A stretch of DNA of 59,051 nt, counting the filler. It is 3 parts of 3 records of this genome, joined end to end, with 100 filler letters (N's around TTAATTAATTAA, not from the genome) between each part and the next. Parts side by side here need not be neighbours in the genome. Positions count along the whole stretch, not along the records: positions 24,885 to 43,125 come from DRR723986_6736; 2 more parts are not named here. One strand, 5' to 3'. Below are positions 1-59,051 of the stretch, piece after piece (within the stretch, counting starts at the first letter, position 1; the number at the start of each line of letters is the position of its first letter). The position numbers and the translations under genes were made by a program. The notes below the pieces were generated by a model. It had not been told where the DNA came from and ran no database searches. It saw only the letters and a program-made list of their open reading frames with translations.

Positions 1-536
1 GCATCCCCCTAAGATCGGGGGGGATTACCCAAGCTCTTTCGCTTTGACCGATCGCTTACGACAATCGTAGCGCAGGGCAGAAAGGTGAATGATTGAAAGT
101 CTCCGAACCTTTTGGCCAGACCATTTTCGGAATCAAGCCGGCAGCGGAGGATTTTTCTCCGCCCCCTTTAAAGTCATTATTAAGACGACCTGCGCCGCTC
201 GAAAGCTGTCGTTTGCAACCGCAGAGCTCGGGAATACCTCCCCTCCGTATCGGCTGTGCTCGACAGCGGATGCGGTTGTTTGCGATTAGCTCGTGCCGTC
301 AAGGCATTACTTCCACCTCATGCAGAGCCGGGCGACATCTGTCGGACACGCGGCGATCTCCTATTGTGAGCGATTGACCGAGGTTGCTCAGGTATATTTC
401 GTGGACTGAGACAACTACACTCGGCAGGTGTCTTTGCTGCCGAGCGAAGAACCGTTTTGCCTCGGGGCGGTCATTTTTCTTGGCGACCGATGCTGTCACC
501 CATTACACCTTACAACGCATAAGGAAGGATACATTC

Positions 537-974
537 ATGCCGCAGACGCATCCGCTCGAGCCCGGAACCGCAGGTGTTTTGAAGGAACTCAACCTGTCGC
601 TCCCCCTTCGGAAGCTGACGGCCCACATAGATCAACTGGATGCATCGGCCGATTTCAAGGCGCTCCTCAGGGATCTGGCGAAAGTGACATGGACCGTCGG
701 TTCGACGGTCGTCTCCATCGGGCGCAAGATCCTCTCTGTCGCGTTGGACATCGTGACGGCATTCCCCGGCACCCTGTTCGGCGTGATGGTCGCATTCATC
801 GTGTCCATGATTGTCGGGACCATGCCTTTGATCGGACCGCTGCTGGCCGCATTCGTTGGACCGATCATGCTGGGAACGGGTGTGACGATGGGCGCATTGT
901 CGGATTTCAGATCCTCCGCCTGGTCGACGAGGGTCGAGGCGCTTCAGGCGCAACTCGCAGCCGTGAAGGCATAA
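537..974 (+). CDS. Small integral membrane protein with Gly-rich hydrophobic C-terminal half, first gene of the GTPase locus
   Basis: ATG at 537 preceded by AAGGAAGGA; hydrophobic stretches FPGTLFGVMVAFIVSMIVG and PLIGPLLAAFVGPIMLGTG; stop 3 nt before the next gene. Confidence 0.8.
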   Translation: MPQTHPLEPGTAGVLKELNLSLPLRKLTAHIDQLDASADFKALLRDLAKVTWTVGSTVVSIGRKILSVALDIVTAFPGTLFGVMVAFIVSMIVGTMPLIGPLLAAFVGPIMLGTGVTMGALSDFRSSAWSTRVEALQAQLAAVKA

Positions 975-977
975 ATC

Positions 978-2897
978 TTGGCAACCGTCGTTCACGATCA
1001 GGCTACCCGTTTCGAGGGCGTCACGCAGGTGGTCGCCGAACCGCTGAAGTTCAAGGCAAAGCTTGCGATCGGAGAGGATGCCTTTGCGTCCCTACAGGCC
1101 GCGCGCATGGTGGGCAGTCTCTGGCAGGTTGGCACCGCTGCAACGGTCGGAGGCCTTGCGGCGAGCTCGTCCGCCGTGGCGGGAACGTTCTTCGGCGGTG
1201 GCTGGCTCGCCGCTCTTGGCATCGGTGCGGCGGTGACACCCGTCGGCTGGGTGGTCGGGGCCGCCGTTGCAAGCGGTGCCGCGTGCTACGGGGTCCTGAG
1301 CCTGTTCCGCAACTACGAGGGCTCGCGTGTCCAGAAGGTGCCGGCCTTCATCAACACACCCATCGACGTGCTCGGGGCGGCTCTGTTCGACCTCATGGGG
1401 TCGCTGGCCGTTCGTGTGGCGCTGGAGGCAGAAGCCGTCGACGACGCCGAGCGGGCGGCGATCACCGATTACTTCGTCGATGAGTGGGGCCTCGATCCGG
1501 ATTACATCGCCGCGGCTTTGCCCGTCATCGAGCGCAGCGCCGAAGGTCGCAGCGTCGAAGAGATTGCCCAGGCGTTGGCTGCCTACAACCGAGACAACCC
1601 GGACTGCAACCTCGAAGCGCTCAAGGCTGAACTACTCGCCTTTCTGACCGAGATCGCCTCGGCAGATGGCGTCCTTCATGATGCCGAACTTGCTGCCATC
1701 GCGCGGACGGAACAGATTTTCCAAAGCGCTGCGGGCGGTTGGTCTGAAACCGCCCGCACGGCGCTGGGCAGTGTCACCGCAGCGCCTTCCTACCTGTGGT
1801 CCACCGTGACCGGGGGAGTGTCCTCGCTGATGGGACCCGCAAAGGGAGCACCACCCAGCCCCTCCGCACTCGACCACTCGATCCCGGTTCTGTGGCTGCT
1901 GGGAAAGACGGGGGCCGGGAAGTCCTCCCTCGTGCAGGCAATGACCGGCAAAAGCGCGGCCGAGATCGGAAACGGCTTCGTGTCCTGCACCCGGACGGCG
2001 GACACTTACGACTTTCCGGAGAAGGATCCCGTCCTGCGCTTCCTCGATACGCGTGGGCTAGGCGAGGCCGGCTATCGCCCGGATCAGGACCTTGCCGCGA
2101 ACGGGGACGCATCGCAGATGATACTCGTGCTGTCGCGCCTTGACGACCCGGTGCAAGGCACTGTCGCCGACGCGCTTGCCAAAGTGGCGCGGAAGAGGCC
2201 CGACCTGAATGTCGTCATCCTGCATACGGCGGCAGACAGGGTTGCCGAGCCGGTCGAACGCAGAAGGATCAGGACGGCAAACCAATCGCTCTTCGAGAAG
2301 TCGGCGAAGCGGGAGCTGCCGTGGCTCGAACTGGATCTCTCGATACCCTCCAAAGCCGATCTGGAGGGGCTGAAGGACGCTCTGGCCACGAGCTTGCCTT
2401 CCGTCGCCATGCTGATGGACCGCAGAAAGGCGAGCGACGCGGAGGAGGCCGCTTTTCTGGCACGTCGTGGCATCATTCTGCGCTATGCGGGAATGGCGAC
2501 CGCCTCGGGGGCAGTTCCCATCGTAGGCGCCGCGACGGCCCCTGCCTTGCAACTCGCCTTGGTCACCGCGTTGGCGAACGCTTACGGTCTGCCGTGGGAT
2601 CGCGACCGGTTGGTTGCCTTCGTCTCGGCGCTCGGCACGGGTGTCGTCGGCGGCGCACTGGTCGGCATTCTGGGGCGTAGCCTCGCCGGTTCGATTCCGG
2701 TGTTGGGCCAGACGGCCGTTCCGGTGCTGACGGCCGGTTACGGCTTTGCCTCGACCTATGCCGTGGGGCGCGCGGCGGCCTACTGGATGTATCACACCAA
2801 AGATGGTCGCAAGGTGGATGGGCAAGCGCTCAGGGAGCGCTACCGTGCCGCCTTCGCGCAAGCCGAGGTGAAGGATGACGACCATGCCAAAGGCTAG
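978..2897 (+). CDS. Fusion of Gly-zipper membrane segment + TerB-like domain + TRAFAC GTPase + DUF697/YcjF-like membrane C-terminus
   Basis: TerB-like motifs (DDAERAAI; IASADGVLHDAELAAI); G1 GKTGAGKSS, G3 DTRG, G4-like HTAAD; C-terminal AVPIVG...LQLALVTALANAYG. Confidence 0.75.
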   Translation: MATVVHDQATRFEGVTQVVAEPLKFKAKLAIGEDAFASLQAARMVGSLWQVGTAATVGGLAASSSAVAGTFFGGGWLAALGIGAAVTPVGWVVGAAVASGAACYGVLSLFRNYEGSRVQKVPAFINTPIDVLGAALFDLMGSLAVRVALEAEAVDDAERAAITDYFVDEWGLDPDYIAAALPVIERSAEGRSVEEIAQALAAYNRDNPDCNLEALKAELLAFLTEIASADGVLHDAELAAIARTEQIFQSAAGGWSETARTALGSVTAAPSYLWSTVTGGVSSLMGPAKGAPPSPSALDHSIPVLWLLGKTGAGKSSLVQAMTGKSAAEIGNGFVSCTRTADTYDFPEKDPVLRFLDTRGLGEAGYRPDQDLAANGDASQMILVLSRLDDPVQGTVADALAKVARKRPDLNVVILHTAADRVAEPVERRRIRTANQSLFEKSAKRELPWLELDLSIPSKADLEGLKDALATSLPSVAMLMDRRKASDAEEAAFLARRGIILRYAGMATASGAVPIVGAATAPALQLALVTALANAYGLPWDRDRLVAFVSALGTGVVGGALVGILGRSLAGSIPVLGQTAVPVLTAGYGFASTYAVGRAAAYWMYHTKDGRKVDGQALRERYRAAFAQAEVKDDDHAKG

Positions 2898-4419
2898 TGT
2901 CGTCCTGAAACGCATCGCGCGCAGCCCTGCCATGCTTACGGCTGTGATCTACGCCCTGCCTTGGCTGGCGCTGATCGTACTGGGTGTGCTCTGGCTGGCA
3001 GAGCATGACTGGCTTTTGCCCTTCGTCGGGATCACGCTTGGCCTGACCCTTCTGCTGAGGCTGGCGCTCATGCTGCTCCGTCGGTTGTGGAGACGGTGGA
3101 GTGCTGCGCCCGTCGATACCAACCACCAGCCCATCGTTGCACCGAACCCGGAATGGACCGAGCGGGAACTGGCGGTCTTCAAGAGCCTTTGCGCAGGCAT
3201 TTCCCGGGAGCCGCTTCCATGGTCCAACTTGCGCCAGGCCGGTATCGATCTGGTCGAGGAGGCCGCGAAGCGTCTGACGGATGGCGAAAAGGGCGCCTTG
3301 GACTTCTCGATCCCCGAAGCGTTGCTGCTGGCGGATCGCGTGATGATCCGGATGCGGCGAAACCTGCACGACATGGTGCCGTTTTCCGACCGCATCAGCC
3401 TCAAGACTCTCTTCTGGATGTGGCAGAACAAGGCGTGGGTGCAACGCGGGGCCACTGCAGCCGGATGGGCTTGGCGGGCGAAGCGCCTGGTCACCAACCC
3501 GTCCGCCGCCATCATGCAGGAGATCCAGGCGGTCGTGACAAGCGGGGCCGATGGCGGCGAGATGAAGAACTTCAGCGTGGCTATCGTTCAGCAGATCATA
3601 CTGGAAGAGGTGGCCCGCGCTGCGGTGGACCTGCACTCTGGCCATATGCGTTTCACGGACGAGGAGTTGCTGAAGATCGAGCTCGGCTCCGCCACCCTCG
3701 ACAAACACATCCTCGCCCAACCGGACGAGCCGATCCGACTGCTCGTCATCGGGCAGGTGTCGGCTGGAAAATCCACGGTGATCAACCAGCTTGCGAAAAG
3801 CACGATCGCAGAGACCGACATGGCCCCCACGACGCCGGGGCTGACCCGGCACGCGCTCGACCTCGACGGGATGGCTTATTCGGTGATCGACAGCCAAGGG
3901 ATTGACGGCAGTGACGCCGCCGCCCAGGCGCTGCTCGCGCAGGTACTGGAATGCGATCACCTCCTCTGGGTCGTCCGCGCCGACCGCCCCGCGCGCGCAC
4001 CCGATGTCGAGTTGCTCCGGTTGATCGAGGCTGCCTTCGCCGCCCGACCGCTGCGTCGAGTGCCGCCCATGACCTTTGCCGCCAATGCGGTGGACCATCT
4101 CTTGCCGGAATGGCCTTACCCCGAGCATCATCTGCCGAGCGAGGCGCAGATGACCGTCGCAGCAGCGACGAGTGCCATCTGCACGGATCTCTCCTGTCGC
4201 GAGGCGATCCCTCTGGTCTCCGAGGGATACGTCTGGAATCAGGACCAACTGGCCGCCGCGATCATGAACGGGGCGTCGGACGCCATGGCCACGCAGCGCA
4301 ACCGCCGCCGCATGACGGGGGCCGAAGCGGGCAGTTCCGTATCGCAGGAACTGTCGCGTGGCGCATCGGGGATCTGGCATGCAGGGCGGCTTGCGAGCGG
4401 AAAACTTTTTAGCCGCTAA
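2875..4419 (+). CDS. Membrane-anchored GTPase (two N-terminal TM helices, C-terminal G domain)
   Basis: G1 GQVSAGKST, G2 PTT, G3 DSQG, G4-like NAVD; overlaps the upstream gene. Confidence 0.8.
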   Translation: MTTMPKASVVLKRIARSPAMLTAVIYALPWLALIVLGVLWLAEHDWLLPFVGITLGLTLLLRLALMLLRRLWRRWSAAPVDTNHQPIVAPNPEWTERELAVFKSLCAGISREPLPWSNLRQAGIDLVEEAAKRLTDGEKGALDFSIPEALLLADRVMIRMRRNLHDMVPFSDRISLKTLFWMWQNKAWVQRGATAAGWAWRAKRLVTNPSAAIMQEIQAVVTSGADGGEMKNFSVAIVQQIILEEVARAAVDLHSGHMRFTDEELLKIELGSATLDKHILAQPDEPIRLLVIGQVSAGKSTVINQLAKSTIAETDMAPTTPGLTRHALDLDGMAYSVIDSQGIDGSDAAAQALLAQVLECDHLLWVVRADRPARAPDVELLRLIEAAFAARPLRRVPPMTFAANAVDHLLPEWPYPEHHLPSEAQMTVAAATSAICTDLSCREAIPLVSEGYVWNQDQLAAAIMNGASDAMATQRNRRRMTGAEAGSSVSQELSRGASGIWHAGRLASGKLFSR

Positions 4420-4707
4420 GCTGCTTTCGGACAGCGAGGCAAATCGGACGGCGACCGGGAGGTGTACACGCCTTCGGACTTCAAGCATCTCCGCGTTCTG
4501 AACAGCTCGCATGCTACGCTGTGCTTCGCCAGCCATTCACTCGCTGTGGCTCCGTCCGGCCAACAGTCGTGACCTGCTCCCCTTCGAGTCCGCGTTCTTT
4601 AGTTCGCTCTGTTCGGGGTTTGGTTTTTTACTGACCGTTGGTGATAATCCCACGAGGTGAGCCCGTCGAGGTTCGTGTGTCCAGGCGGCGCCGCCGCGTC
4701 GGGCGTG

Positions 4708-6384
4708 TCAGGTCGCGCTGTGCGGGCGGGGGCTGCGGGACAGGAGCAGTGCCAGAAGGGCGAGGCTCGCCACCAGCATCATGAACAGCGTGCTCAGGGT
4801 CCGTGGCAGCATCGGGATGGCGTCCGTGTCGGGCTGCACCACCACCTGGAAGATGCTGCGGTTCAGGGCTGCCTCGCGGTTGGCGGCGATCTCTGCCTCG
4901 ATGGCCTCGCGCACGGCCTCGCGGGCCAGTTCCAGTTCCAGCGTGGCGTCGTCGTATTCCGCGAGCATGGTGTTGAGCGGCGTGGCCGTGGAGCCTTCGG
5001 GCGCCACGAGCTGCTCGCGTTCGGTGCGGATGCGGGCGTCGAGCTGAAGCGCCAGCGCCTCGAGGTTTGCGGTCTGGCGGTTCTCGCCGACACCGGCGAT
5101 CTGCGCCTTCTGGATCTCGGCGCGGGTGCGGTCGGCCTCTTCTTCGAGGCCCCGGATGCGGGCGTAGATATTGGCGACCCTCTGGCGCGGATCGACGTCC
5201 TGATACTGCATCTGCAGGCCGAGGATGCGGGCGCGGGCCTCGCGGGCCTGTGCCTCGGCGTCCTCCCGCATCCGCGCGGCATCCGCCCTGCGCTGATCGA
5301 ACAGCGCCTGTCCCAACCGCGCCACCTGCGCCTCGGCGCTGGCCAGCACGGCCTGCGAGACCGCGACGGCGCGCTCTGGCTCGGGCGCGCGGACGTAGAG
5401 CGTCAGCAGCCCGCTCTGGATGTCGACGGAGGTCTCGACGAAGCGGTCGAAGCCGCCATGGCGCGTGATCGACAGCGCCGGCAGGTCGCGCAGGCGGCGC
5501 AGGGGGTCGAGGGCCGCGCTGCCCAGTTCGGTGACGAAGCCGGTTTCGGCCTCGAGCTCGTCCATCAGGGCGCGGCTCTTGATATAGGTCGCGGCGCGGA
5601 AGACGTCCTGCAGGTTGACCGGCTTCTCGCCGCCCAGAAGGCCGGCCTGAACGCTGTTGCCCGCGTCTCCGGGGCGGGTGATGGCGATGACCGAGCGCGC
5701 CTCGTAGAGCGGCGTCGCCACGAGGCCGAGATAGAGCGCGGTGAGCAGAAGGGGCAGGAAGGCGAGCGCGCCCGCGAGCAGGGGGCGCCGTCTTTGCGCA
5801 AGGGGCGGGGGCGGGGCTTCGGCGCGCGCCGCGTCGAGGAAGGCTTGCGCGGGGGAGGGCGGCGCCGCGGCCTCTGGCGGGTGGGCCGTGGCGCTGGGGG
5901 GCGCCTTGGCGGCTGCGGGTGTCGCGGACGGGGCGCCGGGTCTGGCCGTTGCGGCGGGCGTCGCGCTTTGGTCCTGCTGCACTGCGGGCGCGCTTTGGCT
6001 TTGCGGCGCTGCGGGTGCGCTTTGGTCTTGCGGCGTGGCGCCTGCGCTTTGGTCTTGCGGCGCTGCCGTCGCCCCTTGGTCCTTCGGCGCTGCGCCTGCG
6101 CCTTTGTCCTTCGGCGCTGCGGCCGTGCCATGATCCTGCGGCGTCGCCGTCGCACTCTGGTCCTGCGACGCTGCCGCGGCGGGCGGCCCGCTCTGGTCCT
6201 GGGGGCTTGTGGCGGGCAGCGGTGTGGCCGTGGCCTCTGCGGGGGCCGCAGGGGCGGGTGCACTTTCGGGGGCGGGCACAGCCGTCTGCCCGCGTCGGGC
6301 CGCGGCATCGGCGGCGGCGATGGCGGCGCGTTGCTCGCGCCAGGCGGCGATGCGGTCTTCGTCTGTCTTCGCGGGTTGCGTCAT
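4708..6384 (-). CDS. vexD: Capsule export polysaccharide co-polymerase (VexD/KpsE-like) with long Pro/Ala-rich N-terminal extension
   Basis: TM helix followed by YLGLVATPLYEARS, YIKSRALMDELE, coiled-coil region and C-terminal TM; last gene of the ABC capsule export operon. Confidence 0.8.
   Translation of the reverse strand: MTQPAKTDEDRIAAWREQRAAIAAADAAARRGQTAVPAPESAPAPAAPAEATATPLPATSPQDQSGPPAAAASQDQSATATPQDHGTAAAPKDKGAGAAPKDQGATAAPQDQSAGATPQDQSAPAAPQSQSAPAVQQDQSATPAATARPGAPSATPAAAKAPPSATAHPPEAAAPPSPAQAFLDAARAEAPPPPLAQRRRPLLAGALAFLPLLLTALYLGLVATPLYEARSVIAITRPGDAGNSVQAGLLGGEKPVNLQDVFRAATYIKSRALMDELEAETGFVTELGSAALDPLRRLRDLPALSITRHGGFDRFVETSVDIQSGLLTLYVRAPEPERAVAVSQAVLASAEAQVARLGQALFDQRRADAARMREDAEAQAREARARILGLQMQYQDVDPRQRVANIYARIRGLEEEADRTRAEIQKAQIAGVGENRQTANLEALALQLDARIRTEREQLVAPEGSTATPLNTMLAEYDDATLELELAREAVREAIEAEIAANREAALNRSIFQVVVQPDTDAIPMLPRTLSTLFMMLVASLALLALLLSRSPRPHSAT
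5953..6203 (-). repeat. Imperfect 27-nt (9-aa) tandem repeat, about 8-9 copies of PQDQSAxAA, inside the vexD-like gene
   Basis: SQDQSATAT/PQDHGTAAA/PKDKGAGAA/PKDQGATAA/PQDQSAGAT/PQDQSAPAA/PQSQSAPAV/QQDQSATPA; boundaries approximate. Confidence 0.85.
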
Positions 6385-7067
6385 GCCGCACCTCGTCCTT
6401 CTGCCAGTCGGCTTGCCGCTTCGAGTTCCAGCGCCTCTTGCGCCATGTCGAGATCGTCACAGGACATCAGCCGTCCCGCGATCAGGACGAGGAAGCGCTC
6501 GCACCACAGCCGCAACTGCCGCGCGTTGCGCGACAGGAACACGAGAGAGCCGTCCTGCAAGCGCTCTGTCAGGATGCGGTCGCACAGCCTGCGGTGGTGG
6601 GGTTCTCCGACCGAGATGACCTCGTCCGCGATCCATGTCGCCGGGCCGGGCACGCTCAGCGCAGCGGCATAGGCCAGCGTGGCGCGTTGCGTCGGCGTCA
6701 GGGTGGCCATGCGCAGCCTGGCAAGGCCCGGGATGCCGGTGAAGTCTTCGCAAAAGCCGGTGACGGCGCTGGCGGGCAGCCCGGTCAGGCGGGCCAGCGT
6801 CGCCAGATTGTCGCGGACCGTCAGTTCCGGGTGCAGGAAACCAGCGGCGCCGATCGGCCAGCTGACCCGTCCCCGGCGCAGGATCCTGCCACGGTCCGGC
6901 CGGTCGATGCCCGAGAGGACCCGCGCCAGCGTGCTCTTGCCGCTGCCCGGCGCGGCGAGGATGCCCAGACGGTCGCCGGGGTTCACCCGGAAGGACGCAT
7001 CGGACAGGATCGCCCGGCGCCGCGTCAGGCCCGGGGTCAGCAGGGTGATGCGCTCGACCGCGATCAT
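6381..7067 (-). CDS. vexC: Capsule ABC exporter ATP-binding protein (VexC/KpsT-like)
   Basis: Start MIAVERITLL overlaps the upstream stop (ATGA); Walker A GILAAPGSGKST resembles VexC as recalled; degenerate ABC signature; Walker B WIADE. Confidence 0.85.
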   Translation of the reverse strand: MIAVERITLLTPGLTRRRAILSDASFRVNPGDRLGILAAPGSGKSTLARVLSGIDRPDRGRILRRGRVSWPIGAAGFLHPELTVRDNLATLARLTGLPASAVTGFCEDFTGIPGLARLRMATLTPTQRATLAYAAALSVPGPATWIADEVISVGEPHHRRLCDRILTERLQDGSLVFLSRNARQLRLWCERFLVLIAGRLMSCDDLDMAQEALELEAASRLAEGRGAA

Positions 7068-7858
7068 GGCAGGGCCCTCAGCAGGCGGCGGTTGGTGGCG
7101 AAACGCTCCAGCGGCAGCGAGGCGAGATAGAACAGGACCCCCACCGCAAGCGGATAGCGGGCATCCGCGAAGGGGCTGTCGAAGCCGAGGAAATAGCCTT
7201 CGCGCAGCAGTTCGGTGACGTGCAGGAAGGGGCTGTACCACATCAGGTCGCGCACCCCCGCCGGCAGTTCGGCGGCGACGTAGAAGACGCCCGAGAGCCA
7301 GAAGAACGGCCGCAGCGTCAGCGGCACCAGCCGGGCGAAGGTCAGCGACATCTGCCCGGCGATGGCGGCGAACCGCCCGACGCCCGCGCCCAGCACCCAT
7401 GCCACCGCGAAGGCCCAGACCACCGCGGGCAGAGAGGCGGGCAGGGCGGCCCCGAACAGCAGCGTGATGCCGCCGAAGATGATGAGCGCCGAGACCACGA
7501 GGTTCACCGCCTCGAGCAGCATCCCCGCCCAGAGGATCGTGTCCGTGTCGACGCCCGGCAGAAGCCGCATGTGGCGATGCGCGGGCAGCACCCGCGACAG
7601 CGCGGTCACGGTCTGACGGAAGGCGACGTAGGGCAGGATGCCGGTGGCCACGAAGATCTCCAGCCCAGCGTCGATGGGCGGGCGGCGGTCGAGGTGGATG
7701 AACAGCCCGACGATCAGCACGATCCACACCACCGGGTTGATATAGGCCCAGAGATAGCCCAGAGCGCCGCCGGCAAAGCGGGTGCGCCGCTCTCGGTCGA
7801 GCAGCGCAAGGACCCGTCCCGGCCCGCCCGGAGGCGCGATATGGAAGGCCTCCGCCAC
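7064..7858 (-). CDS. vexB: Capsule ABC exporter permease (VexB/KpsM-like)
   Basis: RERRTRF..GALGYLWAYINP, FWLSGVFY, SPFLHVTELLREGYF: ABC-2 membrane motifs. Confidence 0.88.
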   Translation of the reverse strand: MAEAFHIAPPGGPGRVLALLDRERRTRFAGGALGYLWAYINPVVWIVLIVGLFIHLDRRPPIDAGLEIFVATGILPYVAFRQTVTALSRVLPAHRHMRLLPGVDTDTILWAGMLLEAVNLVVSALIIFGGITLLFGAALPASLPAVVWAFAVAWVLGAGVGRFAAIAGQMSLTFARLVPLTLRPFFWLSGVFYVAAELPAGVRDLMWYSPFLHVTELLREGYFLGFDSPFADARYPLAVGVLFYLASLPLERFATNRRLLRALP

Positions 7859-7862
7859 CCGG

Positions 7863-8876
7863 TCAGGCCCCGTAGTATTCGCGATACCACGCGACGAAGC
7901 GCGCGATGCCCTCGGAGACCGGGGTGTTCGGGCGGTAGCCGGTCAGCGCCTCCAGCAGGTCGGTGTCGGCCCATGTGGCGGGCACGTCGCCCTTCTGCAT
8001 TTCCATCATGTTCTTGTCGATGGTCAGACCCAGCGCCTTTTCCGTCTCGGTGATGAAATCCATCAGCGCGACGGAGGCGCCATTGCCGATGTTCACCGTC
8101 CGGAAGGGCGCCACGGGCGAGAGGCTGTCCTTGGGGATCGCCGCGCCGCGCCCTTCGACCAGCGGCGGCGGGGTGTCGACCAGCAGCCGGATGGCGTGGA
8201 CGAGGTCGCCGACATAGGTGAAGTCGCGGAACATCTGCCCGTGGTTGTAGACGTCGATGGTCTCACCCGCCAGCGCGGCGCGCACGAACTTGAACAGCGC
8301 CAGATCGGGCCGCCCGTAGGTGCCGTAGACCGTGAAGAAGCGGAACATGGTCGTCGGCAGTTTCCACAGGTGGGCATAGCTGTGGGCCATGCTCTCGTTG
8401 GCCTTCTTGGTGGCGGCATACAGCGTCAGCGGCAGGTCGGTCTTCTGCGTCTCGTCGAAGGGCATCTGCGTGTTGCCGCCATAGACCGAAGAGGTGGAGG
8501 CCATCAGCAGGTGGTCCACCGCCCGCTCGCGCGCGCATTCCATCAGGTTGAAGGTGCCCACGAGATTGCTGTCGATATAGGCGCGCGGGTTCTCGAGGCT
8601 GTAGCGCACGCCCGCCTGCGCGGCGAGGTGGACGATTACCTGCGGGTCGGCCTCGGTGACGGCCTTCGACAGCGCCTCCATATCCTCGAGCTTGCCGATC
8701 ACGCAGCGAAAGCGCGGGTTCTCGGAGAGGATGCGGTGGCGTTCCTCCTTCAGCGAGACGTCATAGTAGTCGGTCAGACCGTCATAGCCCACCACGTCGA
8801 AACCCTCGTCCAGCAGGTGCCGGGCGAGGTGAAAGCCGATGAACCCGGCGGTGCCGGTCACGAAAACGGTCGTCAT
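7863..8876 (-). CDS. NAD-dependent UDP-uronate 4-epimerase (Uge/WcaG/LpsL-like)
   Basis: GTAGFIG, HLAAQAGVRYS, YAATKK, RFFTVYG..GRPD. Confidence 0.92.
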   Translation of the reverse strand: MTTVFVTGTAGFIGFHLARHLLDEGFDVVGYDGLTDYYDVSLKEERHRILSENPRFRCVIGKLEDMEALSKAVTEADPQVIVHLAAQAGVRYSLENPRAYIDSNLVGTFNLMECARERAVDHLLMASTSSVYGGNTQMPFDETQKTDLPLTLYAATKKANESMAHSYAHLWKLPTTMFRFFTVYGTYGRPDLALFKFVRAALAGETIDVYNHGQMFRDFTYVGDLVHAIRLLVDTPPPLVEGRGAAIPKDSLSPVAPFRTVNIGNGASVALMDFITETEKALGLTIDKNMMEMQKGDVPATWADTDLLEALTGYRPNTPVSEGIARFVAWYREYYGA

Positions 8877-8939
8877 GTGTGTTGCCTGCTCGTTTCTTGT
8901 TCCGGCTTTCTGCCGGTTGGACCGGGCTTTGTGCCCGTG

Positions 8940-10874
8940 TCAGAAGGGATTTTCGAAGAGTTCGGTGGTCCGGTCAAGGATTGTCTCGACCGAGAAGCGA
9001 TCGACGGAGTGCGCCATGGCCAAAGCGCCATACCGCGCCAGCCGGTCCGGATCGTCCAGCATCCGCGCAAGTTCGGCGTCGAGCTCGTCCCCGGGCAGCG
9101 TGTCCGCGTCCGACAGGATGGTGCCGGTGACGCCCTGTTCCACGACCTCGTCGGTGCCGCCGGCCGGGGTCGCCAGCACGGGCGTCCCGACGAGCTGCGC
9201 CTCGATCAGCACGTTGGGCAGCCCCTCCATCCGGGCGAGATGCATCAGCAGGTCGGCGCGGTGCATGTAGAAGCCCACGTTGCTGCGGATGCCAAGCGCG
9301 AAGACGCGGTCCTGCAGGCCCAGTTCGGCGATCTTCGCCTGCGCGTCGGGGAACAGCGCGCCGGAGCCCAGCATGAGGAAGCGCGTGTCGTCACGGGTCT
9401 TCAGGTAGCGCGCGGCGGCCTCGATCCACGCCAGCGGGCGCTTGTTCTCGTCGAAGCGGAAGACGCCCACGACGGTCCGCGTGCAGGGGGCTGAGCGTTC
9501 GAGCACGTCGAAGAGGGTGGCGCGGTCCTCTTCGCTGCCGTCGGGCGGCATGACCTTGACGGCGTTGGGGATGACCTCGACCGCGCCCGGCTCCAGCCCG
9601 AGCCAGTCCTCGTAGGCAGTGGCGGCCTTCTGGCTGTTGGCGGTGAAGGTGACATGCGGCATGGCGGCCAGCGCCTTGTAGAGCACCGGCAGCTCTTCGC
9701 GGAAGAAGTTCGGCCGCAGGTTCGGCGGCAGCCCCCGGAAAGAGGTCACGATGCGCGGCACCCCGGCCAGCACGGCGGCGATGGCGGATTGCACGATGCC
9801 GCCGTCCTGCCACAGGTAGGCGACCTCGGTCCGGTGCGCGCGGAAGGCCTGCAAAAGCTGGCAGGTGTGGCGCAGCACGTCGGGCGCCAGCAGGCCCATC
9901 AGGTCGCGCAGCTCGTCCGAAAGCCCGTCGAGCGAGTCCAGCGCGATTTCGTCCTCTTCCGCGAAGACGCGGGTCGGCACGCCCGCGTCCTTCAGCATCG
10001 GGCGGTAGAAATCGGCCCCCGTGGCGGCATTGGCGTGCTTGACCCAGACCTCGGGCAGGGGGTCGCCCGCATGGGCGGCGCGGTCCAGAAGGGCGCAGGC
10101 GATGCGGGTCATCTGGCGCTCGGCGCCGCCGGTGCCCAGCTGGCCCGAGAAGAAGACGATGCGCCGCGCGCGGTTCAGCGGGCGCGGCGCCGGGGCGCGG
10201 GCCAGAATGGCGTCGATCGCCGCCGCCGATTGCTTCAGCCTGTAGCGTTCCATCATCCCCGCCTGCGCTTCGACCCGCGCCAGAAGGTCCTGCGAGGCCG
10301 CACCCATGCGGTCCCGGCCCGAGACGGTCCTTGCCACGTCCGCGGCCTCGATGAAACGCGATTGTTCGGCCAGCGCCTTGATGTAGTCCATGCGCAGCGC
10401 CCGGTCGGTCGGGTGCAGCACCGAAAGCGTCGACCAGAGCTGGTCCAGTTCGGTCCATGCCTTCAGTTCGATCAGCCCGGGAAAGGCGATGCGGGCCTGC
10501 GGCAGCGCGCGCCAGCAGTCGGGGTAGAGCCGCGCGATCCGGGCCAGCCCCTCGTCCACGCGGCCGTCGCGGCGGCACCAGCGCATCAGCATCCGCAGCG
10601 CCAGCGGATCCTGCGGGAAGCGCTCTTGCAGACCGCCCCAGACCGCGCGCATGTCGCGGCCCTTGCGCACCCGCTCCATCAGCAGGCCCGACGCCATCGC
10701 AAGATCGCGGTCGGCGCGGTAGCGCCCGAGCACGGGTTCGAGTTGCGACAGCACCTGCTCCGCCGTCTCGGCCGAGGTCACCGTCCGCGCCATGTCGAAG
10801 ATCTGCCGCGAGGTGCCTTCGGGCAGGGTCGGGGTCGCCGAGGAGAAATCGAGCTTTTCGGCCAACATCTTCAT
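8940..10874 (-). CDS. tviE: GT4 glycosyltransferase with N-terminal helical repeats (TviE-like polymerase)
   Basis: AGGAGG before ATG 10874; GQLGTGGAERQ; EGLPNVLIEAQ (EX7E); position in a tvi-like operon. Confidence 0.8.
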   Translation of the reverse strand: MKMLAEKLDFSSATPTLPEGTSRQIFDMARTVTSAETAEQVLSQLEPVLGRYRADRDLAMASGLLMERVRKGRDMRAVWGGLQERFPQDPLALRMLMRWCRRDGRVDEGLARIARLYPDCWRALPQARIAFPGLIELKAWTELDQLWSTLSVLHPTDRALRMDYIKALAEQSRFIEAADVARTVSGRDRMGAASQDLLARVEAQAGMMERYRLKQSAAAIDAILARAPAPRPLNRARRIVFFSGQLGTGGAERQMTRIACALLDRAAHAGDPLPEVWVKHANAATGADFYRPMLKDAGVPTRVFAEEDEIALDSLDGLSDELRDLMGLLAPDVLRHTCQLLQAFRAHRTEVAYLWQDGGIVQSAIAAVLAGVPRIVTSFRGLPPNLRPNFFREELPVLYKALAAMPHVTFTANSQKAATAYEDWLGLEPGAVEVIPNAVKVMPPDGSEEDRATLFDVLERSAPCTRTVVGVFRFDENKRPLAWIEAAARYLKTRDDTRFLMLGSGALFPDAQAKIAELGLQDRVFALGIRSNVGFYMHRADLLMHLARMEGLPNVLIEAQLVGTPVLATPAGGTDEVVEQGVTGTILSDADTLPGDELDAELARMLDDPDRLARYGALAMAHSVDRFSVETILDRTTELFENPF

Positions 10875-10878
10875 CCTC

Positions 10879-12822
10879 CTAGGCCGCGGCCGCCACGGCA
10901 TCGCGCAGCTTTTGCGCCTCGGCGGTCAGGGCCGGATGGGCGTCGGCGGCCAGCGCCTCGACGCGGTCGGCGGCGGTCAGCGCCAGCGGGCGGTCCCCGG
11001 CCTGCCGGGCGGCGCGCATCACCAGCACCCAAAGCGTCAGGCGCTCGGGCATGGCGCGGGTGGCGGCCAAACCTGCCGCGGCGGCTTCGGCGGGACGGTC
11101 CGCCGCCAGCAGCAGCCGCGCGCGCCAGAGGTCGAATTCGGGGCGGGTGTCGGGCAGGGCGAGCACCTCGGGTGCAAGGCCCTGCAGGCTGGCGAGGTCG
11201 CGGGCCTTGCCGCAGGCGCGGATGCGCGCCACGAGATCCCGGCGGGCATCGCGCAGCGCCCGGCGCAGGTCGGCGTTCATCGGGTCGGCCAGGGCGATCC
11301 GGGCCAGCGCCCGGGCGCGGTCGAGCGGCTGTTCCAGCGCCTCTGCCTGCTCCACCCAGTCGTCCAGCGCCGCGGCGACGGCCACGTCACGGATGCGGTC
11401 CATGGCCTGCGCCTCTCGCCAGAAGGCAAGGGCGGGGGCCGCCGCGGGGCCGGCGATCTCTGCCACCCGGGCCATGGTGGCGGCGGGCATGTCCGGGGCG
11501 ATCAGGCTTGGCAGGCAAAAGGCGGCGTGGCCGAGGGCACGGGCGATCCTTTCGGCGCCAAGGCGCGGTCGGACGGCGGCCAGCGCCTCGGGCCGGTCCG
11601 CCAGAGAGAGCCCGTGATCGACCACCAGCCCGGCCAGTACGTCGGCGGCTCGCGGGGCATCGGGACGGCTGTCCAGCGCGGCAAGGGCGAAGGTGGCGGC
11701 GTTCTGCGCGTCCCCCGCCTGTGACGCGGCGAGGGCCAGCGTGGTGAGCAAGTCGCAGGGCAGGGCGTCCGCGCCCCTCATGGCCTCGGCAGCGCGGTCG
11801 AAGCATCCCAGTTCCCCGGCACGGCGGAGCCACCCGGCAAGGTCCTCCCCCGGAGCGCCAAGCGCCTCGCGCGCCTGACGCAGATCGGCCCGCAGGTCGT
11901 CGAGCGCGGGCAGGTCCGGCATGATCCGGGCGAGGCGCGCGCAGGCGCCCTGCAGGTCACCGGCCTCGACAGCCGCCTCGATCTGCGCAGCCAGCGCCTC
12001 GGGGCGGGGGCGGACGAGCGCGTCGGTGCGCGGGGCGATGGCGGTGCGCATCCAGTCCGCGACGAGGGCGCGGGCGAAATCCTCGGTGAAATGGGCGAGG
12101 CTGGTGCTGTCGTCCTCGATGGCGCGCGGCTGCCCGAATTCGACCATCAGGTCGGTCGGGTCGCAGCAGGGCAGGCCCAGGGCGGCGCATTCCTCGGCCA
12201 CCATCGCGATCAGCGCGGCGCGCGAGCGGATCGGTTGCCCGTCGGGCTTCACCGCGTTCACATGGGTCACCACCAGAATGTCCGGCAGCAGCGCGGCCAG
12301 CCGTTGCAGGTCGGCGCGCAGGGTGTCGCGGGTCACGAGGCTGCGGCGGATGCGCGCGAGCAGACGAGCCTCCTGCCGTTGCTCCGCCGTGGCGGACCAG
12401 ACCTGTTTCAGGAAATCGGCGGTCGCGGCCTCGTCCCCGGCATCCGCCAGCTCCCAGAAGGCGGCGGCGCGCCCGGCGTCGGACAGGAACTCGGGAAAGG
12501 CCGCGCGCAGGTAGTTCAGCTGGATCGACACGCCGTCCACGGTCAGCTCCTTGGCCGAGGCGATCTCGACCACGTAGAGGTCCGACATCTCGGGGGCCTG
12601 ATCGGTCAGCGTCGCATGGTCGTGCGACCGGCAGACCAGCGGCCAGAGATCGGCCGGGATCTCGCAGTCTCCGCGCAGGAAGCGGGCCATCTGCACCGCC
12701 TCTGCGGGCGAATGGCAATACCCGTAGGTGCGCGCCATGTTCAGGCGCAGGCCATGGGCGGCCTGCCCAAGACGCAGCGGGGTCGTGATCCGGCAGGATC
12801 CGATCGGCGTGACGGTGAACAT
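10879..12822 (-). CDS. tviD: TviD-like protein (putative polysaccharide O-acetyltransferase domain plus helical repeats)
   Basis: IGSCRI, YGYCHSPAEA, YVVEIASAK, IQLNYL, VTHVNAV, LAHFTEDF resemble Salmonella Typhi TviD N-terminal motifs as recalled. Confidence 0.75.
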   Translation of the reverse strand: MFTVTPIGSCRITTPLRLGQAAHGLRLNMARTYGYCHSPAEAVQMARFLRGDCEIPADLWPLVCRSHDHATLTDQAPEMSDLYVVEIASAKELTVDGVSIQLNYLRAAFPEFLSDAGRAAAFWELADAGDEAATADFLKQVWSATAEQRQEARLLARIRRSLVTRDTLRADLQRLAALLPDILVVTHVNAVKPDGQPIRSRAALIAMVAEECAALGLPCCDPTDLMVEFGQPRAIEDDSTSLAHFTEDFARALVADWMRTAIAPRTDALVRPRPEALAAQIEAAVEAGDLQGACARLARIMPDLPALDDLRADLRQAREALGAPGEDLAGWLRRAGELGCFDRAAEAMRGADALPCDLLTTLALAASQAGDAQNAATFALAALDSRPDAPRAADVLAGLVVDHGLSLADRPEALAAVRPRLGAERIARALGHAAFCLPSLIAPDMPAATMARVAEIAGPAAAPALAFWREAQAMDRIRDVAVAAALDDWVEQAEALEQPLDRARALARIALADPMNADLRRALRDARRDLVARIRACGKARDLASLQGLAPEVLALPDTRPEFDLWRARLLLAADRPAEAAAAGLAATRAMPERLTLWVLVMRAARQAGDRPLALTAADRVEALAADAHPALTAEAQKLRDAVAAAA

Positions 12823-12843
12823 GGTCTTGCCCCTCTGCCGCGC

Positions 12844-14208
12844 TCAGAGCGACCAGTAGGTCAGGGTCTCGGGCAGGGCCGCCTTGCGGAAGACCGCCTT
12901 GACGTCCATCAGCACGCCGCCCTCGCGGATGCGGCCTACAAAGCCCTTGTCCTCGATGTATTCGCGGTGCGCGGTGGAGAGGATCATCATGTCGAGATCG
13001 CGGAATTCGGCATTGTCGGTCAGTTCGATGCCATACTCCGCGGCCTCGGCGGCATCGCACTGCGGGTCGTGCATGACCGGCTGCAGGCCGTAGCCGCGCA
13101 GCACCTCGATCAGCTCCAGCGTCTTGGAGTTGCGCAGGTCCGGCACGTCTTCCTTGAAGGTGATGCCGCAGACGCCGACCCGCTTGCCCGCGAGATCCCC
13201 GCCCTGCTTGATGAGAAAGCGCAGGGCCGCGTCGGCCACATGGCGCACCATGCTCTCGTTCGTGCGGCGCCCGGCCATGATGAGCTGCGGGTTGTGGCCA
13301 AGCCGTTCCGCCAGCGCGGCGAGGTAGTAGGGGTCGACCCCGATGCAATGCCCGCCGACGAGGCCGGGGGTCATCCTGACGAAGTTCCACTTGGTCGAGG
13401 CGGCCTCGATCACGTCATGGGTGTTGATGCCGATCTTGTCGCAGATCACCGACATCTCGTTCATCAGGGCGATGTTGACGTCGCGCTGGGTGTTCTCCAG
13501 CACCTTCGCCGCCTCGGCCACCTTGATGCTGGGCGCGGCGTGCAGGCCCGCGTCGATCACCGAGGCGTAAAGCGCGCGGATGCGTTCCAGCGTCTCGGCG
13601 CTGTCGCCTGAGATCACCTTGACCACGTTGGCCACGGTGTTGACCTTGTCGCCGGGATTGATCCGCTCGGGCGAGTAGCCAAGGCCGAAGTCGGCGCCGC
13701 AGGTCAGACCCGAGAGGCGTTCGAGGATCGGCGCGCAGATCTCTTCGGTGGCGCCCGGGTAGACGGTGGATTCGAAGACCACCACGTCGCCCTTGGCCAG
13801 GCAGGGGCCCACCGCCTCGCAGGCCGAGATGAGCGGGGCGAGGTCGGGCTGGTTCGAGGCGTTGATCGGCGTCGGCACGGTCACGATGTAGAACGAGGCA
13901 TCGGCGATGGCGCGGCGGTCGGTGCTTGCCTTCAGCCCGCAGCTGCGCAGGGTCAGGGCGTCGACCTCGTTCGAGGCGTCGATGCCCTCCTTGATGTCGG
14001 CGACCCGGCGGGTCGAGATGTCGAAGCCCGCGACCTCTTCGAACTGGCGGGCCAGCTTCACGGCCAGCGGCAGGCCGACGTAGCCCAGCCCGATCACCGC
14101 CACGCGCTCTGCCGTCGACTTGACCGTCTCGTTGTCGGCAACAAGCTGAAGCCGCGTGACCCGTGCATCGCGGTTGAGCCGCGTTTCCTGAAGCGTTTTC
14201 GAGACCAT
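12844..14208 (-). CDS. tviB: UDP-N-acetylhexosamine 6-dehydrogenase (TviB/WbpO family)
   Basis: GLGYVGLPLA, FESTVYPG, YSPERINPGD, GGHCIGVDPYYL, GITFKEDVPDLRNSK; likely start MVSKT at 14208 after GAGGGG. Confidence 0.9.
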   Translation of the reverse strand: MVSKTLQETRLNRDARVTRLQLVADNETVKSTAERVAVIGLGYVGLPLAVKLARQFEEVAGFDISTRRVADIKEGIDASNEVDALTLRSCGLKASTDRRAIADASFYIVTVPTPINASNQPDLAPLISACEAVGPCLAKGDVVVFESTVYPGATEEICAPILERLSGLTCGADFGLGYSPERINPGDKVNTVANVVKVISGDSAETLERIRALYASVIDAGLHAAPSIKVAEAAKVLENTQRDVNIALMNEMSVICDKIGINTHDVIEAASTKWNFVRMTPGLVGGHCIGVDPYYLAALAERLGHNPQLIMAGRRTNESMVRHVADAALRFLIKQGGDLAGKRVGVCGITFKEDVPDLRNSKTLELIEVLRGYGLQPVMHDPQCDAAEAAEYGIELTDNAEFRDLDMMILSTAHREYIEDKGFVGRIREGGVLMDVKAVFRKAALPETLTYWSL

Positions 14209-14583
14209 CTGCCCTACCCCTCGTTTGTGGTTGACGTAGTTAATGGAAGGTAAAGATGGCAAAAATTTGCACGAATCCTGAAAGCTTTGGGGCTGGGGAA
14301 ACGAACTGCTTCCGAACCGGGAACAATCGCTTTGTGACGGTCGGGGGTTGGGGTCAGTGGGTTGTTTTTCAATGGAAAATCGGGCCGCCGCCTGGAATTT
14401 CCGACGGCGCAGGCCCGTTTCTTGCCCCAATTCAGGGCAAAAGCTGACCACAATTCATTGGTTAACAGACCGTCAGTAGAAACAGGCCGGCGCATGGTCC
14501 CGGGGTTTGACGGTCGCTTTCATTGCAAGGCGGCGCAGACCGCGCGGGATCGCTGCGCACAGAATGAAAGCGAGAACGGTCCC

Positions 14584-16308
14584 ATGTGGAATTGGAACGG
14601 AAATCATTGGATTTGGGAACTCTTTGGCTGGGGGTCCACCGACAACGGAAACACTCCTGCAAACGCGATTGCCGGGCAATTGCCCCAGAGCCTGCGGTTC
14701 GTCGAAGAGACGAGCGGCGCGGTCGACCTGTCCGCCGTCGATCTCGACAGCCTCGGGTCGAGCAACGACATCATCACCCTGACCTTCGACGTCGGCTCCG
14801 GCGTGCTGGAAACCGCCCATGACGGACGCATCGACATCGCCGGCAACGGCACCGGGACGGTGACGCTGACGGGCAAGGTCAAACATCTGGAGCGGTACCT
14901 CGACGACGCGGGCGCGCTGCGGTTCACCGGCGGCCAGAACGTCTTTGGCGAGGGCGCGACCGCGCTGAGCGTGAGCGTCGGCGCGGGCAGCCAGATGCAG
15001 ACCCTCGGTAGCGTGTCCTTCGACCTCGACGATGTGTCCGACGACATCACCGGCACCGAAGGCGACGACCACCTCGTCGGCGATGCGGGCATGAACGCGA
15101 TCGACGGGCTGGGCGGCAACGATTCCCTCGAAGGTCTAGCCGGCAACGACCAGATCGAGGGGGGCGCGGGCCATGACACCATCGCGGGCGGCGCGGGCGC
15201 CGACACGCTGAACGGTGGCGCGGGCGAGGACGTGCTCTACTACTACGGCTCGCAGGGCGGCGTGACCGTCGACCTTGGCGCCGGGACGGCCTCGGGCGGC
15301 GATGCCGAGGGCGATGTGATCTCGGGCTTCGAGCACGTCTATGCCACCAATGCGGCCGACGTGCTGACCGGCGACGGCGCGGCCAACACGCTCTTCGGCT
15401 ACGGCGGGGCGGATGTGATCTCCGGCATGGGCGGAGACGACGTGATCCGCGGCGGCGCCGGTGCCGATACGCTGGACGGCGGCGACGGCTCCGACTGGCT
15501 GCGCTACCTCGGGTCGCGCGAAGGTGTCACAATCAGCCTCGAAGCAGGCACCGTCGGCAGCGGCGGCGATGCCGAGGGCGACGTGGTCACGAACTTCGAG
15601 AACATCCAGGGCTCGGACCATGGTGACAGCCTGACCGGCGATGCGGGGGCGAACGACATCCTCGGCAACGGCGGCGACGACGCGATCTTCGGCGGCGCGG
15701 GCAAGGACACCATCCGCGGCGGCGAGGGGGCCGATACCATCGACGGCGGCTCGGATGTCGACACGCTGATGTATCGCGATTCGGGCGAGGGCGTCTCCGT
15801 CGACCTGCGCAGCGGCACCGGCACGGGCGGCGAGGCCGAGGGCGACGTGATCTCGAATATCGAGAACGTCTACGGGTCCGACCACGGCGACCTGCTGCTG
15901 GGCGCGGAAGGGCGCAACTACCTCTACGGCTACGACGGCGACGACACGCTGTCCGGCGGAGAGGGCAAGGACGTGCTGCGCGGCATGGCCGGGGCCGACA
16001 GCTTCCTCTTCGACACCGCGCTTGCGGCGTCGAACGTGGACCGCATCCTCGACTTCACGGCGGGCAGCGACCGGATCCTGCTCGACAGCGTGATCTTCGA
16101 CGATCTGACGGCGGGGCTGTTGCTGGAAAGCCAGTTCCTCGTGGCGGCGGGCGGCGTGGCCCAGACCGCGGATCAGCGGATGATCTACGACGATGGCGAC
16201 GGGATGCTCTACTATGACGCCGACGGCTCCGGCGCGGCTTCGGCGCAGGCGGTGGCCCAGCTGACGAACCGCGCGGCGCTCGACTTCGACGATTTCCTGA
16301 TCGTCTGA
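14584..16308 (+). CDS. RTX/hemolysin-type calcium-binding repeat protein
   Basis: Many GGxGxD nonapeptides; repeated GGDAEGDVI..FE.V.GS blocks; C-terminal DFDDFLIV typical of T1SS substrates; start codon uncertain. Confidence 0.88.
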   Translation: MWNWNGNHWIWELFGWGSTDNGNTPANAIAGQLPQSLRFVEETSGAVDLSAVDLDSLGSSNDIITLTFDVGSGVLETAHDGRIDIAGNGTGTVTLTGKVKHLERYLDDAGALRFTGGQNVFGEGATALSVSVGAGSQMQTLGSVSFDLDDVSDDITGTEGDDHLVGDAGMNAIDGLGGNDSLEGLAGNDQIEGGAGHDTIAGGAGADTLNGGAGEDVLYYYGSQGGVTVDLGAGTASGGDAEGDVISGFEHVYATNAADVLTGDGAANTLFGYGGADVISGMGGDDVIRGGAGADTLDGGDGSDWLRYLGSREGVTISLEAGTVGSGGDAEGDVVTNFENIQGSDHGDSLTGDAGANDILGNGGDDAIFGGAGKDTIRGGEGADTIDGGSDVDTLMYRDSGEGVSVDLRSGTGTGGEAEGDVISNIENVYGSDHGDLLLGAEGRNYLYGYDGDDTLSGGEGKDVLRGMAGADSFLFDTALAASNVDRILDFTAGSDRILLDSVIFDDLTAGLLLESQFLVAAGGVAQTADQRMIYDDGDGMLYYDADGSGAASAQAVAQLTNRAALDFDDFLIV

Positions 16309-16326
16309 CCGCCCCAAGGCACAGCG

Positions 16327-16363
16327 AAAGGCCCCCGCACCGGATCCGGCGCGGGGGCCTTTT
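16327..16363. terminator. Probable bidirectional intrinsic terminator between convergent genes
   Basis: AAAGGCCCCCGC-loop-GCGGGGGCCTTTT. Confidence 0.75.
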
Positions 16364-16435
16364 GCGTTCAGGAATGGGCGCGGGGCCATGGGTCCCGCCC
16401 AAGCGGGAGGGGCCGTTCCGGGCTTTTGACCCCTC

Positions 16436-17167
16436 TCAACTTTTCCACAGCCACCGGCAAAGCGCGTCGACCGCCGCGTGTAGCAGCAGCGTCAGCGCGG
16501 CGAGGACGATCAGCGCCGCGAACATCAGGTCGATCTTGGCGCGGCCGTTCGCCAGCAGCATCAGGTAGCCCAGCCCCCGCGACGCGCCGACCCATTCGCC
16601 GATGATCGCACCGATCGGGGCATAGACCGCTGCAAGGCGCAGGCCCGAGGCAAAGCCCGGCAGCGCCGCCGGCACCCGGATGTGCCAGAGGGTCCGGGCC
16701 GGGCGCCCACCCATCACGCGGGCCAGTTCGAGCCAGCCGGGCGGAGTGCGCATCAGCGCGTCGAAAAAGGCCGAGGTGACGGGAAAGTAGATGATGAGCA
16801 AGGCCATCGTGACCTTCGACCACAGCCCGTAGCCCAGCCACAGCGTCAGGATCGGCGCCAGCGCGAAGACCGGGACCGCCTGACTGAAGACGAGGAGCGG
16901 CCGAAGCAGCGCCCGGGTGGCCGTAGAGGCGGCCATCGCGATCGCCGAGACGAAGCCCAGCGCCGCGCCCAGACCGAGGCCCAGAAGGACCTCCAGCGCC
17001 GTGACCGCCGCGTGTTCGGCGATCAGCGCCCGGCTGGTCCAGAGCGTCGCAAAGACGCGCCCCGGCCCGGGCAGGATGTAGCGGGGCAGGGCAAGGCCGG
17101 TGACCAGCGCCTGCCACGCCAGCAGGACCAAGGCCGCGATGCCGGCAAGGCGTAGGGCCCGGGTCAT
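16436..17167 (-). CDS. thiX: ABC permease, hydroxymethylpyrimidine/thiamine-precursor uptake (ThiX-like)
   Basis: SsuC/NitT-type permease motifs (YILPGP, AIIGEWVG..GLG); in thi operon. Confidence 0.85.
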   Translation of the reverse strand: MTRALRLAGIAALVLLAWQALVTGLALPRYILPGPGRVFATLWTSRALIAEHAAVTALEVLLGLGLGAALGFVSAIAMAASTATRALLRPLLVFSQAVPVFALAPILTLWLGYGLWSKVTMALLIIYFPVTSAFFDALMRTPPGWLELARVMGGRPARTLWHIRVPAALPGFASGLRLAAVYAPIGAIIGEWVGASRGLGYLMLLANGRAKIDLMFAALIVLAALTLLLHAAVDALCRWLWKS

Positions 17168-17886
17168 CGCGCCGCCATCAGGCGCCGCAGCAGCCGCGCC
17201 TGAAAGGCCAGCACCGGGGGCGCGTCGAAGGGCCGGGGCGTGGGGCCGTCGGGCGGAGCCTCTGTGGTGATGCCCTCGCGCGACATCAGCAGCACGGTCT
17301 GCCCCAGCCGGGCGGCCTCGGCGGCGTCATGGGTGACGTGCAGGACGGTGCGGCCCCGAAGCAGCTCGGCGGCAAGATCCTGCATCTGCGCCCGGGCCCG
17401 CGCATCCAGCGCCGAAAAGGGTTCGTCCAGCAGGACGACGGGCCGATCCTCCATCAGCGTCCGGGCCAGCGCCACCCGCTGTCTCTGCCCGCCGGACAGC
17501 GCCTGTGGGCGTTTGGCGGCGTGATCGGCCAGACCGACGCGGTCCAGCAGGGCGCGCGCGCGGTCCCGTTGCTCCGGCCCGCCGCGCAGCCGGGCGCCAA
17601 GGGTCACGTTGGCGGCGGCGTCCAGCCATGGCATCAGCAGATCGTCCTGCGCCATCAGGGCGATGCGCCCGGTCAGGGGCAGGCCATCGGTGGCGCCCGT
17701 CTGGCCATCGAGGACCATGCCGCCGATCCCGCTCAGCAGGCGCAGCACCGTCGATTTGCCCACGCCCGAAGGCCCGAGCAGGCAGGTCCATTCCCCGGCG
17801 CGCACGCGCAGCGACAGCGGCCCGAAGACCGGCACGCCGTCCACCGTCGCCCGGCCCGAAAGGTGCAGCCCCGGGGCGGTCCTCAT
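17164..17886 (-). CDS. thiZ: ABC ATP-binding protein (ThiZ-like)
   Basis: GPSGVGKST, LSGGQRQR, LLDEPFSALD. Confidence 0.88.
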   Translation of the reverse strand: MRTAPGLHLSGRATVDGVPVFGPLSLRVRAGEWTCLLGPSGVGKSTVLRLLSGIGGMVLDGQTGATDGLPLTGRIALMAQDDLLMPWLDAAANVTLGARLRGGPEQRDRARALLDRVGLADHAAKRPQALSGGQRQRVALARTLMEDRPVVLLDEPFSALDARARAQMQDLAAELLRGRTVLHVTHDAAEAARLGQTVLLMSREGITTEAPPDGPTPRPFDAPPVLAFQARLLRRLMAAR

Positions 17887-18554
17887 CCCGTCAGGCCCAT
17901 GCTCCAGAAGTCCGCCTCGAGCCTTGTGGCGGTCTCGAACCGGGCGCAGAGGTGGGGCCAGCGGGGGCTATCCGTCGGGGTCGGCCCCAGACGATCGGCC
18001 ACCGCCGCGTCGATCAGCGCGCCGACCGCACGGCAACTGCCCTGATAATCGGCCCCGGCATAGGTGGCGATCCAGTCGGCATAGGGTGTCTTTGCGGTGC
18101 AGGTCGCCAGCCGCGTCCCGATCTCGCCATAGCCCAGCACACAGGGCGCGAGGGCCGCCATCAGGTCGAGGAAATCGCCCGCGTGGCCCGCATCCAGCAC
18201 ATAGCGGGTATAGGCGATGGTCTGCGGCGCCTCGCGGGCCGCGAACAGCTCGGACTCTGGGATGCCCTCGGCGGCGCAGATCCCGACATGCAGCCGCATC
18301 TCGTCGTGCAGCAGGGTGTGGACGGTCGCGGCGCAGGCGCGCATCTCGTCCAGCGTTCCGGCCTTGGTCACGGCCAGCGCCCATGCGCGGGAGAAATGGA
18401 CGAGAAACAGATAGTCCTGCACCAGATACCGCAGGAACGCATCACGCGGGAGCGTGCCGTCGCCCAGACCCTCGACGAAGGCATGGCGCGTGTAGTCGCG
18501 CCATGCATCGCCCGCCGCATCGCGCCACAGCGGAAAGGTCGCGCCAAAGCTCAT
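17883..18554 (-). CDS. tenA: Thiaminase II / aminopyrimidine aminohydrolase
   Basis: YLVQDYLFL, LAPCVLGYGEIG, YADWIATY, LEADFW. Confidence 0.92.
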   Translation of the reverse strand: MSFGATFPLWRDAAGDAWRDYTRHAFVEGLGDGTLPRDAFLRYLVQDYLFLVHFSRAWALAVTKAGTLDEMRACAATVHTLLHDEMRLHVGICAAEGIPESELFAAREAPQTIAYTRYVLDAGHAGDFLDLMAALAPCVLGYGEIGTRLATCTAKTPYADWIATYAGADYQGSCRAVGALIDAAVADRLGPTPTDSPRWPHLCARFETATRLEADFWSMGLTG

Positions 18555-19486
18555 TGCGCACCCAGATCGACGGCGAGGTCGGACACGGGCCGGGTGCCGG
18601 GGATCAGCCCGGCCTCGGCGAGGAAGGCATCGAAGCGGGCATAGCGGCCCTGATCCAGTGCCTCGGGGCGCAGGGCGAAGCGGGGGATCGTGTCGGCCCA
18701 GGCGCGCTCGTTCAGCTCGTCCTGCAATTCGGCCGAGGTGCCGGAAAAGATCTCCCAGCTTTCCTGCGGATGGTTGACGATGAACTGCGTGGCCCGTTCC
18801 GTCGCGGTCAGGAAGCGGCGGATCATGTCGCGGTCCATCGTCTCGGGGTTGGCGACGTAGATCAGTTCGTCATAGGTCGGCACGCCTTCCTCTTCGGGAT
18901 AGAAGCAGCGCCCGGCCACGCCCTCGATGTCCATCTGGTTCAGTTCGAAGTTGCGGAAGGCGCCGATCACCGCATCGACCTGTCCGGACATGAGCGCGGG
19001 CGAGAGGGACCAGTTGACGTTGATCAACTCGACATCCGCCGGGGTCAGGCCGGACTGACCCAGCATCGCCTGCAGCAGCGCCTCCTCGAAGCCCGAGACG
19101 GAGAACCCGACCTTGCGGCCCTTCAGGTCCGAAAGCTCCGCGACGGGCCCATCCTCCAGCACCAGAAGGCAGTTCAGCGGGGTGGCCACAAGGGTGCCCA
19201 CGCGGATCAGCGGCATCCCCTCGGCCACCTGCAGATGCAGTTGCGGCTGGTAGGAGATCGCAAGATCGGCACGCCCGGCGGCGGCCATCTTGGGCGGATC
19301 GGCGGGATCGGCGGGGGCGATCACCTCGACCGCCAGCCCGGCCTCGGCGAAATAGCCCTGTTCCTGCGCGATGATGATGGGCCCGTGGTCGGGGTTCACG
19401 AACCAGTCGAGCATCAGGGTCATCTCGTCCTGCGCGGCGGCGGGGGCCGCGGCGATAAGGGCGAGGGCGGTCAGTTGGGCTTTCAT
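18551..19486 (-). CDS. thiY: NMT1/THI5-family substrate-binding protein (ThiY-like)
   Basis: Signal peptide [31 protein letters not shown]. Confidence 0.9.
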
Positions 19487-20466
19487 AGGGTCTCTCCTGT
19501 TGGGTCGCCAAGCGCGACGAGGCAAATCTCTCCGTCCCAGACGGAGCCGAGCCGTTCGGCCGCGGCCCAGGATCGCTGGCCGGACCGGCAGCACAGCACC
19601 GCGCGCTGGCCGGGGGCGGGGACGGGTCCGCCCGCTCCGAAGGCGGAGACGGGCAGGCGGCGGGCAAAGGGGTGCACCAGTGGCGCCTCCTCCTCGGCCC
19701 GCAGGTCGATCAGGAAATCGCTGCCGGTGATCTCCGCCGGGGCGAGGAAGCGCGGTTGCACCGCCGGTTCGTCCGCGTCGTCGAAGCGGAAGCCGCCGAA
19801 GCGGAACCCCCGCGCATCGACGGTGACGAGTTGGCCAAGCGGCGAGGGCCGGAGACCGGCGAGCAGCGCCACCGCCATTTGCGCCTGCAGCGCGCCGACG
19901 AGGCCGACCACCGGCCCCAGCACGCCGTCCTCCGCGCAGGAGCCAAGGCGCTGCGGCAGGTCGGGAAAGACCGCCCGCAGGCTGGGCCCGCCGCCGCAGA
20001 AGGCACCGGCGTAGCCGTCCATCCCGATGACCGAGGCGCTGACGAAGGGGCGCCCGGCATCGCGGCAGATGTCCGAGAGGATGTAGCTGACCGCGAAGCT
20101 GTCGGCGCAGTCGAGCACCAGATCCACACCTTCGCACAAGGTCGCCGCGTTGGCGGGGTCGAGCGCCGCGACCACCGGCTCCACCCGCACCTCGGGGTTG
20201 AGCGCGGCAACGGCGGCGGCGGCGGCCTCGGCCTTTGGTCGCCCGATGTCGGCCTCGCGGAACAGCGTCTGGCGGTGGAGGTTCGAACCCTCGACCCGGT
20301 CGGGATCGACAAGGCGGATGCGCCCGACACCCGCGCCGCCAAGGTATTGGAGCACCGGCGCCGCAAGGCCGCCCGCGCCCACCACCAGCACCGCCGCCGC
20401 GCCCAGTCGGGCCTGTCCCTGCGGCCCGAATTCGGGCACGGCGATCTGGCGGGCGTAGCGGCTCAT
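19483..20466 (-). CDS. thiF: ThiF/MoeB adenylyltransferase with C-terminal rhodanese-like domain
   Basis: [21 protein letters not shown]-terminal CCRSGQRS. Confidence 0.9.
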
Positions 20467-21059
20467 CGCGTGGCCTCGATCCAATGGCGGACCCGGCCCT
20501 CGGGGTCGTCGTTCAGCGTGATGTCGGTAACGGCCGAGACGATATCGGCACCGGCCTCGAAGGCCATTCCAGCGCGTTCTGGCGTCATGCCCCCGATGGC
20601 GACAAGCGGCAGGTCGCCGATCAGGCGCTTCCATTCCGCCACCCGGTCGAGCCCCTGACTGTGCCATTTCATCTTCTTCAGGATCGTCGGCCAGACGGGG
20701 CCGAGCGCCACGTAATCGGGGGCCAGCGCCAGCGCCCGGTCGAGCTCTGCGTGGTCATGGGTGCTGATCCCCAGCCTCAGCCCGGAGCGGCGGATGGCGG
20801 GCAGATCGGCCTCGTCCAGATCCTCCTGACCCAGATGCACCCAGTCGCAGCCCGCGTCGATGGCGACCTGCCAGTGGTCGTTCACCACCAGCACCGCGCC
20901 CCGCGACCGGCACAGGGCCTGCGCCTGCGCCACCAGCGGTCGCAACTCGGGTTCCGGCATGTCCTTGACCCGCAGTTGCACCAGCCGCACGCCCAGCGGC
21001 AGCATACGCTCCAGCCAGTCGAGGCTGTCGAAGATCGGGTAGAAGCGGTCGAGGGTCAT
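20463..21059 (-). CDS. thiE: Thiamine phosphate synthase
   Basis: [27 protein letters not shown]. Confidence 0.93.
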
Positions 21060-21826
21060 TCCAGAAACGCCTTCCCGAGAACCGGGGTCGAGGGCGCGGC
21101 CATGTCGCGCGGCTCCATCGGGTCGGCCTCATAGGCCAGCCGACCGGCCTGAACCGCGCGGGCAAAGCCCTCGGCCATCGCGGCAGGATCGCCGGCCTTT
21201 GCCACGGCGGTGTTCAGAAGCACGGCGTCGAAGCCCATCTCCATCGCCATCGCCGCCTGACTGGGCAGGCCAAGGCCCGCATCGACGACAATGGGCACGT
21301 CGGGGAACTGCGCGCGCAGGGTGCGCAGCCCGTAGATGTTGGTCAGCCCCAGCCCGGTCCCGATCGGCGCGCCCCATGGCATCAGGACCTCGCAGCCCGC
21401 GTCGAGCAGGCGTCCCGCCAGCACCACGTCCTCGGTCGTGTAGGGGAAGACCTGAAACCCCTCGTCCGACAGGATCCGCGCCGCCTCGACCAGCCCGAAG
21501 GGGTCGGGCTGCAGCGTATCGGCGTGGCCGATGACCTCGAGCTTGATCCACGGCGTGTCGAAGAGTTCGCGCGCCATCTGCGCCGTCGTCACCGCCTCGC
21601 GCACCGAATGGCACCCGGCGGTGTTCGGCAGCACCGCCACCCCCAACTCGCGCACCAGATCCCAGAAAGCCGCGCCCGCGCGTTCGCTGCCCGCTTCGCG
21701 GCGGACGGAGACGGTGGCGATGCCCGCGCCCGAGCGGCGGAAGGCCTCGGCCAGCACGGCGGGCGAGGGGTATTGCGCGGTGCCCAGCATCAGGCGCGAG
21801 GCGATCTCGGTTCCGTAAAGCTGCAT
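21056..21826 (-). CDS. thiG: Thiazole synthase
   Basis: [35 protein letters not shown]. Confidence 0.95.
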
Positions 21827-21827
21827 C

Positions 21828-22025
21828 TCAGCCTCCCTGCCTTGGCGCGACGACCTCGATCCGGTCGCCGGGTTCCAGCGTCGTCTGCCCGCGCTTGGCG
21901 GCGGGGACGAAGCTTTCGTTGACGGCGGTGGCGACCTTCGCGCCGCCGTAGCCGAGTTCGTCGAGAACCGCGGCAAGGGTGTCGGCCCGTACCTCGGTCG
22001 CGGTGCCGTTAAGCGTGATCTTCAT
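21828..22025 (-). CDS. thiS: Sulfur carrier protein ThiS
   Basis: 65 aa, MKITLNG...[13 protein letters not shown] with C-terminal GG. Confidence 0.95.
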
Positions 22026-22983
22026 GGCAGAACTCCGGTGTCGTGCCGTCCAGCGCCGCCTCTGCCGCCATCCGCGCCAGAGCGGGGGCCAGCAGAAAGC
22101 CGTGGCGGAACAGGCCGTTGAGGTGAAAGGTCTCGCCCCGCCGCGTGACGCGGGGCAGGTTGTCGGGAAAGGCCGGGCGGGCATCGGCGCCGATCTCCAC
22201 CAGTTCCGCCTCGCCGAAGGCGGGGTGCAGCGCATAGGCCGCCGAGAGCAGTTCGAGGACCGAGCGGACGCTGCGCCGGCGGTCGTCGCTTTCGATCTGG
22301 GTCGCCCCCAGCATGAACAGCCCGTCGGCGCGGGGCACCACGTAAAGCGGGATGCGCGGATGCAACAGCCGGACCGGCCGCGACAGGTGGATCTCGGTGC
22401 TGCGCAGGACGGCCATCTCGCCCTTCACGCCGCGCAGCTCCGGCAGCATGTCGCGCGCCGCCAGCCCCCGGCAGTCGAAGGTCAGGCCTTCGGGGCGGCC
22501 CGGTTCGGCGACGAAGGTGCAGCCCATGCGCTCCAGCCGGGCGCGCAGATGGGCAAGGGCCGCGCGCGGGTCCAGATGCGCCTCTGACGGGACGTGCAGC
22601 GCGCGCTGGAGGCGGCCGGCAAGGTCCGGCTCCAGCGCGGCGAGGCCCTCTGCATCGAGCCACCTGTGCCCCTGCGTGCGCCGCGCGAAGCGGTCGAGCT
22701 CTGCCCGGTCGCGCCCCAGCGCAAGGACAGTCGTGCCGCGCCGCGTGACCGTCACCCCCTGCCGGTCCCACCAGTCGGCGGCATCCTTGCCAAGCCGGAC
22801 GACGGGCTCTTCCGCGGTCTCGCCCTCGCAGATCGGGGCCAGCATGCCCCCGGCCCACCAAGAGCAGCCGTGTGGCCCGGGCCGGGGCGCCGGGTCGAAG
22901 ACCGTGACCGCGCAGCCCCGGGCGACAAGCTCCGTCGCCATGCAAAGACCGGCGACCCCGGCGCCGAGGACGCGCGCCTTCAT
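22009..22983 (-). CDS. thiO: Glycine oxidase ThiO
   Basis: GAGVAG FAD motif, [20 protein letters not shown]. Confidence 0.92.
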
Positions 22984-23780
22984 GTCCAGACCTCGTGGAA
23001 ATGGTGTACGGGGCCGTGCCCCGAGCCGATGCCCAGCCCGTCCGCCGCCCGGATCGCGCCGTGCAGCCAGCCCTGTGCGCGCCGGACCGCTGCCTCCAGC
23101 CCGGCGCCCTTCGCCAGTTCGGCGGCGATGGCCGAGGACAGGCTGCATCCGGTGCCATGCGTGTTGCGTGTGTCCAGCCGCGGCTGGTCCAGCGCGGTGA
23201 CGCCCGAGGCCGTCACCAGACGGTCGATGCAGGTCGGCCCGTCGGCATGGCCGCCCTTCATCACCACCGCCCGCGCCCCGAGATCCCGCAACGCTTGGCC
23301 CTGCGCCACCGTCTCTTCGGCGGTCGTGGCCGGGGGGCGGCCCAGCAGATGCGCGGCTTCGGGCAGGTTCGGGGTCAGCACATCGGCGCGCGGCAGCAGC
23401 CGCTCGATCAGCGCCGCCCGGGCCGTCTCTGCCAGCAGGACATCGCCGGATTTAGCGACCATGACCGGGTCGAGGACGACCCAGCCGTCATAGCCCGCCA
23501 GCGCCGCTGCGACCGCCTCGACGATCTCGGCCGTGGCCAGCATGCCGATCTTGATCGCCCGTGGGGGGATGTCGTCCAGCACGGCCGCGATCTGGGCCGA
23601 GACGCCCTGCGGCGTGATCGTCTCGACCGCAAAAACGCCCCGGGTGTTCTGCGCGGTGACCGCGGTCAGGGCGCTGGTGCCATAGACCCCGAGGGCGGAG
23701 AAGGTCTTCAGGTCCGCCTGTATGCCCGCGCCGCCGCCGCTGTCGGAGCCCGCAATGGTCAGTGCAGAAGAAATCGGCAT
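22980..23780 (-). CDS. thiD: Hydroxymethylpyrimidine/phosphomethylpyrimidine kinase
   Basis: IAGSDSGGGAGIQADLK, DPVMVAKSG, THGTGC. Confidence 0.95.
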   Translation of the reverse strand: MPISSALTIAGSDSGGGAGIQADLKTFSALGVYGTSALTAVTAQNTRGVFAVETITPQGVSAQIAAVLDDIPPRAIKIGMLATAEIVEAVAAALAGYDGWVVLDPVMVAKSGDVLLAETARAALIERLLPRADVLTPNLPEAAHLLGRPPATTAEETVAQGQALRDLGARAVVMKGGHADGPTCIDRLVTASGVTALDQPRLDTRNTHGTGCSLSSAIAAELAKGAGLEAAVRRAQGWLHGAIRAADGLGIGSGHGPVHHFHEVWT

Positions 23781-23849
23781 GGTCGCTTCCCCCTCCGACG
23801 GCAGGGGGCGGGCGAAAAGACGGACGCGGGGCGGCTCGTCAGATCATGC

Positions 23850-23934
23850 TCCGTTCCCTACGCCGGTATTGTCCGGATCAGGTTCGATGGGTTGGCTTTC
23901 GCCTCTCAGCCCCGGAACGGGGCACCCCAACGGA
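23850..23934 (-). promoter_or_regulatory. TPP riboswitch
   Basis: Minus strand TCCGTT-GGGGTGC...CTGAGAG...ACCCATCGAACCTGATCCGGACAATACCGGCGTAGGG-AACGGA, upstream of thiD. Confidence 0.95.
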
Positions 23935-24213
23935 TTCGGGATATGGATAGCAACGCCCGCGATGACCTGCAACCGGGTGTGGAGGGGGGGCGGGGCACGG
24001 GCGCGCCCTGCATCCGGGTGGCATGACCGGGCGTCCCGTGACAGCGAAGCGGGTAGGGTCCCGCGCTGGGGTCCCTCGTGCCGGAAAGGCGCAACCCCGC
24101 CCTGCCCACGGTCCGCAAGGGGCCGCCGCAGGACCGGGGCACGGCTTGCGCCAAGGCCCAGGGTGCCGGCTTCTTCTGCCTCAATGGGCGGGGGTGTCGC
24201 GCGTGGCGCGCCT

Positions 24214-24784
24214 TCAGGGCGTCCCGGCGCCGGGCAAGGCGGGGCAGAGGGTGTACTCGTCGCCGTCGAGTTCGGCGGTATCGTAGGCCTGCAGGCGCTC
24301 GAACTGCCGGGTCACGTCCTCGGCGAAGAAGGCGGCGACGATGGCCCGCCCGAGGCGCTTGGCGCCGACGCTGACGGCGGGGATGTCGCCGGACACTTTG
24401 CCATGGCTCAGCATCGCCGCATCGTTGAAGCAATGGATCCGCCCGAGGGCCGGGCAGGCGCCGGGCGTCTTCTCGAGAAAGGTGAAATCCGGCGCCAGAT
24501 AGGGGGCGGTGCCAAGCGGACCATCCGGCGCGATCTCCTTGGGGAAATCGGGACGGTCGGCCCAGGACAGCACATGCGGGGCGATCTGCGACAGCTCTTC
24601 CCGGTCGGCGAAGTCGTTGCGGAACCCGGTGCCGGCGATGAGGAAATCCGTCTCCATGCTGCCCCGCGTGGTATCGAGGCGCAGGCGGTCGCCCTTTGCC
24701 GAGGCGCCGGTCAGGGCGCAGCCCAGATGGAAGAAGGCGTTCTCGTGCCGGGACACCCGGCGCACGGAATGGCGGGGCGGGGGG
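24214..24784 (-). CDS. C-terminal part of a flavin-dependent oxidoreductase/monooxygenase, cut by the gap
   Basis: DFLIAGTGF, PYLAPDFTFLEKTPG, SHG..SGDIP; frame runs into the N linker. Confidence 0.7.
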
Positions 24785-24884
24785 NNNNNNNNNNNNNNNN
24801 NNNNNNNNNNNNNNNNNNNNNNNNNNNNTTAATTAATTAANNNNNNNNNNNNNNNNNNNNNNNNNNNNNNNNNNNNNNNNNNNN
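24785..24884. other. Artificial contig-joining linker
   Basis: N runs flanking TTAATTAATTAA (stops in all frames). Confidence 0.97.
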
Positions 24885-25474
24885 CCAGACAAATGCGCGC
24901 GCTGGTCGCCTGGACCTACAACAACGTCGCGCGTTTCAATGGCAACCCCGAGAGGCTGTTTGTTGCTGGTCATTCCGCAGGCGCACATCTGACCGCGATG
25001 TGCGCCCTGACCGATTGGAAGCGCGACTACAACCTGGATAACAGAGTGATCAAAGGCATCATTCCGATCAGCGGCCTTTTTGATCTGGAGCCTCTCCAAT
25101 ACACATTTCTGCAAGACGATTTGCGCATTACGGACCCGCTCATCCAGTCTCATTCACCGCTTCGCATCCTTCGGTCTGTTCCGGTTCCGATGTTGATATC
25201 CTACGGCATGGACGAGCCGGATGAATTCCTGCGGCACTCAACGGAGTTCCTCAAAGGTTGGCAGGAGGCCGGCAATGCGGCGCGGCTTTACCCCCAAGAA
25301 GGCCGTAACCACTTCAATGCCATCACCGATCTGGCAGATCCCAAAAGTGACATGGTGACCACGATCTTGCGGTTCATGAACCATAGACCATCAAGACGTT
25401 TGTCCCCCGGCGTGCCGGGATCGTCGGCAAGGCCCACGTGGGAAATGGCAAAACAGGGAAGACTGGCGCGATGA
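24885..25474 (+). CDS. Alpha/beta hydrolase (arylformamidase/HSL-like), 5'-truncated
   Basis: Nucleophile motif GHSAGAHL, ISGLFDL, catalytic His in NHF. Confidence 0.8.
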
Positions 25475-26190
25475 GCAAAACACTTCTAGGTGTCTCGGAC
25501 CTTCATAAATCCTTTGGTGCAGTCACGATCGCTGACGGTATTTCCTTCGACATCTTCGAAGGCGAAGTTGTCGGCATCATCGGACCAAATGGCGCCGGAA
25601 AAACAACCTTGTTTGGAATGCTAGCTGGCACGGTTGCCGCAGATTCCGGGACCATCACCTTTGGCGGAACGGATATATCCTCAACGCCTACCTATGTCCG
25701 GGCGCAGATGGGCATGGGGCGAACCTATCAGATTCCCCGACCTTTCGGGCACATGACCGTTGCCGAAAACCTCAGAGTGGCATCCATGTTTGCAGGCGGA
25801 CTTGAGCCATCGGAATGCGGTGATTGGGTCAATCAGGTTCTTTCATTCACCGGACTGGCCCCACAAAGCGACATGTTGGCGGGACGGTTATCCCTGCTGG
25901 GCCGCAAACGTCACGAACTCGCCAGAGCACTGGCAACGCGCCCAAGCATCCTTCTGGTTGATGAAGTGGCTGCCGGTTTGACCGACGCCGAAGTTGACGA
26001 GTTCATTGGCCTCATCCGCAAGGTCAGTGCCTCCGGTATCACAGTGGTTTGGATCGAGCATGTCATGAAGACCATGCTCTCGGCGACGGATCGTCTGCTC
26101 GCAATCGCGGGAGGGAAGATCATTGCCTCCGGCAAACCAAAAGATGTCATCGAAACAAGGGAGGTTCGCCGTGTCTACCTCGGTGCGTAA
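25471..26190 (+). CDS. HAAT-family ABC ATP-binding protein (LivG-like)
   Basis: GPNGAGKTT, RTYQIPRPF, LVDEVAAGL, IEH. Confidence 0.9.
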   Translation: MSKTLLGVSDLHKSFGAVTIADGISFDIFEGEVVGIIGPNGAGKTTLFGMLAGTVAADSGTITFGGTDISSTPTYVRAQMGMGRTYQIPRPFGHMTVAENLRVASMFAGGLEPSECGDWVNQVLSFTGLAPQSDMLAGRLSLLGRKRHELARALATRPSILLVDEVAAGLTDAEVDEFIGLIRKVSASGITVVWIEHVMKTMLSATDRLLAIAGGKIIASGKPKDVIETREVRRVYLGA

Positions 26191-26971
26191 AGGCAGCCTT
26201 TTCTCGGAGCCTGGCCGGGATGGGAAACAGTCCATCCTGGGTGTTAATGGTCTCTCGGCTTATTATGGTGAGTTGCAGGCCTTGTTTGATGTCAGTTTTG
26301 ACGTAAATCCGGGCGAAATCCTCGCCATCATTGGTGCAAATGGCGCAGGAAAATCAACGCTACTTCGGTCCATCACCGGAATGATGAACCGCGGCAAGAC
26401 TGCGCATATCGAAGGCTCGATTTCATTTGCAGGCCGTCGCCTTGATCGTCTGACAACAGAGCAGATTGTCGATGCGGGAACCACGATGGTTCCGGAGGGG
26501 CGGATGCTTTTCCCCCGCATGAGCGTATCGGAAAATCTGCTGGTGGGGGCCCATCTTCCCAAGGCGCGTGTTCATGCCAAGCGCAAACTGGACGAGATGT
26601 ACACGTTTTTCCCGCGTCTTGCTGAACGTCGCAATCAAATCGTCAGCCAAATGTCGGGCGGCGAACAGCAAATGGTAGCGATTGCACGTGCATTGATGTC
26701 TGAACCGACTCTTGTGCTGTTTGACGAACTGTCGCTTGGTCTCGCCCCTATCATTGTTGAGGACATTTACGAGAAGGTCACCCAGATCAATCAGAGCGGC
26801 GTGACCTGCGTTGTCGTTGAACAGGACATGCACCGGGCACTGGCCGTGTCCGACCATGTTCTGGTGATGCTTGAAGGGCGCATCGTGCTGGAGGGAGCGC
26901 CAGACACATTGTCCAAAGACGACATTACCAATGCGTATTTTGGCTCCCATTCCGCAGGAGGTGATCAATGA
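26183..26971 (+). CDS. HAAT-family ABC ATP-binding protein (LivF-like)
   Basis: GANGAGKST, VPEGR, MSGGEQQM, DELSLGLAP; GTG start inferred. Confidence 0.88.
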   Translation: MRKGSLFSEPGRDGKQSILGVNGLSAYYGELQALFDVSFDVNPGEILAIIGANGAGKSTLLRSITGMMNRGKTAHIEGSISFAGRRLDRLTTEQIVDAGTTMVPEGRMLFPRMSVSENLLVGAHLPKARVHAKRKLDEMYTFFPRLAERRNQIVSQMSGGEQQMVAIARALMSEPTLVLFDELSLGLAPIIVEDIYEKVTQINQSGVTCVVVEQDMHRALAVSDHVLVMLEGRIVLEGAPDTLSKDDITNAYFGSHSAGGDQ

Positions 26972-27891
26972 CGTTCGAGGAAAATCTTTATTGGACCATG
27001 ATCGACATTGCCAATGCGCTGCTGACGGGCACGTTCATCGGCGGGTATTACGCGATGCTCAGTATCGGTCTTGCGCTCTCTTTCGGCGTTATGAAACTTG
27101 TCAATCTCGCACATGGCGATTTTCTGATCGTCGGCGCATATCTTTCCGCAATGATCCTGACGGTGGTGCCGCTCCCGCCGGTTCTCGTTCTCATCGTTGT
27201 GGTGCCAATCATGTTCGGCATTGGCTATGCACTGCAACGTTTCCTGCTCAACCATGTCTCGGTGCAGGCGATGGAGCGGCGGGGCATGTCCGCCAATTTT
27301 GGCCTCATGGCACCGATCCTTGTCACCTTCGGGCTGAGCATCACCATATCGCATCTCTTGCTCGCACTTTTTGCGTCGGATGCGGTTTCGATCAAGAACG
27401 ATCTGGCGTTCTCGGCCATCCGCATTTCTCAGGATCTGAGCATCTCTTTGCTAAGGTTCCTGTTCTTTCTGGTCGCGGTCGCGCTGCTCGTTGCGCTGCA
27501 ACTGTTCCTGAGAAGAACCATCACCGGGCGCGCCATTCGTGCCGCGTCTGACAATCCTACGTTTTCATCTCTGATGGGGATCAATACCGATCATATCTTT
27601 GCGGTGGCCTTGGGGATCTCTCTGGCGATCAGCGGGGTCGCAGGCTTCATGATCGGTATGACGCGCACCTTCCAACCCTTTGATGGGCCTCAGTTCATCC
27701 TGATCGCTTTTGGTGTCGTGATCATTGGCGGCATGAACTCAATCAAAGGCAGTCTTTTCGGTGGGATCATTCTCGGGATCACCCAAGTTTTGGCGGGAAC
27801 CTATTTCGGGCCCTCGGCCCAGCTTGTCGGCGGTTACATGTTGGTTCTTTTTGTTTTGTCATTCTGGCGTGAAGGTCTGTTCTCAAAATGA
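26968..27891 (+). CDS. HAAT-family ABC permease (LivH-like)
   Basis: GLALSFGVMKLVNLAHGDF, GRAIRA. Confidence 0.9.
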   Translation: MTFEENLYWTMIDIANALLTGTFIGGYYAMLSIGLALSFGVMKLVNLAHGDFLIVGAYLSAMILTVVPLPPVLVLIVVVPIMFGIGYALQRFLLNHVSVQAMERRGMSANFGLMAPILVTFGLSITISHLLLALFASDAVSIKNDLAFSAIRISQDLSISLLRFLFFLVAVALLVALQLFLRRTITGRAIRAASDNPTFSSLMGINTDHIFAVALGISLAISGVAGFMIGMTRTFQPFDGPQFILIAFGVVIIGGMNSIKGSLFGGIILGITQVLAGTYFGPSAQLVGGYMLVLFVLSFWREGLFSK

Positions 27892-29912
27892 TCGGAAATC
27901 TATTCAACAAGATGGCAGAGCGCCAAACCGCCGCGATACTGTTGATCGCAGCCCTTGTTATCCTGCTGGTCTTTCCATGGGCGGCTGGTGAAGGGGGGCG
28001 GTACTACACCTCACTGCTGATGACCGTGTTCCTTTTTGCAACTTTGGGGCATGCGTGGAACCTGCTCGCGGGCTTTTGCGGTCTTCTGTCGTTTGGCATC
28101 CAGGTCTACATCGGACTGGCCGGTTTCACCGTTGCGATCCTGAACTATTACTTCAACGTTCCCGTTTGGGTTGGTGTGATCTGCGGTGCCTGTGTTGCAG
28201 GGCTTTTTGCCTGGCTGTTGGCAGCGCCAATTTCCGATCAATCGGGAAAACGCCAGATGATCATCGGCTTGGTCATCGCTGTGCTTTTGTGGGCGGCCTA
28301 CGAGGTATGGATCGTTTTTGTCCCAACCGCAGATATTTTTGGCGGCGCGTATATTCGCCGGGTGATTATCCTGCTCACCATTTTTCTTGGCATGTTGCCA
28401 CTGCTCAAATTGCAAGGCGCGTATTTTGCCGTTGCCACCTGGCTGATTGCAGCGGCTGTGACCTCTGTCTTCAACGAATGGCGGCTTACAGGGGCAGGCG
28501 GCGGCATGAATATTGTCTCCGAGACCACGAGTATGGAACGCTACTACGTTGGGTTGCTGATCCTCATCGCCTCCACGGCTGTTGTCTGGAAGTTGTTGAA
28601 CAGCCGGTACGGAGACGCCCTAACGGCCGTGCGGGATGACGAGGAAGCCGCCACGGCCATCGGCATCGACGTGCGGCGCATCAAGTCAATGGTCTTTGTG
28701 ATTTCGGCGCCCATCGCAGCGCTTGCAGCTGGCCTCTTCTATGTGGACAGTGTGACGATCACGCCCAACGACGCATTTCATATCCGCTGGTCGGCCTATG
28801 TTGTGTTCATCGTTGTTGCTGGAGGGATGGGAACGCTCAGTGGACCGATTGTCGGTGCAATTGCCTTCGTCATCATCCAGCGGTTCCTGTCCGGCCTTTG
28901 GGGCGGCGGCGAACTGACACTTGGTCTGGCCTCGGTCCTGTTGATCCTGCTGTTGCCGCGCGGAATAATGGGACTTGTTCAAGAGTTGCGGACAAGGGCC
29001 AAGACGGCACCACCTGTGCAGCGCAAAGCATCGCTGTTTTCATCGCCAGCCAAGCTTGCCAAGGCGGACACATCACATATTCCCGAGGGGCCAGGTTTGG
29101 TTGCGGCATTGATGGTGCCGGGCAGTCCGCTGCCGATGCTCAACGGGAGCAATCCGGCATGGAAAGATCTTGTCGCGGGATATGAGGCGGCACGCGAGGC
29201 GCTTGAGGCCGCAAGGCCGGATGTGATCCTCGTTTATTCTGGTCAATGGATGGCTGTTCTCGATCAGCTCTGGCAAACCAGCCCGCATCTGCGTGGCACC
29301 CATGTTGATGAGAACTGGCATGAATACGGTGCCCTGAACTATGATTTCAGGACAGACCGGGAGGGCACGCTGGCCTGTATTGCCGGGTGTGACACCGTCG
29401 GGGTGCGGGCCAAGCCAGTGGATTTTGATCACTTCCCGATCGACAGTGGCACTATCGTTGCAAACGGGTTCCTGAACGAACGCCTGCGCGCGCCGCTGAT
29501 CATCGCTTCGGCCAACATCTATCACGATTACGAAACCACCCGGAAACTGGGCGAAATGGCAGCCCGCGAAGCGATCAAACTTGGTCGCCGGGTTGCGATC
29601 ATCGGCGTTGGCGGCCTGTCAGGTTCGATTTTCCGTCAGGAAATTGATCCGCAAAACGACCGTATCAAATCTCCAGAGGATGACGCGTTGAACCGCAAGA
29701 TGCTGGAGCTGATGGAGGCGGGAGACCGAAACGGGATTGATCAATTCCGCCTGGAATTCATCGCCAAGGCCCGGGCTGACAACAATTTCAAACACTTCGC
29801 ATGGTTGCAGGGGGCAATGGGCTCTGAATGGAGCGGTGCAAAGGTTCTTGCCTACGGTCCCGCCTGGGGCGCCGGCTCAGCTGTCGTTCAGTTTGATCTG
29901 AACAGAAAATAA
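27888..29912 (+). CDS. Fusion: LivM-like ABC permease (to about 28990) + 2-aminophenol 1,6-dioxygenase alpha-subunit-like (LigB-fold) domain (about 29094-29912)
   Basis: Permease motifs AWNLLAGFCG, AVRDDEEAA, GGMGT..GP; then VPGSPLP, RPDVILVYS.QW.AVLDQ.W, HVDENW, FPIDSGT, GVGGLSGS.FR, FKH..W..GA resembling AmnA/CnbCa as recalled. Confidence 0.85.
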   Translation: MIGNLFNKMAERQTAAILLIAALVILLVFPWAAGEGGRYYTSLLMTVFLFATLGHAWNLLAGFCGLLSFGIQVYIGLAGFTVAILNYYFNVPVWVGVICGACVAGLFAWLLAAPISDQSGKRQMIIGLVIAVLLWAAYEVWIVFVPTADIFGGAYIRRVIILLTIFLGMLPLLKLQGAYFAVATWLIAAAVTSVFNEWRLTGAGGGMNIVSETTSMERYYVGLLILIASTAVVWKLLNSRYGDALTAVRDDEEAATAIGIDVRRIKSMVFVISAPIAALAAGLFYVDSVTITPNDAFHIRWSAYVVFIVVAGGMGTLSGPIVGAIAFVIIQRFLSGLWGGGELTLGLASVLLILLLPRGIMGLVQELRTRAKTAPPVQRKASLFSSPAKLAKADTSHIPEGPGLVAALMVPGSPLPMLNGSNPAWKDLVAGYEAAREALEAARPDVILVYSGQWMAVLDQLWQTSPHLRGTHVDENWHEYGALNYDFRTDREGTLACIAGCDTVGVRAKPVDFDHFPIDSGTIVANGFLNERLRAPLIIASANIYHDYETTRKLGEMAAREAIKLGRRVAIIGVGGLSGSIFRQEIDPQNDRIKSPEDDALNRKMLELMEAGDRNGIDQFRLEFIAKARADNNFKHFAWLQGAMGSEWSGAKVLAYGPAWGAGSAVVQFDLNRK

Positions 29913-29929
29913 TTGCCCAGGAGAGGTCC

Positions 29930-31405
29930 ATGACGCGCAGTTCAAACAAGATGATCCAAAACTTTATCGCCGGTCAGTATGTGCCCGGGTCTGAAGGAAA
30001 GACCTTTGACGATATTTCCCCTGTCGATGGTTCGCTGGTCGCAACCGTTTGTGAGGCCAGCCGGACAGATGTGGACAGGGCGGTGGAGGCGGCCAGAAAG
30101 GCGCTTGAAGGGCCGTGGGGAAATATGCCGGCGAGCCAACGCAGCCGACTGCTACATGCCGTTGCGGATCGCATAGAGGCGCGGTTCGAGGAATTCCTCG
30201 CCGCGGAAATAGCGGATACCGGCAAACCTCACGCGCTTGCCAGCACGGTGGATATTCCGCGCGGTGCGGCCAATTTTCGCATCTTCGCGGATCTGATCCG
30301 CAACGAGCCCGAACGGGTTTTCCAGCAGGAAACAGAAGACGGTCTCGGGGCGCTGAACTATACTGTGCGCAATCCCAAGGGTGTCATTGCTGTAATCAGT
30401 CCATGGAATCTGCCGATGCTGCTGATGACCTGGAAGGTCGCGCCCGCGTTGGCATGTGGCAATACGATCGTTGCAAAACCTTCTGAAGACACGCCCGCCA
30501 CTGCGACACTCCTTGGCGAGGTGATGAACGAGGTGGGCATTCCGCCGGGGGTGTTCAATGTTGTCCATGGTTTCGGCCCCGGGTCGGCTGGAGAATTTCT
30601 CACGAACCATCCCGATGTCGATGCCATCACCTTTACGGGCGAGACCGGAACAGGTGAAATCATCGCGAAGGCCGCCGCAAATGGCGTAAGGGATATTTCT
30701 TCCGAACTGGGTGGCAAGAACGCATCGCTGGTTTTTGCCGATTGTGATCTGGACAAGGCGGTTGCGGGCACGGTCCGTTCATCCTTTACAAATTGCGGAC
30801 AGGTCTGCCTGTGTACAGAGCGGGTCTATGTCGAACGCCCGATATTTGATGAATTTGTGCGCCGGGTCGCCGAGGAGACCCGCAAACTCCGCATCGGAAC
30901 ACCGACCGATGAGGGCACCAACATTGGCCCGCTGGTGAGCCGCAAGCATCGGGACAAGGTTCTTCAGTATTTCGAGGCCGCGCGTTCAGAGGGGGCCAAG
31001 ATCCACGCCGGAGGCGGCATCCCGGATATGGGTCAGGAGCTTGGGCAAGGGGCCTGGATCGAACCGACGATTTGGACCGGTCTGCCGGAAACCAGCACTG
31101 TGATCCGCGAAGAGATCTTTGGTCCGTGCTGCCATATCCAGCCCTTCGACAGCGAAGATGATGCGATCCGGATGGCAAATGACACGCCTTATGGTCTGGC
31201 AAGTGTCATCTGGACAGAAAACCTGTCACGCGCCCATCGCGTCGCGCCGCAGCTGGAGACTGGCATCACATGGGTCAATACATGGAACCTGCGTGATCTG
31301 CGGACACCTTTTGGCGGCGCAAAGGCGTCTGGGACCGGTCGCGAAGGTGGGGCTTACTCGCTCGAATTTTACACTGAAATCAAGAACATCTGCATCAAGA
31401 TTTAG
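29930..31405 (+). CDS. 2-amino/2-hydroxymuconic semialdehyde dehydrogenase (AmnC/DmpC/XylG family)
   Basis: DIPRGAANF, PWNLP, FTGETGTG, ELGGK, GQVCLC, EEIFGP. Confidence 0.92.
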   Translation: MTRSSNKMIQNFIAGQYVPGSEGKTFDDISPVDGSLVATVCEASRTDVDRAVEAARKALEGPWGNMPASQRSRLLHAVADRIEARFEEFLAAEIADTGKPHALASTVDIPRGAANFRIFADLIRNEPERVFQQETEDGLGALNYTVRNPKGVIAVISPWNLPMLLMTWKVAPALACGNTIVAKPSEDTPATATLLGEVMNEVGIPPGVFNVVHGFGPGSAGEFLTNHPDVDAITFTGETGTGEIIAKAAANGVRDISSELGGKNASLVFADCDLDKAVAGTVRSSFTNCGQVCLCTERVYVERPIFDEFVRRVAEETRKLRIGTPTDEGTNIGPLVSRKHRDKVLQYFEAARSEGAKIHAGGGIPDMGQELGQGAWIEPTIWTGLPETSTVIREEIFGPCCHIQPFDSEDDAIRMANDTPYGLASVIWTENLSRAHRVAPQLETGITWVNTWNLRDLRTPFGGAKASGTGREGGAYSLEFYTEIKNICIKI

Positions 31406-31414
31406 GAGGCCATC

Positions 31415-32212
31415 GTGGCTGAAAACAAGGATAAGATTGAAAGTGCGGCAGCCGCACTTTTTGAGGCGCACAGATCCGGCAAACCTTGCCCGCCGGTCCG
31501 CGATTTGATCGGAACCGGTAACATCGATGCGGCCTATGCGGTTCAACAGCTCAACACGGCGCGCTGGCAAGAAGAAGGGCGCGTTCTCTGTGGCCGAAAA
31601 ATTGGTCTTACATCGAAGGTTGTGCAAAACCAACTCGGTGTTGATCAACCCGACTTTGGCCAATTGTTTGCGGATATGGATGTGCCTGACGGGGAAGAGA
31701 TCCCTGTCGGGAAGGTGCTTCAGCCCAAGGTGGAGGCAGAGATTGCATTCCGCATCGGCCAGGACCTCGACTGCGAGAACCTGACATCGGCCGATATCCT
31801 GAGCAGCATCGAATATGCTGTTGCAGCGATTGAAGTTGTCGGAAGCCGGGTGGAAAATTGGGATATCTCCATCCTCGACACAATCGCAGACAACGCGTCA
31901 TCTGGTCTTTTTGTGATCGGCCAGGAGCCCAAAGCGGTTGCTGACTTTGACCTGCGCCTGTGTGGCATGGTGATGGAGTGTCGTGGTGAGCCGGTTTCAG
32001 CCGGTGCTGGCGCTGCCTGTCTCGGCAGCCCGGTGAACGCAACGCTCTGGCTTGCCCAAACGATGGCGCGCGTCGGCGCACCCCTGCGCAAGGGCGATCT
32101 GGTGCTTTCGGGCGCGTTGGGGCCGATGGTTCCGGCCAATCCGGGCGATGTCTTCGAAGCCAGGATCAATGGGCTTGGCTCCGTCCGGGCCGCCTTTGCA
32201 GCGGAGGCGTGA
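31415..32212 (+). CDS. mhpD: 2-oxopent-4-enoate hydratase
   Basis: [38 protein letters not shown]. Confidence 0.9.
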
Positions 32213-32213
32213 C

Positions 32214-33155
32214 ATGAGCAAGATCAAATGCGCAATCATCGGATCCGGCAATATCGGCACCGATCTCATGATCAAGATCATGCGGACGTCCGATCTCTTG
32301 GAAATGGCCGCCATGGTTGGAATTGACCCCCACAGTGACGGGCTTGCCCGCGCTGAACGGCTTGATGTTGCCACCACACACAAAGGGCTGGAAGGGTTAC
32401 GCGCCTTGCCTGAGTATGCCGACATCAGGATCGTCTTTGATGCGACCTCTGCCGGGGCGCACCTGCGCCACTCCGAAGCCCTTGTCGGAGATGGTAAGCA
32501 GGTGATTGATCTGACCCCCGCAGCCATCGGGCCTTACACGATCCCACCCGTTAATATCGATGATCATCTCGATGCACCAAACGTCAATATGGTCACCTGC
32601 GGCGGTCAGGCGACAATTCCGATGGTGGCGGCAGTCAACCGGATCAGCCCGGTACACTACGGCGAAATTGTCGCTTCGATTTCCTCAAAATCTGCGGGCC
32701 CAGGCACACGCGCCAATATCGACGAATTCACCGAGACAACTGCGGAAGCCATTGAAAAGGTTGGCGGTGCGCGCAGGGGCAAAGCGATCATTGTCCTCAA
32801 TCCAGCGGAGCCGCCCCTGATCATGCGCGATACCGTCTTTTGCCTTTGTGACGATGCAGATCAGGACGCGATCCGCCAGTCTGTAAAGGACATGGTAGAA
32901 ACCGTGCAAAGTTATGTGCCGGGTTACCGTTTGAAGCAGGATGTGCAGTTCGAGCGCATTGGGGGGAACGATCCCCTGCGCATTGCTGAGATGGACGAAG
33001 GCTTCACCGGTCTCAAAGTCTCGATTTTTTTGGAGGTCGAAGGGGCCGCCCATTATCTGCCGGCCTATGCCGGGAACCTCGACATCATGACATCGGCAGC
33101 AATGAAAACAGCGGAGCGGCTGGCCGTGAAACGCAATTGGGTGGAGGCCGCCTGA
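32214..33155 (+). CDS. mhpF: Acetaldehyde dehydrogenase (acylating)
   Basis: [32 protein letters not shown]. Confidence 0.95.
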
Positions 33156-33156
33156 G

Positions 33157-34182
33157 ATGACAAAGCTTTATATTCAGGATGTGACTTTGCGGGACGGCAT
33201 GCATGCCGTGCGCCATCAATACGATCTGGGCCATGTCCGCGCGATTGCGCAAGCCCTTGATGAAGCAGGTGTGGATGCCATCGAAGTTGCGCATGGTGAC
33301 GGGCTGACAGGGTCCACATTCAACTACGGATTTGGGGCACACACCGACGCGGCATGGATTTCGGAGGCCGCGAAGGTTTGCAAGAACGCCCGCCTTACCA
33401 CGCTACTGTTGCCGGGAATTGGGACCATTGAAGATCTTAAAAGGGCGCGCGACCTTGGTGTTCAATCTGTCCGTATCGCGACCCATTCAACTGAGGCCGA
33501 CGTCTCCGCACAGCACATTTCTGCTGCTAAGGAAATGGGCCTTGATGTGTCAGGCTTCTTGATGATGGCACATATGACGCCGCCCGAGACCCTCGCTGCC
33601 GAGGCTGCCAAGATGGAAAGCTACGGCGCGGATTGTATCTACGTCACGGATTCCGGCGGAGGGCTCACGATGACAGGCGTCAGTGAACGCTTTGGCGCTT
33701 ACACATCCGCGCTGGACCCCAAAACCGAACGTGGCGCACACATGCATGAAAATCTGTCACTGGGTGTCGCGAATTCCGTCGTTGCCGTTGAAAACGGTGC
33801 AACGCGGGTTGATGCCTCCCTTGCCGGGATGGGGGCAGGCGCGGGTAATTGCCCGCTTGAAGCATTCATCGCCGTCGCGAACCTCTATGGTTGGGACCAC
33901 AATTGCGACTTGTTCAAGCTGCAAGACGCCGCAGAAGATTTGGTGCGTCCGCTGCAAGATCGCCCGGTCCGGGTCGACCGTGAGACAATGACACTTGGAT
34001 ATGCAGGCGTCTATTCGAGCTTTCTGCGGCATGCGGAACGCGCCTGTGAAACCTATGGCATCGATACCCGCGAAATTCTGGTGGAGCTTGGGCGCCGCCG
34101 AATGGTTGGCGGGCAGGAAGACATGATCATCGATGTGGCGCTTGATCTCGTCAAAGCAAAAGAAATGAAGGCAGCACAATGA
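33157..34182 (+). CDS. mhpE: 4-hydroxy-2-oxovalerate aldolase
   Basis: [31 protein letters not shown]. Confidence 0.95.
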
Positions 34183-34943
34183 CACTTGAAACCATTGCTC
34201 AGCAACTTGATGAAGCGGCCGCGACCGGCCAGGCGATACCGCAATTCTCCGAAACGCAGGCGATGTCCGTTGACGAAGCCTATGCAGTTCAAAGCTTGTC
34301 CATGGCATTGCGGCGTGCCCGAGGGGAGCGTCCGATCGGCTTTAAAATGGGGCTGACCAGCAAGGCTAAAATGAAGCAGGTCGGTGTTGAAGAGGTAATC
34401 TGGGGCCATCTGACCGACGCCATGCAAGTCGAGGATGGCGGTGAGTTTTCGATCTCAGGGGGGGTGCACCCACGCGCAGAGCCTGAGATTGCGTTTGTGA
34501 TGGGACAAACGCTCTCCGGGGATGTCAGCGCTGCCGAGGCAATGGCTGCCGTTGAATATGTCAGCCCCGCCATCGAGATCATTGACAGCAGATATCGCGA
34601 CTTCAAGTTTGCGCTCAGCGATGTTGTCGCTGACAACACGTCCGCCTCAAAATTTGTTCTTGGCAATCGGTACAGTCCGGATACGGATATTTCGAACCTT
34701 GGCATGATTGTCGAAGTAAACGGCGCAACGCGTGCCGTTGGTTCATCGGCGGCCATCCTCGGCCATCCCGTGCGCTCCCTCATGGCGGCCTCAAAGATGC
34801 TGGCAAAGTGGGGTCACAGCCTGCAACCCGGAGACATTCTTCTGGCCGGAGCGGCGACGGAAGCGATCCCGCTAACCGCTGATCAATCCGTCAGAGTCGT
34901 GGTTCAAAATCTGGGTCAGGTCTCTTTCCACACAAAATCCTAA
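34179..34943 (+). CDS. dmpH: 4-oxalocrotonate decarboxylase (DmpH/AmnE)
   Basis: [34 protein letters not shown]. Confidence 0.88.
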
Positions 34944-34970
34944 TAACAACGATTTCACGGAGAATACACG

Positions 34971-35525
34971 ATGCCTCGAATTGGTATGAAACTGCCCGAC
35001 GTCACATTTCGTTTGCGGGTGCGCGACGAAAGTGTTGGTGGGGATAATCCCTACACATGGTGTGAAAAGACGACACAGGATTTTTTTGCTGGCAAGCGAT
35101 GCATCTTGTTTTCGTTGCCGGGGGCCTTCACACCCACATGTTCGACTTACCAACTCCCCGGTTTTGAGCGGGCGGCAAAAGAGTTTGCTGCGGAAGGTGT
35201 TCAGGAGATTTATTGCCTGTCCGTCAATGACGCGTTTGTCATGAACAAATGGGCGGCTGATCAGGGGCTCTCTGCGGTCAAAGTCATTCCGGATGGCTCT
35301 GCAGAATTCACCCGAAAAATGGGCATGCTGGTTCAGAAGGACAATTTGGGCTTCGGCATGAGAAGCTGGCGATACGCGGCGCTGGTGGATGACGGCAAAA
35401 TCGTTTCATGGTTTGAGGAACCCGGATTTGAAGACAATTGTAACGATGATCCTTACGGGGAAAGCAGCCCGGAAAATATTCTTAGCCATCTCAAAGAGTC
35501 TAACCCGTTCTCTGCGACAGCCTGA
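34971..35525 (+). CDS. Peroxiredoxin (Prx5/redoxin family)
   Basis: PGAFTPTCS, SVNDAFVM, GMRSWRY. Confidence 0.92.
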   Translation: MPRIGMKLPDVTFRLRVRDESVGGDNPYTWCEKTTQDFFAGKRCILFSLPGAFTPTCSTYQLPGFERAAKEFAAEGVQEIYCLSVNDAFVMNKWAADQGLSAVKVIPDGSAEFTRKMGMLVQKDNLGFGMRSWRYAALVDDGKIVSWFEEPGFEDNCNDDPYGESSPENILSHLKESNPFSATA

Positions 35526-36004
35526 CCCAGAAAACTGGGGCGAGAATAGTTCCTGTTCTCTCAAAAACGTAGCAAGAGAGGTGAGGCGATTATTGTCAGC
35601 CCAATCTCTGAATAGAATGACCCTTTGCCAACAGCAAAGGGTCATTTGTTTTGCCTTTGCTTGTCAGATGGCGCCTCTGCGCGGCATTCTTTGACCGCAA
35701 AGCACTTAGATCCACCGTAGCTGCGAAACAATCTCCTGCGGTTGGTGGTGACCGACACCGATCCAATATCCTGTGTTTCGTGCCAATTTGCCCCGACCCT
35801 ATCTGTGGGGGTGGGTTTCAATTGTGGCCCATAGTTTTCTGATCTTATTGGGCAAAAAGTGCAGCAACCATGATTTTGGCGTAACCTCAAGGCCCTGTTG
35901 CGCCGCAAAGGATCATTTTACGTTGCGAAACAGGCAAGATGAGTGATTGTAACTGACCCGCTTGACTGAATACCTTGGTCCAAATGGTCTTTGGGAGGAG
36001 CGCC

Positions 36005-36880
36005 GTGGATTTTCTACAACTCATTATCAGTGGGCTTGCCAACGGCTGCGTCTACGGATTGATCGCTTTGGGGTTTGTGTTGATTTACAAAGCCACCGAA
36101 GCTGTGAACTTTGCCCAAGGCGATTTCATGATGCTGGGTGCATTTGTCTGCATCGGCTTTACCAACCATGAATACATGGGTCTTAACTTTTGGCTTGCTG
36201 TGCCGCTCTCTATCCTTGTGATGGGGGCGCTTGGGTATCTCTTCAATTGGGGCATTTTGCGCCACATGTTTGGCCAATCCCAGACGTCGATTGTCATTCT
36301 GACCATCGCGATGGGGTTTATCATCCGGTTTATTGCCGGCGCTGTCTGGAGCCATGAGCCGACCTCGCTGGAAACGCCCTTTGCCGGTCAGGACATCCGC
36401 TCAGGTGGGCTGGTGCTTGGCATTGACGAAGTGCTGATCGTGGTGGTGACGGCCTTCCTGACTTTGGTGTTCTTTTTGTTCTTCTCCCGCACTCGGATCG
36501 GCCTGGCGATGCAGGCGGCGTCCCAAAACCAATTGGCGGCCTATTACATGGGCATCCCCGTGCGGCGGATTCATAGTCTGGTTTGGGGGCTGTCCGGTAT
36601 GGTTGCTGCGGTTGCAGGGATTTTGTTTGCGTCCAAAGGTGCAATTGATCCCTCAACGGGATTGCTGGGCATCAAGGCATTTGCCGCAGCCGCGATCGGC
36701 GGATTTGGGTCCTTGCCGGGTGCGCTGCTGGGGGGATTGATCATCGGTTTGGTTGAACCTCTGGCCTCGCGCTATGGTCCGCCGGGGGTCAGCCAGATTG
36801 CGCCTTACGCGATTTTGCTGCTCATCCTGATTTTCCGCCCCGGCGGCATCTTCTCCCAGACGCAACGAAAGAAGGTCTAA
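36005..36880 (+). CDS. HAAT ABC permease (LivH-like)
   Basis: GTG after GGAGGAG; VNFAQGDF, GGFGSLPGA. Confidence 0.9.
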   Translation: MDFLQLIISGLANGCVYGLIALGFVLIYKATEAVNFAQGDFMMLGAFVCIGFTNHEYMGLNFWLAVPLSILVMGALGYLFNWGILRHMFGQSQTSIVILTIAMGFIIRFIAGAVWSHEPTSLETPFAGQDIRSGGLVLGIDEVLIVVVTAFLTLVFFLFFSRTRIGLAMQAASQNQLAAYYMGIPVRRIHSLVWGLSGMVAAVAGILFASKGAIDPSTGLLGIKAFAAAAIGGFGSLPGALLGGLIIGLVEPLASRYGPPGVSQIAPYAILLLILIFRPGGIFSQTQRKKV

Positions 36881-36881
36881 G

Positions 36882-37988
36882 ATGCGCTTTGTTTTCAAAA
36901 CCTCTTACGATGCGGATATTTCGCTGTTCAAACACCGGGCGCAGGCCGTGTGGTATGGATTGCTCTTGCTATTGGTGCTTGCTACGCCGCTTTATTTTGT
37001 GGTGATCGGGGATGCCTATTTGCTGGGCGAGATTACCGGCATTCTCATTCTGGCGATTGCGGGCATGGGTCTTATGCTGCTGACGGGGCACACTGGATTG
37101 CCCAGTCTGGGGCATGCCACGTTTATGGCGTTTGGCTGTTATCTTAACATCAACCTGCTGGGCGCGGGTGTGCCCTGGCTTATCGCCTTTCCGCTGTCCG
37201 GGCTGATTGCTGGCGGGTTGGGGACTATGATTGCGCTTCCAGTGTTACGTCTGCACGGCGTCTATCTGGCATTGGCGACCTTGGCGATGTCGATACTGAC
37301 CAGCGATTTTGTCGTGATTGCAGAGCCTTGGACGGGGGGTATCGCAGGTGCAGCGGTGCCGGATATCAATATCCTTGGAATGGAAATCAACCGATACTCA
37401 ACCCCGTACAAATTCTACTATCTGGTCCTATTCGTAGCGATCCTGATTGTCTGGTTTTATCGCAACCTTTTGCGGACCCCGACAGGGCGCAGCTTTACCG
37501 CCGTGCGCGACAGTGAAATCTCAGCAAGGGCGATGGGGATCAACCTGACCAGAACCAAGGCGATGTCATTCTTTCTGTCTGCGACCGCTGCTGGACTTGC
37601 GGGTGCGCTCTTTGGTCATTCGGCGGGCTATGTAACAAACGAGACCTTCGATCTGGTCATGTCGATCACCTTGCTCTTGATGATTGTGATCGGCGGTTTG
37701 GGCTTCATCCATGGCGCATTCTTTGGTGCGATTGTGGTCGGTATCATCCCTGTTGCCATCGCAAATGGGCGCACGTTTCTGTCCACTACGTTTGATGTGA
37801 ACATCAACGTGCCCGGACTGGAAAGCGCGCTATTCGCCTTTATCCTGATCTGTTTCATTCTGTTTGAACCGATGGGGCTTTATGGTCGATGGCTCAAGAT
37901 CCGCACCTATTTTGAACTGTTCCCCTTCTATCGCAAGGACATGTTCAAACGTCAGAAATCCTATCTCAAGACGGATCGTGTCCAATGA
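36882..37988 (+). CDS. HAAT ABC permease (LivM-like)
   Basis: GHTGLPSLGH, AVRDSEISA. Confidence 0.9.
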   Translation: MRFVFKTSYDADISLFKHRAQAVWYGLLLLLVLATPLYFVVIGDAYLLGEITGILILAIAGMGLMLLTGHTGLPSLGHATFMAFGCYLNINLLGAGVPWLIAFPLSGLIAGGLGTMIALPVLRLHGVYLALATLAMSILTSDFVVIAEPWTGGIAGAAVPDINILGMEINRYSTPYKFYYLVLFVAILIVWFYRNLLRTPTGRSFTAVRDSEISARAMGINLTRTKAMSFFLSATAAGLAGALFGHSAGYVTNETFDLVMSITLLLMIVIGGLGFIHGAFFGAIVVGIIPVAIANGRTFLSTTFDVNINVPGLESALFAFILICFILFEPMGLYGRWLKIRTYFELFPFYRKDMFKRQKSYLKTDRVQ

Positions 37989-38776
37989 GCTTGCTTGAAA
38001 TTGATAATGTCACGCTCCGGTTTGGTGGGCTTGTGGCGGTCGACAACGTCTCCTTGCGGGTCAACGAGGGCGAGGTTTTTGCCCTTGTCGGCCCCAACGG
38101 TGCCGGGAAATCCACGATCTTTAACCTGATCTCGCGGTTCTATGATCCCGCCGAAGGGCGTATCCGCTTTGATGGTAAGGATCTGCTCAAACATACTGCG
38201 GATCAGGTGCCCAGCTTTGGCATCGCGCGGACCTTTCAGAACATCGAATTGTTTGAACAAGCCACGGTCTTGCAGAACCTGCTGGTCGGGCGGCACCGTC
38301 ATCGCCAAACCGGGATGCTGTCCAACATCGTGTTCTCGCCCAAAGCCTACCGCGAGGAGTTGCGCCACCGCGAGGCGGTCGAGGAAGTGATCGAATTTTT
38401 GAACCTGCAACCCTACCGTGACAAGATGATCGGCGGTCTGCCCTACGGCGTGCGCAAAGTGGTGGAGCTTGGCCGCGCCTTGGCGTCAGAGCCGAAACTG
38501 CTGCTGTTGGACGAGCCTGCTTCGGGGCTGTCGGTGGAAGAAACCCAAGACATGGCGTTTTGGATTGAGGACATCCAGACCCAGATGGGGATCTCGGTGA
38601 TGATGGTCGAGCATGACATGGGCTTGGTCTCCGCCGTGTCTGGCCGCGTCATGGCCTTGTCGGATGGCAAGGAGCTGGCAACAGGCACCGCCGCCGAAGT
38701 TCAGTCGCACCCGGCTGTTATTGAGGCCTATCTCGGCACTGGCGAGATTTCCAAGACAGGGACATCGCGCGCATGA
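37985..38776 (+). CDS. HAAT ABC ATP-binding protein (LivG-like)
   Basis: GPNGAGKST, ARTFQN, LDEPASGL, VIEAYLG. Confidence 0.92.
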   Translation: MSLLEIDNVTLRFGGLVAVDNVSLRVNEGEVFALVGPNGAGKSTIFNLISRFYDPAEGRIRFDGKDLLKHTADQVPSFGIARTFQNIELFEQATVLQNLLVGRHRHRQTGMLSNIVFSPKAYREELRHREAVEEVIEFLNLQPYRDKMIGGLPYGVRKVVELGRALASEPKLLLLDEPASGLSVEETQDMAFWIEDIQTQMGISVMMVEHDMGLVSAVSGRVMALSDGKELATGTAAEVQSHPAVIEAYLGTGEISKTGTSRA

Positions 38777-39567
38777 ACACCCAGAACACCAAACCCGACG
38801 TCGTTTTGCAGATCGACAACCTCGAAAGCTATTACGGGCCAATCATGGCCATCCGCGGCGTCAGTCTGAAAGTCCATGAGGGCCAAATCGTCACCGTGCT
38901 AGGGGCCAATGGCGCGGGTAAAACTACATTGCTCAAGACGATCTCGGGGGTGATGGACCCCGAGAAAGGCACGGTCACAATGGAGGGGACTGACATCCAA
39001 TCCATGGAGCCGGATGCCATCGTGCGGCGCGGCATCGTTCATGTGCCGGAAGGGCGCGAGATTTTCCCGCTGATGACGGTTGCCGAAAACATCGCGATGG
39101 GCGCCTATACCCGCAAAGACCGCAGCGCGATCGCGGCGGATGAGGAAATGGTCTATTCCTACTTTCCGATCTTGAAAGACCGCCGAAATCAACGCGCAGG
39201 CACCCTGTCGGGCGGCCAACAACAGATGCTGGCCATCGGGCGTGGACTGATGTCGCACCCCAAGCTGATGCTGCTGGATGAGCCGAGCCTTGGCCTCTCT
39301 CCTTTGCTGACGCAGGAGATATTTGAGATCATTGTGAGGCTCAACAAAGAGCAAAAGGTCACGATGATGCTGGTCGAGCAGAACGCCAAGGTGGCACTTG
39401 ATGCGGCTGACTATGGGTATGTGATGGAGTTGGGGCGCATCGTCATGAACGATTCCGCTGACGTGCTGGCAGCCTCCAAAGACATTCAGGAATTCTATCT
39501 TGGCGTCAGTCAGGATGAGAACCAGCGCGGGCAACGCCGCTGGAAACAACGCAAGACGTGGCGATAG
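38773..39567 (+). CDS. HAAT ABC ATP-binding protein (LivF-like)
   Basis: GANGAGKTT, LSGGQQQM, DEPSLGL. Confidence 0.92.
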   Translation: MNTQNTKPDVVLQIDNLESYYGPIMAIRGVSLKVHEGQIVTVLGANGAGKTTLLKTISGVMDPEKGTVTMEGTDIQSMEPDAIVRRGIVHVPEGREIFPLMTVAENIAMGAYTRKDRSAIAADEEMVYSYFPILKDRRNQRAGTLSGGQQQMLAIGRGLMSHPKLMLLDEPSLGLSPLLTQEIFEIIVRLNKEQKVTMMLVEQNAKVALDAADYGYVMELGRIVMNDSADVLAASKDIQEFYLGVSQDENQRGQRRWKQRKTWR

Positions 39568-39576
39568 GGATTGAGC

Positions 39577-41457
39577 ATGACAGACACACTCCCCCCTCAG
39601 GAAAAAGTACACGGGCTGATGATCAATTCGGACCTGTCGCAGGGCCCGTTCTACATCGATGGCATGGATACAACGCCCAAACTGCTCCGCTTGCGGTGCC
39701 AGACCTTGGGCAACCGGACCGCGCACCGCGAAAAGACATTCGGGATCTGGCGATCCCATTCGTGGAACGATTATTTCACCCGCGCCAAACATCTTGGCCT
39801 TGGATTGCTGTCCTTGGGGTTGCAGCGCGGCGAAGTTGTTTCGATCCTGTCCGAGGACAGCAAGGAATGGATGTACACCGATATGGGTGTGCAATGCGTC
39901 GGCGGCATTTGTTCTGGCGTTTACACCACCGATTCTGCCTCCCAGCTGGAGTATCTCGTCAACAATTCCGACAGCCGGTTTCTGTTTGTCGAAAATGATG
40001 AGCAGTTGGACAAGTTTTTGCAGGTTCGAGACAAAATGCCGGATCTGGCCAAGGTCATTGTGATGGACCGGGAGGGCCTCCACGGGTTCACTGATCCACA
40101 GATCATCTTTCTCGATGAGCTATATGACTTGGGCGCGGCCTATGATGCGGCCAATCCGCAGGCGTTTGATACGGCAATTGACGCAACCAAACCCGAAGAC
40201 ACCGCCATTTTGGTCTATACGTCCGGCACCACAGGCAAGCCCAAAGGCGCGATGATCAGCCACGGCAATCTGATGTATTCCGTGGCGGCAGGCCTGCGCG
40301 ACGCGCCCACCTTTGATACCGATGACCAGCTGTGTTTTTTGCCGCTGTGCCACATTCTGGAACGGGTGTTTTCGGTCAATGCGCCCATCGCGGCGGGCTC
40401 GACCACCAATTTTGCCGAAAGCCCGGAAACGATCTTTGACAACCTGCAAGAGGTCAGCCCACAAACCTTCGTGGCTGTGCCCCGACTGTGGGAAAAGATC
40501 TATAGTCAGGTCGCTATCCGCATTGGCGATGCGACCGGCCTGCAAAAGTGGGCCTATGCGCAGGCTTTGAAGGCGGGCGGCGCGCGCGCGGCCTGTCTGG
40601 CCGAAGGCAAATCACTGCCATTTGGTGCAATTCTCGCCTATCGTTTCTGGGACTTGGCGCTGCTGCAAAACCTGCGGCGGATGATCGGGATGGACCGGCT
40701 GCGGCGCGGCGGCTCTGGGGCCGCTCCCATCTCGCCAGAATTGTTGCAGTGGTATCATGCCATCGGCGTGCCGGTGCTGGAAGGCTACGGCATGACCGAA
40801 AGCTCTGGTGTGATTTGCATCAACTGCGATGAAACCAACAAGATCGGCACCGTTGGCAGGGCATTGCCGGGCGCCGAGATCCGCATTTCGGATGAGGGTG
40901 AAATCCAGTATAAGGCTGGCAATGTGTTTCAGGGCTACTGGAAAAACCCGGAAAAGACGGCCGAGACCTTTACGGAGGATGGCTGGCTGCGGACCGGTGA
41001 TGTGGGGATGCTGGACAATCAAGGGTTCCTCAAAATCACCGGCCGCCTGAAAGACATTATCATCACGGCAGGGGGCAAGAATATCACGCCCGCAGAGATC
41101 GAAAACAAACTCAAGTTTTCGCCCTACATTTCGGACGTTGTGGTGATCGGGGACAAACGAAAATTCCTGACCTGTCTGGTGATGATTGATCAGGAGAACG
41201 TCGAGAAATTCGCGCAAGACCGGCGCGTACCGTTCTCAAACTATGCCTCGCTTTGTGCTGCGCCAGAGGTGCAGGATCTGATCCGCGAGACTGTCGAAGA
41301 GGTGAACAAGGATTTCGCGCGTGTCGAGCAGATCAAGGATTTCCGCCTGATCGATGTATTGCTGACCGCAGACGACGATGAACTTACGCCGACCATGAAG
41401 CTCAAACGCAGCTTTGTGGAAACCAAACATGCAGAGCTGATCAGCCAGATGTATTGA
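39577..41457 (+). CDS. AMP-dependent long-chain acyl-CoA synthetase-like protein
   Basis: YTSGTTGKPKG, EGYGMTE, WLRTGD, ELTPTMKLKR. Confidence 0.92.
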   Translation: MTDTLPPQEKVHGLMINSDLSQGPFYIDGMDTTPKLLRLRCQTLGNRTAHREKTFGIWRSHSWNDYFTRAKHLGLGLLSLGLQRGEVVSILSEDSKEWMYTDMGVQCVGGICSGVYTTDSASQLEYLVNNSDSRFLFVENDEQLDKFLQVRDKMPDLAKVIVMDREGLHGFTDPQIIFLDELYDLGAAYDAANPQAFDTAIDATKPEDTAILVYTSGTTGKPKGAMISHGNLMYSVAAGLRDAPTFDTDDQLCFLPLCHILERVFSVNAPIAAGSTTNFAESPETIFDNLQEVSPQTFVAVPRLWEKIYSQVAIRIGDATGLQKWAYAQALKAGGARAACLAEGKSLPFGAILAYRFWDLALLQNLRRMIGMDRLRRGGSGAAPISPELLQWYHAIGVPVLEGYGMTESSGVICINCDETNKIGTVGRALPGAEIRISDEGEIQYKAGNVFQGYWKNPEKTAETFTEDGWLRTGDVGMLDNQGFLKITGRLKDIIITAGGKNITPAEIENKLKFSPYISDVVVIGDKRKFLTCLVMIDQENVEKFAQDRRVPFSNYASLCAAPEVQDLIRETVEEVNKDFARVEQIKDFRLIDVLLTADDDELTPTMKLKRSFVETKHAELISQMY

Positions 41458-41505
41458 CATAACGCTGACAAGCTTTTCACATAAAAACATAAAGGGAGAA
41501 GACGA

Positions 41506-42672
41506 ATGAAAAAGCTAACAACCAAAATTGCGTCCGCGGCACTTGTCGCAGCGATGGCCTCCGCGCCAGCCTATGCCGAACAAGGTGTCACCGATACCGA
41601 AGTTCTGATCGGCTCGAACAACGATCTGTCCGGCCCGTTTGCGGCCTTCGGTGCGCCAGCGACAAAAGCCGCGCAGCTTGTGTTTGACGAGGTCAACGAG
41701 GCCGGCGGTATTCATGGCCGCAAAATTCGCTTTGTTGTCGAAGATCACGCCTATCAGATGCCCAAGGCGATCCAGGGCATGAACAAGCTGATCAATGGCG
41801 ACAAAGTGTTTGCGATGCTGCTGTCATTGGGTACGCCTATGAACATTGCGGCGTTCAAATTGCAGGACGCCAAGAATATCCCGAACGTTTCGCCGCTCTC
41901 TGCCGCCCGCCAGATGGCAGAGCCGTTTTCTCCGCTGCATTACGCTGGCACCGCAACTTATTATGAGCAGATCCGCGTCGGCGTGAAATATCTGGCCGAG
42001 CAAAAGGGCGTAAGCAACGTCTGTGCCATGTATCTGCCGACGGACTTCGGCAAGGACATCAAGGAAGGCGCTGAATCCATTTCTGCCGAGACTGATGGAC
42101 TGACCTATGTCACCGAAACAACGCACAAGCCTGACGATGCCGATTTTGTCGGCGCGCTTCAGAAGTTGAGCGCAGAGGGTTGCGAAATCGTCGCCTTGGC
42201 CTTGGGCGTGCGTCAGGCGATCACGGTGTCCGGCACCGCCAAAAAGCTGGGCCTGACAGATATCTCTTTCATCAACTCGTCTGCTGGTTTCCACACCGTT
42301 ATGGCCAAAGTGCCCGGCGGCGTGACCGAGGGCATGTATGCCGCTGCTGGCTGGGCTGATCTGCTGTCACGGATGGACAAGCCAGAAGTGCAGAAGTTCT
42401 TTGCCCGCTACACCGAAGCGACAGGCGAACAGCTGCCCGGCTCCGGTGCATTGCTTGGCCATTCCGCCGCCGAAACTCTGGTGAAAGCGCTTGAAGCGGC
42501 TGGCCCCGATCTGAATGCCAAATCGTTCCAGATGGGCATGGAAAGCCTGAACTACGAAGACGTGGTTTCCGGGAACACCGTGACCTATTCCGCGACCGAT
42601 CACCAAGGTGCAGACGAGGTGGTGATTTCGGTTATCAAAGACGGCAACTGGATGGAACTCGCCCGCCAGTAA
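41506..42672 (+). CDS. HAAT ABC substrate-binding protein
   Basis: Signal peptide; GVTDTEV.IG, GGIHGRKI. Confidence 0.9.
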   Translation: MKKLTTKIASAALVAAMASAPAYAEQGVTDTEVLIGSNNDLSGPFAAFGAPATKAAQLVFDEVNEAGGIHGRKIRFVVEDHAYQMPKAIQGMNKLINGDKVFAMLLSLGTPMNIAAFKLQDAKNIPNVSPLSAARQMAEPFSPLHYAGTATYYEQIRVGVKYLAEQKGVSNVCAMYLPTDFGKDIKEGAESISAETDGLTYVTETTHKPDDADFVGALQKLSAEGCEIVALALGVRQAITVSGTAKKLGLTDISFINSSAGFHTVMAKVPGGVTEGMYAAAGWADLLSRMDKPEVQKFFARYTEATGEQLPGSGALLGHSAAETLVKALEAAGPDLNAKSFQMGMESLNYEDVVSGNTVTYSATDHQGADEVVISVIKDGNWMELARQ

Positions 42673-42703
42673 GGCATTTCGCGCCGAACATTCAGTTCAA
42701 TTC

Positions 42704-42739
42704 GGAAGGGACCGGTCACTGTGTTGGCCGGTCCTTTTC
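42704..42739. terminator. Intrinsic terminator
   Basis: GAAGGGACCGGTCA...TGGCCGGTCCTTTT hairpin after the SBP gene. Confidence 0.7.
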
Positions 42740-42800
42740 ACTTGTGGCTTTGGCAGGCCCGTCAGACGTCCAGCCCTTTCAAAGCGGACCAGATAAAAGG

Positions 42801-43125
42801 TCAGCGCCGCAAAATGATGTCGTAGGGCAGGATCGCGTTCTCAACGGTTTGCCCGTTGACCAGCCGTTTCATCCGTTCCACCGCCTCTTCGGCGTAGCGC
42901 ACATGCGGCACGCTGACCGTATTCAGCCAGGGGGCAAGCCAGTGGTTCAACGGATTGTCATCAAATCCGTAGATTGCAGTGTCCTGCGGCACATTCAGGC
43001 CCAGCTCGCGGCAGCGCCTGTAAGCGCCGTAGGCAATCTGGTCATTGCCGCAGACGATGGCAGAGTAGGGGGTCTTGGCGGTGTTCATCAGGTGAACGGC
43101 GCAGGCATAGCCACTTTCCATCGAC
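42801..43125 (-). CDS. LacI-family regulator, C-terminal part (cut by the gap)
   Basis: CGNDQIAYG, GL.VPQD.AIYGFDD, LNTV. Confidence 0.85.
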
Positions 43126-43225
43126 NNNNNNNNNNNNNNNNNNNNNNNNNNNNNNNNNNNNNNNNNNNNTTAATTAATTAANNNNNNNNNNNNNNNNNNN
43201 NNNNNNNNNNNNNNNNNNNNNNNNN
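43126..43225. other. Artificial contig-joining linker
   Basis: N runs flanking TTAATTAATTAA. Confidence 0.97.
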
Positions 43226-43366
43226 GTGCAAAAGCTTTGAGCCGGTGATGTATGATGTGGCCGAAACCTTTGGCTAAAATGAGCTGCTGCAACAGCATGA
43301 CCTGAATCAAGGCAACACACCCAATATCGGCGCAGGATGAGACATACCTAAACGGAGGCGCGACTG

Positions 43367-43774
43367 ATGTATCACAATATTCTTGTTCCTATTTCCTTTG
43401 ACGCCGAGCGGGACACCACCGCTCCGCTGAAGCTGGCGCAGCTCTTGGCGACGCCGGATGCCAAAATCACGCTGATGCATGTGGTGGAACACATTCCGGC
43501 CTATGCGATCACCTATATGCCTGCGGATTATCTGGCCGAAGCGCGTGCCGCTGTGCAGCGAGAGTTGGACGAAATGGCGGCTAAATTGCCAAACGCCGTG
43601 GGCATTGTGGTTGAGGGACACTCGGGGCGCACGATCTTGGACTGGGCGTCTGAGAATAACCCCGACCTGATCATTCTGGCGTCCCATCGCCCCGAGTTGC
43701 AGGACCTGATCCTAGGTTCGACATCAGCCCACGTGGTCCGCCACGCCAAATGCGCGGTGCATGTGGTGCGGTGA
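43367..43774 (+). CDS. Universal stress protein (UspA/UspG family)
   Basis: MYHNILVP, DLIILASH, LGSTSAHVVRHAKCAVHVVR. Confidence 0.93.
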   Translation: MYHNILVPISFDAERDTTAPLKLAQLLATPDAKITLMHVVEHIPAYAITYMPADYLAEARAAVQRELDEMAAKLPNAVGIVVEGHSGRTILDWASENNPDLIILASHRPELQDLILGSTSAHVVRHAKCAVHVVR

Positions 43775-43800
43775 TCGAGTTTGTAAGTGAGATGAAGACA

Positions 43801-43839
43801 AGCGGCCTTGGTGAGGGATCACCGGGGCCGTTTTGTTTT
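43801..43839 (+). terminator. Intrinsic terminator after usp
   Basis: GCGGCCTTGGTGA-GGGA-TCACCGGGGCCG followed by TTTTGTTTT. Confidence 0.75.
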
Positions 43840-44069
43840 AGGGGCTTTTGTTGTGTTTGATCGCGTGATGGAACGAAAATTACACACTACCTAGAACAGC
43901 GGAGGGCGCAAATCGCGACCTTTGCAAAGTCTCGTATCTGACCTTGCCGTCTTTGGTGACCGCCTCGACATACTGTGGCGCGGACCGTCAAGCCGGCGAT
44001 TTATGTAGGCTGCAGAACTTCCATCAAGGCTATGGCGGCAAAGCGGCTTTTAGGGCATTCACCAAAGCG

Positions 44070-44689
44070 TTAAAGGCTGTTTTCTATTCGCTGATTGCGA
44101 GCGGTTACAAACTCCAGAACACTGTTGCGATGGGACCGATACGCTGCAACAGAATTTGGTAGCGGCCATGCTTCAAAGTCGTTGAAAGACATGTAGAAAC
44201 GAACCGAATTGTAATCATCAGTGACCAGATCGTTCAGTCGGAAAAGTCCACATATCCGCGAAAATTGCCAAAAAGTTCAAAAAACAAGGCGTACTGTCGC
44301 AGCGTAGGCGCAAGCGGACTGCCTTTTCCCAGATAGTGCCTACGGATACACTCGAGTGTCAGATCAAAGCGGTCACAGATCTTATGGTTGCACCCGCGTG
44401 CTCCGTTGATGGTCATTACACCCTTAACCCGGTTTGAAGGGAAAAGGATGTATCCCCCAATCGTGCTTGCAGCGAAATAGAACTCGTCCACCTCAGCATT
44501 GGGTATTTGACCAATGATGTGGGCCAAGCGTTTCGTATTTTTGTACGAATGCGTAATCGCGTCACTGGAGAACCGAAATTCACTCGATCCGGATTTGTAA
44601 TACAAGTGAGGCGTAGGTCCTGGATCATCGAGTTGGAGCAACGCGCCGCTGGGCAGAGACTTGATCATCAATGTGGTGGAGGCTCTCAA
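44070..44689 (-). pseudogene. DUF6994-like gene, frameshifted near 44243 and apparently 5'-truncated
   Basis: SSDAITHSY, TIGGYILFP, TINGARG, DRFDLTLECIRRHY; one extra T in the T-run continues as FFRLNDLV...ARNQRIENSL* to 44070. Confidence 0.65.
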
Positions 44690-45281
44690 TGTTTGACGCT
44701 AGCTCCATTATCCCGCCCGCGCTTGTTCCATCCGGCATTGCAGATGACCGTCAGCACGCTTTGGCACAGCTTTTTGGTGAGGCTCGTGCGGGCATAGATT
44801 TGGGTGCTCTGGTTAGGAGCGATCCAATGACCGTGGACGCCCGCCTGTTGCCATTTTTGATCCGCGAATATTCGGCGCAGGCGTTCATTGCACCGGACCT
44901 TTCTGAACATATTTAACGGCGTATTCTCAAGAATGCTTGGCAATTGAAATCACTGCATGGATATGACGGAGGAGGGAGGCGGGGCCTGAGTTTGCTGGAT
45001 GCAAGGTGGCTCTGATCCGATCTATGATCGCGGCACTCAAGCGCCACACTCAAGAGACGACGCTGCTCTTTGGTGCGCGGTTTGCCTCTGGGCAAGTCAT
45101 CTGCTCTGGGTGTCGAATCCAAACATGGAAGAGCGTGCGCCATATCTTGCAGCCGGTGATTGCGATGCCTGCACACGTCCCCCTTCGGTCCGGCTTGCGG
45201 ATGCGCATACTGGATCAGACGCGGCTCGCCCTTCGTGGTAGACCGGGACTGTATCGGTTGGTTGAAGGAGTGATCAGGTAA
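44689..45281 (+). pseudogene. Degenerate P2 gpI-like phage tail protein
   Basis: DPMTVDARLLPFLIREY...HI*RRILKNAWQLKSLHG with in-frame TAA at 44914, then a different frame (LIRSMIAALKRHTQ). Confidence 0.65.
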
Positions 45282-47341
45282 TGCAGGCGAGAACATTTTA
45301 TGCATTGGACGCGCGCAATCTCCCCATGGGAGGGGCAAAGGTGCGGGTGCAGGTGCATGAGTCGCGGGCTATAGCGTCTGTCTTTGATGATGTGGGCGCA
45401 GAACTGGAGCAGCCACTGGTTGCTGATGCGCGCGGGGCGGTGCGCTTTGCCGCGCCCAATGGCGCCTATGACCTGATCGTTGCCATTGCCGCCGACGAGG
45501 AAATCATACAGCCTAAAGTGCTGTTCTTTGATCCAGAGGATATGGATCAGGCGCATTTTGCCCGCTGGGATGAGGCGCATCTTGCCCGCGCAGCCGGGCG
45601 TCTGGCCGAGGTCTTTACGGTAGGGCCACACGGCTATCAGCTTACAGAGAGTTCGGACAATCCAACCGGCTTTGGCGCAGGCATCCTGCCACTGGCAGCA
45701 TCCGGTCAAACCGTCAGCCTGGCACAGTTTGGCGCGGCGCTGGATGGTGTTGGTGATGATGCGCCTGCGTTGGATCGCGCGGCCGTCTGGGCCAATCAGA
45801 ACGCCCTGACCTTGGTCGGAGCTGGTCGAGCAAAATTGCTGGGTGATGTTGAGGTGACGCTCACTTGCGATTGCGACTTTTCCGGGCTGGTCTTTGACGC
45901 CAGTGATTGGGGGGGCGTGATGCGCTTTGGCCGTTCTTTTCGGCCCGTCACCTATCGGGGCGATCACTGGTTGGTGGCCAACCTGCTGGCCTCGCCGGAT
46001 CTGTCCAAAGGCTCTAGTAAATGGGATGGATGGGGCGGTCTTCGCGAAGTGCGCGACGCCTTTGTCATGATCTATACGGACCAGCCGTTTTACAGCTATC
46101 GCGGCAAGGTCGTGAAACGGGTTGAGATGAACCGCGGCTATCGTGACGGCGTGATGGCCAGCCCCTTGCGTTACGATTTGACCGGGGTGGGTATTGAAAA
46201 GGTTGTGGTTTATCCGATGGAACCGCGCCGCCGTCGGGTCGCTGGGCTGACCATCGATATTGGCGACAACGATGCGAGCAACAGCTATGTGATTGTCGAA
46301 ACCAGTCTGCTCGACATCGAGGCCCGGTTTCTGCAGGGCGGGCTGGTCACGGCCAACCCGACGCTGATCAGCTTTGAATGGTGTTGTGCGGTGCGGGCGC
46401 GGTTGGATTTCCAATATCCAAACAAACATGCAGAGGGTCGATACACCTACAATCTGTCAATGAAGAACAGCTACGACCTCGACATCACGCCCCACGGCGC
46501 GGGCGAAGGTTGGGGCGCAACCGGCAGCAATTTTTGCCAGCGTGTCACGTTTCGCGATGGGGCGCTGAGCCGGGTCGACTTTCATCGCCCCTTTGTCGAA
46601 TGGCTGAAATTGCGCGACATGGTGGTGGGCGATTGGGGCGTTCTGGTCACGGCTTTGGGTGATCTGGACATTGAAAACACGATTTTCAACGCGCGCAATG
46701 TGGACAGTGGCGCCAGCCCCGGCGTGCTGCGCTCTCGCACGGATACGGGCGGCTTTGCGGATGGGCATTTGCGGATGCGCAATATCACGATCGTCGCGGA
46801 TGCAGGATCGGGCGACCGTCAGCTGATCCAGCACAACGCCGCCGCAGGCAATCCCAAGCCTATCGGATCGCCGATCGATTATCGCTGGTGGCGCTCGATC
46901 ACCGTGGATGACCTGACCTATCAACCCGCTGGATCAGACCGGTTGGTGATCGCGCCACTGATCACGGATTCAGATGCCGCACCAATGAAAGTGGCTGAAA
47001 CCATCACCCTGCGGGATTTGGACGGGCCGGTGGCTCTGGACATGGACACCACCGGGGTTCTCGCCGATGGCAACCGGCTGTCCTTGCGCTTGGACGCGGC
47101 GGAGTTGGCTGCACTGTCTATCACCGGCGATGGCCCCGCAATCACCGGCACTTATAGCCATTTGGTCACCGACGCCGATGTAACGATATCGGCGCGCGGC
47201 AACCACGCGCTGTTTGGTGGACGCCTCAACGGTTTGGACCTTGGTCAGCCTGCGCACCCGGTCGCCCTGCGCGCGGTGGGCGCGCTGATTTCTACCGCCG
47301 TCACTGGCGAAAACCCCAACACCGACTATCAGGAGTTCTGA
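45281..47341 (+). CDS. Phage tailspike/depolymerase-like protein (putative beta-helix)
   Basis: N-terminal attachment-like segment (QPLVADARG.VRFAAPNGAYDL); QFGA.LDGVGDDAPALDRA beta-helix cap motif; beta-rich body; RBS GAAGGAG. Confidence 0.72.
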   Translation: MQARTFYALDARNLPMGGAKVRVQVHESRAIASVFDDVGAELEQPLVADARGAVRFAAPNGAYDLIVAIAADEEIIQPKVLFFDPEDMDQAHFARWDEAHLARAAGRLAEVFTVGPHGYQLTESSDNPTGFGAGILPLAASGQTVSLAQFGAALDGVGDDAPALDRAAVWANQNALTLVGAGRAKLLGDVEVTLTCDCDFSGLVFDASDWGGVMRFGRSFRPVTYRGDHWLVANLLASPDLSKGSSKWDGWGGLREVRDAFVMIYTDQPFYSYRGKVVKRVEMNRGYRDGVMASPLRYDLTGVGIEKVVVYPMEPRRRRVAGLTIDIGDNDASNSYVIVETSLLDIEARFLQGGLVTANPTLISFEWCCAVRARLDFQYPNKHAEGRYTYNLSMKNSYDLDITPHGAGEGWGATGSNFCQRVTFRDGALSRVDFHRPFVEWLKLRDMVVGDWGVLVTALGDLDIENTIFNARNVDSGASPGVLRSRTDTGGFADGHLRMRNITIVADAGSGDRQLIQHNAAAGNPKPIGSPIDYRWWRSITVDDLTYQPAGSDRLVIAPLITDSDAAPMKVAETITLRDLDGPVALDMDTTGVLADGNRLSLRLDAAELAALSITGDGPAITGTYSHLVTDADVTISARGNHALFGGRLNGLDLGQPAHPVALRAVGALISTAVTGENPNTDYQEF

Positions 47342-47344
47342 GTG

Positions 47345-47462
47345 ATGCCCGATGCGATTCTAACCGATTTAGGCCATGCGCAAGCTTGCTGCCGCTGTGG
47401 GCGGTTGCCCGGCTGTTGAAGTGACCCAGATTGGCCTCGGCGATGGCAACGGGGCAAACTGA
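47345..47462 (+). pseudogene. Remnant of P2 gpH-like tail fibre N-terminus (DUF3751-like)
   Basis: MPDAILTDLG, +1 frameshift, MRKLAAAVGGCPAVEVTQIGLGDGNGAN*. Confidence 0.6.
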
Positions 47463-48119
47463 GCCTTCTCCACAGAAGTGGTCCGTGCCTATTGTTGGGT
47501 AAGCGGGGTGAGTTTCTGGTGACGAACTTTGAGGTTCAGCGGGGTTACAGTGTTGCTCAGAAGGCTTTGAAAGAGCAATCTCCGAGGGGGCCAATTCAAT
47601 TTCCTATGACTATGTCCTGATCACAACCCAAAATAGGATAGGACCCATGGATCAGGGAATTTGCCACGCCTTGGAGAGGGTCGCACCTAAAATACTTTAG
47701 GTGTTGCGACGCTGAACACGCAAAACTCAGATGATAGAGATTTCCATGACCTGTCCGTTTAGGAGATCGAAAAAGCACTGAAAGAAGCCTATGAGTTGGG
47801 CAAACTGGACGCGCAAAGTGAGGCCCGTTCGGAATTACCCTTGTGAAAAACGCCACTGCTTTTGCTGGAGTACACTTCTACCAAAGCCAGGGCGCTGCGC
47901 GCAGGTTGTGACCTTTGCTAAGTCGCGCGAAAGGCCCCGAAATACCCTGGAGTGTTGCGCTGTAGCGGCCGCAAATTAGATCTTATCTGAATGGTCTTGT
48001 ACCTTTGGCAGTGCTGCCAATGAAGTTGCAGCGCCAGATCTTAAGCGTAAGTTGAGCACCTCAATGCTTGGCCTTCTGCTGCAAGAGATGCCACGAGCGC
48101 TCATGAGTTTTTGTTCGCT

Positions 48120-49502
48120 CTATTCAGGCCAGAGGACCGTTTCAGGGTAAAACTGCGACCAAGCGAACCAAAATGCTTGATGGCTTCCAACATCTGCGCC
48201 ATCGGCATCCACAGCCTCTATGCCGCCCGCGTCAAGCTTTAGCCGGATGTCTCCGACCTTGATGGACGCTCCTTGGCGAAGTGCAATTAATGCAGCGCTG
48301 CGCTGAAAGGCGATCGGCTGACCATTGGCTGTGACCGCTCCAATAATGTCTTCATGAGCCGGCAAACGAGGGTCAACATTCCCAACCGGAAAAATCGGGC
48401 CATTTGCGTCCCTCCCGTTGCGAAAATCAGGATCACGGCCTAGGGCGAGGGCTTCGATCAATACCGTTGTTTCTGGATGCGCCGTTTTCCAGGTGCCCCA
48501 GTCAGTCGCAATGACATTGGCTTGTTCAAGTTTAAGGTTTTTGTCGGCCAGGGGTCCTGTCAATGCCTCACCGCGAAACGTGTCAAACACCGAATAGGTA
48601 TTCAGGTCGTACATTACCTTATTTGATCGGCTCAAAAGCCCTGATGTGCGCAAAACAGGACGTTCAATCCCAGAAGGAAGCTGGTCTGTAAAATAGGCCT
48701 GGGCCGCCCCACAGAGCGTGCAATACGGAATACCGAGATCTCGTCCGCCCAGCGTATCATTCACCATCTCACGCACTTCCATGATCTGACGGGGATAGGC
48801 TCGGAACGCTCCGTTTACCTCTACACCAAAAACGATATCGCTATCGTTGAGCCATGTGGCGTCCTGTGCATTGGTAACTTGCGGGTTGTCGGCAGCCGGG
48901 ATGCAATTGCATGGCTCATCAGTTGTATCATATGGGCGATCATCAATCAGGACTCCGCCCCAGGAGACCAACCGCCAATCTATGTTACCTTCTACAAAAA
49001 CCCGGTCCCATCCCGCAAAAACACTGACATAGATGGCACGTTTAGCCTGCAAGTATTTGGGCGGTGCTGGAATGTCCCATGCAATCAAGTGATCCGTTAT
49101 GTCACCCCAAGTGTTGTCAGACCCAAAATCCTTGCCCAACAAAATAGAAGCAGTCTGTGATAGCTCTGTGGAAAGGTGGCGATCATGAACAAAACGCATC
49201 AGGTCACTGATTAGCCATACAAGACGGGGATCCTTTGACGCAGCAATCTCTGCCAGCGCAATTGTCTGGTCTTCACTCCAGACTCTGTTTGACATGCTCA
49301 CAACAAAGACTGTCTGGACCGCTTTTTGTAACGAGGAAGACAGGCCACCATCAGGCACCGGTGGCGGCGTACCAAATTCGTCTGTCACATATTCTGGCAA
49401 AACGGGTGTTTGGGACTGCACCACAGAACCATAAAAAACAGCCAGTCCAATCAGGGCTGCGACGAGAGCCGAGTGTTCAAATGAACGAGGTCTCATTGTC
49501 AT
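48120..49502 (-). CDS. DUF3179-family exported protein
   Basis: Signal peptide; WGGV, IPAADNP, RAYP..IM..REMVND, YCTLCG, SGLL..SNKVMYD, FWFAW.QFYP. Confidence 0.85.
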   Translation of the reverse strand: MTMRPRSFEHSALVAALIGLAVFYGSVVQSQTPVLPEYVTDEFGTPPPVPDGGLSSSLQKAVQTVFVVSMSNRVWSEDQTIALAEIAASKDPRLVWLISDLMRFVHDRHLSTELSQTASILLGKDFGSDNTWGDITDHLIAWDIPAPPKYLQAKRAIYVSVFAGWDRVFVEGNIDWRLVSWGGVLIDDRPYDTTDEPCNCIPAADNPQVTNAQDATWLNDSDIVFGVEVNGAFRAYPRQIMEVREMVNDTLGGRDLGIPYCTLCGAAQAYFTDQLPSGIERPVLRTSGLLSRSNKVMYDLNTYSVFDTFRGEALTGPLADKNLKLEQANVIATDWGTWKTAHPETTVLIEALALGRDPDFRNGRDANGPIFPVGNVDPRLPAHEDIIGAVTANGQPIAFQRSAALIALRQGASIKVGDIRLKLDAGGIEAVDADGADVGSHQAFWFAWSQFYPETVLWPE

Positions 49503-49766
49503 AGATGTGCCTTCCAGATACCGAGTTCACCACTGCCGCGGTGTCTTTCCCAGTATGGCAGTTCTTCACATGACACCGCGAGTCACGATTGCTTCAGGAA
49601 ATCGTGAAGGTTTGCTGGAATTGCCCCAAAGAGAATGCGTCTTGGCGTACCAGTCCAGAGCTGCCATTCTCGATGTCGTGCGATGTGGCATTACAACTTT
49701 AAGATTGGTGCTCCCTTCTCGTCAGGTGCAGTTACGTAGGCACTGCACTTTTTCTTTCCCCTTAAG

Positions 49767-49792
49767 TGATCCAAAAATTGCACTGGCCCGTA
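49767..49792 (+). promoter_or_regulatory. Sigma-E (RpoE/ChrR-type) autoregulatory promoter
   Basis: TGATCC-N16-CGTA, 8 nt before the rpoE ATG. Confidence 0.85.
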
Positions 49793-49800
49793 GCATTTGT

Positions 49801-50430
49801 ATGATGGAAACAGTGTTAGAACATCCGCTTGCAGGCCGCGCGCAAAATGGCCCGCCCCAAACAGGACGTGCCGTGCAGTTGAAAACTCCGCAAATGTCCC
49901 AGATGACGGTCTGGTTGGTCGCAGTGCGTGACCAGCGCGATCGTGATGCTTTTGGGGCTTTGTTCGATTACTTTGCGCCTCGGTTAAAGGGCTTCATCAT
50001 GCGCTCGGGCACAGGCGCGGCGCAGGCCGAAGAAATTGTTCAGGATGTCATGCTGACCGTGTGGCGCAAGGCTGCGATGTTTGATCCACACCGTGCTCAG
50101 GCCTCTGCGTGGATTTATCAAATCGCGCGAAATCGGCAAATCGATGTTATCCGCAAAGAGAACCGACCTGTTCCGGATGAATTGGCGCAGGATCTGGGGT
50201 CTGAGCCCGATGCCAGCCAAATCCTGGCCTTTGACCAAGAGGCTGAGCAACTAAAAAGCGCTCTGGACCAACTTCAACCGGAGCAGAAAGAGATGATCGA
50301 GAAAGCCTACATGGGGGATCTCACCCATAAGGAAATCAGCGTTCAAACCGGACTGCCACTTGGCACAGTGAAATCACGCATTCGCCTTGGCCTTAACCGC
50401 TTGCGCAAAGAATTAGAAGGGTTGCGATAA
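49801..50430 (+). CDS. rpoE: ECF sigma factor RpoE (singlet-oxygen response type)
   Basis: DAFGALFDYFAPRLK, AEEIVQDVM, WIYQIARNRQID, LPLGTVKSRIR; adjacent chrR. Confidence 0.93.
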   Translation: MMETVLEHPLAGRAQNGPPQTGRAVQLKTPQMSQMTVWLVAVRDQRDRDAFGALFDYFAPRLKGFIMRSGTGAAQAEEIVQDVMLTVWRKAAMFDPHRAQASAWIYQIARNRQIDVIRKENRPVPDELAQDLGSEPDASQILAFDQEAEQLKSALDQLQPEQKEMIEKAYMGDLTHKEISVQTGLPLGTVKSRIRLGLNRLRKELEGLR

Positions 50431-51066
50431 ATGTCGGCAATCATACACCATATCCCAGATGACATGATGGCGGCTTATGCTACTGGCACTTTGCCTCACC
50501 CCTTTGCCATGGTTGTTGCTGCCCATATTTCTCTTTGTGCGGATTGCCGTGCGGCTTTGGGTGCCTATCACATGGTTGGGGGAGCATTGTTGGAGCAGAC
50601 TGAAGATGTCGCGGTCTCTAGCGGGTTGAAGTCCAATTTGATGGCATTGTTGGATGAACCAGCAATCCCCGAACCTGTTTATGAATCACAGGGCATTTAC
50701 CCAGGTCCGGTGATGGAGGCCTTGAACGGCAGGCCGCCGCGCTGGCGAACGCTTGGCATGGGAGTGAAGCAAAGCATCCTGTCTGAAACTTTCGGTGGAT
50801 CAGTTAGGTTGCTGTATATCCCGGCAGGTCAAGCTGTGCCCGATCATAGCCATAACGGGTTAGAGTTGACACTGGTCCTCCAAGGCAGCTTTAGCGATGA
50901 AACCGGGCGCTTTGGGGTTGGGGACGTGGAGATCGGCGACGAAGATCTGGAACATACTCCAATTGCGGATGCGGGCGATGCCTGTATCTGCCTCGCTGCC
51001 ACCGACGCGCCCCTGAGGTTCAACGCCTTTATGCCGCGATTGCTACAACCCCTGTTCCGCATATAG
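50431..51066 (+). CDS. chrR: Anti-sigma factor ChrR
   Basis: ZAS motif HISLCADC; cupin PDHSHNGLELTLVLQG, EHTP. Confidence 0.95.
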   Translation: MSAIIHHIPDDMMAAYATGTLPHPFAMVVAAHISLCADCRAALGAYHMVGGALLEQTEDVAVSSGLKSNLMALLDEPAIPEPVYESQGIYPGPVMEALNGRPPRWRTLGMGVKQSILSETFGGSVRLLYIPAGQAVPDHSHNGLELTLVLQGSFSDETGRFGVGDVEIGDEDLEHTPIADAGDACICLAATDAPLRFNAFMPRLLQPLFRI

Positions 51067-51090
51067 ACCGCTGTCATATGACTGACTCCG

Positions 51091-51118
51091 AAAAGCCCGC
51101 AGATTGCGGGCTATTTAT
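51091..51118 (+). terminator. Terminator after chrR
   Basis: AGCCCGC-AGATT-GCGGGCT followed by ATTTAT. Confidence 0.65.
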
Positions 51119-51154
51119 ATAACATACTGTTTTAATAATGTTTTTGCGAGATTA

Positions 51155-51180
51155 AGATCCGCAAAGCCACGGATCACGTA
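51155..51180 (+). promoter_or_regulatory. Putative orphan sigma-E promoter
   Basis: AGATCC-N16-CGTA, one mismatch to the three other copies in this contig. Confidence 0.55.
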
Positions 51181-51215
51181 ACATTCACACGATCCACAGA
51201 TGGAACGGAAAGCAC

Positions 51216-51247
51216 AGGCCCTGCTGAACAGCGGGGCCTCTCTATTT
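51216..51247. terminator. Hairpin terminator at the 3' end of the SDR gene, possibly bidirectional
   Basis: AGGCCCTGCTG-AA-CAGCGGGGCCT followed by CTCTATTT. Confidence 0.6.
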
Positions 51248-51967
51248 GAACCGATAGATCAGCCAGTCAGGTAAAATGGCCAAGGCCTTGATCGCCCAAG
51301 AGAAGGGACGCGGGAAATCGGTTCGGAACCGGCGCCGCTGCACGGCTCTGAGCACATGATCTGCAGCCTCCTCTGCCGTCATCAGCTGCGGCATTGCAAA
51401 ATTGTTTTTGTCTGTCAGTCGTGTCTCGATGAAGCCCGGATTGACAAGGCGCACCACAACACCGCTCTCTCTCAGGTCGTGGCGCATGGTTTCAGCCAAG
51501 CTGATCAGTGCCGCCTTGCTGGCTGCATATCCAACCGCCGCAGGCAATCCGTGATATCCCGCCAAGGAGCCGATAAAGGTGATATCGCCCTGACCTTTGG
51601 CAACAAACTGCGGCAGCACATGCCCCAGAACCCGCAAGGCGCCGGCATAGTTCACATCCATCATGGCCAGGGCCTCATCGCTTTTCCAGTCCTGGCTTCG
51701 CATCGGGACATAGGCGCCCGCGTTGTAGATCACCCCGTCGATCTGGCTCAGGCTCTCTGCAGCTTCCTTTACGGAACCAGCGTCAGTGACGTCCATGGGC
51801 AGCGGTGTTGCCGCCCCAAGCGCCCAAGTTAACTCTTGCAACCGGTCTTGTGATCTCGCGGATAGAATAACATGGGCACCAGCCCCCACCAGAGCCTTGG
51901 CAATCTCCCGCCCCAGCCCCTCGCTCGCGCCTATCAACCAATAGGTCTTGCCGCTCAGGCCGCTCAC
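51242..51967 (-). CDS. Short-chain dehydrogenase/reductase (RSP1087-like)
   Basis: GASEGLG, YNAG, YAASKAA, NPGFIET. Confidence 0.9.
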   Translation of the reverse strand: MSGLSGKTYWLIGASEGLGREIAKALVGAGAHVILSARSQDRLQELTWALGAATPLPMDVTDAGSVKEAAESLSQIDGVIYNAGAYVPMRSQDWKSDEALAMMDVNYAGALRVLGHVLPQFVAKGQGDITFIGSLAGYHGLPAAVGYAASKAALISLAETMRHDLRESGVVVRLVNPGFIETRLTDKNNFAMPQLMTAEEAADHVLRAVQRRRFRTDFPRPFSWAIKALAILPDWLIYRFK

Positions 51968-52731
51968 GATTTTATCCTGAAAGAGCTGCTGTCAGAAATC
52001 AGAGGCTTGGGCGGTTTGGGTTTGCGCAGGAAGGGCGCGCCTTTGGCCCAAAGTTTCACCGCCTGCCAATGGATCAGGGCCACAACCCGTACCGCCCCCA
52101 GGGGGCGGCGCAGAGCGACCCCTGCCAAGGCGGCGGTGGTGGCCGGGCGTCGCACCCCATTCAACGTCGCCAAAACGCCTTGATCGCCATGTTGATAGGA
52201 AATGCGGATATTAAAGGCCCGATCCGTCATCTCAAAGTTGAAGCGATAGGTGCCTTTTACCTGCTGGAACGGCGACACATGCATCAGTTTTTCGGCTTCA
52301 ATCTGATCAGTGCGTTTGATTGGGCGGAAATCAGGATGCGCACAGAAATAGCAATGGCGGTGACCAAATGTATTGTTCACCTCGGCAATGAAGGCGCGTG
52401 GTGATCCATCAATTTCCGCAATCCAAAAGCTCACGGGGTTGAAGTGAAACCAAAGAAAGCTCGGCTGGGTCAAAAGCATAAGTTTTGCCTGCTCAACCGG
52501 AAAATCACGCTTTTGCAGCTCTTCGCGAAACCACGCCAAGCCTTGGCCCTTTCCGCGTGGGCCGCCATGGTGTCTGTCGTGTAGCGAAAACAGGTTTAGG
52601 CGGTTGCGGGACAACAACGGAGCAGAGCCTCCGCTCAGATCTGTCAAAACGTAGTCGACACCGTAGCGAAAGGCGTTTTTTAAACTACCACGGCGGGCGT
52701 GATAGGTTTGAGCTGATACAAGTTCAATCAT
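51964..52731 (-). CDS. DUF1365 protein (UfaO/RSP1090-like, furan ring formation)
   Basis: HARR...NAFRY, FNPVSFW, AEVNNTF, K.MHVSPF, IHWQA.KLW.KG. Confidence 0.88.
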   Translation of the reverse strand: MIELVSAQTYHARRGSLKNAFRYGVDYVLTDLSGGSAPLLSRNRLNLFSLHDRHHGGPRGKGQGLAWFREELQKRDFPVEQAKLMLLTQPSFLWFHFNPVSFWIAEIDGSPRAFIAEVNNTFGHRHCYFCAHPDFRPIKRTDQIEAEKLMHVSPFQQVKGTYRFNFEMTDRAFNIRISYQHGDQGVLATLNGVRRPATTAALAGVALRRPLGAVRVVALIHWQAVKLWAKGAPFLRKPKPPKPLISDSSSFRIKS

Positions 52732-52739
52732 ACTCTATT

Positions 52740-52765
52740 TACGCAAAGACGCGGCGACTGGATCA
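52740..52765 (-). promoter_or_regulatory. Sigma-E promoter for the DUF1365-SDR operon
   Basis: Minus strand TGATCC-N16-CGTA, 8 nt before the ATG. Confidence 0.82.
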
Positions 52766-52793
52766 CTGCGAGGCCATTATTATTAAACAAAAG

Positions 52794-52819
52794 TGATCCG
52801 TAACCTCAGTTCACGCGTA
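52794..52819 (+). promoter_or_regulatory. Sigma-E promoter for the ufaD-like operon
   Basis: TGATCC-N16-CGTA. Confidence 0.82.
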
Positions 52820-52853
52820 ATGCCCTCATTACTTAGTATAAAATGAGGACAGC

Positions 52854-54203
52854 ATGCTGGATCAAACCCAAGGCCCGCGCCGCAATGTCGCGATAATCGG
52901 AGGCGGCATTTCCGGACTGTCCGCTGCCTATTATCTTGCTGCATCGCATGATGTGACTCTCTATGAGGCCGCGCCACGCTTGGGGGGACATGCCCGAACG
53001 GTTCTGGCTGGTAAGAATGGTGACCAGCCGGTTGATACGGGCTTTATCGTTTTCAACTACGCTACGTATCCCTATCTGACGCGCCTGTTCCATGAGCTGG
53101 ACGTTCCGGTCATCAAAAGCGAGATGAGCTTTTGCGCCAGCATCGACAATGGCAGGATCGAATATGGGCTAAACAGCCTGTCTGCGATCTCGGCTCAAAA
53201 GCAAAACCTGATCCGGCCGCAGTTTTACAAGATGATTGCTGATATCCTGCGGTTTGGTCGCGAAGCCGAGGCGGCTGCAACAGATGACACAAAAACCATA
53301 GGTGAACTGGTCGATGAACTGGGTCTTGGCCAGTGGTTTCGCGAGAATTACCTCCTGCCCATGTGTGGGGCGATCTGGTCCACGCCGGTCACGGATGTCG
53401 ATGCCTTCCCTGCAAAATCCCTGATCTCGTTTTTCCGAAATCACGCTTTGCTGGCAGGAACTGGACAACATCAATGGTGGACCGTCAAAGGCGGCAGCAT
53501 TGAATATGTTCGCCGCTTGGAAGCGGCTCTCAACGCGCGCGGCTGCGCAATTCACACCGGCGCGCCTATTGAACAGGTCACCCGAGATGCGCGCGGTATA
53601 TCACTGGTCGTTCAGGGCCAGGGTGAACAGTATTTTGATGAGGTAGTCTTTGCCTGCCATTCGGATCAGGCGTTAAGAATTCTTGGCCATAGTGCAACTG
53701 CGGCTGAAACCTCGGCGCTTGGCTCTATCCGTTACCAAACCAACTCTGCCGTCCTACATTGTGACGAAGGGCAAATGCCCAGACGCCGCTCTTGTTGGTC
53801 AAGCTGGGCCTATCGCAGCCAAGATGGGGGGCCGGGGGTGACCTATTGGATGAACCGACTGCAGAGCATTCCGGAAAGTGATCCGTTGTTTGTGACGCTG
53901 AACCCAACCCGCCCAATCCCCGACGACAAAATCTACGATCAGGTCGACTTTTCCCATCCGGTTTTTGACCAGGCCGCCCTGCAAGCGCAGCGTGACCTGC
54001 GGGCTATGCAGGGTCAGAACAACACATGGTTCGCAGGTGCTTACAACCGCCATGGCTTTCACGAAGACGGCATCGCCAGTGCGATGCGCATTGTCCGCAT
54101 GATGAATTCCCAGACCCTAGTGACCGCAAAAGGATCCCAGCATGACATTGACGAACAAAGCGATGAAAACGCAATTTCTGGCAACCTGCGCGCAACTGCG
54201 TGA
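52854..54203 (+). CDS. FAD-dependent oxidoreductase (UfaD/RSP1091-like fatty acid desaturase)
   Basis: GGGISGL, RLGGHA, VDTGFIVFN, VTYWMNRLQ, GFHEDG. Confidence 0.9.
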   Translation: MLDQTQGPRRNVAIIGGGISGLSAAYYLAASHDVTLYEAAPRLGGHARTVLAGKNGDQPVDTGFIVFNYATYPYLTRLFHELDVPVIKSEMSFCASIDNGRIEYGLNSLSAISAQKQNLIRPQFYKMIADILRFGREAEAAATDDTKTIGELVDELGLGQWFRENYLLPMCGAIWSTPVTDVDAFPAKSLISFFRNHALLAGTGQHQWWTVKGGSIEYVRRLEAALNARGCAIHTGAPIEQVTRDARGISLVVQGQGEQYFDEVVFACHSDQALRILGHSATAAETSALGSIRYQTNSAVLHCDEGQMPRRRSCWSSWAYRSQDGGPGVTYWMNRLQSIPESDPLFVTLNPTRPIPDDKIYDQVDFSHPVFDQAALQAQRDLRAMQGQNNTWFAGAYNRHGFHEDGIASAMRIVRMMNSQTLVTAKGSQHDIDEQSDENAISGNLRATA

Positions 54204-55299
54204 GGGGCGCCTGACCCTGCGAACGCCAGACGGCGCGCGCTATCAGTTTGGTGATCATGGCCCTGAGGCCGAGATGCATATTCGAGACTGGGCGGCGGTC
54301 TCTGCAATGGCAGCGCATGGTCAGGTCGGGCTGGGCGAGGCCTATGTTCAGGGGCTTTGGGACACGCCTTCGATCGAGGGATTGATGTCATTGGCCATGG
54401 TAAATCGCGAGCATCTGGGAAGCTATGATCAGGCCAGCCCCTATAATCGTGCAAAATTTCGCATTGTTGATCGGGTCTTACGGGCCAATTCCAAACGCGG
54501 ATCGCGCAAGAATATTCGTGCCCACTATGATGTGGGAAACGAGTTTTATCAGCTCTGGCTGGATGAGGGCATGACCTATTCCGCAGGCCTCTTTGGCGAC
54601 ACTGGCGATGATCTGGCCCAGGCACAGACCCGCAAGAACGAGCGCGTCTTGTCCCGTCTTAACCAAGGAGAGCGGATCTTGGAGATCGGCTGCGGCTGGG
54701 GCGGCTTTGCCGAACAGGCCAGCGCAGACGGGCGTGACGTGACAGGCGTTACCATTTCGCGCAACCAACACGCCTATGCGGACTGCCGTCTGGATGGGCG
54801 GGCGGATATTCAGTTGCGCGATTATCGAGATGTGCAGGGGCAATTCGACAACATTGTCTCTATCGAAATGATCGAAGCCGTTGGGGAGAAGTACTGGCCC
54901 AGCTATTTTGATACCTTAAAATGCAATCTTTCGGCGGGTGGCCGGGTCATGCTGCAGGCGATCACGGTTCCCGACAGTTTCTTTGAGACCTACCGCACCT
55001 CCTCCGATTACATCCGGCAATACGTCTTTCCGGGCGGTATGCTCTTGTCGGATCAAGTGATCGCTGATCAGGCCCGTGCGGCAGGCTTGCAAGTGAAAAA
55101 CACATTCGCCTTTGGTGAGGACTACGGCAAGACCTGCCGAATCTGGGCGCAGCGTTTGGTGGCAAATCACCGCAAGATCAAAGACCAGGGCTACGATGAA
55201 GGGTTTTTCCGCAACTGGCAGTATTATCTGGAGATATGTGCGGCCTCCTTTGCAATAGGACATACCGATGTCGTCCAGGTCGAGCTGGCCCATGCGTAG
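54142..55299 (+). CDS. cfa: Cyclopropane fatty acid synthase-family SAM methyltransferase (UfaM/CfaS-like)
   Basis: NIRAHYDVGN, MTYS, LEIGCGWG, SIEMIEAVG, FPGG. Confidence 0.9.
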   Translation: MTLTNKAMKTQFLATCAQLREGRLTLRTPDGARYQFGDHGPEAEMHIRDWAAVSAMAAHGQVGLGEAYVQGLWDTPSIEGLMSLAMVNREHLGSYDQASPYNRAKFRIVDRVLRANSKRGSRKNIRAHYDVGNEFYQLWLDEGMTYSAGLFGDTGDDLAQAQTRKNERVLSRLNQGERILEIGCGWGGFAEQASADGRDVTGVTISRNQHAYADCRLDGRADIQLRDYRDVQGQFDNIVSIEMIEAVGEKYWPSYFDTLKCNLSAGGRVMLQAITVPDSFFETYRTSSDYIRQYVFPGGMLLSDQVIADQARAAGLQVKNTFAFGEDYGKTCRIWAQRLVANHRKIKDQGYDEGFFRNWQYYLEICAASFAIGHTDVVQVELAHA

Positions 55300-55786
55300 C
55301 CTGCTGTTGTGGACCTGTCTTTGTCTGACTCCTCTTGATGCCGCTGCCTCGCAGGCCAGAAACCTGCCGCAAGGGGCAGAGCAACGTGGGGAAGCGACGT
55401 TCAGTTTCCTGGGCTTTCAGATCTACAAGGCGCGGTTGTTCACACAGGGTGGTCAACCGCTGGATTGGTCACAGGATTTTGGCCTTGAGCTGACCTATCA
55501 GCGCCGCTTGAGCCAATCTGATTTGGTGGACGCCACCCTGCAAGAGATGGCCCGCGTGGGAAATCCTCTTCCCATTCGGGATCAATTGCAGAAATGCTAC
55601 CAGCCTGTTGGGCCCGGAGACAGCTATCTGGCGGTCAGTGACGGGCCCGACCGGCTCACTTTTTGGCGCAATGGAGTGGCGGTCTGCACCCTGACCCAAG
55701 ATGAAATCAAAACCCGCTTTATGGAGATCTTTCTGGGCAACGACAGCCGATCTGCGCGGTTTACACGGGCGCTTTTAGGCCAATGA
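55292..55786 (+). CDS. Chalcone isomerase-like exported protein
   Basis: Signal peptide; GEATFSFLGFQIYKARL, LELTY.R, VGPGD, FMEIFLG. Confidence 0.75.
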   Translation: MRSLLLWTCLCLTPLDAAASQARNLPQGAEQRGEATFSFLGFQIYKARLFTQGGQPLDWSQDFGLELTYQRRLSQSDLVDATLQEMARVGNPLPIRDQLQKCYQPVGPGDSYLAVSDGPDRLTFWRNGVAVCTLTQDEIKTRFMEIFLGNDSRSARFTRALLGQ

Positions 55787-57012
55787 CGCAGTATCCAAGG
55801 GTCAGCCTGTATGCTCTGATGCTGGCTAGTGCAGGAATCCCTTTGTATATTCATCTGCCGCAGTTTGCGGCAACCGATCTGGGCCTGAGCCTTGGTTCCC
55901 TCGGAGGTATTTTACTGGCGATCCGAGCCTTTGATCTGGTGCAAGATCCCCTGATCGGCTGGGCGGTGGATCGCTGGCCGCAATACCAGTCCAGCTTTGG
56001 CTGGGCGGCGGCCCTTGGCCTTGCTGTGGGTTTCCCGCTCTTGTTTGGATTGCAGCAGGGACCCTATCTGTTGGCCAAAATGACCGTGATCCTGATGTTG
56101 CTGTTCTCGGCCTATAGTCTGGGAATGATACTGTTATATGGGCGCAGTGCTACGCTGAGCGCCTCTGCAACGCCGCGCGATTTGATGACGCTCGCCGCTT
56201 TTCGAGAAGGCGGCATGCTGATCGGTGTGATTTTGGCAGCCATTGCCCCAGCGCTGTTGGTCGGATTGGGGGCCGAACGGCAGGGGTATTCGGCATTTGG
56301 TCTTTTCTTAGGGGGGCTCGCCATCCTCGTCGCCGTCTTGACCGGGCCGATCTGGCGGCGTCAGGCTGTGGTGGGGAGACCTCTCAGGGTCTCCAACCTG
56401 TGGCACTCCGGGGCGTCGCATCTGCTGGTCCTAGCGGTTCTCAACAGTCTGCCCGTGGCGTTGACCTCCACCCTGTTTTTGTTTTTTGTTCAGGACTACC
56501 TGGCATTGCCGCGCTTGGCCGGTCCGCTCTTGGTGCTGTTCTTTTTGTCTGCGGGGCTCAGCGTGCCTGCCTGGACCCTGCTGAGCCGCAGGATCGGTGC
56601 AAAGCCCACGCTTTTGATTGCTATGCCTTTGGCGCTTGTCAGTTTTGTCGGCGCTGCCTTCCTGGAGCCGGGGGATGCGGTGGGTTTCACCCTGATTTGC
56701 ATGGCTTCGGGGGCGGCGCTTGGCGCGGATATGCTGCTGTTACCCGCCCTGTTCAGTATCGCCTTGACCAAAGCCGGCCTCAGCGCTGGTGCGGCCTTTG
56801 GGATCTGGTCCTTTGCAGGGAAACTTGCCTTGGCTCTAGCAGCAGCAACCGCTTTGCCCCTGCTGGAGGCGCGTGGTTTTGCACCCGGCAAAGACAATAC
56901 CGAGGCCGCGCTGGCCGCGCTCGTCACCGTCTATGCCATCCTTCCCTGTTTCCTGAAAACCGTGGCCTTTTGCTTTGCTCTGAGGCTGCCTACCGAAAGT
57001 CCCTCATCATGA
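55783..57012 (+). CDS. MFS/GPH-family transporter (RSP1089-like)
   Basis: Multiple TM helices; PLYIHLP, D.VQDPLIG, FG.WSF..KLALA. Confidence 0.88.
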   Translation: MTQYPRVSLYALMLASAGIPLYIHLPQFAATDLGLSLGSLGGILLAIRAFDLVQDPLIGWAVDRWPQYQSSFGWAAALGLAVGFPLLFGLQQGPYLLAKMTVILMLLFSAYSLGMILLYGRSATLSASATPRDLMTLAAFREGGMLIGVILAAIAPALLVGLGAERQGYSAFGLFLGGLAILVAVLTGPIWRRQAVVGRPLRVSNLWHSGASHLLVLAVLNSLPVALTSTLFLFFVQDYLALPRLAGPLLVLFFLSAGLSVPAWTLLSRRIGAKPTLLIAMPLALVSFVGAAFLEPGDAVGFTLICMASGAALGADMLLLPALFSIALTKAGLSAGAAFGIWSFAGKLALALAAATALPLLEARGFAPGKDNTEAALAALVTVYAILPCFLKTVAFCFALRLPTESPSS

Positions 57013-57554
57013 AGTTGCTCGTTGCCTGTCTCGTGATCCTTCTTATTGCTGTCTTTGCCAAAACCTATCTGTTCAGTTTCCGGTTCCAATCACCGCGCGA
57101 CTACGCAGAAACCGGACCGCAATTTGACCTCAAAACCCATCTGTCCGGGGAAATCCTGTCCGAAGGCCTTATCTTTGGGCCAAACGGAAAAATGACCAAT
57201 AGTTTCACCGCCAAAATGGTTGGCACCTGGGACGGAGATACTGGTACTTTGACCGAGGCATTCACCTATTCAAATGGCAAAACCCAAAACCGGAAATGGT
57301 ATTTGACCCTCGGCCCAGACAAGAGTTTCACCGCAACCGCTGACGACTTGGTAGGGGAGGCTCAGGGCGTTGTGTCTGGTGCAACTGTGCGCTTGAGCTA
57401 TGAGATTATTCTTCCCGAAGAGTCTGGGGGGCATACCCTGCAGGCCACAGATTGGATGTACCTGACAGCAGATGGAGCGATAATGAACAAATCAGAGATG
57501 CGCAAATATGGCCTCAAGGTCGCGGAGCTAATCGCAACAATGCGTCCTATGTGA
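57009..57554 (+). CDS. DUF3833-family protein (RSP1088-like)
   Basis: DY....PQFDL..HLSG, E.FTYS.G..Q.R.W, DWMYL; ATGA overlap with the MFS stop. Confidence 0.85.
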   Translation: MKLLVACLVILLIAVFAKTYLFSFRFQSPRDYAETGPQFDLKTHLSGEILSEGLIFGPNGKMTNSFTAKMVGTWDGDTGTLTEAFTYSNGKTQNRKWYLTLGPDKSFTATADDLVGEAQGVVSGATVRLSYEIILPEESGGHTLQATDWMYLTADGAIMNKSEMRKYGLKVAELIATMRPM

Positions 57555-58032
57555 AACGTCATCTAGGGTTTCGTCTGAATGGTACCCCCCCTACACTGGC
57601 TGTAGGGGGGACTAACTTTGGCGGTAAGCCCTGAAAGCGTCCGAGTTTACTTAGTTCATTGAAATTGTGTGGCTAATTGGGAGTAGAGCGCCAGTGGGAG
57701 CCAAGGGGTAATTGCAAGTTGGGGGGTGAAAAGGGTGATTTCGCTATCACTTAGCCCACATTTACTTGCAAAACTCGGACTCAAATGACGCATTTGCACA
57801 CGTTTGATAACATTCGAGAAATTAGCCGGTGACCCCGATGAGTTCGGACGGTTCCGCCAAATCTGGTGCGTTTGAACTCGGACGCTTGGTTCTAGTGAGG
57901 CAGCTTTGGGAAGATCTTCGGATGTGCGTTTTATACCGAGTGAAAGACAACGTACATAGGTTACAGAATCCAGATGAAACCCAGCATACATATCAAGCAG
58001 GTTCCGCGCATTATGACGGGAAGAAACTGCAA

Positions 58033-58812
58033 ATGATTCTTGATGTACAACAACCTTCATTCCAATCGTTACTATTAAAACTTCGGTTCAATGGGCAGGA
58101 GCTCGCAACTGGGACAGGATTTCTTGTTAACACTAAAGTTGGGCCAATGCTGATCACCAATCGGCATAACGTAACAGGAAGACACCAAGCCGATGACAAG
58201 CCAATGTCGCCAACTGGCGGGGTTCCAAACGAAGTGGAGATCATTCACAATCATGAGAATGGGATAGGAGTATGGATTAGCAAAGTCGAGGCGTTGTACT
58301 CTGATCCGGACAACGAAATCCCTTGCTGGTCCGAGCATCCTACCTTGGGGCCGCGAGCAGATTTTGTGTGTCTCCCCTTGACCGACGTCAGTGAGATAGC
58401 ACTTTATCCCTTTGATCTTGAGAACCCTGGACCGGACATACTGATTGCACCTGCTGATGTTGTCAGTGTTATCGGTTTCCCATTTGGTCTAACCGCTGGA
58501 GGCTGTTTCGCAATTTGGGCTACTGGATTTATCGCGTCGGAGCCGGACTTGAGCTATGAGGAACTGCCCATTCAGTTGATCGACTGTAGGTCCAGGCCAG
58601 GTCAGTCTGGCTCGCCCGTGCTAGCACAAAGAAATGGTGGAGCAATACGGATGAAGGATGGTGGTACATCGGTGTTCCAAGGCTCGCTTTCGAAACTTAT
58701 CGGAATATACAGTGGTCGTGTTAATGCTGAGTCCGACCTTGGTATTGTCTGGAAAACTAGCGCCATTCTGGAGCTAATTCGAAGTGTTGAGTCTCAAGTT
58801 TCCCAAACTTAG
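58033..58812 (+). CDS. Trypsin-like serine protease
   Basis: GTGF, ITNRHNV (His), RADF (Asp), PGQSGSPV (Ser); start codon inferred. Confidence 0.82.
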   Translation: MILDVQQPSFQSLLLKLRFNGQELATGTGFLVNTKVGPMLITNRHNVTGRHQADDKPMSPTGGVPNEVEIIHNHENGIGVWISKVEALYSDPDNEIPCWSEHPTLGPRADFVCLPLTDVSEIALYPFDLENPGPDILIAPADVVSVIGFPFGLTAGGCFAIWATGFIASEPDLSYEELPIQLIDCRSRPGQSGSPVLAQRNGGAIRMKDGGTSVFQGSLSKLIGIYSGRVNAESDLGIVWKTSAILELIRSVESQVSQT

Positions 58813-59010
58813 AGCTGTCTACATCTCTCATTTTAGCCTGCGGGGCGATTAGGTCGTGCAGAAGTAGGGTGTCGGTCGCGGGGGTGCCTCGGTGGCCGAT
58901 GCTGACGGGATTTTGTATAGCGTGGAGCGCTACAGTCGGCGCATTGCTACATCAAGCCGTTGGCGAGCCGCAGAGGTTAAACGTAAACTTGATTATCATC
59001 GAGGGGGAAG

Positions 59011-59051
59011 TGGTGGCGGTACAGGGACTTGAACCCCGGACACGCGGATTA
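59011..59051 (-). tRNA. 3' half of a tRNA, probably tRNA-Met (CAU), cut by the window end
   Basis: Minus strand TAATCCGCGTGTCCGGGGTTCAAGTCCCTGTACCGCCACCA: T-arm GTTCAA and CCA end; anticodon not fully visible. Confidence 0.85.

Follow-up and report, generated by a model that had tools for sequence, protein, structure and literature searches.

In the window, the whole stretch of 59,051 nucleotides analyzed here, an ORF on the + strand (27888..29912, 674 aa) runs in frame from a LivM-type ABC permease through a basic linker into a 272-residue LigB-fold domain, which we designate alpha'. The fusion is real and old. We assign a probability of roughly 45% to the reading that alpha', on a flexible tether, serves as a cytoplasmic adaptor by which the first catabolic enzymes are kept at the exit of the importer. 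Three contigs make up the window, with N44-TTAATTAATTAA-N44 spacers between them at 24785-24884 and 43126-43225; since these spacers bound it, the contig carrying the fusion gene extends only from 24885 to 43125. About 3 kb of this contig precede the fusion, its first position lying inside a hydrolase gene.

The fusion ORF is read in a single frame from an ATG that shares the sequence ATGA with the stop codon (TGA) of the preceding LivH-type gene to a TAA at 29910-29912; GGAGAG follows, and the next gene starts with an ATG at 29930. Translation revealed no internal stops, in agreement with the first-pass annotation, which had described one uninterrupted 674-aa ORF. Logan contigs from runs X1, X2 and X4 each span positions 28600-29500 unbroken and a contig from run X8 spans 28850-29313, all with 0 gaps, and the sole substitution across these bridging contigs is a T>C change at 29453 in X4. 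The contigs represent four sequencing studies, X1 and X2 being possibly the window's own source and X4 and X8 belonging to other studies. No stop or frameshift thus interrupts the linker, a flaw that the annotation had envisaged, and its second concern, that close homologs might all be split, is answered by relatives that are fused as well: P0003, P0004 and P0005 (100%, 89% and 86% identical to the window over the alpha part) and the locus of Phaeobacter sp. 11ANDIMAR09 (L004; 84% identical).

The search for this architecture in other genomes, which had been proposed as a check, identified LivM and alpha' in one frame, with 0 stops, at 74 of 79 loci, taken from contigs of Alpha-, Beta- and Gammaproteobacteria with one genome per species. 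Of the remaining five loci, three are truncated at contig ends, one carries a LivM that is not fused and has no amn genes around it, and the last was not classified. A search of 5.8 billion proteins with the alpha' part yielded 229 matching proteins, 370-1180 aa in length, and both PF02653 and PF02900 are present in 119 of the 120 matches listed. In the inferred tree, a fused alpha never groups as sister to the free alpha of its own locus. Of eight newly found species genomes of Alpha- and Betaproteobacteria that bear AmnB, five have the fusion. An origin through misassembly or sequencing error, by a lost stop or a frameshift, is opposed both by the contigs of four studies that cross the junction without gaps and by the presence of the same fusion at 74 related loci. 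Literature searches returned no description of a LivM::AmnA-type architecture, in line with the annotation, to which none was known; the permease-alpha' arrangement therefore appears to be undescribed, whereas AmnA-type subunits, LivM-type permeases and amn clusters are each already known.

The LivM-type transmembrane domain (residues 1-365; 27888..28982, + strand) matches Pfam BPD_transp_2 at residues 41-356 (1.6e-26; 93.5 bits versus a cut-off of 26.8) over profile positions 3-269 of 269, and the permease is thus complete, as initially proposed. It falls far below equivalog level for NCBIfam LivM NF008450 (83.2 bits, cut-off 366) and UrtC TIGR03408 (82.9 bits, cut-off 296.2), and by profile score it is assigned to the LivM/UrtC superfamily. 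The permease part is all-helical in the AlphaFold2 model, and no solved structure was matched by the sequence of the transmembrane part. Four helices follow a conserved charged loop (residues 238-267) and the permease tail is K/R-rich; the helix count and this tail hint that alpha' may lie in the cytoplasm. The linker (residues 366-402, about 37 aa; 28983..29093, + strand) is disordered, with pLDDT below 50 at residues 373-396, and the description of it as short, basic and Pro-containing is borne out by 7 K/R within residues 365-409. Its length and sequence differ among 27 fused homologs, and it evolves fast: between the window and L004, its dN is 0.531, versus 0.079 in the LivM part (89% aa identity) and 0.114 in alpha', with dS saturated. 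The whole-chain pTM is 0.52 despite both domains being confidently modeled and, together with the low linker pLDDT, this is best read as alpha' being flexibly tethered to the permease.

The alpha' domain (residues 403-674 plus stop; 29094..29912, + strand) matches Pfam LigB at residues 422-655 (9.5e-14; 51.5 bits versus a cut-off of 26.3). Among PDB sequences, residues 396-674 best match alpha subunits (3vsg_A CnbCa, 2e-82; 8ihg_B AmnA, 1.6e-71; 7txy_A, 3.1e-48), in accordance with the initial assignment to the AmnA/CnbCa type, and beta subunits far more weakly (8ihg_A, 5.5e-22; 3vsg_B, 6.4e-22). Foldseek comparison of the modeled domain yielded a target TM-score of 0.96 against 3vsg_A (rmsd 1.3, 269 columns) and of 0.82-0.84 against beta chains. 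At 32 alpha-specific columns, the window alpha' carries the alpha residue 27 times and the beta residue 0 times. Its VPGSPLP, YSGQW and GGLSGSIF segments face APHPPH, HSPHW and LSHxHF in beta subunits, placing Gly, Gln and Gly at the positions of the beta His residues. Twenty cluster betas, by contrast, all have H14, H17, H63, H196, H198 and E252, and we take the iron ligands in CnbCb to be His13, His62 and Glu251. Lacking the His-His-Glu iron site of class III extradiol dioxygenases, alpha' is non-catalytic, as the annotation had held for this type of subunit. Its further statement that the subunit is normally a free protein stands for the relatives, where a free alpha is encoded beside amnB, but not for alpha' itself, which constitutes residues 403-674 of a membrane protein.

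The fusion lies in a cluster of + strand genes that opens with the 3' part of a hormone-sensitive-lipase/kynurenine-formamidase-like alpha/beta hydrolase (24893..25474; Pfam BD-FAE 2.3e-08, Abhydrolase_3 5.1e-07), the profile match of which begins at position 71, its 5' end being lost at the contig boundary at 24885. It is followed by LivG-type (25438..26190; Pfam ABC_tran 2e-25, NCBIfam LivG 1.4e-46) and LivF-type (26123..26971; ABC_tran 3.3e-31, NCBIfam LivF 3.5e-64) ABC ATPases, both below their NCBIfam equivalog cut-offs, and by a LivH/UrtB-type permease (26968..27891; BPD_transp_2 3.2e-33), the partner of the fused permease. In the LivF-type gene, family matches set in near residue 36, so the listed TTG start probably lies further upstream than the true one. 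Downstream of the fusion lie genes for an AmnC-like 2-amino/2-hydroxymuconic semialdehyde dehydrogenase (29930..31405; NCBIfam TIGR03216, 847.6 bits, above the cut-off of 693.25), an AmnF-like 2-keto-4-pentenoate hydratase (31415..32212; NF008461, 5.7e-98, 327.5 bits, below the cut-off of 350), an AmnH-like acetylating acetaldehyde dehydrogenase (32052..33155; TIGR03215, 475.6 bits, above 282.25), which, with family matches starting at ORF residue 55-57, probably has its true start near 32217, and an AmnG-like 4-hydroxy-2-oxovalerate aldolase (33157..34182; TIGR03217, 558.4 bits, above 286). An AmnE-like 4-oxalocrotonate (2-oxo-3-hexenedioate) decarboxylase-like gene (34179..34943; TIGR03218, 1e-70, 238 bits, below 350.55; Pfam FAA_hydrolase) and a redoxin/peroxiredoxin-like gene (34971..35525; Pfam Redoxin 3.7e-26), orthologous to L004:17065-17622, complete the cluster. 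Judged on sequence, this appears to be an amn-type 2-aminophenol meta-cleavage cluster with a built-in ABC importer.

No AmnB or other catalytic LigB gene was detected in the window by tblastn, which could naively suggest that the fused domain performs the chemistry itself. The Gly, Gln and Gly of alpha' in place of the beta His/His/His argue against catalysis, and the absence of AmnB is accounted for by the contig edge at 24885, given the gene order of L004. With the bridging contigs and the 74 fused loci, these observations leave artefact origin and catalysis by the fused domain with a negligible probability, and both are refuted for practical purposes.

Inspection of the related loci revealed an operon-like block with the gene order RidA-AmnB-AmnA-SBP-hydrolase-LivG-LivF-LivH-LivM::alpha'-AmnC, continuing into the lower meta-cleavage genes; RidA here denotes one or more RidA-type deaminases, and AmnB the catalytic subunit that binds iron. 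Sixty-one fused loci have 6 kb or more of sequence on their upstream side; 59 of them encode AmnB and AmnA there, and wherever AmnB is seen, in 59 loci, a separate free AmnA adjoins it. As free AmnA is encoded beside AmnB, alpha' constitutes an extra, third LigB module on a complete AmnBA, rather than the sole alpha subunit of the enzyme. Matched to 3vsg_B at 1.1e-150, the L004 beta has His/His/Glu motifs that do not vary among the 20 betas. The gene for the periplasmic binding protein, cut off from the window, is found across the loci (Peripla_BP_6 3.6e-32 in L004), and the full-length L004 hydrolase (L004:6595-7584, 329 aa) matches PDB entries 9n8r (2.9e-34) and 2pbl (5.8e-25) and the kynurenine formamidase 4e11 (1.5e-17). 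In 22 of the 74 loci the hydrolase is fused after alpha' (LivM-alpha'-hydrolase), through a second linker of about 115 residues with a dN/dS of 0.32-0.49; in 37 loci it is a separate gene just upstream, and none was found near the fusion at L035, L059 and L079, all with ample flanks. By sequence, the hydrolase fusion is a Rosetta-stone link predicted to join importer, alpha' and hydrolase.

Purifying selection acts on alpha', as evidenced by a dN/dS of 0.17-0.19 in the L008/L011/L033 trio. Among 61 free alphas, 91 columns reach a conservation of 90% or more, and 64 of the 74 fused domains retain 68 of these; no column was found that reaches the same level in fused domains with a residue unlike the free-alpha consensus. 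The other ten keep only 8 of 32 alpha-specific residues, retaining the motifs GRRVA..GGLSGS, DDxxNR and YGA.xGAGAAV, while the free alpha, beta and LivM parts of the same loci are ordinary. Across 1275 locus pairs, conservation of alpha' falls below that of the free alpha in 1211 (median identity 0.48 versus 0.58) and below that of the LivM part in 1257. This faster divergence and the sequence decay in ten lineages would suit a frozen accident, in which insertion of a cassette joined a duplicated amnA copy to the permease by stop loss and the domain, being foldable, has been tolerated while adding nothing specific; the cassette indeed occupies precisely the junction of amnA and amnC in the canonical amnJBACD... 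order, as given in the available part of PMC3790839 and in our synteny comparison. Such an accident is nonetheless highly unlikely, given the lack of stops and frameshifts in all 74 complete fused loci across three proteobacterial classes, an alpha' dN more than four-fold below that of the linker and the low alpha' dN/dS. Moreover, among the loci compared, none has lost the domain while keeping the LivM orthologue in an amn cluster.

Two assemblies, G006 and G007 (loci L008 and L011), inform on what the fusion is kept for. A deletion of about 8.2 kb has removed AmnC-RidA-AmnB-AmnA-SBP-LivGFH in both, and no AmnB was found in either assembly, although both may be incomplete, nor any other LigB-family gene in that of G007. 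Between L008 and L011, dN/dS is 0.126, 0.188 and 0.19 in the LivM, alpha' and hydrolase domains, respectively, which points to the fusion being maintained by selection without AmnB in these genomes, putatively for a function that does not need AmnB. That LivM-alpha'-hydrolase alone outlasts the cluster deletion would fit a purely structural scaffold, a folded spacer that places the hydrolase at the permease or stabilizes the LivHM dimer and for which descent from AmnA is now irrelevant, as would the position of the hydrolase directly after alpha' or beside the transporter in the 22 and 37 loci and the tolerance of ten lineages to the loss of alpha-specific residues while core motifs stay. A mere spacer, however, would not need the full alpha-specific signature retained by 64 of the 74 domains, three loci have no hydrolase nearby, and the long, fast-evolving second linker argues against a rigid alpha'-hydrolase unit; we regard this role as quite unlikely.

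The same two AmnB-less assemblies, where purifying selection on the fusion persists, harbor the most alpha-like of all alpha' domains (86 and 85 of the 91 conserved columns for L008 and L011), and both observations would also fit alpha' being a regulatory or acceptor domain, binding aminophenol or an intermediate in its pseudo-active-site pocket and either gating the transporter by trans-inhibition or handing the compound on, with no binding to AmnB. The motifs YSTQW, HVDENW, FPIDxGT, NNLYH, GGLSG and MGFKH are conserved in free alpha and alpha' and align with the beta active-site segments HSPHW, SVDPIFPN, FRVDYGT, SANNSPYY, LSHxHF and AEVKSG; as alpha motifs occupy beta active-site positions, the pocket appears to be maintained. 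To our knowledge, however, the regulatory domains of known ABC importers are located on their ATPase subunits, not on the permease, and ten of the 74 lineages have lost exactly these motifs while keeping the domain. Nor does the available part of PMC10470539 report ligand binding by the alpha subunit, and we consider a ligand-binding role unlikely.

We favor the tethered adaptor. The imported substrate would be a polar compound of the aminophenol type, probably N-acylated or esterified, from which the hydrolase would free the aminophenol at the inner membrane face; by keeping the first catabolic enzymes at the importer exit, alpha' would leave little of the auto-oxidizable aminophenol free. 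It might pair with AmnB like an ordinary alpha to form a mixed (alpha'-beta)(beta-alpha) enzyme, and in one lineage it also bears the hydrolase covalently. The substrate class is inferred, as is any contact of alpha' with AmnB or the hydrolase. The annotation had itself put forward docking of the catalytic subunit on the importer and, as an alternative, ligand sensing, and either may apply. In the enzyme of the actinobacterial ARO microcompartment, according to the available part of PMC10470539, neither subunit is soluble when expressed on its own and two alpha/beta heterodimers join via their betas, so that a tethered alpha' could conceivably, on geometric grounds, take the place of one alpha. 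With free AmnA present in all 59 AmnB loci, AmnB is already partnered and alpha' would be in competition with AmnA; together with the AmnB-less genomes, the ten diverged lineages and the faster evolution of alpha', this argues against obligate AmnB docking. A broader proposal, in which alpha' is a general wiring module that recruits AmnB and, in some lineages, carries the hydrolase, so that import, unmasking and cleavage would take place in one membrane assembly, seems to us possible but doubtful. If true, it would amount to vectorial catabolism by an ABC importer, and the fusion would be a common natural context of AmnB in the samples searched, as in five of eight species genomes, rather than a rarity.

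The components of this system are shared with several known ones. Like LivM/UrtC-type importers, the fusion clusters of the relatives combine a full BPD_transp_2 domain with a LivH-type partner, two ATPases and a Peripla_BP_6 protein, but the fused permease differs in its enzyme-derived C-terminal domain and in its location in an aromatic catabolic cluster. With AmnA/CnbCa (PDB 3VSG-3VSJ chain A, 8IHG chain B, 7TXY chain A), alpha' shares fold, family, alpha motifs and loss of the His residues; these are free proteins of about 270 aa, whereas alpha' is the C-terminal domain of a permease behind a disordered linker, and it is a faster-evolving paralogue alongside the free AmnA of the same cluster. 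Enzymes and their relative order are common to the canonical amn clusters of Burkholderia xenovorans LB400, Pseudomonas sp. AP-3 and Comamonas CNB-1, from which the fusion clusters differ by the SBP-hydrolase-LivGFHM::alpha' cassette inserted between amnA and amnC. The LB400 order is amnRJBACDFEHG, with RidA-type AmnJ and AmnD, and the available part of PMC3790839 mentions only an efflux system downstream and no such transporter. A functional parallel may be the ARO microcompartment of Actinobacteria, in which, as far as the available part of PMC10470539 goes, a 2-aminophenol dioxygenase is confined in a shell, an extension of the beta subunit is thought to target the dioxygenase, and the true substrate is concluded by its authors to be an upstream precursor of 2-aminophenol. 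The ARO system thus achieves confinement by a shell and an N-terminal beta peptide, whereas the fusion cluster, which has no shell genes, would rely on covalent attachment to the importer, for an alpha-type module and in some cases for a hydrolase as well, and, if so, would represent its non-compartment counterpart.

The first-pass annotation had described an ABC permease joined in a single frame to a ring-cleavage dioxygenase alpha subunit, and translation, Pfam, PDB matches and an AlphaFold2 model bear this out as written. ORF listing and translation yield one 674-aa frame without internal stops at 27888-29912 on the plus strand. Its start codon shares the sequence ATGA with the stop of the permease gene upstream, and 18 bases past its TAA an aldehyde dehydrogenase gene begins with an ATG preceded by GGAGAG. 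Both Pfam families score above their curated cut-offs, with BPD_transp_2 complete at residues 41-356 (1.6e-26) and LigB at residues 422-655 (9.5e-14). The final 279 residues, which contain the domain here termed alpha', match the solved alpha subunits of 2-aminophenol dioxygenases (3vsg_A, 2e-82; 8ihg_B, 1.6e-71; 7txy_A, 3.1e-48), and solved beta subunits at just ~6e-22. AlphaFold2, supplied with 27 homologues, returned a model of mean pLDDT 78.5 in which the two domains are confidently predicted and pLDDT drops below 50 at residues 373-396; the C-terminal domain superposes on 3vsg_A with a target TM-score of 0.96 and an rmsd of 1.3 Å. The transmembrane part has no solved relative by sequence at E up to 0.01, and Foldseek reveals weak similarity to BtuC/HI1471/PsaC-type importer subunits (E 3e-3 to 3e-2). 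An internal start yielding a free alpha' was also considered, given the Shine-Dalgarno-like GAGGGG at 29085-29090 and, 6 bases further on, an in-frame TTG (29097) where the alpha-like domain begins. Such a signal is present in only 2 of 49 loci and is missing from the closest relative, so it was rejected as a general feature and is probably due to chance.

Several lines of evidence argue that the fusion is not an assembly artefact. The window is not one molecule, its three contigs being joined by N44-TTAATTAATTAA-N44 spacers at 24785-24884 and 43126-43225, and the fusion lies well within the middle contig (24885-43125). G+C content is ~70% in the first contig (1-24784) and ~55% from the first spacer on, the other two contigs lying at ~50-60%, and because of this difference the three contigs may stem from different organisms of one bin. 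Contigs from four public sequencing runs (X1, X2, X4 and X8), belonging to four studies, span the junction without gaps and differ only by a T>C change at 29453; two of these runs are possibly the window's own source, and X4 and X8 are independent. A protein search scored on the alpha part alone, covering proteins of 370-1180 aa, returned 229 proteins, and among the matches listed 119 of 120 combine PF02653 with PF02900, 38 of these 119 additionally carrying alpha/beta-hydrolase families. When one genome per species was scanned, 79 loci were obtained, and in 74 of them the permease and alpha-like parts share one frame without a stop. The exceptions are two loci in which the contig ends within the gene (L068, L076), one in which it starts within the gene (L072), an unfused 403-aa LivM without nearby amn genes (L077), and L078. 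The 74 fused loci comprise 39 from Alphaproteobacteria, 24 from Betaproteobacteria, one from Chromatiales and 10 for which no class is recorded, and the closest named relative is Phaeobacter sp. 11ANDIMAR09 (84% identity).

The proposed resemblance to the non-catalytic alpha subunit likewise holds, on PDB matches, motifs and diagnostic residues. The beta-subunit motifs APHPPH, HSPHW and LSHxHF are replaced in alpha' by VPGSPLP, YSGQW and GGLSGSIF, which are the replacements seen in solved alpha subunits. We aligned 61 free alpha subunits (AmnA), 74 fused domains and 54 beta subunits (AmnB) from the surveyed loci and identified 32 columns in which alpha and beta each reach at least 90% conservation with differing residues. 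The window's alpha' carries the alpha residue at 27 of these 32 columns and the beta residue at none, and no column at least 90% conserved among the fused domains departs from the free-alpha consensus. Judging by these residues, alpha' is an alpha-type, non-catalytic module.

The gene order on the window's contig places this module within an aminophenol pathway cluster. The contig opens with the 3' part of a hydrolase gene, cut by the contig end, followed by LivG, LivF, LivH and the LivM::alpha' fusion, and then by genes for a 2-amino/hydroxymuconic semialdehyde dehydrogenase (TIGR03216, above cut-off), 2-keto-4-pentenoate hydratase, acetaldehyde dehydrogenase, 4-hydroxy-2-oxovalerate aldolase and a 4-oxalocrotonate-decarboxylase-like protein. 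A redoxin/peroxiredoxin-like gene, which might cope with reactive oxygen from aminophenol auto-oxidation, closes the cluster both here (34971-35525) and in Phaeobacter (17065-17622 of locus L004). A tblastn search found no second LigB-type or catalytic LigB gene in the window, because the contig boundary cuts the cluster. Upstream, the Phaeobacter locus presents two RidA genes, LigB proteins of 339 and 270 aa, a binding protein of the Peripla_BP_6 family at L004:5329-6573 and a full 329-aa hydrolase, after which its gene set is the same as the window's. The 339-aa protein matches CnbCb (1.1e-150) and contains the His/His/Glu motifs, which are invariant in 20 cluster beta subunits, and the 270-aa protein matches CnbCa (3.3e-97). 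AmnB and free AmnA are both encoded upstream in 59 of the 61 fused loci having at least 6 kb of upstream sequence, and alpha' is therefore a third LigB-fold module next to a complete AmnBA. In the section of PMC3790839 that deals with Burkholderia xenovorans LB400, the canonical order is amnJ-B-A...C; the Phaeobacter cluster is arranged alike, except that the transporter-hydrolase cassette additionally sits between amnA and amnC.

The same loci present further features. Window positions 35975-42672 encode a second, ordinary Liv-type importer (LivH, unfused LivM, LivG and LivF) and, after it, a FadD-like acyl-CoA ligase and a binding protein of the Peripla_BP_6 family; this block is missing from the Phaeobacter locus, where pyruvate carboxylase comes after the redoxin gene. 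The C-terminal tails of AmnB across the relatives' loci (L001-L079, e.g. L004:3450-4469) are variable, and their terminal motifs are conserved within lineages: ...SLVD in many Betaproteobacteria, GxGP(S/A)(I/V)GA in a Phaeobacter/Mesorhizobium/Devosia group and GREAYAGAMR in a sponge-associated group. Alignments to solved CnbCb and AmnB stop ~10 residues short of their C-termini, and these tails could be docking peptides. On contig C90 of the Xenophilus sp. L33 genome (G003; positions 98646-99377 and 104114-104869), a second LigB match falls inside a 674-aa open frame and a further LigB gene lies 5 kb off, both in addition to the cluster on contig C155; this strain may have the system in two copies.

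The hydrolase is part of the importer-alpha' system. It is encoded separately, just upstream of the ATPase genes, in 37 of the 74 fused loci, and follows alpha' in frame in another 22, generating a LivM-alpha'-hydrolase triple fusion of ~1040 aa (L011:9914-13039, L008, L009, L010 and 18 more loci). Eighteen of these triple fusions come from the locus survey and four were resolved afterwards, that of L011 being confirmed by Pfam. In the remaining 15 loci the hydrolase was not seen, with ample flanks in only three of them (L035, L059 and L079). The triple fusion, whose second linker spans ~115 fast-evolving residues, is found mainly in uncultured marine and sponge-associated Alphaproteobacteria. 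A 626-aa protein (P0132) combines LigB and hydrolase families and lacks any permease family, corresponding to alpha'-hydrolase minus the membrane part; it may be a truncated gene call. The best solved relatives of the hydrolase are the lipase 9n8r (2.9e-34) and the uncharacterised esterase 2pbl (5.8e-25), and kynurenine formamidase 4e11 matches at 1.5e-17; these relatives suggest that the imported compound may be an aromatic amine bearing an N-formyl or N-acyl group, or else an ester.

We infer that alpha' is cytoplasmic from the four helices downstream of the conserved charged loop (residues 238-267), from the abundance of K/R in the linker and from the need of all partner enzymes for cytoplasmic cofactors. 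In the model, the long, disordered linker and a whole-chain pTM of 0.52 make the fusion look like a tether rather than a rigid unit. The part of PMC10470539 concerned with the ARO enzyme reports that neither subunit is soluble alone and that two alpha/beta dimers are joined via the betas, so that, by analogy with this arrangement, a tethered alpha' could replace one alpha in the assembly; a passage of PMC11676683 contains nothing on subunit roles. We propose that alpha' would act as a tethered adaptor holding both hydrolase and ring-cleavage enzyme where cargo leaves the importer. This reading, which predicts AmnB binding, is only the most likely of four, with a probability of roughly 45%.

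Two loci argue against simple docking of AmnB, since they keep a constrained alpha' in genomes where AmnB was not found in either assembly. These loci (L008 and L011) contain the triple fusion alone, and DNA comparison with the 90%-identical locus L033 reveals the absence of ~8.2 kb holding AmnC-RidA-AmnB-AmnA-SBP-LivGFH (L011:8742-9801 versus L033:558-1617 and 9788 onward). Because they share part of the new upstream flank, L008 and L011 probably inherited the deletion from a common ancestor; a Rieske ring-hydroxylating oxygenase gene (L011:13051-14223) now adjoins the triple fusion. In one of the two assemblies, no other LigB-family gene was found. Values of dN/dS between the two loci (membrane part 0.126, alpha' 0.188, hydrolase 0.19) resemble those against L033 and indicate that the fusion is under purifying selection, and no other alpha' domains are as alpha-like as theirs, which keep 86 and 85 of 91 conserved columns. 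Unless the assemblies are incomplete, alpha' would thus have an AmnB-independent role. It could be a ligand-binding regulatory or acceptor domain, which we regard as unlikely, or, with slightly lower probability still, a scaffold for the hydrolase or the transporter only.

The tethered-adaptor reading must also be weighed against the possibility that alpha' is a tolerated relic, to which we assign the lowest probability of the four. In ten of the 74 fused loci (L028, L038, L046, L048, L055, L060, L062, L065, L066 and L071), alpha' keeps 8 of the 32 alpha-specific residues and has lost the motifs YSTQW, HVDENW, FPIDxGT, NNLYH and MGFKH; these domains are still in frame, and the beta, free alpha and LivM parts of the same loci are ordinary. 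Between the window and Phaeobacter, dN rises from 0.079 (membrane part) through 0.114 (alpha') to 0.531 (linker), dN alone being compared because dS is saturated in both domains. Over 1275 pairs from 51 loci, beta has a median identity of 0.80, the LivM part and free alpha reach 0.59 and 0.58, and alpha' stands at 0.48. On these comparisons, the constraint on alpha' appears real, yet weaker than on neighbouring parts. In phylogenies inferred with FastTree (152 rows) and IQ-TREE (53 rows), fused domains and free alphas are each grouped by lineage, in parallel, and the free and fused alpha of one locus are never sisters; recent duplication or gene conversion was rejected on this ground, and the duplication is old. 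A single origin of the fusion is possible, the deep branches of the trees being poorly supported.

AmnB is rare in the samples searched. It was detected in 3 of 401 Burkholderiales genomes, including the genome at the centre of the sample, all three of which harbor the fusion, and in 8 of 401 alphaproteobacterial genomes, two of them already among the known loci. The six new alphaproteobacterial cases comprise three with the full fusion 5-6 kb from AmnB, two with free alpha only and one cut by a contig end, so that the fusion is present in 5 of the 8 newly found AmnB-bearing genomes across both samples. The first-pass annotation knew of no account of this architecture, and our full-text literature search found no description of a permease-AmnA fusion. 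In databases such proteins already appear, labelled generically as 'ABC transporter permease subunit' or 'hypothetical protein' and, by JGI, as 'permease subunit/aromatic ring-opening dioxygenase'. Whatever the mechanism, the annotation of these genes, some now called 'extradiol ring-cleavage dioxygenase', is corrected.

2-Aminophenols are toxic and oxidise spontaneously. Aromatic catabolism still poses the question of how free intermediates are avoided in cells, to which a protein microcompartment is one published answer. A permease bearing a dioxygenase-derived domain, sometimes together with the preceding hydrolase, would be a different and simple solution. The system also provides a handle on two older questions, the purpose of the puzzling alpha subunit of AmnAB, conserved yet inactive, and the natural, non-xenobiotic substrate of amn clusters, for which the binding protein and the kynurenine-formamidase-like hydrolase suggest a putative N-acylated or formylated aminophenol. 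Direct tests of the system are within reach, since it is carried by cultured bacteria (Phaeobacter sp. 11ANDIMAR09, Mesorhizobium sp. ANAO-SY3R2, Ensifer adhaerens and Xenophilus sp. L33). To our knowledge, no other ABC importer has a membrane subunit covalently linked to components of the pathway by which its cargo is consumed, and the finding is a variation on two known systems, ABC importers and the AmnAB dioxygenase.
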